27,383 bases of DNA from a virus (lineage: Duplodnaviria > Caudoviricetes), in IMG/VR virus record IMGVR_UViG_3300017740_000058, positions 1-27,383 of that record; one strand, written 5' to 3'. The stretch's first letter is position 1. Every line of letters begins with the position of its first letter. Shown here one piece after another: positions 1 through 27,383 of the stretch. Both the position numbers and the translations under genes were made by a program. The notes below the pieces were generated by a model. That model did not search any database and was not told the origin of the DNA. It saw only the letters and a program-made list of their open reading frames with translations.

Positions 1-1
1 A

Positions 2-475
2 AGATTAAAAAAAGGTGATAAAGATCCAAGAGAATTTACCAGAGACCCTAATCCTACACAATTAACAAAAGATAAAAGATTTAAAAATCCTAATTTTAAT
101 AAAACAGTTGGAGTAGATGCTGTCGCTTTAGATTGGGAAAGTGTACGTGATGGAAAAACTAAAACTGTACAACCTAAAAAACCTGCAACAGTAATAGCAC
201 CTAATAACTATATGATGGGAGTACCTAGTTTTCAGTTTACTCCTACTAATCCTCAAGACCAAAATAAAAATAATCCTGAAGACGATTATGAGAACTTGAA
301 AAAAAGAGTACAAGCAGGTAACTTAACTTCAGATGAAGCAAACCAAATTGTACAAATTGCAAACGACGGAAGAATGCATCTTAATAAAGCATTTAGAATC
401 TGGCAACAACAAAAAATTCAGCCTGATATAGACAAAGCAAGAAATCAAAAACAGCCAATTAGAACTAATGCCTAA
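2..475 (+). CDS. Hypothetical protein, 5'-truncated by window edge
   Basis: The frame of ORF 212..475 is open back to position 2 (RLKKGDKDPREF...). Stop TAA at 473-475. Confidence 0.75.
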   Translation, partial: RLKKGDKDPREFTRDPNPTQLTKDKRFKNPNFNKTVGVDAVALDWESVRDGKTKTVQPKKPATVIAPNNYMMGVPSFQFTPTNPQDQNKNNPEDDYENLKKRVQAGNLTSDEANQIVQIANDGRMHLNKAFRIWQQQKIQPDIDKARNQKQPIRTNA

Positions 476-480
476 CCATT

Positions 481-1737
481 ATGAGATATGCAGATTTATC
501 AGAAAGTTTTTTAAGGCAAATAATACTTGAAGCAGAAGGTAAAAATACTCACCTTGAACATTTAGAGGATAATATTTTTAATAAAGGCTTTCAGGGAGCC
601 AAAGATGCAGTAAACTATCTATACAGTTTACACGAAATGCTGGAAGGAAATACAAAAACACCAATAAGCATGACAACAAAATGGGACGGTGCACCAGCCG
701 TTGTGGCAGGTAAAGATCCAGAAACAGGTAAATTTTTTGTAGGAACTAAAGGTGTATTTGCACAAAAGCCTAAAATAAATTTTACAGATAAGGATATAGA
801 AGAAAATCATCCATCAGAAGGATTGCAAGAAAAATTAAAAACTGCATTGAGAAATTTAAGGAAACTTAATTGGAATACAGTTGCACAAGGTGATATGCTT
901 TATAGTAAAAGCGATTTAGAAACAAAAACTATTAATGGAGAGGAAGTATTAATTTTTAAGCCTAATACAATAGTTTATGCAGTACCAACAGACAGTGATT
1001 TAGCAAAACAAATTAGCAGTTCTGATATGGGTATTGTTTGGCATACAGAGTATGTAGGTGGACCTACATTAGCAGATACCCAAGCAAAGTTTGGATTTAA
1101 TAGCAGTGAACTAGGAAGTACTCCTAGTGTATGGCACAGAGACGCAATAATAAAAGATTTTAGTGGTACTGTTACATTTACACAAGAAGAAAGTGATAAT
1201 GTAATGAGTGCTATTAGTGAAGCAGATAACTATTTAAAAAGTATTGATTCTGAAACATTTGGTTGGCTAGAAAAAGGAAACGATCTAATAGGTAAAGACT
1301 TTTTACAACAATTAAAGGCTCATGTAAATAATAACATCAGAGCAGGAGCATTTGACGAGCCTACGAAATTTGCACAAGGGTTTGTACAAAAGTATATAGA
1401 TTTCATGCAAAAGAAAATAGACGGTTATAAGACAGAAAAGAAACAAGAAGAAATGACTGAAAAATTAGTACAGGGTGTTAAGTTTATTAAAGAACATGTT
1501 CCTGGTATTGTTGCTGTTTATGATTTGTATTTAAAACTTATTGAAGCAAAGATAAGGATAGTTAAAAAGTTAGAAACAATTAGACAGTTACCTACATTTA
1601 AAGAAACAGACAACGGTTATGAAGTGACAGGCGAAGAAGGATTTGTTGCTGTAGACAGAATGGGTAATGCATTAAAACTAGTAGATAGACTGGAGTTTAG
1701 CAGACTAAACTTTGGAACAGGAATACCAGGCAAATAA
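481..1737 (+). CDS. Conserved phage protein (DUF6267-like) with covalent nucleotidyltransferase / RNA-ligase-like motifs
   Basis: 418 aa. KWDG at aa 67-70 (KxDG motif I), QGD at aa 136-138, EGFV at aa 386-389 (motif IV-like), LKL with K399 (motif V-like). Family recalled from the HLEHLED...KWDGAPA pattern. Confidence 0.7.
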   Translation: MRYADLSESFLRQIILEAEGKNTHLEHLEDNIFNKGFQGAKDAVNYLYSLHEMLEGNTKTPISMTTKWDGAPAVVAGKDPETGKFFVGTKGVFAQKPKINFTDKDIEENHPSEGLQEKLKTALRNLRKLNWNTVAQGDMLYSKSDLETKTINGEEVLIFKPNTIVYAVPTDSDLAKQISSSDMGIVWHTEYVGGPTLADTQAKFGFNSSELGSTPSVWHRDAIIKDFSGTVTFTQEESDNVMSAISEADNYLKSIDSETFGWLEKGNDLIGKDFLQQLKAHVNNNIRAGAFDEPTKFAQGFVQKYIDFMQKKIDGYKTEKKQEEMTEKLVQGVKFIKEHVPGIVAVYDLYLKLIEAKIRIVKKLETIRQLPTFKETDNGYEVTGEEGFVAVDRMGNALKLVDRLEFSRLNFGTGIPGK

Positions 1738-1738
1738 A

Positions 1739-2536
1739 ATGGACTTTAAATTAATAGATAAAGAAATATCAGAAGCAAGGTTGTATAGAACTACATCAGG
1801 CTTCAATCAACTTACTGGTGAGTCTGTAGCAGAATTATTATATTTAAATACTCTAATAACTTTTTTAATGTATAAAGATGATAAACAACATGATTTTGCA
1901 AAGTCTTATGCAAAACAAAGCACACAATATGGAAAATATACACTATTTAGAAGTCATGCAACAGATTTATATTTGTTAGCATATTTGGTATCTAATCCTG
2001 ACAGCAAAAGTATTAAACTAAGAAATAAACTCAGCAGTAAAAAACATTTAGATAGCCTTAAGTTTGATAAGAAAACACATTGGCAATTTATGTTTAAGTT
2101 AGCAAATGATAGAATAACAGATACTGTGGCAAGTCCATATCTGTTTAGATTGGAAAGCCAACTAAAGATTAAAAAATCCATGTACAAGCAATGGCGTAGA
2201 TTAATAATGGATTGGGAAAATTTAAGATATATACAAAGGCAGAGTGTTACAACCAGAATAGTACAGGAGTTAAGACGTTTAGGCAGAGGCAGTGAGTTAA
2301 TGACACCTATGACTAGTATGCTTAAATACAAAAAATACAGAGTAAGAGACAAGGTTACTAAAACAGATCCAATGAAGAGATTGGGTGGTACTGTGGCAGG
2401 AGCAGTTGCAGGTCGTTATGCGGGTAAAAAGATTGCACAAAAACTAAATAAGAATGTAGATAAATATAAGAGAGCAGGAACAGGACTTGGCGCAATAGCA
2501 GGTTATTGGGCAAGTGGAAGGCAAAGACAAAAATGA
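1739..2536 (+). CDS. Hypothetical protein with C-terminal glycine-zipper-like segments
   Basis: ORF 1712..2536; ATG 1739, just after the upstream stop, is the likelier start. C-terminus LGGTVAGAVAG...AGTGLGAIAGYW. Confidence 0.75.
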   Translation: MDFKLIDKEISEARLYRTTSGFNQLTGESVAELLYLNTLITFLMYKDDKQHDFAKSYAKQSTQYGKYTLFRSHATDLYLLAYLVSNPDSKSIKLRNKLSSKKHLDSLKFDKKTHWQFMFKLANDRITDTVASPYLFRLESQLKIKKSMYKQWRRLIMDWENLRYIQRQSVTTRIVQELRRLGRGSELMTPMTSMLKYKKYRVRDKVTKTDPMKRLGGTVAGAVAGRYAGKKIAQKLNKNVDKYKRAGTGLGAIAGYWASGRQRQK

Positions 2537-3105
2537 AAATAAACGACATATTAAGTGAAGCACCAGCAGTAGGATCAGGTCCTAGTGCCGCAATGGCACG
2601 AGGTTCAGAAGAAGTTAGAGCTGACTTAGAATTTGCTACACTTAAAAAGTTTAGTCCAAAATTTGCAAATGAATTTAAACAAAAGTTCCAATTATTAGGT
2701 AAATCCAGTGTTGATGCGGCTTATCAGGCGGCGGCTGAATCAAACCCTGCTTTTGGTTTGTCAGTTGCAGATGCAAAAGGAATAGCCAGTGCAGAACATG
2801 GCTCCGCAGATTATAATTCCAAGATGAATGCATTTATATCTGCTATGCCAGACAAATATAAAAGTGTTAAAAAACAATTTAGAAAAATAGATACACCAGC
2901 ATTATCCAAAGCGGCGGCTGGCCAAAGAGGCTGGAGCGATGAAACACATGGCCATTTAAGAAAGGGTACACAAGACTTCTTAAAGAAAATGAAGGTGGCT
3001 GGGCAAGACAAAATGGCAGATATCAAAGGCGGTTGGGATATTGGTGCTAAATTAGGTACTTTCTTAAGCAAACCTGTTGGTGTTAGCAGAGTCAAACGTA
3101 ATTAA
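2533..3105 (+). CDS. Hypothetical Ala/Lys-rich protein, candidate internal virion protein
   Basis: ATGA overlap with the upstream stop at 2533-2536 gives the start MKINDILSEAP. Confidence 0.7.
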   Translation: MKINDILSEAPAVGSGPSAAMARGSEEVRADLEFATLKKFSPKFANEFKQKFQLLGKSSVDAAYQAAAESNPAFGLSVADAKGIASAEHGSADYNSKMNAFISAMPDKYKSVKKQFRKIDTPALSKAAAGQRGWSDETHGHLRKGTQDFLKKMKVAGQDKMADIKGGWDIGAKLGTFLSKPVGVSRVKRN

Positions 3106-3137
3106 CGCCATTCACTAGAAAAAAATATTCCAAATCA

Positions 3138-3145
3138 GATAAATA
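3138..3145 (+). promoter_or_regulatory. Putative late promoter GATAAATA
   Basis: Intergenic motif recurring upstream of many genes; resembles the T4 late promoter TATAAATA. Confidence 0.75.
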
Positions 3146-3153
3146 ATGGTAAC

Positions 3154-3169
3154 GCATAGATTTCTATGC
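3154..3169 (+). other. 5' leader hairpin
   Basis: GCATAG-ATTT-CTATGC between the promoter and RBS AGGAGA (3180-3185). Confidence 0.6.
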
Positions 3170-3191
3170 ATAACAATTTAGGAGAAACCAA

Positions 3192-3536
3192 ATGGCACAA
3201 ACAAAAGGAAACGGAGCCGGTGTTGCTGAATTTGTAACAGGAAGTCTTATTTCAAGACACAACCTAGCGGCAATTTTAGTTGATACGGGTGCAGATTTAA
3301 GAACAGAAGATGATGCAACTGGTGAAGCAGTTGAAAAAGCATTACAAATGATTCAACCATTAATGTACGAAGTAACAGACGACAACAGTGGTAAAATTCA
3401 TTGTATCGTTGACGGAAGTCAGTTAGATGCGGCATCTTTACAAATCCAACTAAGAGCAATTGGCACATCAGCAGTTAATAGTTATAACTTTGCAACAGCA
3501 ACAGTAACTTTAGGTACTGGTATGGTAGTTAGTTAA
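3192..3536 (+). CDS. Small 'MAQT' protein 1, probable virion structural protein
   Basis: 114 aa; strong RBS, own promoter and own terminator. Confidence 0.8.
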   Translation: MAQTKGNGAGVAEFVTGSLISRHNLAAILVDTGADLRTEDDATGEAVEKALQMIQPLMYEVTDDNSGKIHCIVDGSQLDAASLQIQLRAIGTSAVNSYNFATATVTLGTGMVVS

Positions 3537-3548
3537 GTTTAAACTTAA
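3533..3548. repeat. Perfect 16-bp palindrome overlapping the stop codon
   Basis: TTAAGTTTAAACTTAA. Confidence 0.7.
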
Positions 3549-3555
3549 TATAAAG

Positions 3556-3581
3556 AAGGGCATTTTACATGCCCTTTTTTT
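3556..3581 (+). terminator. Intrinsic terminator
   Basis: AAGGGCAT-TTTAC-ATGCCCTT followed by a T-run. Confidence 0.85.
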
Positions 3582-3591
3582 ATGGAAAAAT

Positions 3592-3599
3592 GATAAATA
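3592..3599 (+). promoter_or_regulatory. Putative late promoter GATAAATA
   Basis: Exact motif, directly after the terminator. Confidence 0.75.
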
Positions 3600-3607
3600 A
3601 AGTTAAA

Positions 3608-3625
3608 GCAGTAATTAATTACTGC
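3608..3625 (+). other. 5' leader palindrome/hairpin
   Basis: Perfect 18-bp palindrome GCAGTAATTAATTACTGC before RBS AGGAGA (3634-3639). Confidence 0.65.
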
Positions 3626-3645
3626 AAAAATTTAGGAGAATTACA

Positions 3646-3915
3646 ATGGCACAAACGGATAGAAGAGCAGTAGCGGCAGGTGAGTTTATTGGTAAAGATG
3701 TATTCCTTAAGAGTTTTACTCAACAATCAGGTAACATTTCACAGACTCAACTAGACGCACTAGTTAGCTCAGTAACAAATTTAAATCTAACAGTTTTAAA
3801 AATTGGTGATATCACTATAGGTGGTCAAGCAGTTGTTAGAATGATAGTAGAAGGTGCGGATAACCTAGCAAACGGTGACATAGCAGGTCACGTTATTGCA
3901 GACGTCACATTCTAA
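3646..3915 (+). CDS. Small 'MAQT' protein 2
   Basis: 89 aa; RBS AGGAGA, own promoter and own terminator. Confidence 0.8.
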   Translation: MAQTDRRAVAAGEFIGKDVFLKSFTQQSGNISQTQLDALVSSVTNLNLTVLKIGDITIGGQAVVRMIVEGADNLANGDIAGHVIADVTF

Positions 3916-3933
3916 GTTAATTTAAACTTATTT

Positions 3934-3963
3934 AAAAATCCTCACTAGTTGGGGATTTTTTTT
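3934..3963 (+). terminator. Intrinsic terminator
   Basis: AAAAATCCTCA-CTAGT-TGGGGATTTTT (one G-U pair) plus T-run. Confidence 0.8.
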
Positions 3964-3975
3964 GGCTGAAAAAAA

Positions 3976-3983
3976 GATAAATA
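3976..3983 (+). promoter_or_regulatory. Putative late promoter GATAAATA
   Basis: Exact motif after the terminator. Confidence 0.75.
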
Positions 3984-3992
3984 CATGTAAGA

Positions 3993-4011
3993 CTACTGCA
4001 ATAAGCAGTAG
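3993..4011 (+). other. 5' leader hairpin
   Basis: CTACTGC-AATAA-GCAGTAG before RBS AGGAGA (4020-4025). Confidence 0.65.
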
Positions 4012-4030
4012 AGTAACATAGGAGAATAAC

Positions 4031-4402
4031 ATGGCACAAACTAAAGTAAATCCTGTATATGTAAATGAAGAAAAGTTTTTTATAGGTTTAAAGCCAACAT
4101 TTTTTGAAGTAACATTTGGAGCGGCCGTAAACGCAAAAACTGGACCTTCAAGTACAATACAAACAGTTATACATGCTATTTTAAATGAAAATCTTTCAAT
4201 CCTAGGCATGAGTGCATTGTATGACACAAATCAAACAATAGCATTTATGGTTGACGGTGAGAAAGGTACTGACACATATGACGGATCAAACAGTGAAACC
4301 TTAGCGGCTCACTTAGAAGACGTTATTATAGCATTAGGCACAGTTGATGGAATCAACTTAGCAAGTGCTACATGTACAGCAAAAACATTTGCATTAGCAT
4401 AA
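4031..4402 (+). CDS. Small 'MAQT' protein 3
   Basis: 123 aa; C-terminus (IALGTVDGINLASAT) resembles that of protein 1 (RAIGTSAVNSYNFATAT). Confidence 0.8.
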   Translation: MAQTKVNPVYVNEEKFFIGLKPTFFEVTFGAAVNAKTGPSSTIQTVIHAILNENLSILGMSALYDTNQTIAFMVDGEKGTDTYDGSNSETLAAHLEDVIIALGTVDGINLASATCTAKTFALA

Positions 4403-4416
4403 ACTTATCTTAGTTG

Positions 4417-4442
4417 AAAAGACCACCCTAGGGTGGTTTTTT
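4417..4442 (+). terminator. Intrinsic terminator
   Basis: Palindrome ACCACCCTAGGGTGGT (4422-4437) followed by a T-run. Confidence 0.8.
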
Positions 4443-4479
4443 CTTGAGTACAATTTCTGACGATCATTTTAACAAAGTC

Positions 4480-4487
4480 GATAAATA
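4480..4487 (+). promoter_or_regulatory. Putative late promoter GATAAATA
   Basis: Exact motif upstream of RBS GGAGA (4509-4513). Confidence 0.7.
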
Positions 4488-4517
4488 GTAGATACAGACA
4501 CAGAATATGGAGATATT

Positions 4518-4925
4518 ATGGTAACAGGAGAAAGAAGTGGAGCAATGGGAAGTTCGGAAGTTGTTTCCGGCAATATAGAATTTTATACTTTGTTTACCAC
4601 TATTAACATTACAAGCACAGGAGATTTTTCAGATAATACACAGAAAGACTTTGAAAGTGTAGTACAAGTGATAGGGTTAAGAGCACAACCAGTTGTTATG
4701 AATAATCCAGTTTCACTAAATGGAGTAGGAGCTCAGGTACTAGAAAATTATGGTGCACCAACACTAACAGGAGCAGGTTATATTTTTAAATTTGCTTTTG
4801 AAAGAGAAGGAGTCCATTCCATAGATACACTTAAAAATGAATTAAATGGAATAGTACTTAACGGTGGTACAATAGATACTACAAGTACAGTAAATATGGA
4901 ATTTAGTAAACAAGATTTATTATAG
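4518..4925 (+). CDS. Hypothetical protein, possible distant member of the MAQT family
   Basis: 135 aa; RBS present; size and composition similar to the MAQT proteins. Confidence 0.75.
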   Translation: MVTGERSGAMGSSEVVSGNIEFYTLFTTINITSTGDFSDNTQKDFESVVQVIGLRAQPVVMNNPVSLNGVGAQVLENYGAPTLTGAGYIFKFAFEREGVHSIDTLKNELNGIVLNGGTIDTTSTVNMEFSKQDLL

Positions 4926-4933
4926 AGTAAAAC

Positions 4934-5173
4934 ATGCCTAAAAAGAACGAACCAGAATTAACACCTAAGCCTTATGTAGAAAGTGGTAATATAGAAGCAC
5001 ATATAATTGCAGACATGCTTCGTATAGAATCAATATCATCAGAATTAAAAGAATTTAAAGAAGTTACAAAAGAAAGATTAAACAAACTAGAGAGTTGGAT
5101 AATTGCTATTGTAGGATTAACCTTTACGACATTGGTTACTACAGTAGTTGGATTATTAATGAAAATGCTATGA
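4934..5173 (+). CDS. Small coiled-coil protein with C-terminal transmembrane helix
   Basis: Heptad-like ISSELKEFKEVTKERLNKLE, then hydrophobic WIIAIVGLTFTTLVTTVVGLLM. Confidence 0.75.
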   Translation: MPKKNEPELTPKPYVESGNIEAHIIADMLRIESISSELKEFKEVTKERLNKLESWIIAIVGLTFTTLVTTVVGLLMKML

Positions 5174-5454
5174 GATTAGAAGAATTTACAGATGAGCCTA
5201 TTATAGAAGCCAGAATGGTTTGGCGTAAAATGGGTAACACAGTAAAACGTGCTATCAGATGTACAAGTGGTAGACGCAAAGGTAGAGTAGTGAGTAATCC
5301 TAGTCAATGTAATAAGCCTATAGATTTTAGAAAACGTTTAACAATGAAGAAAACAAAAGCAAGATTGGGTGCAAGAATGTCTAGACGAGCACAAAGAACT
5401 AAACGTTTTAATATACAAAGCAAAAGAGTAAAAGCACTTAATAAGAGAAGATAA
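5170..5454 (+). CDS. Very basic small protein with acidic N-terminal leader
   Basis: ATGA overlap at 5170-5173 gives MRLEEFTDEPIIEAR; the remainder is R/K-rich with two Cys. Confidence 0.75.
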   Translation: MRLEEFTDEPIIEARMVWRKMGNTVKRAIRCTSGRRKGRVVSNPSQCNKPIDFRKRLTMKKTKARLGARMSRRAQRTKRFNIQSKRVKALNKRR

Positions 5455-8400
5455 TGAAGTTTAAAGATGTTAAAACTTTAGAACATTTATTAAAAGAGTA
5501 TGGTGCATCTTCAGGTGGAGGTGCAGTAGGTGGTGGCGGACACGGTGCTAGTGCAAAAGCAAATAAGTCTAAAAAATCTATAGCAAGTGGACCAGATGTT
5601 AGTACTGCATCTCCAACTGTAACAGGACAACCTGCACAAAAACCTCAACAAGCAAAGCCAAGTACTAATCAAGTAAAAGCAAAAGATTTACAAGACGGCG
5701 ATATGGTTGTCAGCAAAGATGGTAAAACGGCAGAAGTATATTCTAAAGTAGGGCAAGGAAACAATCCTAGTGCATTAATTACAAAAGACAAACAAGGCAA
5801 TCTAGCAGAAATACCAAAAGACGAAACAGTAGATGCTATACAACCAAATAAACCAGGAGAGTTAGATACCATACCTGATGAAAAAGAAAGAACAAGTTTC
5901 AAAGATAGAATTAAGCAAGGAATGGCATTAGGAAATAAAATTGCTGGTGTAGATGAAGGTAAGTTAGGTAAACTTGCTAAAGGCAAAGGTAGAAAATTAC
6001 AAATTAGAAAATTAAAAGGTAAAATTAAAAGACTTGCTAAATCAAAATTAAAAGAAGCAAATCCAAAATTATTTGAAATAAACTTTAACAGAAAAAGTGT
6101 AGCAAGAGAAGCCTTAGATACTCCAGTAAAATGTGGTTTTGAAGCAGAAACATTTTTCTATAATGTTGAAGGTGGCAATAGTTCTCATGTTGATGATATG
6201 AGTATCGGAGACATTGAGTACGAATACGGTGACTTACCAGATAGTGCATATGAAGATTATAGATCATGGTTATATGATAAAGGACAAGAAGATTATTTAG
6301 ACGACCTAGTAGCAGATAAAATTCAGGAAGTTAAAGAAGATGAAGACTGGCTAGATGAGTTTATAGATAGTAGCTCAGGTCCAAGTTCAGAAGCAATAGA
6401 AAGATATAAAGACGATTTCCAAGACGCCGATCCCAAAGAATACGAAAACCGTGAAGAAGATGGTTGGACTTATATAAACTGGGTAAGAGAATATGTTGAA
6501 GAAGAATACGAAGATGAATACCATGAATGGTTAGATGGTGCGGTTAGAGAAGATTACAATTTAGATGATGAAGCCACAGAGGCCGCTGAACAAGACTACA
6601 GTATGGATGATTGGGTATATGACAACTATAGTTATATGAGTGATTTCCTAAATGATTATGGTTATGAATATAGTGATGGAGGCGGAGATGTTGAACAAGT
6701 TGCCTCAGAATTACATACTTGGGCTGAGAACAACAGTAAATTTACGGACTTTCCGGAATCAGGAGATTACGGTGATACTTATACCACAACTGCTTGGGCT
6801 GTGGAAAAAGATAGCAGTATCGAACCTGATGAAGGTACTGGTGCAGAACTTATATCACCGGTATTTGATAGTCCCAGAAAAATGCTTTCTGAAATGAAAA
6901 GTTTATTTGACTGGAGTGAAGAAAACTTTGGAACAAATAATTCAACAGGACTTCACGTTACTATGAGTTGGAACGGTGAACCAGATGCACCTGTGGATGA
7001 GAACGGTAGAAGGGAAGGCCAAGAACTTAACAAATTAAAAATGGCATTACTGTTAGGTGACCCGTACTTACTAGCAGAATTTGGTAGACTTAGAAACAGT
7101 TATACAAAAAGCCAATATAATAATATATTAAAATATGCCGAAGGTATGAAACGTGGAGATGCTAACAGTTTGGAAGAGTTTGAAAAAATGTTATCAAAAG
7201 GAATAGATACAGGTAAATTTAATACTATCCACTTTAAGGATGATAAGGACAGAGACTCAAATAATAAACTTATAGAGTTTAGAATAGCCGGTGGTGCAGA
7301 TTACAATGAAATGTATGAAAAAGTTGTAAAAGCAGTTGTGCGATATGCTACTGTGATGAAAGCAGGATATGATAAAAATGCATACAGAGATGATTATGTT
7401 AATGCAGTATTTAGGTTATTGCGTAAATCACAGGAAATAGATCCTAAAAAATTAAAAGATTTAGAAGTTGTTAATCATCCTATAATAGATTCAGCAAAAG
7501 AAATAGTTGGTAAAAAGGATTACTTTGATGTTGTAAGGTATTTAAGTAATAGTGTGGAATACTATAACGAGTATAAAAACTTATCTGATCCAGATGCAGA
7601 TAAAAAATGGAAACAAAGTATAAAAGATTATAAAAAAGGCACTGGCAGAGATCCAAGTTGGGTGGGCGAAGCAGAAGAAGGCGAATCAATAACTGGTTAC
7701 ATAGAGCCAAGTAGCATGCCACCAAGTAAGAGGGCAGAAGGCAGATTCCAAAAATCACAAGAGAGTTTTATTAATGCTGTTGTAATTTTGTCTAGAGATA
7801 TAGCAGATGGTATTACTAGAGGCTCTGTAAGAGCTAAAGACATTAGTATATTTAGAGATTATTCCAAACAATTAGAATTAGACGATAAAAAATTACAAGG
7901 ATTGGCCTTAAGGCAATTAAACGACCAAAACTACAACGGTACAGATAAAGAAAATATAGCAAGACTTAAAAAAGGAATAGATACTTTATTTAAAAGGGAT
8001 ATAATACAAGAGCCAGGATTTATGTCCCATCAGGATGTAGATGTAATATTAAAACAATTATGGCAATTCTTCCAAACAGATGATAGTGATGATTATCATA
8101 AAAGAGTTGAATTAGCAGATTTGCTAATAGGTGCAAATCCAAATATGGCAGGTCTTGGAAACAATAAAGATGATGATGAAAAGCATGGCCTAGTAATGGA
8201 TTTTTTACAAGAAATTTCTCATACAAGACAATTAAATACTTTTGTTGCTAAACTCAGAGGATCAGGTTACGGTAATTATATTACACCAATTGAATCTGGT
8301 AAAATGACAAATCAAGATGAAGTAGAAAGTCTTAAGAAATTTTTAGAGCCTTATGGAGGATATGATCATCCTACAAGTAAGGATCATCATATAAACATCA

Positions 8401-11400
8401 GAAGTGATGACAAGTATGAAGACGTAGCAAAAAGTTCTCTAATACAAAAATGTAGAACTAGATTAGACTATATAAAAGATCTACAAAACAGTGAACCAGA
8501 AAAGTATCAAAAAATTAAAACTAAACTAATAAAAATAGGTGAGACTCTTGTAGATACTATAGTTGCACCTGAAGATGGAGAAGGCATAGAAGGTGCTGAT
8601 ATTACTGATAAAGATGGAACAAATATAAGTGGATTTATAAAAGATCAATATAATAGGCAAGATAGTTGGTGTCTTAATTTACATCGTAGGGATTGGAATA
8701 ATACAAAGGATTTTCTAGCCAAATCAGGAGATAAAGACGACGACACATATAATTTTACTTCAGCATATGACGATTATGTTGTAAGAAATCCATTTAGTAT
8801 GGTTTTAGATTATTATAAAAGTAAAAGTGACTTCGCTAATATACATAAAAATTCAGAAGTTAAAAAGATTGTTAAAAATAACTTTGCAGGCTTTAAAAAG
8901 TTTTTTAATGAGTTTGATAAAATATTTACATCAGAAGGATTTACAGATCTTAAAGCAGAGATATCAGATAAAGACAGATACGATAAACGTAACAAAGACT
9001 TTGAAAAAAATGTTAGAGATAATGCTAAAGCCAAGTTAAATATTCCTAGTCATAGTTTTATATATTTCGATAAAGATTTTTGGGAAACACTCACAGACAA
9101 TAGTTATGCTGACAGAGGGCCATGGCTAGATAATAATTTAGATCATTTTGGAGATGACCTTAACAAAGAAGGTAAAATTTATGTTATACCTTCAGCACAT
9201 TGGTCACAGGCCGACGATGCATTTAATGGTTTGGATCTTATAAAGAATTTTGAAAATGCTAAAAATTATTTTCATACATGGCGTAGAATAGGATATAATA
9301 AAATACTCAGCAAGTTCATGGCCAAATATAATGTATCTTTTGAAAATCTTACAGATAGACAAGGTAAGTATATGTCTCAACCTGATAATATGGAATCAAC
9401 TTTAAGTGATTTTGCTATTGAGGTTACACATAAAGGTGATAGCAGATCCGGTGCGCCTGGGCAAGAAGATTTAGTTCCAACAGAAGATTTAGAAAATCCA
9501 AACAGTGGTGAGCCAATTAATAGAGGTTCTGCAATGATGTGGGATCAGAGTACAGACGATGCAGAGAAAAAACGTTTTGATGCATTTGATTGGGGATTGT
9601 ATCCAACAAAAATGAAAGATGTTGTTGCTAAAGAAATGGAAAACGAATCTAGTTTCCAACTGGCATTACAAAATGTACTACAGAAAGTTCTTGATAATAA
9701 AGTAGATATAGATCAAAATGATTTAGGCTTGCCTGATGAAAAAATTATGTATGCGGCTGGTGTAGATGGTAGCGAGTTAGAAGGTGAAGCATCAAATACT
9801 ATATCACAGAAAGCAAATTGGACTAACCTAGCAGATTATTTAAAATTAGAACGTGGTGTAAATGATCAGGGTGTAAACTTACTTAAAAAAGTACACAGTC
9901 AGTATGACAGTGACGGCCAAAAATATAGAACAAAAGACGATAATATTACTGTGGGAATGGAAAGATGGCTATTGGCTGTAAAAGATGCTATTAAATATAT
10001 AGAAACAAATTATAAAGTTAGTGGCGGTAACTATTTTAGAGATGGCGATGATGTAAGTGATGTACATAGTTCAACAACAGACCACGAAAGCGGAGTTGCA
10101 ATAGAAGATTACGATGAAATGCGTAGTAAATATTTTAATTTTAATGCTATGATGATGAATGGTATGCAAAATTATTTAGTACAAACAGATGTAAACAGAC
10201 TGGTAGGATTCCTTAAAAATCCAGACAATGATGAAGAATTTAAAAAGGATGTTTTACAAAGCATGATGAGAGAAAGAGAATTAGGAATGGAACCAAATGA
10301 CTTCCAAGGTGCATTAGCCAGGGGTAGAATGTATTCTCAACGTCAAAGAGAAAGTGTGTTTAATAGATTTGAAAATTTGCCTTTAGAGGAACAATTAACA
10401 ATTATATCTAAATCTAAAGTATTAGAAAATTTAAGTAAAAAAAGCGAAGGTCCATCTAGTGATGCTTTGCCAGACAATAGTATTCCTTATCTGCTTAATA
10501 AACTACTTGCTGAGCCTATGAAGGCAGGAGATCTTAGAAAGCAAATGGATGCATATTGGGCCTTACCAGTACCTCAAATGCTATCAGATTTTAGAGCCGT
10601 AAGAGCACAAGGCGGCAAAGAAGCAGATTGCAGAAATATTTTGAAGCAGTATATTAATTCACAACTAGATCCACAAATTAAAAAGCATGTAAAACTTGTA
10701 GAAAATAAAGATGATGTAATTGATAGAATAAAAGGACTACCAGATGAAGATAAGCAAACAGACAAAGTAGTTCAATATATAGAACAATTATTAGATGATA
10801 TGGGAGTAGGTGGTAGATTAGCCAGTTTGACATCTAATTTAGAAGATATAGATGACGAGGAAGTTAAAAAATCTAATGTAAAACTTGCTAAAATAATTTC
10901 AAGTATAGAAATGACACCATTAGAAAGAGCACAACTGTTTGCAAGTTGGAAACAAGATAAATTAATAGATGTTAAAAAATTACTTTCAGGTAATGGGCAA
11001 ACATTTAGTGAAGTATTTAAAGGGTATGGAGACGAAATTTATATGACAGAACTTATAGACGATTTAGCGGATGTAGATTCATATGGTATAGGTGCAGGAG
11101 AGTTTTTACTTGCAGTATTAAGTCAGAAAATAAAAGGTATTGGTTCAACAGGCGGTTCAGGAGATTTACTAATAGATGGTAGAAATGTAGAAGTAAAAAC
11201 AAAAACAAGCCGAAATGCTCGTTTTAAAGACTGGCATGTACAACCTGACCAAACATGGGCAAGTAAAGTAGAAAAATTTAAACAAGACTTTGCAGACATA
11301 GATGAGGTTTCAGGTGCGGCAACAACAGGAATGAACTCTACGCAATTAAGTGCTATGTTAAAAAATCCTGTATTGCAACAAAATCCTGAAAGGAAGAAAC

Positions 11401-11726
11401 AAGCATTATTAAGTATTATGGCTATATTTAAAGCAACTAATACTAACTTATCGTCAGCACAATATAAAGAATTAGTAAATTTATTAGATGCAGGAGATGA
11501 CTCAGCATTTAAACAAAAATATGGTGCATATAATATACTTAACTATTTAAATATTAAACGTAGTGATGGGGAATTAGAGGGTATATTATTCATGAATAAG
11601 AAAACTAAAACAGTTCATTATGTTAAAGATTTAAATGACATACAAAATTTAGCATTAGAGGTAGGAACAATTTATCCTATTAGTACAAATAGTATATATC
11701 CTTATCCTCAAATAGGAGTCAAATAA
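5454..11726 (+). CDS. Giant multidomain protein: putative amidoligase (COOH-NH2 ligase) domain and C-terminal PD-(D/E)XK-like domain
   Basis: 2090 aa. GFEAE (228-232), ELISP (465-469), GLH (499-501), IEFR (607-610); GIGAGE...GD1904-x8-E1913-V-K1915. Confidence 0.7.
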   Translation: MKFKDVKTLEHLLKEYGASSGGGAVGGGGHGASAKANKSKKSIASGPDVSTASPTVTGQPAQKPQQAKPSTNQVKAKDLQDGDMVVSKDGKTAEVYSKVGQGNNPSALITKDKQGNLAEIPKDETVDAIQPNKPGELDTIPDEKERTSFKDRIKQGMALGNKIAGVDEGKLGKLAKGKGRKLQIRKLKGKIKRLAKSKLKEANPKLFEINFNRKSVAREALDTPVKCGFEAETFFYNVEGGNSSHVDDMSIGDIEYEYGDLPDSAYEDYRSWLYDKGQEDYLDDLVADKIQEVKEDEDWLDEFIDSSSGPSSEAIERYKDDFQDADPKEYENREEDGWTYINWVREYVEEEYEDEYHEWLDGAVREDYNLDDEATEAAEQDYSMDDWVYDNYSYMSDFLNDYGYEYSDGGGDVEQVASELHTWAENNSKFTDFPESGDYGDTYTTTAWAVEKDSSIEPDEGTGAELISPVFDSPRKMLSEMKSLFDWSEENFGTNNSTGLHVTMSWNGEPDAPVDENGRREGQELNKLKMALLLGDPYLLAEFGRLRNSYTKSQYNNILKYAEGMKRGDANSLEEFEKMLSKGIDTGKFNTIHFKDDKDRDSNNKLIEFRIAGGADYNEMYEKVVKAVVRYATVMKAGYDKNAYRDDYVNAVFRLLRKSQEIDPKKLKDLEVVNHPIIDSAKEIVGKKDYFDVVRYLSNSVEYYNEYKNLSDPDADKKWKQSIKDYKKGTGRDPSWVGEAEEGESITGYIEPSSMPPSKRAEGRFQKSQESFINAVVILSRDIADGITRGSVRAKDISIFRDYSKQLELDDKKLQGLALRQLNDQNYNGTDKENIARLKKGIDTLFKRDIIQEPGFMSHQDVDVILKQLWQFFQTDDSDDYHKRVELADLLIGANPNMAGLGNNKDDDEKHGLVMDFLQEISHTRQLNTFVAKLRGSGYGNYITPIESGKMTNQDEVESLKKFLEPYGGYDHPTSKDHHINIRSDDKYEDVAKSSLIQKCRTRLDYIKDLQNSEPEKYQKIKTKLIKIGETLVDTIVAPEDGEGIEGADITDKDGTNISGFIKDQYNRQDSWCLNLHRRDWNNTKDFLAKSGDKDDDTYNFTSAYDDYVVRNPFSMVLDYYKSKSDFANIHKNSEVKKIVKNNFAGFKKFFNEFDKIFTSEGFTDLKAEISDKDRYDKRNKDFEKNVRDNAKAKLNIPSHSFIYFDKDFWETLTDNSYADRGPWLDNNLDHFGDDLNKEGKIYVIPSAHWSQADDAFNGLDLIKNFENAKNYFHTWRRIGYNKILSKFMAKYNVSFENLTDRQGKYMSQPDNMESTLSDFAIEVTHKGDSRSGAPGQEDLVPTEDLENPNSGEPINRGSAMMWDQSTDDAEKKRFDAFDWGLYPTKMKDVVAKEMENESSFQLALQNVLQKVLDNKVDIDQNDLGLPDEKIMYAAGVDGSELEGEASNTISQKANWTNLADYLKLERGVNDQGVNLLKKVHSQYDSDGQKYRTKDDNITVGMERWLLAVKDAIKYIETNYKVSGGNYFRDGDDVSDVHSSTTDHESGVAIEDYDEMRSKYFNFNAMMMNGMQNYLVQTDVNRLVGFLKNPDNDEEFKKDVLQSMMRERELGMEPNDFQGALARGRMYSQRQRESVFNRFENLPLEEQLTIISKSKVLENLSKKSEGPSSDALPDNSIPYLLNKLLAEPMKAGDLRKQMDAYWALPVPQMLSDFRAVRAQGGKEADCRNILKQYINSQLDPQIKKHVKLVENKDDVIDRIKGLPDEDKQTDKVVQYIEQLLDDMGVGGRLASLTSNLEDIDDEEVKKSNVKLAKIISSIEMTPLERAQLFASWKQDKLIDVKKLLSGNGQTFSEVFKGYGDEIYMTELIDDLADVDSYGIGAGEFLLAVLSQKIKGIGSTGGSGDLLIDGRNVEVKTKTSRNARFKDWHVQPDQTWASKVEKFKQDFADIDEVSGAATTGMNSTQLSAMLKNPVLQQNPERKKQALLSIMAIFKATNTNLSSAQYKELVNLLDAGDDSAFKQKYGAYNILNYLNIKRSDGELEGILFMNKKTKTVHYVKDLNDIQNLALEVGTIYPISTNSIYPYPQIGVK

Positions 11727-12247
11727 TGCATATTAGAGAAGTTTTCGATAACATGGACAGAAATACAAAATTAATGAGAGACCTTGTACAGCAGGAAATC
11801 GATAAGAAAAATTTAAAAACACCAGAAGAGATTAAAAAATATATTATAGGCCTCAAACTTGCAGGTTTAGTTCAATACAAAGAAGATATTATTACATTAT
11901 TTAAATATTTTGGATTACCAATCAAATTGAATGCAGAAGCCGGTGGCGGTGGCGGTGGCGGTGCCGGAGGTGGTGCTGGTGGCGGTGCTGGTGGCTCAGG
12001 AGGAGCCGGTGCTGGTGCAGGAGCAAGTTCAGGCGGTGACGGTGGTTCAGCAAGTTCAAGTGGAGACAGCGGGTCTGCAGATGGTGGTAGTTCAGGAGAT
12101 AGTTCTACTTCATCATCCGCTGATTCCACACCTACACCTGTAAGCAGAGGGTATGCATTTTTAGGAAGTATGTCGCCTTACAAAAAGAAAAAGAAGAAAA
12201 AGAAAAAAAGTAAGAAAAACTTTGATTTCGGTAAAGGCGTCTACTAA
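11726..12247 (+). CDS. Gly/Ser-rich low-complexity protein with poly-Lys tail
   Basis: 173 aa; TAATG coupling to the upstream gene; poly-G/A/S tract, then KKKKKKKKKSKK. Confidence 0.7.
   Translation: MHIREVFDNMDRNTKLMRDLVQQEIDKKNLKTPEEIKKYIIGLKLAGLVQYKEDIITLFKYFGLPIKLNAEAGGGGGGGAGGGAGGGAGGSGGAGAGAGASSGGDGGSASSSGDSGSADGGSSGDSSTSSSADSTPTPVSRGYAFLGSMSPYKKKKKKKKKSKKNFDFGKGVY
11935..12125 (+). repeat. Low-complexity GC-rich GGN/GCN/TCA codon tract
   Basis: GGTGGCGGTGGCGGT... encodes the Gly/Ala/Ser run. Confidence 0.7.
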
Positions 12248-12249
12248 AA

Positions 12250-14013
12250 ATGAAATTATTTGAACTGGAAGACAGACCTGAATTGGATAAAGTGTTTCCC
12301 AGAAGCATAATGCCACAAGTCAGAAAAAATAACCTTGAAGATTCTGGTTATGAGTTTGAAAAGAAAAAAATAAAATTAAGTAAAATTAAACCTGTACAAG
12401 ATCAAAGAGTACAGGGTATGCATGATAGAGCATTAAAAGGATTTCAAGACGGCAGTATTAGGCCTATAATTATAGACAAACATAATTATATTGTTAATGG
12501 GCATCACAGATACGATGTTGCCAGAAGTTTAGATTTAGATAAAGTAAAAGTTCTTAAAGTAGATGCAACAATAGAAGAACTAATAGATCATTATAGTGAT
12601 AAAACTAGTGATGCTCCCACAATAGAACAACAACTTAAATCAAAGTTACAGCAAAAACTTAAAGAAATTCATAGTGCTAAACCATATGATAATATGGACG
12701 ACAATGGATTAATAAAATTTAGATATGAAGATGCAACATCTGATCCACAGCCATTTGGAGAAGATGCACATTTAAAATTAGCACCTATACCAGGAATATC
12801 CAGAAATGAAGTATATGATAATGGAGTTTCTAGACATATATTCCTTATGAATAATAAAGAACCTATATTTTTACTTACTATAAAAAAACAATTGGACGGT
12901 TGGGTTACAACAAATGTAGTTACTCACAGTAATTACAGAGGAAAAGGATTTGCTGTGCCTGTTTACTTAGCAGTTAGTAAAGCATATGGAGAACCACTTT
13001 ATAGTTTTGGAACACAGAGTCCTGGAGGACATAAAATTTGGCAAAATCTTGCAAAACAACATCCAAAAAGAGTAACTGGATATGATACAGTATCTAAACA
13101 AGAGGTTCCATTCGCTGATGTTTTTGATGGAAAGGTAGCCACTAGAGCAAAACTACTACCAGAAAGTATTCAACGAAGAGATTGCTATGAGGCGGCAGTA
13201 AAACAAATGTTAGAGTATGCTAAAGAAAATCCTGCTATGGTAAACTCATTAAGCCTTGTTCATGGATATGTAACCGGCCAAGCCAGTTATGTAAAAGACC
13301 AACGTTATGGACACGGTTGGTTAGAAATAGGCGATGTAGTACAAGATTGTACTAATAATGCTGTAATGAGGAAAGAACAATATTATAAATTAGGAAATAT
13401 CAATCCTGATGAATTAAAAAAATATTCGTATAAAGATGTTTTACAAAAAATATCTACTACTAAACATTATGGGCCTTGGGATTTAGAAAAAACAGAATTT
13501 GAAAAAGGCATTGAAGAAGATGTTGTGGGTATGAATCCAAGTGCCAAGAAGCCTTACTTTTCACCACAAGAAGCAGACAGAGCCAATAATGAATGGGTAA
13601 ACCAAGCACAGGTAGATCAAGGAGACGGTGTTATAATAAAAGCCACAGACGGCAAACAATATCGTATAATGACCAGTTATGGCAATCAACATTTTGAGGA
13701 TGGTGAAGTTTACTTAGATGGCATTACTGATGCTGGATTTATAGACCCAGAAGGCTACCCGGATGCCGCAGAACTGTTATACTATCATAGTGCTACAGGA
13801 CATTATCCTGATGATGAGGAATATGAAGTACAAGAAAACTTTAAAGACGGTAAAAAGAAAGGTAAAAGTCGTCCAGGCAGAGTAAAGAAAGCAGGTGCCA
13901 GTTGCAATGGCTCAGTTACAAGTCTACGCAAAAAAGCAAAAAACAGCAGTGGTGAGAAGTCCAAAATGTATCACTGGTGTGCCAACATGAAGGCTGGCAG
14001 AAAGAAAAAATAA
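12250..14013 (+). CDS. Multidomain protein: ParB/Srx-like + GNAT-like + Cys-His-Asp (transglutaminase/papain-like) + basic tail
   Basis: PIIID...NGHHR (G84), YRGKGFA (229-235), C312...H355-G-W...D366. Confidence 0.65.
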   Translation: MKLFELEDRPELDKVFPRSIMPQVRKNNLEDSGYEFEKKKIKLSKIKPVQDQRVQGMHDRALKGFQDGSIRPIIIDKHNYIVNGHHRYDVARSLDLDKVKVLKVDATIEELIDHYSDKTSDAPTIEQQLKSKLQQKLKEIHSAKPYDNMDDNGLIKFRYEDATSDPQPFGEDAHLKLAPIPGISRNEVYDNGVSRHIFLMNNKEPIFLLTIKKQLDGWVTTNVVTHSNYRGKGFAVPVYLAVSKAYGEPLYSFGTQSPGGHKIWQNLAKQHPKRVTGYDTVSKQEVPFADVFDGKVATRAKLLPESIQRRDCYEAAVKQMLEYAKENPAMVNSLSLVHGYVTGQASYVKDQRYGHGWLEIGDVVQDCTNNAVMRKEQYYKLGNINPDELKKYSYKDVLQKISTTKHYGPWDLEKTEFEKGIEEDVVGMNPSAKKPYFSPQEADRANNEWVNQAQVDQGDGVIIKATDGKQYRIMTSYGNQHFEDGEVYLDGITDAGFIDPEGYPDAAELLYYHSATGHYPDDEEYEVQENFKDGKKKGKSRPGRVKKAGASCNGSVTSLRKKAKNSSGEKSKMYHWCANMKAGRKKK

Positions 14014-14020
14014 CTAAATA
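14013..14020 (+). promoter_or_regulatory. Variant late promoter ACTAAATA
   Basis: TAAATA core 5 nt before ATG 14026, the same spacing as two exact GATAAATA sites. Confidence 0.5.
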
Positions 14021-14025
14021 ATTGC

Positions 14026-15174
14026 ATGTCCAAATACGGTAAAAAACCACTTTCATCTACACAACAACGATTAAAAGATTATCAATTAGGAATTTATCAT
14101 AATGCAAATGCCAAATGGGCAAACGAACTAAGAGTATTAGGTAAAAATCCACAAGACGATAACAAATACGATATTGATTTAGACTTAATGAAGGAAACAA
14201 TCATTAAAGATTGTGCAAACTATCTTCCTTTAGAAGACCATGGCGGAAAAGAATTGCAGAATAGTGATTACTCAGTATCTTGCCAATGGTATCCAAGTGA
14301 TACAAAACATCTTTTTGAAAGTAATATGGCAGATCCAACTACAAAATCACTTATGAATAAAATAGGGTGGTGCGACGAAAATAATAATCCAACACAGGTA
14401 ATTTATAATTTAGATAAAAATGGTTTTAGGTGTAAAGATTTTAAGCAGGAGAGAGGGAAAGGAATATTATTTTTAGGATGTAGTCATACATTTGGAGTAG
14501 GTTTAAATCAACAAGATACATTTGCTTTTAAAGTAGCAAACCACTTTGACAAGGAATGTTTTAATTATGGTATGCCAGGAAAAGGATTAGATACTGCGGC
14601 TTTATATACATCTTTATATTTGCAAGATGACATTGATGTAGGCTACATAGATGCAGTTGTAGTTTACTGCCCGCCACCAGGAAGGGTTAGTTATTTTAGT
14701 TATAATACTGAATATGATATGGGTAGAGGGTACAATGAATTGGAGTTTCTCCAACTTCAAAATGATTATTTATTGCTAACTGACTATTATGATGACTCAT
14801 ATCTAGATAATGTACCATATGATGAAATGGCAGATATTGAAGAATTGTTTAATCTTAAAAATGCAAAAAGTAAATACGAAGTAAAAAAATTTTTAAAAGC
14901 AGGATTAGATCAACATGTTTATAAACATAGATCTGCTATGTGGGAACATTTTATGTTTACAAAAGAAAATAATTTTTACCGAGGACTACTTGCAGTAAAC
15001 AGTATTAAAAGTTTTTGCTTGGAGAATAATATTCCATTAGTATTAACAGAAGGGTCACCAACGATTTCTACTAAACATGATTGGGCAAGGGACTTAGGAC
15101 ACTTTGGACCACAAACCCATAACAATATAGCACAAGAAATTATTTCTAAGTTAGAGATATATCTAGATAAATAG
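14026..15174 (+). CDS. SGNH/GDSL hydrolase-like protein
   Basis: ILFLGCSHTFG (S153, block I), NYGMPG (block II), D356-L-G-H359 (block V). Confidence 0.7.
   Translation: MSKYGKKPLSSTQQRLKDYQLGIYHNANAKWANELRVLGKNPQDDNKYDIDLDLMKETIIKDCANYLPLEDHGGKELQNSDYSVSCQWYPSDTKHLFESNMADPTTKSLMNKIGWCDENNNPTQVIYNLDKNGFRCKDFKQERGKGILFLGCSHTFGVGLNQQDTFAFKVANHFDKECFNYGMPGKGLDTAALYTSLYLQDDIDVGYIDAVVVYCPPPGRVSYFSYNTEYDMGRGYNELEFLQLQNDYLLLTDYYDDSYLDNVPYDEMADIEELFNLKNAKSKYEVKKFLKAGLDQHVYKHRSAMWEHFMFTKENNFYRGLLAVNSIKSFCLENNIPLVLTEGSPTISTKHDWARDLGHFGPQTHNNIAQEIISKLEIYLDK
15166..15173 (+). promoter_or_regulatory. Putative late promoter GATAAATA
   Basis: Exact motif, 5 nt before ATG 15179. Confidence 0.7.
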
Positions 15175-15178
15175 TATT

Positions 15179-15526
15179 ATGCTTATTAAGGACATAATTA
15201 ACGAAACAACCAGTAGTGGCGGTATAGCCAGTGTGGCAGTACCAATGAATAGTGATATTATAAAACGACCTGGTCCCGTAGTTAAAAAGAAAAAGAAGAA
15301 AACAACAGAAGATCAAGTTCCATATTTGCAGAGACCCAACTCACCATATGAATTAGGAAAGCAAGAATACCTACGTAAGAATCCAGGCAAAACAGAAGAA
15401 GATTTCAAAGAGTTATTGCCCAATCAACAAAACAAATACTTGGACAAGTATGTTGAAGGAAAATCTCCACACAAAAAAGGCACCAAAAAATATAAAAAAC
15501 ACATGGCGGCCATGCACGCCGGTTAA
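15179..15526 (+). CDS. Small Lys-rich protein, candidate internal virion protein
   Basis: MLIKDIINE leader; KKKKKK and KKGTKKYKK tracts. Confidence 0.75.
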   Translation: MLIKDIINETTSSGGIASVAVPMNSDIIKRPGPVVKKKKKKTTEDQVPYLQRPNSPYELGKQEYLRKNPGKTEEDFKELLPNQQNKYLDKYVEGKSPHKKGTKKYKKHMAAMHAG

Positions 15527-15527
15527 T

Positions 15528-15749
15528 ATGAGAGCAGTCAAAGACAAAAACAAATATCTTAATTTAATCAGTAGTACTGAGGCAAGACTGTTCAATAAAG
15601 TTGATTTATCGGGCTTTGTTAGTGTAAATAGTTTAGACGAAAGAGAACAATATATTGCAGAAGAACTTTATAAAAAAGACGTACTGCAAAAAATACAGAA
15701 AGGTGAACAAGTTGGTTACAAAATCTACCCGCAAAAGGAAAAATTATAA
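15528..15749 (+). CDS. Hypothetical protein
   Basis: ORF 15450..15749; ATG 15528, just after the upstream stop, is the likelier start. Confidence 0.65.
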   Translation: MRAVKDKNKYLNLISSTEARLFNKVDLSGFVSVNSLDEREQYIAEELYKKDVLQKIQKGEQVGYKIYPQKEKL

Positions 15750-16125
15750 TAAAAAATTTCTTGCGAAGAGGTTAGACGGTCTAGCAAAAAAAGTTGCTAA
15801 ACGCAACGTATATGTAATAGAAAAAACCGATCCAGGTTATAATATTATTAATTATTTAGACAAGTCTGTTTTTATAGAAAATGTTCCTTTTTTAAATTTA
15901 GCACAAAGAGCCTGCAAAAGTTTTAACAAATCTAAAGAAGAAGTTAATCCAATGCACATGCAAAGACATATAGACAAGTACTTTAAACACTATATGGACT
16001 TACAATTCTATAAACATACTATACAAACCAGTGAAGACAAAGTAAAAGTTTTTACAGCAGGTGTTAGAATGCAAGATAGTTTAGATATGATCAAAGAAGC
16101 CAAGGTACATCTAGCAACTTTTTAG
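15712..16125 (+). CDS. Hypothetical protein
   Basis: ORF 15655..16125. TTG 15712 is preceded by SD-like AAGGTG (15700-15705); start uncertain. Confidence 0.65.
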   Translation: MVTKSTRKRKNYNKKFLAKRLDGLAKKVAKRNVYVIEKTDPGYNIINYLDKSVFIENVPFLNLAQRACKSFNKSKEEVNPMHMQRHIDKYFKHYMDLQFYKHTIQTSEDKVKVFTAGVRMQDSLDMIKEAKVHLATF

Positions 16126-16145
16126 ACCAAAAATTACATTTAAAT

Positions 16146-16153
16146 GATAAATA
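16146..16153 (+). promoter_or_regulatory. Putative late promoter GATAAATA
   Basis: Exact motif, followed by hairpin AAGTATAT-TAC-ATATACTT (16156-16174) and AGGA. Confidence 0.75.
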
Positions 16154-16186
16154 AGAAGTATATTACATATACTTTAGGAAGAAACT

Positions 16187-17488
16187 ATGTTTATTAGAGA
16201 TTTTAATCAGCAAGGACAAAATAAAATAACAAAAATTAACAAACTGTTAAGCGAAGAGTTTGGCATGAGTATCAAGTCATCTTATCCTAAAAAGGAAAAG
16301 TTACAGACTATACTCGAGATGTCAGATAAGGCTATAATTAAATTGAAAGATACTACAAAAAACTTTCAGTTAGAGCCTGAATATGCAAAATATCTTGGTA
16401 TTAAAGATGTTATGAAAACTATGATTAGTGAAGGCATGTATGCTGAATCACCAGCATACGTGGAAATGAAAGAAAAACTTTGTGCAGAAGTTCAAAACTT
16501 AATGGATTCAGGTTGTACTGAATCTGAAGCAGTAAGCCAATGCATGAACACATTCAGAAAAAATCCTAATTACTGCCACGATGATGAACACATACTTCCT
16601 ATTGTTATGATGGCGGCTAAAGATTACATGGAAGGTGGTTGTGGTACACATGAATCACTAGAAGAGATTGCAACAGAAGGTCCAGATTCAGAGTTAAACG
16701 AAAAACTTCTAAGTGAACTTGCTAAAGAGATTGGTATAGAATTAACAAATCATGACAGCATGAGTGCAATAGAAGAAAAACTTAATATGTTTGCAGAAGT
16801 TACAGGCAAGAGCAGAGATTCAGTTGTTGGATTTTTGAATGGACTTGAAGAAGATGCAGTAGTACAAGGTATTAAGTTCTTTGGTGCTAAAGTTAGAGAA
16901 TCAAATGCATTTGTAGATGCTAGAAGAGAAGCAATTAAAAATGACGAAGATGAGTTTACAGTAGGTGGAAAAACTTACAAAGTTACAGGCGATACATCAG
17001 ACGAAAAGAAAAACGAAAGTATGTTTGACAGTATTATAGACGAAATGCTTTCAGAAGAAGTTGAGTCAGTTGAAGAAGCAGAAGTTGTAATGGCTGTTAG
17101 AGCATTAGCAGACGATATTCAAGATCATGTAGAAAGACTAGGCAGAATGGTAAACGAAGATTTACCTGCAATAGCAGACCAAATGGTAAATGAATTTGGT
17201 GCTGATAAGGCCGCTTCATTTAAAAGCGAAGCAGAGGGTGTTTTATCAGGAGCATTAGAAAGTGCCAAACAGGCAAAAGATGGTGTTAATAGTCTAGTTG
17301 GAAGTATTACTGGTGAAGATATGGGTCTAGGCGGAGACGACATGGGTAGCATAGAAGATCCATTAGGTGCAGACAGTCCAATAGATGACATGGAAGAATT
17401 ACCAGCAGAACCTGAAATGGATGTAAACGAACCAGCGGCGGCAGGACCAGAAGAAGAGCCACTAGGTAGAGCACCTGTAGAGGTGTAA
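16187..17488 (+). CDS. Acidic helical protein, possible prohead core/scaffold-like protein
   Basis: 433 aa; E/D-rich with many L/I-x-E sites and an acidic Pro-rich tail. Function is inference. Confidence 0.6.
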   Translation: MFIRDFNQQGQNKITKINKLLSEEFGMSIKSSYPKKEKLQTILEMSDKAIIKLKDTTKNFQLEPEYAKYLGIKDVMKTMISEGMYAESPAYVEMKEKLCAEVQNLMDSGCTESEAVSQCMNTFRKNPNYCHDDEHILPIVMMAAKDYMEGGCGTHESLEEIATEGPDSELNEKLLSELAKEIGIELTNHDSMSAIEEKLNMFAEVTGKSRDSVVGFLNGLEEDAVVQGIKFFGAKVRESNAFVDARREAIKNDEDEFTVGGKTYKVTGDTSDEKKNESMFDSIIDEMLSEEVESVEEAEVVMAVRALADDIQDHVERLGRMVNEDLPAIADQMVNEFGADKAASFKSEAEGVLSGALESAKQAKDGVNSLVGSITGEDMGLGGDDMGSIEDPLGADSPIDDMEELPAEPEMDVNEPAAAGPEEEPLGRAPVEV

Positions 17489-17490
17489 AA

Positions 17491-17841
17491 ATGCTCATTA
17501 ATGAGGTTATAGCAGTACAGGAAAAAGATCAGGATTTTGCGGCAGGGTTGTTAGCAAAAGTACAAGATATCCTTACAGTTGCTATGTCCAGAGATATTAA
17601 AAAAATATCTACAAAAAAATTCCTTAAAATTTTAGACGTAAATGGTTATACAGATTTAACTATGGACCAACTAAAGTTAGCAGTCAATACATCTGGATTT
17701 GCTAACAGTATAGATGATGAAACTATTGTACCTAAAGATGAGTTAGGTGCAGATATAGATACTGATGTTGAAGATCCATCAGTAGATGTAGGGGCAATGG
17801 CAGGTGATCAGGCCCTAGCAGATATTAAGGCGGAACTATAA
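17491..17841 (+). CDS. Hypothetical acidic protein
   Basis: 116 aa; tightly coupled to neighbouring genes. Confidence 0.75.
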   Translation: MLINEVIAVQEKDQDFAAGLLAKVQDILTVAMSRDIKKISTKKFLKILDVNGYTDLTMDQLKLAVNTSGFANSIDDETIVPKDELGADIDTDVEDPSVDVGAMAGDQALADIKAEL

Positions 17842-18161
17842 TGGCTAATATTTTTGTAAATGCCACACAGGCAAGAGCGGATAGCAGGAATAACGTAGTT
17901 ATTCATGGTGAAATTAAAACTATCGAATCAGAGGTCTTCTCTAATATAGATTCAGGCATACTATATGCAAATATAGTATCCAGTTCAACTATGACAAACA
18001 GTAATGTCTATTACTATGTTTGGAATGGTACAACAACAGATCCCACAAAACTAGATCAAATAAATTATGTTAAAAAATACTTCACAGACTTAGGTTATGG
18101 AGTAAACATAAAAACAAATACTAGTTCAAATAATACTATTACTTGGAACGTTTCCTGGTAA
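17841..18161 (+). CDS. Hypothetical protein
   Basis: 106 aa; TAATG coupling; N/T/S-rich. Confidence 0.75.
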   Translation: MANIFVNATQARADSRNNVVIHGEIKTIESEVFSNIDSGILYANIVSSSTMTNSNVYYYVWNGTTTDPTKLDQINYVKKYFTDLGYGVNIKTNTSSNNTITWNVSW

Positions 18162-18164
18162 ATA
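18157..18164 (+). promoter_or_regulatory. Variant late promoter GGTAAATA
   Basis: One mismatch; shares TAAATAGTATTA with the 15166 site. Confidence 0.45.
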
Positions 18165-18193
18165 GTATTAACAAATAACTTAAAACAATTTTA

Positions 18194-18871
18194 ATGCTAA
18201 AAAACAAATTCGAATACCCTGCTCTGCGAAGAGAAACCCAAGCAAATGGAAAAAGACAATACGTTGGTGACGACAGTATTCCTGTTCCTAGTGTAACTAC
18301 AGTACTAAGCGAAACCGGAGATAAAACAGCTCTACTTAACTGGCGTAAACGTGTAGGTGACGCAGAAGCAAATCGTATAAGTCAGGAGGCGGCAGGTTTA
18401 GGTACTAAAGTACACAATGCAATAGAAAAATATGTATTAAGTGAAGAGTACGAAATAAAAGGTAATAATCATATAAGCATAATGGCTAAAAATATGCTAC
18501 AAGAAATGATAGACCAAGGCCTAAGTAAAGTGGACGAATTATGGGGTGTTGAAGTAGGTTTAATTGCCGCAGGATTATATGCAGGTACATCAGATGCTAT
18601 TGGCATATACGAAGGCGAAGATGCTATTATAGATTTTAAAACAGCCAAGAAGATTAAAAAACGTGAGTGGATAGAAGATTACTTTATGCAAGGTTGTGCT
18701 TATGCATTAGCACATAACGAAATGATGGGAACGGAAATTAGTAAAGTTGTAATACTAATGGTAGACCGAGAAGGCAAGTTTGCAGAGTTCTCTATTAAAG
18801 ATCAAGAATTTGAGGAATATTGCGATAAATGGTCAAATAGACTAGCAGATTATTATTCCAAAATTAAATAA
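18194..18871 (+). CDS. PD-(D/E)XK exonuclease (Cas4/RecB/MGME1-like phage exonuclease)
   Basis: PSVTTVL, GTKVH, E...YAGTSD, IIDFKT (D147-F-K149), Q-x-x-A-Y. Confidence 0.85.
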   Translation: MLKNKFEYPALRRETQANGKRQYVGDDSIPVPSVTTVLSETGDKTALLNWRKRVGDAEANRISQEAAGLGTKVHNAIEKYVLSEEYEIKGNNHISIMAKNMLQEMIDQGLSKVDELWGVEVGLIAAGLYAGTSDAIGIYEGEDAIIDFKTAKKIKKREWIEDYFMQGCAYALAHNEMMGTEISKVVILMVDREGKFAEFSIKDQEFEEYCDKWSNRLADYYSKIK

Positions 18872-18883
18872 AGGCCAAAAAAT

Positions 18884-18891
18884 GATAAATA
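18884..18891 (+). promoter_or_regulatory. Putative late promoter GATAAATA
   Basis: Exact motif; RBS AGGAGA at 18901-18906. Confidence 0.75.
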
Positions 18892-18914
18892 CTACTTAAT
18901 AGGAGACGTATTTA

Positions 18915-21044
18915 ATGGCAACAAGTAACAATACAGTAGTAGTATCAAGAATACAAAACCGTAGAGGTTTAAAGCAAGACCTACCTCAGCCACTTCGTTC
19001 TGGTGAAATTGGTTTATCAACCGATAGCAGACAAGTTTTTATTGGTGGTGGTGAAATTGACTCTACAGAAAATAAAGTATTGATATTTGAAAATACTGAT
19101 AACGCAAGACAAATTGTGGACAGTATTGCCAAAAATCAAATTATAAGTTTTACAGTACCACATAGACGTTATAACACCAGTTTAGATGGATTAAATGGAA
19201 CAGCAAAAGCCTTTACATATACTGGTGGTTCAGATGTTAGTGACACAAACAGTTCAAGAGATGTATTTAGAAGTTCAGTAGGAGCAGGAAATCTTGTTAG
19301 TATAGAAACAGGTTCGGCTTTTGATGCCGACGATTTAAGTGTAGTAAAAAACGGTATAGCACTTATAGGAAACAATATAGCAAGTATTGGTAACTTAACT
19401 ACTGAGGACTATATTTTCTCATCAGGTACAAGTTTAGGTAATGATCATACTATAACTTTTAAATCTATTCCATTAACAAGTGATGATATAGGTATTACTT
19501 ACTATGGTAATTCCGCAATTAGCAGAGTATTAAGTGGTGCACCAAGTGGTGATGCTAATATTAAACCAGGATATAGTGCATTAACAAATTTTTATGCTAG
19601 AGATAGTGTACCTACATTTTTGCAAATACCTGAAGACTTAATTATTGTTAATTCGACTACAGGTTCAGGATATATAGGATTTCAGCATAAACATATAGCA
19701 GTTACGGCCCTAAGTACTTCAGATGTAAGTACTTTAACATTTACAAATTTCTTAGTAAGTAAAGATAGCGAATTAATTGATAATATAACATTTGCAGAAT
19801 CTTCAGATACGTTTACAGTACCTTATGCTCATGCAAATCAAAAGTATGTTCCAACTTCAACAGCAAATAATTTTAACCGTGTTCATATATCAAATTGTAG
19901 TGTTTCAGCAGTAAACGGTGTTCACAATATTACTGCCGCAAATGCCACACATTTCCAGTTTGCAATTAGTGGATATAGTGGTGCTACAAGTGGTACACTA
20001 GCTCACACAAGAGTTTTACAGTATGATATATCTGGTGCACCTAGTAGTGGCGATATTACTACTTCTTTAAATACTATTTCAGGAATTATTAATAATAGAG
20101 GAAACATTACAACAGGTTCTAACGTAACGCAATCATGGGGTAGTTTAAATGTTACACCAGAGTTTGATTCAGCAACAGGTAGTGCATTAGCATCAAAGCA
20201 AGTGTATTTTACTCATAAGTCTACTCAAAATAGTAACCCAGCAAACTTTACATTACACGAAAGTGGTAGCACATTAACAAATTTAAAACTTACACCACAA
20301 AATTATAATAGATCAACTAATACTATAAGAGCTCAATTAGAGCAGTTTTTAGTAGAAGCAATGGAAAATGTAAACCTTAATGTATTTAATAATATTCAAG
20401 TAAATCAAAGATATAAGGCTAATTCTACTTTAGATGCAAAAATTAATTCATATAATTTAAATACAAATACAGAAGGCACAGAAATTACATTTGATACTAA
20501 TGAAGAAGCCAGAAACTTCTCAACATTAGTAAACAACTTATATTTTGAATACAATGTTTATAATACACCTGGTTCAGGTGGCTTAGGAAGTCTAGTTGTC
20601 AACTCACGTGGTTTAACAAATGTAAAAAATAACATTCAGTTACAAACTGCCGAGGGTGCCTCAAGTGGATTACCTGATGTAGGATATGACTCAACAGAAA
20701 CAGCAAGTGTACCAGCAGAAGCAAATACTAACATTAAAACATTTGATATGACTGCTTTTGATACTTTCGTAATAGATTACAGTTTAGACTTTAGAAATGG
20801 TGCAGACTTATACAGAAAAGTTGGATTACTTCAATTGTCCAGTTATGATTATGGATCAGGAAATCCTGCAGATGTAGTCATACAGGATTATGGTACTGAC
20901 AAAGCACTTGGTAGTGTAACAGGAAATGTACAGTTCACAGCAAATGTGGCTAGTAGTGTATTAACTCTCACAGCAATAAGTAGTGTAAACCAATCTTGTG
21001 CCATGAAATACATTGTTAGAAAATGGAACGCACCTTCAACATAA
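18915..21044 (+). CDS. Virion structural / tail-fibre-like protein with Mtd_N-like N-terminus
   Basis: RIQNRRG...P-L-RSGEIG...D...VFIG head motif; S/T/N-rich, beta-type body; 709 aa. Confidence 0.65.
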   Translation: MATSNNTVVVSRIQNRRGLKQDLPQPLRSGEIGLSTDSRQVFIGGGEIDSTENKVLIFENTDNARQIVDSIAKNQIISFTVPHRRYNTSLDGLNGTAKAFTYTGGSDVSDTNSSRDVFRSSVGAGNLVSIETGSAFDADDLSVVKNGIALIGNNIASIGNLTTEDYIFSSGTSLGNDHTITFKSIPLTSDDIGITYYGNSAISRVLSGAPSGDANIKPGYSALTNFYARDSVPTFLQIPEDLIIVNSTTGSGYIGFQHKHIAVTALSTSDVSTLTFTNFLVSKDSELIDNITFAESSDTFTVPYAHANQKYVPTSTANNFNRVHISNCSVSAVNGVHNITAANATHFQFAISGYSGATSGTLAHTRVLQYDISGAPSSGDITTSLNTISGIINNRGNITTGSNVTQSWGSLNVTPEFDSATGSALASKQVYFTHKSTQNSNPANFTLHESGSTLTNLKLTPQNYNRSTNTIRAQLEQFLVEAMENVNLNVFNNIQVNQRYKANSTLDAKINSYNLNTNTEGTEITFDTNEEARNFSTLVNNLYFEYNVYNTPGSGGLGSLVVNSRGLTNVKNNIQLQTAEGASSGLPDVGYDSTETASVPAEANTNIKTFDMTAFDTFVIDYSLDFRNGADLYRKVGLLQLSSYDYGSGNPADVVIQDYGTDKALGSVTGNVQFTANVASSVLTLTAISSVNQSCAMKYIVRKWNAPST

Positions 21045-21050
21045 TGATTG

Positions 21051-21482
21051 ATGTTCCTAAAAACGCATAGTCCCACAGAAAGATTAAGAATTTGGAGAGA
21101 GATAAGACAAAAAGATTATCTGTCTGCAGAAGACCTTGTAAAAGAATTTTCAGATATTAAAATACTTTCACGTTACTTAGATTACTATACTCCTAAAAGT
21201 TGGCCTGATCCTTTTGAAATTGTTAGCGAAGGATATTTTTGTCAAACAGGCGTAACAATATTACTAACTGCTACACTAATAAATAAAAATTTCATTACTA
21301 GCGACGAGTTATGCTTTCCAGTGATAAGTAATAACATAAACGGAGACTCTGGAATAGTTCTTTTAGATGATAACAACGTTTATAATTTTACTTCAGGTAA
21401 GATTGAAAGTTGGGAGTTTGTACAGGATAATGCAACTGTATTTCAAACCCACAGATTAGATAAAAAGAAACTTTCATATTGA
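21051..21482 (+). CDS. Hypothetical protein
   Basis: ATG at 21051 (the track begins at TTG 21048); WPDPFEI...YFC motif. Confidence 0.75.
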   Translation: MFLKTHSPTERLRIWREIRQKDYLSAEDLVKEFSDIKILSRYLDYYTPKSWPDPFEIVSEGYFCQTGVTILLTATLINKNFITSDELCFPVISNNINGDSGIVLLDDNNVYNFTSGKIESWEFVQDNATVFQTHRLDKKKLSY

Positions 21483-21507
21483 CTTTTGTACAGTTATATA
21501 GTAGAAT
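21479..21507 (+). promoter_or_regulatory. Sigma70-type promoter upstream of nrdA
   Basis: TTGACT (21479-21484), 17-nt spacer, TAGAAT (21502-21507). Confidence 0.65.
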
Positions 21508-21515
21508 AATTCTGC

Positions 21516-21523
21516 GATAAATA
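21516..21523 (+). promoter_or_regulatory. Putative late promoter GATAAATA upstream of nrdA
   Basis: Exact motif in the intergenic gap. Confidence 0.65.
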
Positions 21524-21559
21524 TTACTTTACAATACAGAAATTAGGGATAATACACAC

Positions 21560-23848
21560 ATGCAAGTTAAAAAACGAGACGGCACACTAGAAGATTTAAA
21601 CATAGACAAGTTACACAAAGTAGTTATGTATGCATGTGAAGACATCTCAGGTGTTAGTGCATCAGAAGTAGAGATAAACTCCAAAATTCAGTTCTTTGAA
21701 TCAATAGCAACAGAAGATATTCAAGAGACACTTATTAAAAGTGCCGCAGATTTAATCACTGAAGAAGCACCAAACTATCAATATGTAGCAGGTAGACTTA
21801 TTAACTATCATTTGCGTAAAATGGTATATGGTGAATTTGAGCCTCCTTGCTTATGTGATATAATACAAAAAAATATTGATCTAGGTTTTTATGATTCTGA
21901 GTTTACTGATTTATATACAAAAGAAGAAATAAATCAATTACAAGAATATATAGATCATAACAGAGATGAAGTTTTAACCTATGCGGCTATGGAACAATTC
22001 CGTGGTAAGTATCTAGTACAAAACAGAGCAAGTGGTGAAATATTTGAAACACCACAAGTAGCATACATGATGATTGCGGCCACATTGTTTAGTAACTATC
22101 CAATAGAAAACAGAATGAGCTATGTAAAAGCCTATTATGATGCTATTAGCACATTTAAAATTTCCTTGCCTACGCCAGTTATGGCAGGTGTTAGGACGCC
22201 ACAAAGACAATTTAGTTCATGTGTACTAATTGAAACAGATGACAGTTTAGATAGCATTAATGCAACAAGTAGCAGTATTGTAAAGTATGTAAGTCAGAAA
22301 GCAGGTATCGGCATTGGTGCTGGTAGTATTAGAGCCGTAGGCTCCAAAATTAGGAGTGGAGATGCAACTCATACAGGAGTTATTCCATTCTATAAAATGT
22401 TTCAGTCAGCAGTTAAGAGTTGTAGCCAAGGTGGAGTAAGAGGCGGAGCCGCTACATTATACTACCCTATTTGGCATTTGGAAGTTGAGGACTTATTAGT
22501 ATTAAAGAACAATAAGGGCACAGAGGACAACAGAGTGCGTCACATGGACTATGGTGTACAGTTTAATAAACTAATGTATGAAAGATTAATTACTGGCGGA
22601 AATATTACTTTGTTTAGTCCACAAGATGTGCCAGGATTATATGACTGCTTCTTTAATGATCAAGACAAATTTAAAGAGTTATACGAAAAAGCAGAACGTA
22701 TGACAAGTATTAGAAAAAAATCTATACCAGCATTAGAACTGTTTAGTAATTTTGTTACAGAAAGAAAAGACACAGGTAGAATATACTTAATGAATGTTGA
22801 TCATGCAAATGATCATGGTGCATTTATATCTGATATAGCACCTGTAAAACAAAGTAATCTTTGCTGTGAAATAGATTTACCCACAAAGCCCTTAACAGAC
22901 ATTAACGATCCTGAAGGCGAAATAAGTTTATGTACATTAAGTGCTGTAAATTGGGGTGTTGTAAAAGATACAACAGAGATACAAAAAGTATGTAATTTGG
23001 CAGTAAGAGGATTAGATGAGTTACTAGATTATCAAGAGTATCCTGTTTTAGCGGCACAATATAGCACTATGAACAGACGCCCACTAGGAGTTGGTATAAT
23101 TAATTTCGCATATTGGTTAGCAAAAAATGATACCACTTATCAGGAGCCTAACTTAGATTTAGTAGATGAATGGGCAGAAGCCTGGAGTTATGGTCTTATA
23201 AAAGCAAGTGCCGACTTGGCAGTAGAGAAAGGTGCATGTCCTAAAAATATGGAAACAAAATATGGGCACGGTATTACTCCTAACCAAACATATAAAGAAG
23301 ATGTAGATGATTTAGTAAAGCATAAAGAAAGGCAAGATTGGAAAGGATTAAGAAAACAATTAAAAGAAACAGGAATCAGAAATAGTACACTAATGGCATT
23401 AATGCCTGCAGAAACATCTGCACAAATTAGTAATAGTACAAATGGTATTGAACCTCCACGAAGTTATGTAAGTATCAAGCAAAGTAAACATGGAGTATTA
23501 AAGCAGGTAGTACCAGGATATCCTTATTATAAAAACAAATATGATTTATTATGGGAACAGAAGTCTCCACAGGGTTACTTAAAAATTATGGCAGTATTAC
23601 AAAAGTATATTGATCAAGGTATTAGTGTAAACACTAGTTATAACCCTGAACATTACGAAGATGAGAAGGTTCCAATGAGTGTTTTAATACAAGATATACT
23701 GATGTTTTATAAATACGGTGGCAAACAATTATACTATAATAATACCTACGATGGTCAGGGCGAAATTGATATACATAAAGATGACGCTCAAGAAGACCTC
23801 GCCATCACTGAAATAGATGATGAAGATTGTGAGAGTTGTAAGATATGA
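21560..23848 (+). CDS. nrdA: Ribonucleoside-diphosphate reductase class Ia, alpha subunit
   Basis: N-terminal ATP cone (VKKRDG), FSSCVL, QSNLCCEI, SLCTL, KQLYY and C-terminal CESCKI. Confidence 0.97.
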   Translation: MQVKKRDGTLEDLNIDKLHKVVMYACEDISGVSASEVEINSKIQFFESIATEDIQETLIKSAADLITEEAPNYQYVAGRLINYHLRKMVYGEFEPPCLCDIIQKNIDLGFYDSEFTDLYTKEEINQLQEYIDHNRDEVLTYAAMEQFRGKYLVQNRASGEIFETPQVAYMMIAATLFSNYPIENRMSYVKAYYDAISTFKISLPTPVMAGVRTPQRQFSSCVLIETDDSLDSINATSSSIVKYVSQKAGIGIGAGSIRAVGSKIRSGDATHTGVIPFYKMFQSAVKSCSQGGVRGGAATLYYPIWHLEVEDLLVLKNNKGTEDNRVRHMDYGVQFNKLMYERLITGGNITLFSPQDVPGLYDCFFNDQDKFKELYEKAERMTSIRKKSIPALELFSNFVTERKDTGRIYLMNVDHANDHGAFISDIAPVKQSNLCCEIDLPTKPLTDINDPEGEISLCTLSAVNWGVVKDTTEIQKVCNLAVRGLDELLDYQEYPVLAAQYSTMNRRPLGVGIINFAYWLAKNDTTYQEPNLDLVDEWAEAWSYGLIKASADLAVEKGACPKNMETKYGHGITPNQTYKEDVDDLVKHKERQDWKGLRKQLKETGIRNSTLMALMPAETSAQISNSTNGIEPPRSYVSIKQSKHGVLKQVVPGYPYYKNKYDLLWEQKSPQGYLKIMAVLQKYIDQGISVNTSYNPEHYEDEKVPMSVLIQDILMFYKYGGKQLYYNNTYDGQGEIDIHKDDAQEDLAITEIDDEDCESCKI

Positions 23849-24330
23849 ACAGTAATGAATTAAAACAATTAGGTTTTACCAAGGCAGGTGATGTTGATGT
23901 AGTTATCAGAAATGATGTACCAGACTTAAATGCTACACATACACCATTTGCAAGTGAAGTAAAGTCAGGGGTATATTGTTGGGTACTTGTAAACGATACT
24001 AATAAAAAAGAAGAAGTAATTTATATAGGTAAATATGGAAAGTCTATAAAAAAGAGATGGGGAGAACACAGGCAAGGTTTCAGAGGTGGTAGTGGTACAG
24101 GTATCAAAAATGCAGAATACATTATACAGCAATTAGCAGAAACTGATATCAGAATGGAATTATGGGGTAAGCAGAGTCATATTGAAGAATTTTCTTATAC
24201 TAATATTGTAGGCACAGAAATAACAAAAACTTTTTCTACCTATAGTGTAGATGAAGAAGATTTAATAGCATTCTATATGCAAAAGAACGGAAAAAGACCA
24301 GCACTTAATAGGACAAAAGGCGGAAATTAA
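23845..24330 (+). CDS. Free-standing GIY-YIG family endonuclease
   Basis: GVY (42-44), YIG (60-62), R71, H75, later EED and PALN; ATGA overlap with the nrdA stop. Confidence 0.8.
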   Translation: MNSNELKQLGFTKAGDVDVVIRNDVPDLNATHTPFASEVKSGVYCWVLVNDTNKKEEVIYIGKYGKSIKKRWGEHRQGFRGGSGTGIKNAEYIIQQLAETDIRMELWGKQSHIEEFSYTNIVGTEITKTFSTYSVDEEDLIAFYMQKNGKRPALNRTKGGN

Positions 24331-24333
24331 AAA

Positions 24334-25431
24334 ATGACAGTATTAGATACAAAAAATAAGAAACATCATACTAAAGCAAAGATGTTTTTAGATCCATCAG
24401 GCGGTCCTGTTGTACAAAGGTATGACACACTAAAGTATAAACAGTTTGATAAACTAACTGATAAACAGTTGGGCTTCTTTTGGAGACCAGAGGAAGTTGA
24501 TATCCTTAAAGACGCAACCGACTTTAAAAATCTTACAGACTTTGAACAGCATATTTTTACAAGTAATTTAAAGCGACAAATCATACTTGATAGTGTACAA
24601 GGTCGCTCACCTAATCTGGCTTTTCTGCCTATAGTAAGTCTACCAGAATTAGAAACCTGGATAGAGACTTGGGCATTTAGTGAAACTATACACAGTAGAA
24701 GTTATACACATATTATTAGAAACGTCTATCCTGACCCAAGCAAAGTTTTTGATACTATGTTAGACATACAAGAAATATGTGATTGTGCAGATAGTATTAC
24801 AGAAAATTATAACAAACTAATTGAATATAATCTTTTAAGAGACAAAGGTTATAAAACATATGATGAATATGAACATAAGAAAAGAATATGGTTAGCATTA
24901 ATGAGTGTAAACATATTAGAAGGTGTACGTTTTTATGTTAGTTTCGCATGTAGTTGGGCTTTTGCAGAACTTAAAAGAATGGAAGGTAACGCAAAAATAA
25001 TTAAACTTATTGCCAGAGACGAAAATGTACACTTAGCAAGTACACAACAGATGCTAAAATTTTTACCAAAAGACGATCCAGACTTTGAGAAAATAAGAAA
25101 AGAAACTTATGAAGAATGTACACAAATGTTTGTAGATGCAGTAGAGCAGGAAAAAACATGGGCAGAATATTTGTTTAAAGACGGAAGTATTATAGGCCTT
25201 AATGCAGAACTATTAAAGCAATATGTAGAGTTTATCGCGGCCAAACGAATGCATGCCGTGGGTCAGGAGAAGATATATAATAGTGGTACCAATCCATTAC
25301 CTTGGACTCAAGCATGGATTACAGGTGGATCAGTACAAGTTGCTCCACAAGAGACAGAAATATCATCATACGTTATAGGTGGTACCAAACAAGACGTTGA
25401 TGGAGACACATTTAAAGGTTTTAGTTTATAA
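24334..25431 (+). CDS. nrdB: Ribonucleoside-diphosphate reductase class Ia, beta subunit
   Basis: FFWRPEEV, LDSVQGR, ETIHSRSY, LEGVRFYVSF, RDENVH, APQETEISSY. Confidence 0.97.
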   Translation: MTVLDTKNKKHHTKAKMFLDPSGGPVVQRYDTLKYKQFDKLTDKQLGFFWRPEEVDILKDATDFKNLTDFEQHIFTSNLKRQIILDSVQGRSPNLAFLPIVSLPELETWIETWAFSETIHSRSYTHIIRNVYPDPSKVFDTMLDIQEICDCADSITENYNKLIEYNLLRDKGYKTYDEYEHKKRIWLALMSVNILEGVRFYVSFACSWAFAELKRMEGNAKIIKLIARDENVHLASTQQMLKFLPKDDPDFEKIRKETYEECTQMFVDAVEQEKTWAEYLFKDGSIIGLNAELLKQYVEFIAAKRMHAVGQEKIYNSGTNPLPWTQAWITGGSVQVAPQETEISSYVIGGTKQDVDGDTFKGFSL

Positions 25432-25721
25432 TGTACGAAAACATATTAAAAGCAAATTTAGGTAAAGTAGTTACAGTGAAAACTACTGCTGGAATAGAAC
25501 TAATAGCAACACTTACAGGTTATGATGAGAAAAAATTTACTCTCACATTAGATAAACCTAGATTAGTTGTTATTACTGAAGATGAAGTAGCAGTAGTACC
25601 ATATACATTTACAAGCAAATCAGAAGAAGTATTTATTTTAAGAGAACAATACTTATCAGTAGATTCCGCACTAGAAAACAGCTCAACAGATTATTTAGAA
25701 TTAGTAAAATTGCAGTCATAA
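25431..25721 (+). CDS. Sm-like (LSm fold) protein
   Basis: LGKVVTVKTTAGIELIATLTGYD...LTLDKP matches an Sm1-type pattern. Confidence 0.55.
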   Translation: MYENILKANLGKVVTVKTTAGIELIATLTGYDEKKFTLTLDKPRLVVITEDEVAVVPYTFTSKSEEVFILREQYLSVDSALENSSTDYLELVKLQS

Positions 25722-25723
25722 TA

Positions 25724-25731
25724 GATAAATA
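25724..25731 (+). promoter_or_regulatory. Putative late promoter GATAAATA
   Basis: Exact motif, 5 nt before ATG 25737. Confidence 0.7.
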
Positions 25732-25736
25732 CTATT

Positions 25737-26009
25737 ATGCCTAAAGTAGCAAGATTCATGGATATGGTTGGTACTGGTGTTATTCAAAGCACCAAGCCTA
25801 CTGGCGTCTTCGTAGAAGGCAGGCCAATAGCAACACTAGGAGATACTGTATCAACACACGGTGAAGCACCGCACATTGGTGCTAGTATAATAGCCGCATG
25901 TTCTACAACAGTATTTGCAGGAAATATACCAGTTGCTATGGTAGGTTCTAAAGCAACATGTATGCATTCTGTAACAATGGGAAGTTTTACAGTTAATGTA
26001 GGGCTCTAA
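25737..26009 (+). CDS. PAAR-repeat spike-tip protein (T4 gp5.4-like)
   Basis: Three degenerate PAAR repeats (PKVARFMD, PIATLGD, PVAMVGS) with His/Cys metal ligands (TH...PH, CMH). Confidence 0.85.
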   Translation: MPKVARFMDMVGTGVIQSTKPTGVFVEGRPIATLGDTVSTHGEAPHIGASIIAACSTTVFAGNIPVAMVGSKATCMHSVTMGSFTVNVGL

Positions 26010-27043
26010 TGTCCAACCTGGTTTCTGTTCGTGGCCCCCACGCCAGAAACAATACCAACACAATAAGAGTACAATGGAATATGGGTAATTCATGTAATTA
26101 TCAGTGTGAGTATTGTCCGCCCATTTTACATAATGGAACAAAGCCTTGGTTAAGTAAAGAACAGTACATAAACGCAATAGTACGTTTATCAACGCACTAC
26201 AAAGCATTAGACAAACAGACAGAGTATGAATTAATAGGCGGAGAAGTAACTGTAATACCAGGCTTTGAAGACATAATTAAAACTATTAGTGAACAAAATA
26301 GTACTAGTATTGTGTACACCAATGCAAGTAGAACAGTAAATTGGTGGAGTAAAGCAAAACAGTATATGGATAGTGTTGTACTAACATATCACCCTCAATC
26401 GCAAGATTCCGAGCATTTCCTTAATGTTATTAATGAGATTAAGGATTATGTACATATAGACATTAATATTGCAGGAATAAGCGGAGACGTGCTCAGATTG
26501 GGCGAATTTGCAGACGAAATACGTGAATTGTTTAAAGACTGTGAGCATAACAAATACAATATGGTTAGTATATGTGTTAAAACCATGTATAAGAAGCTCT
26601 TAGGACGTCAGAATAAGCAGGAAACATACTGGCAATACACTACAGAAGAGCAAGAAATAATGCAAAGGCCTGGCATTAAAGCACAAGAATTACCAGAAAA
26701 AATTGTATTAAACATACCAGGTGCTGAGTACGTTCCAGATCCTGAACCAGATCCTAATGCCTGGATGACTGAATTTTTATATGATGATAGTACTGCTGAA
26801 TATGTTCAGAGCCATCAAATAATAGATAAAGGATTAAATTCATTTCAGGGTATGAGATGTCATTTAGGATTCGAAAGTCTTAATATAGATGCTAGTGGGG
26901 ATATGTATAGTAGTTGGTGTGGTGCATTAAATTTTGGTAACATATCAGATACTAATTGGAGTTTGCCTGAAACAAAAACAGTATGCCCTTATACTTTTTG
27001 TAATAATATAAGTGATATTTCTATTACAAAAACTCTAGATTGA
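26009..27043 (+). CDS. Radical SAM protein with C-terminal Cys cluster (SPASM/twitch-like)
   Basis: C29-x3-C33-x2-C36, GGE, TNAS; C-terminal CHLG...WC...CPYTFC. Confidence 0.88.
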   Translation: MSNLVSVRGPHARNNTNTIRVQWNMGNSCNYQCEYCPPILHNGTKPWLSKEQYINAIVRLSTHYKALDKQTEYELIGGEVTVIPGFEDIIKTISEQNSTSIVYTNASRTVNWWSKAKQYMDSVVLTYHPQSQDSEHFLNVINEIKDYVHIDINIAGISGDVLRLGEFADEIRELFKDCEHNKYNMVSICVKTMYKKLLGRQNKQETYWQYTTEEQEIMQRPGIKAQELPEKIVLNIPGAEYVPDPEPDPNAWMTEFLYDDSTAEYVQSHQIIDKGLNSFQGMRCHLGFESLNIDASGDMYSSWCGALNFGNISDTNWSLPETKTVCPYTFCNNISDISITKTLD

Positions 27044-27382
27044 CAGTTTGTCACTATTTGCAAAATTACTTAAAATAGATACAATGGATTTTTGATATTG
27101 ATCCTCTGTTTTAAATGATTGTATGTTCCAATCTGTAATATAAGTATTTGTTATAATATTTCTATCCTGGACACTATTAAATAAGTGACCTTTATAACTT
27201 ATACTTGTCTGTTTTTCAAAGTCGTTTAAAGAATCCATTTTATAAACAGTAGCACCTAAAATACTTTCGCCTTCAGGCGGCCTTACATAGTTTTTTAATA
27301 AATGATAACCTTCCATTGATTGAATGGGCTCATGATCTTTTGGTAGTTTTGATAAAGTTTTATAAGAGTAGTCGTCTATGTC
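27035..27382 (-). CDS. Hypothetical protein, start lies beyond the right window edge
   Basis: The frame of ORF 27035..27316 stays open to the window end (DIDDYSYKTLSKLPKDHEPIQSMEGY...). Confidence 0.65.
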   Translation of the reverse strand, partial: DIDDYSYKTLSKLPKDHEPIQSMEGYHLLKNYVRPPEGESILGATVYKMDSLNDFEKQTSISYKGHLFNSVQDRNIITNTYITDWNIQSFKTEDQYQKSIVSILSNFANSDKLSI

Positions 27383-27383
27383 A

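Follow-up and report, generated by a model that had tools for sequence, protein, structure and literature searches.

A shuffled five-module gene of a PA5oct-related phage as a candidate for protease-processed internal head cargo

Described head cargo and multidomain proteins

Internal proteins of phage T4 are loaded by a 10-residue leader, the head protease gp21 cuts after L/I-X-E, and leader fusions were delivered into the cell, according to the accessible text of one report (PMC9026906), which also states that Asp blocks processing; the leader described here has D at position 8. The likeness of our locus to T4 IPI, IPII, IPIII and Alt, as these are presented in the accessible literature, lies in a short basic/acidic N-terminal leader, in hydrophobic-x-E sites, in small basic products and in the T4-type head genes of the phage group, which include a gp21 homologue. 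The differences are that in T4 terminal propeptides are removed from single cargo proteins, whereas here the sites stand between several unrelated, shuffled, folded modules, and that the leader has 8 residues as against 10 and P3 includes V and M.

Polyvalent proteins, as described in the accessible part of Iyer et al. 2017 (PMC5512222), have variable architectures with ParB-like and GNAT domains and are encoded near virion genes, as here. Their processing is ascribed in that text to embedded metallopeptidase domains, none of which was seen in the window protein, whose modules are small and are joined at a recurring head-protease-type motif. The hallmark domains of polyvalent proteins (MPTase, MuF, ArdC, SWI2/SNF2, DdrB-like ParB and N4 RNAP) gave no Pfam match in the window protein; a weak ddrB-ParB match (E 0.013) was found in another module of a relative, P0012. 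The original prediction had drawn the parallel with these proteins, which holds for unrelated domains in one polypeptide near virion genes but is an analogy only, as the mechanism fits T4 internal proteins.

In the ejection proteins gp175 and gp245 of phiKZ/SPN3US, several head-protease cuts after Glu are reported for one protein. These phages belong to another group, and the cuts, after A-X-E or S/A-X-E, remove and fragment propeptides; those mapped in SPN3US remove propeptides in the accessible text of PMC10052503, and nothing in the accessible accounts describes them as releasing a row of swappable enzymes. Orthologues of gp21 and GNATs have been noted for jumbo phages (PMC7824862, accessible text). 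T4 leaders with gp21 and polyvalent proteins are already known, and the present locus would be a variant of T4-type head cargo. The literature searched contained no account of shuffled strings of several enzymes with head-protease sites at their joints, a statement limited to accessible text, since subscription journals and the supplementary files of PMC5512222 and PMC7824862 could hold cases. The locus adds exact swaps between nearly identical relatives, the correction of one border and a fold for one module.

The five modules and their exchange among relatives

The window, i.e. the whole stretch of DNA analysed, comprises 27,383 nucleotides from a virus record estimated to be 14% complete. 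One gene of this marine giant phage (Table 1) strings together five modules that can be interchanged: a ParB/Srx-like, a GNAT-like, a Cys-His-Asp, an acidic and a basic one. Translation bore out the ORF, motifs and residue positions originally proposed, with GHHR, RGKGFA, C312, H355 and D366, as well as L-K-E139, F-G-E171, L-P-E305, I-E-E423 and V-Q-E529, all at the places given for them in the 587 residues. The protein has 39 Glu and 8 hydrophobic (L/I/V/F/M)-x-E motifs in all (E5, 110, 139, 171, 305, 322, 423 and 529), five of which had been quoted. The string is real DNA and not an assembly chimera because contigs from independent runs, those not marked as a possible source, match it without a difference: X12 and X13 (possibly a single data set) over 12051-13791, and X11 over 12051-13618 and 13779-13959 (0 differences to the window in each case). 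At least half of the words of the gene were present in 14 of the 24 sequencing runs listed.

Table 1. Features of the modular gene and its surroundings (positions in the window)
Feature	Position	Strand	Basis
Upstream gene, Gly-rich module fused to SOD/ParB modules in relatives	11726..12247	+	L002, L044, L110, by eye
Five-module polyprotein gene, 587 aa	12250..14013	+	ORF; same DNA in independent runs
Leader MKLFELED, appears to resemble the T4 capsid-targeting sequence	12250..12273	+	Family pattern, 50 complete relatives
Module 1, ParB/sulfiredoxin-like, aa ~9-139, GHHR; short helical spacer aa ~127-139	12274..12666	+	PHROG 620
E139 (L-K-E), module border and likely cut site	12664..12666	+	GNAT module starts here
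Module 2, GNAT-like, aa 140-305, RGKGFA	12667..13164	+	ESM Atlas score 0.93-0.94
E171 (F-G-E), internal to GNAT module, no border	12760..12762	+	Alignments run through
E305 (L-P-E), module border and likely cut site	13162..13164	+	Swaps in P0008/P0009, P0010
Module 3, Cys-His-Asp, aa 306-423, C312/H355/D366; predicted minimal papain/transglutaminase-like deamidase or peptidase	13165..13518	+
E423 (I-E-E), module border and likely cut site	13516..13518	+	DNA break in L251
Module 4, acidic, aa 424-529, net charge -16, no family assigned	13519..13836	+	Moves as unit
E529 (V-Q-E), module border and likely cut site	13834..13836	+	Insertion in P0001/P0002
Module 5, basic tail, aa 530-587, net charge +18	13837..14010	+	82-97% identity across otherwise unrelated proteins
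Core block, gene order as PA5oct gp237, gp239-gp244 (virion proteins, exonuclease, ribonucleotide reductase)	16187..25431	+

The leader follows a family pattern, M-K/R-x-x-E/D-L/I/F-x-E, with K/R at position 2 in 46, E/D at position 5 in 37 and L/I/F at position 6 in 43 of 50 distinct complete relatives. Position 8 is E in 23 of these and D in 9; the window copy has the Asp together with an L-F-E5 motif, so that its leader may remain attached to module 1 or be cleaved at E5. Module 1 matches PHROG 620 (E 2.6e-9) and other ParB PHROGs and has the GxHR motif with its conserved Arg; Pfam ParB_N was reached at E 0.02, below the cut-off, and PDB 5k5d at E 0.022. On these profile matches the module probably belongs to the ParB/sulfiredoxin superfamily. 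For module 2 the ESM Atlas score refers to phage N-acetyltransferase clusters; a distant relative, L158, matches Pfam GNAT below the cut-off (E 0.001-0.004), and the window copy gave no direct Pfam or PDB match. The acetyl-CoA motif A of GNATs is R/Q-x-x-G-x-G/A. The module had been placed at aa ~172-303, a span that had to be corrected, as it starts right after E139.

Module 3 folds alone in the predicted structure (pLDDT 95) with a papain-like fold; it is the one module that could be folded well, and it falls between E305 and E423. Its Cys, His and Asp are present in 148, 149 and 147 of 150 relatives (about 98%), and in 64 aligned relatives C and H are invariant and D is conserved in at least 90%. 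By its modeled fold, module 3 is a minimal papain/transglutaminase-like domain. Its family comprises 3,275 clusters of putative minimal Cys-His-Asp enzymes, for which Pfam has no separate model; the predicted activity is that of a deamidase or peptidase. NTAQ1 N-terminal glutamine amidohydrolase, LapG and protein glutaminase have a papain/transglutaminase-like Cys-His-Asp fold, as does module 3, but the identity is 8-11%, with ~110 residues only and Foldseek E > 0.1. Among the 150 distant relatives of module 3, 12 of the 15 with a leader and an internal domain have the hydrophobic-x-E motif at most 20 residues ahead of the Cys (3.6 expected), as do 31 of the 68 without (16.8 expected). Members of the family (P0020-P0168) also occur in proteins that do not have the window-type leader and in tandem copies, and in P0129, P0130 and P0137 they stand behind leaders close to the T4 type.

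Scanning viral contigs gave 593 relatives, 80 of which were retained; another 19 came from two protein searches. A fixed module order, which the original prediction had named as a refutation, is not seen among them: near relatives have modules inserted, deleted or rearranged at, or directly beside, E139, E305, E423 and E529. The GNAT module, from position 140, directly follows a 6-residue leader in P0013/P0014 and sits behind other modules in P0008, P0009 and P0019. P0008/P0009 join E305 directly to the basic tail, with modules 3 and 4 deleted (E305 to E529), and P0010, which does not have module 3, leads from E305 to the acidic module via a 4-residue spacer ending in V-Q-E. The Glu of E305 is kept in 8 of 9 distinct downstream contexts; P0011 and P0012 lost L-P-E305, and a V-Q-E comes 4 residues later. 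The acidic module, directly behind an E in 9 of 13 distinct contexts, travels as a unit in P0003-P0006, where it is placed before module 3, and in P0009-P0012, P0015-P0019 and L002. P0001 and P0002 are 87% and 94% identical to the window protein over aa 1-530 and have ~208 extra residues at E529. The ends of modules also finish in hydrophobic-x-E, and the basic tail, likely a DNA-binding peptide, stands alone behind the leader in L030, L045 and L070.

Breaks are seen at the DNA level at the codons of E139, ~T298-E305, E423 and E529. Identity to L249, counted per 20 codons, is 54-60 of 60 over aa 1-140, falls from 59/60 to 33/57 at E139, lies between 33 of 57 and 55 of 60 over aa 141-300 and returns to 59-60 of 60 over aa 301-420. 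L251 ceases to be homologous directly behind the E423 codon and is homologous again from the E529 codon on. In some cases the crossover precedes the Glu by a few residues and falls in a shared stretch (T298-E305, with a blind breakpoint at 299). Compared with P0003, P0004 has 73 additional residues between direct-repeat copies of ~11 residues; the repeat includes a Glu joint, and the arrangement points to insertion by short-homology recombination.

Five Glu sites had been proposed as domain borders, and the proposal stands for E139, E305, E423 and E529. E171 is ruled out as a border, since homology is continuous in 14 of 14 alignments (motif kept in 8) and the GNAT module begins at 140; a segment with E171 is deleted in P0008/P0009 at 87% identity. 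As to whether domains span the proposed sites, module 3 is well folded between two of them, but the GNAT module does span E171. As E110, E171 and E322 are inside domains, the motif alone marks no border.

Breakpoints were also mapped blindly, from loss of sequence identity alone, in 97 related proteins and were collapsed to 215 contexts. An (I/L/V/M/F)-x-E motif lay at most 2 residues from the breakpoint in 81 of the 215 against 18.7 expected, a 4.3-fold excess beyond all 300 randomisations (maximum 36), in a set that was chosen by likeness to the window protein, is rich in tail-module joints and consists of relatives that are not phylogenetically independent. Other residues gave no excess at the 215 breakpoints (xD 23 vs 26.3, xK 20 vs 31.6, xQ 13 vs 11.8), and 1,250 ordinary proteins of the same loci gave 96/581 vs 83.6 expected, a figure inside the null range. 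A second set, with 114 other leader-bearing proteins, showed no excess of the motif either (10/56 vs 8.9 expected), which gives no support for applying the rule to all leader-bearing proteins. The blind junctions in the window protein fell at 140, 299, 422 and 528; weak ones lay at 128 and 161, and 171 had none. Hydrophobic-x-E is common by chance, as the original prediction cautioned, but at the borders it is more frequent than chance predicts.

The joint before the basic tail allows a closer look at the motif. In 74 of 78 distinct proteins it fits the search pattern, with Glu directly upstream in all 74. Among 59 distinct upstream 8-mers, P1 is E in 59/59, P2 is diverse, P3 is I/L/V/M/F in 47/59 (background 23%; 20 different codons over all residues) and P4 is hydrophobic in 8/59. 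This P1/P3 pattern matches the L/I-X-E rule given for T4 gp21 in the accessible text of PMC9026906, although P3 is V or M at many joints, which is wider than L/I.

Phage group and head protease

Genes at 4518, 16187, 17841, 18194, 18915 and 21048 match PA5oct gp234, gp237, gp239, gp240, gp241 and gp242 in the same order (BLASTP E 5e-20 for gp237, 7e-19 for gp239, 3e-56 for gp240, 2e-12 for gp241 and 6e-11 for gp242), and ribonucleotide reductase follows in both the window and PA5oct. The gene at 16187 matches 11 records of PA5oct-like Pseudomonas jumbo phages. The shared order of the core block, many genes of which are marked ESI-MS/MS in PA5oct, places the phage in a PA5oct-related group. In a 275-kb relative (G001) the tail sheath is closest to Atu_ph07 and the PA5oct group.

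PA5oct gp152 was described as a prohead scaffolding protein and protease in the accessible text of PMC7318152. It matches phrog_207, the PHROG of T4 gp21, at E 2e-58. In an alignment of 9 sequences, gp152 and T4 gp21 have in common invariant His, Ser and Asp, which we take to be the catalytic residues. At the position of L-T-E in T4 gp23, where T4 has its cut, the group's capsid proteins carry L-A-E or a similar motif. A complete genome of 374 kb (G055) carries the protease, a capsid protein with L-A-E and a basic tail behind L-K-E; in this tail-bearing protein (L243:1495-2160) the tail is fused behind a domain with an HAE...PC motif, which we assume to be a zinc-dependent deaminase. Among 10 long protease-bearing genomes, 6 have a homologue of the gene at 16187 and only 2 have a module of the window protein, namely G055 (tail) and G051 (weak GNAT match). 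A gp21-type protease was absent from the window and from 48 contigs of close relatives, all of which are incomplete (5-26%, one 77%); the positive control was found.

In PA5oct, 148 genes of 462 features were examined for leaders. Proteins with a strict leader were marked in virion mass spectrometry in 5 of 6 cases, as against 56/142 of the others, which is not significant (p 0.08); with a relaxed pattern 7 of 8 were positive (p 0.009), the pattern having been chosen after looking. PA5oct gp205 is MS-positive, starts with MKLFE like the window protein and shares two PHROGs with P0007, a relative that carries module 3 at its end.

Proposed processing, alternatives and neighbouring genes

We consider it probable that the gene encodes an internal head cargo polyprotein that is loaded by its leader, cut by a gp21-type protease after E139, E305, E423 and E529, and ejected as separate products. 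A single N-terminal leader would load the polyprotein into the prohead, where the T4 gp21-type protease of the phage would cut at the four joints. As three or four motifs are internal (E110, E171 and E322, with E5 in the leader), selective cutting must be assumed, and folding may protect these motifs. This would yield five products of 6-19 kDa, whose small size would let them exit together with the DNA; the basic peptide may be bound to DNA inside the head, and the released enzymes would act on host targets early in infection. Shuffling would proceed by recombination in short shared stretches at the joints, e.g. the RAKLLPE segment, with a cuttable site at each joint likely kept by selection. 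We infer targeting, cutting, ejection and every enzyme activity, ejection and the host targets being the least supported steps.

The products could instead be packaged and cut but stay in the head or be cleared from it, as core or scaffold or for neutralisation of DNA charge or protection of DNA. A Cu/Zn superoxide dismutase module in relatives (P0016, Pfam Sod_Cu E 4e-45), the charges of the tail (+18) and the acidic module (-16), and the clearing of multiply cut propeptides from SPN3US heads (PMC10052503, accessible text) speak for such a role. We find it unlikely, since the intact Cys, His and Asp in about 98% of 150 relatives of module 3, together with the rapid turnover of modules, fit host-directed enzymes better, and T4 leader fusions were delivered into the cell (PMC9026906, accessible text). 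Similarly improbable is that the protein works uncut, in the manner of polyvalent multidomain proteins, with the Glu motifs as fusion scars or recombination hot spots. Modules that stand alone directly behind the leader (L030, L045, L070 and P0013) mean that fusions could inherit the site, the P1 codon is GAA in 56 of 59 contexts compared with 85% for Glu overall, and crossovers fall in shared stretches. However, P3 comes from the unrelated upstream module and is still hydrophobic in 47 of 59 contexts, encoded by many different codons and with no such constraint at P2, module ends also close with hydrophobic-x-E, and scars would decay.

That the joints are cut by the embedded Cys-His-Asp domain itself or by a host protease has in its favor the papain-like fold of that domain and the proposal, in the accessible text of PMC5512222, that embedded peptidases process polyvalent proteins. 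Self-processing is nonetheless very unlikely: module 3 is found in only 11 of 97 related polyproteins, the joints being the same throughout, and the joint motif agrees with the site in the group's capsid propeptides. Barely credible, and already largely refuted, is an origin of the border motifs by chance or from Glu-rich linkers: 3 of the 8 motifs are inside domains and a mild excess of E extends several residues around the breakpoints, but chance does not account for a 4.3-fold excess that lies beyond 300 randomisations and is missing for xD, xK and xQ and in ordinary proteins.

If head cargo is the correct reading, abundant ocean jumbo phages would diversify their injected cargo with one tag and one protease for an open-ended recombining set; the released enzymes would be candidate early effectors to test against bacterial defences, and the gene would show a natural way of bringing several proteins into a phage head from a single gene. 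The joints would also serve as ready-made domain borders for hundreds of unannotated modules. More tentatively, and with less confidence than for the locus itself, the three-residue rule of the head protease may be a universal joint in a widespread group of T4-related jumbo phages for a recombining, injected, swappable counter-defence kit. That kit would be drawn from a library shared across the population, comprising SOD, ParB-like, GNAT and phosphatase-like modules, ~110-residue Cys-His-Asp deamidases of a large family and basic peptides; the pieces would be strung behind one loading tag and separated by cutting in the head.

Further observations concern neighbouring genes. The product of 11726-12247 has a Gly/Ser-rich low-complexity module, which starts directly after L-N-A-E, and then a poly-Lys run. 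The gene at 5454-11726 encodes a 2,090-aa protein with the same type of leader as the 587-aa protein and with no Pfam, PHROG or NCBIfam match; its relatives share the first 1,650 residues and differ in a nuclease-like C-terminal part. Inside the cargo block, 14026-15174 is leaderless and has a G-C-S-x-T motif, presumably that of an SGNH-like hydrolase; relatives have one or two diverged copies in its place. By eye, the gene at 15179-15526 is also modular, with 80-100 residues inserted in relatives at Glu joints before a final short basic peptide (L103:6404-6988 and L109:3859-4503). In P0013/P0014, again by eye, the GNAT module and a relative of module 3 precede a domain resembling the product of 1712-2536, an arrangement that points to insertion of cargo modules into a core gene as well. 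Four short genes lie in a row at 3192-4925; three of them start with MAQT, the last matches the PA5oct virion protein gp234, and the four are possibly paralogous head or decoration proteins.
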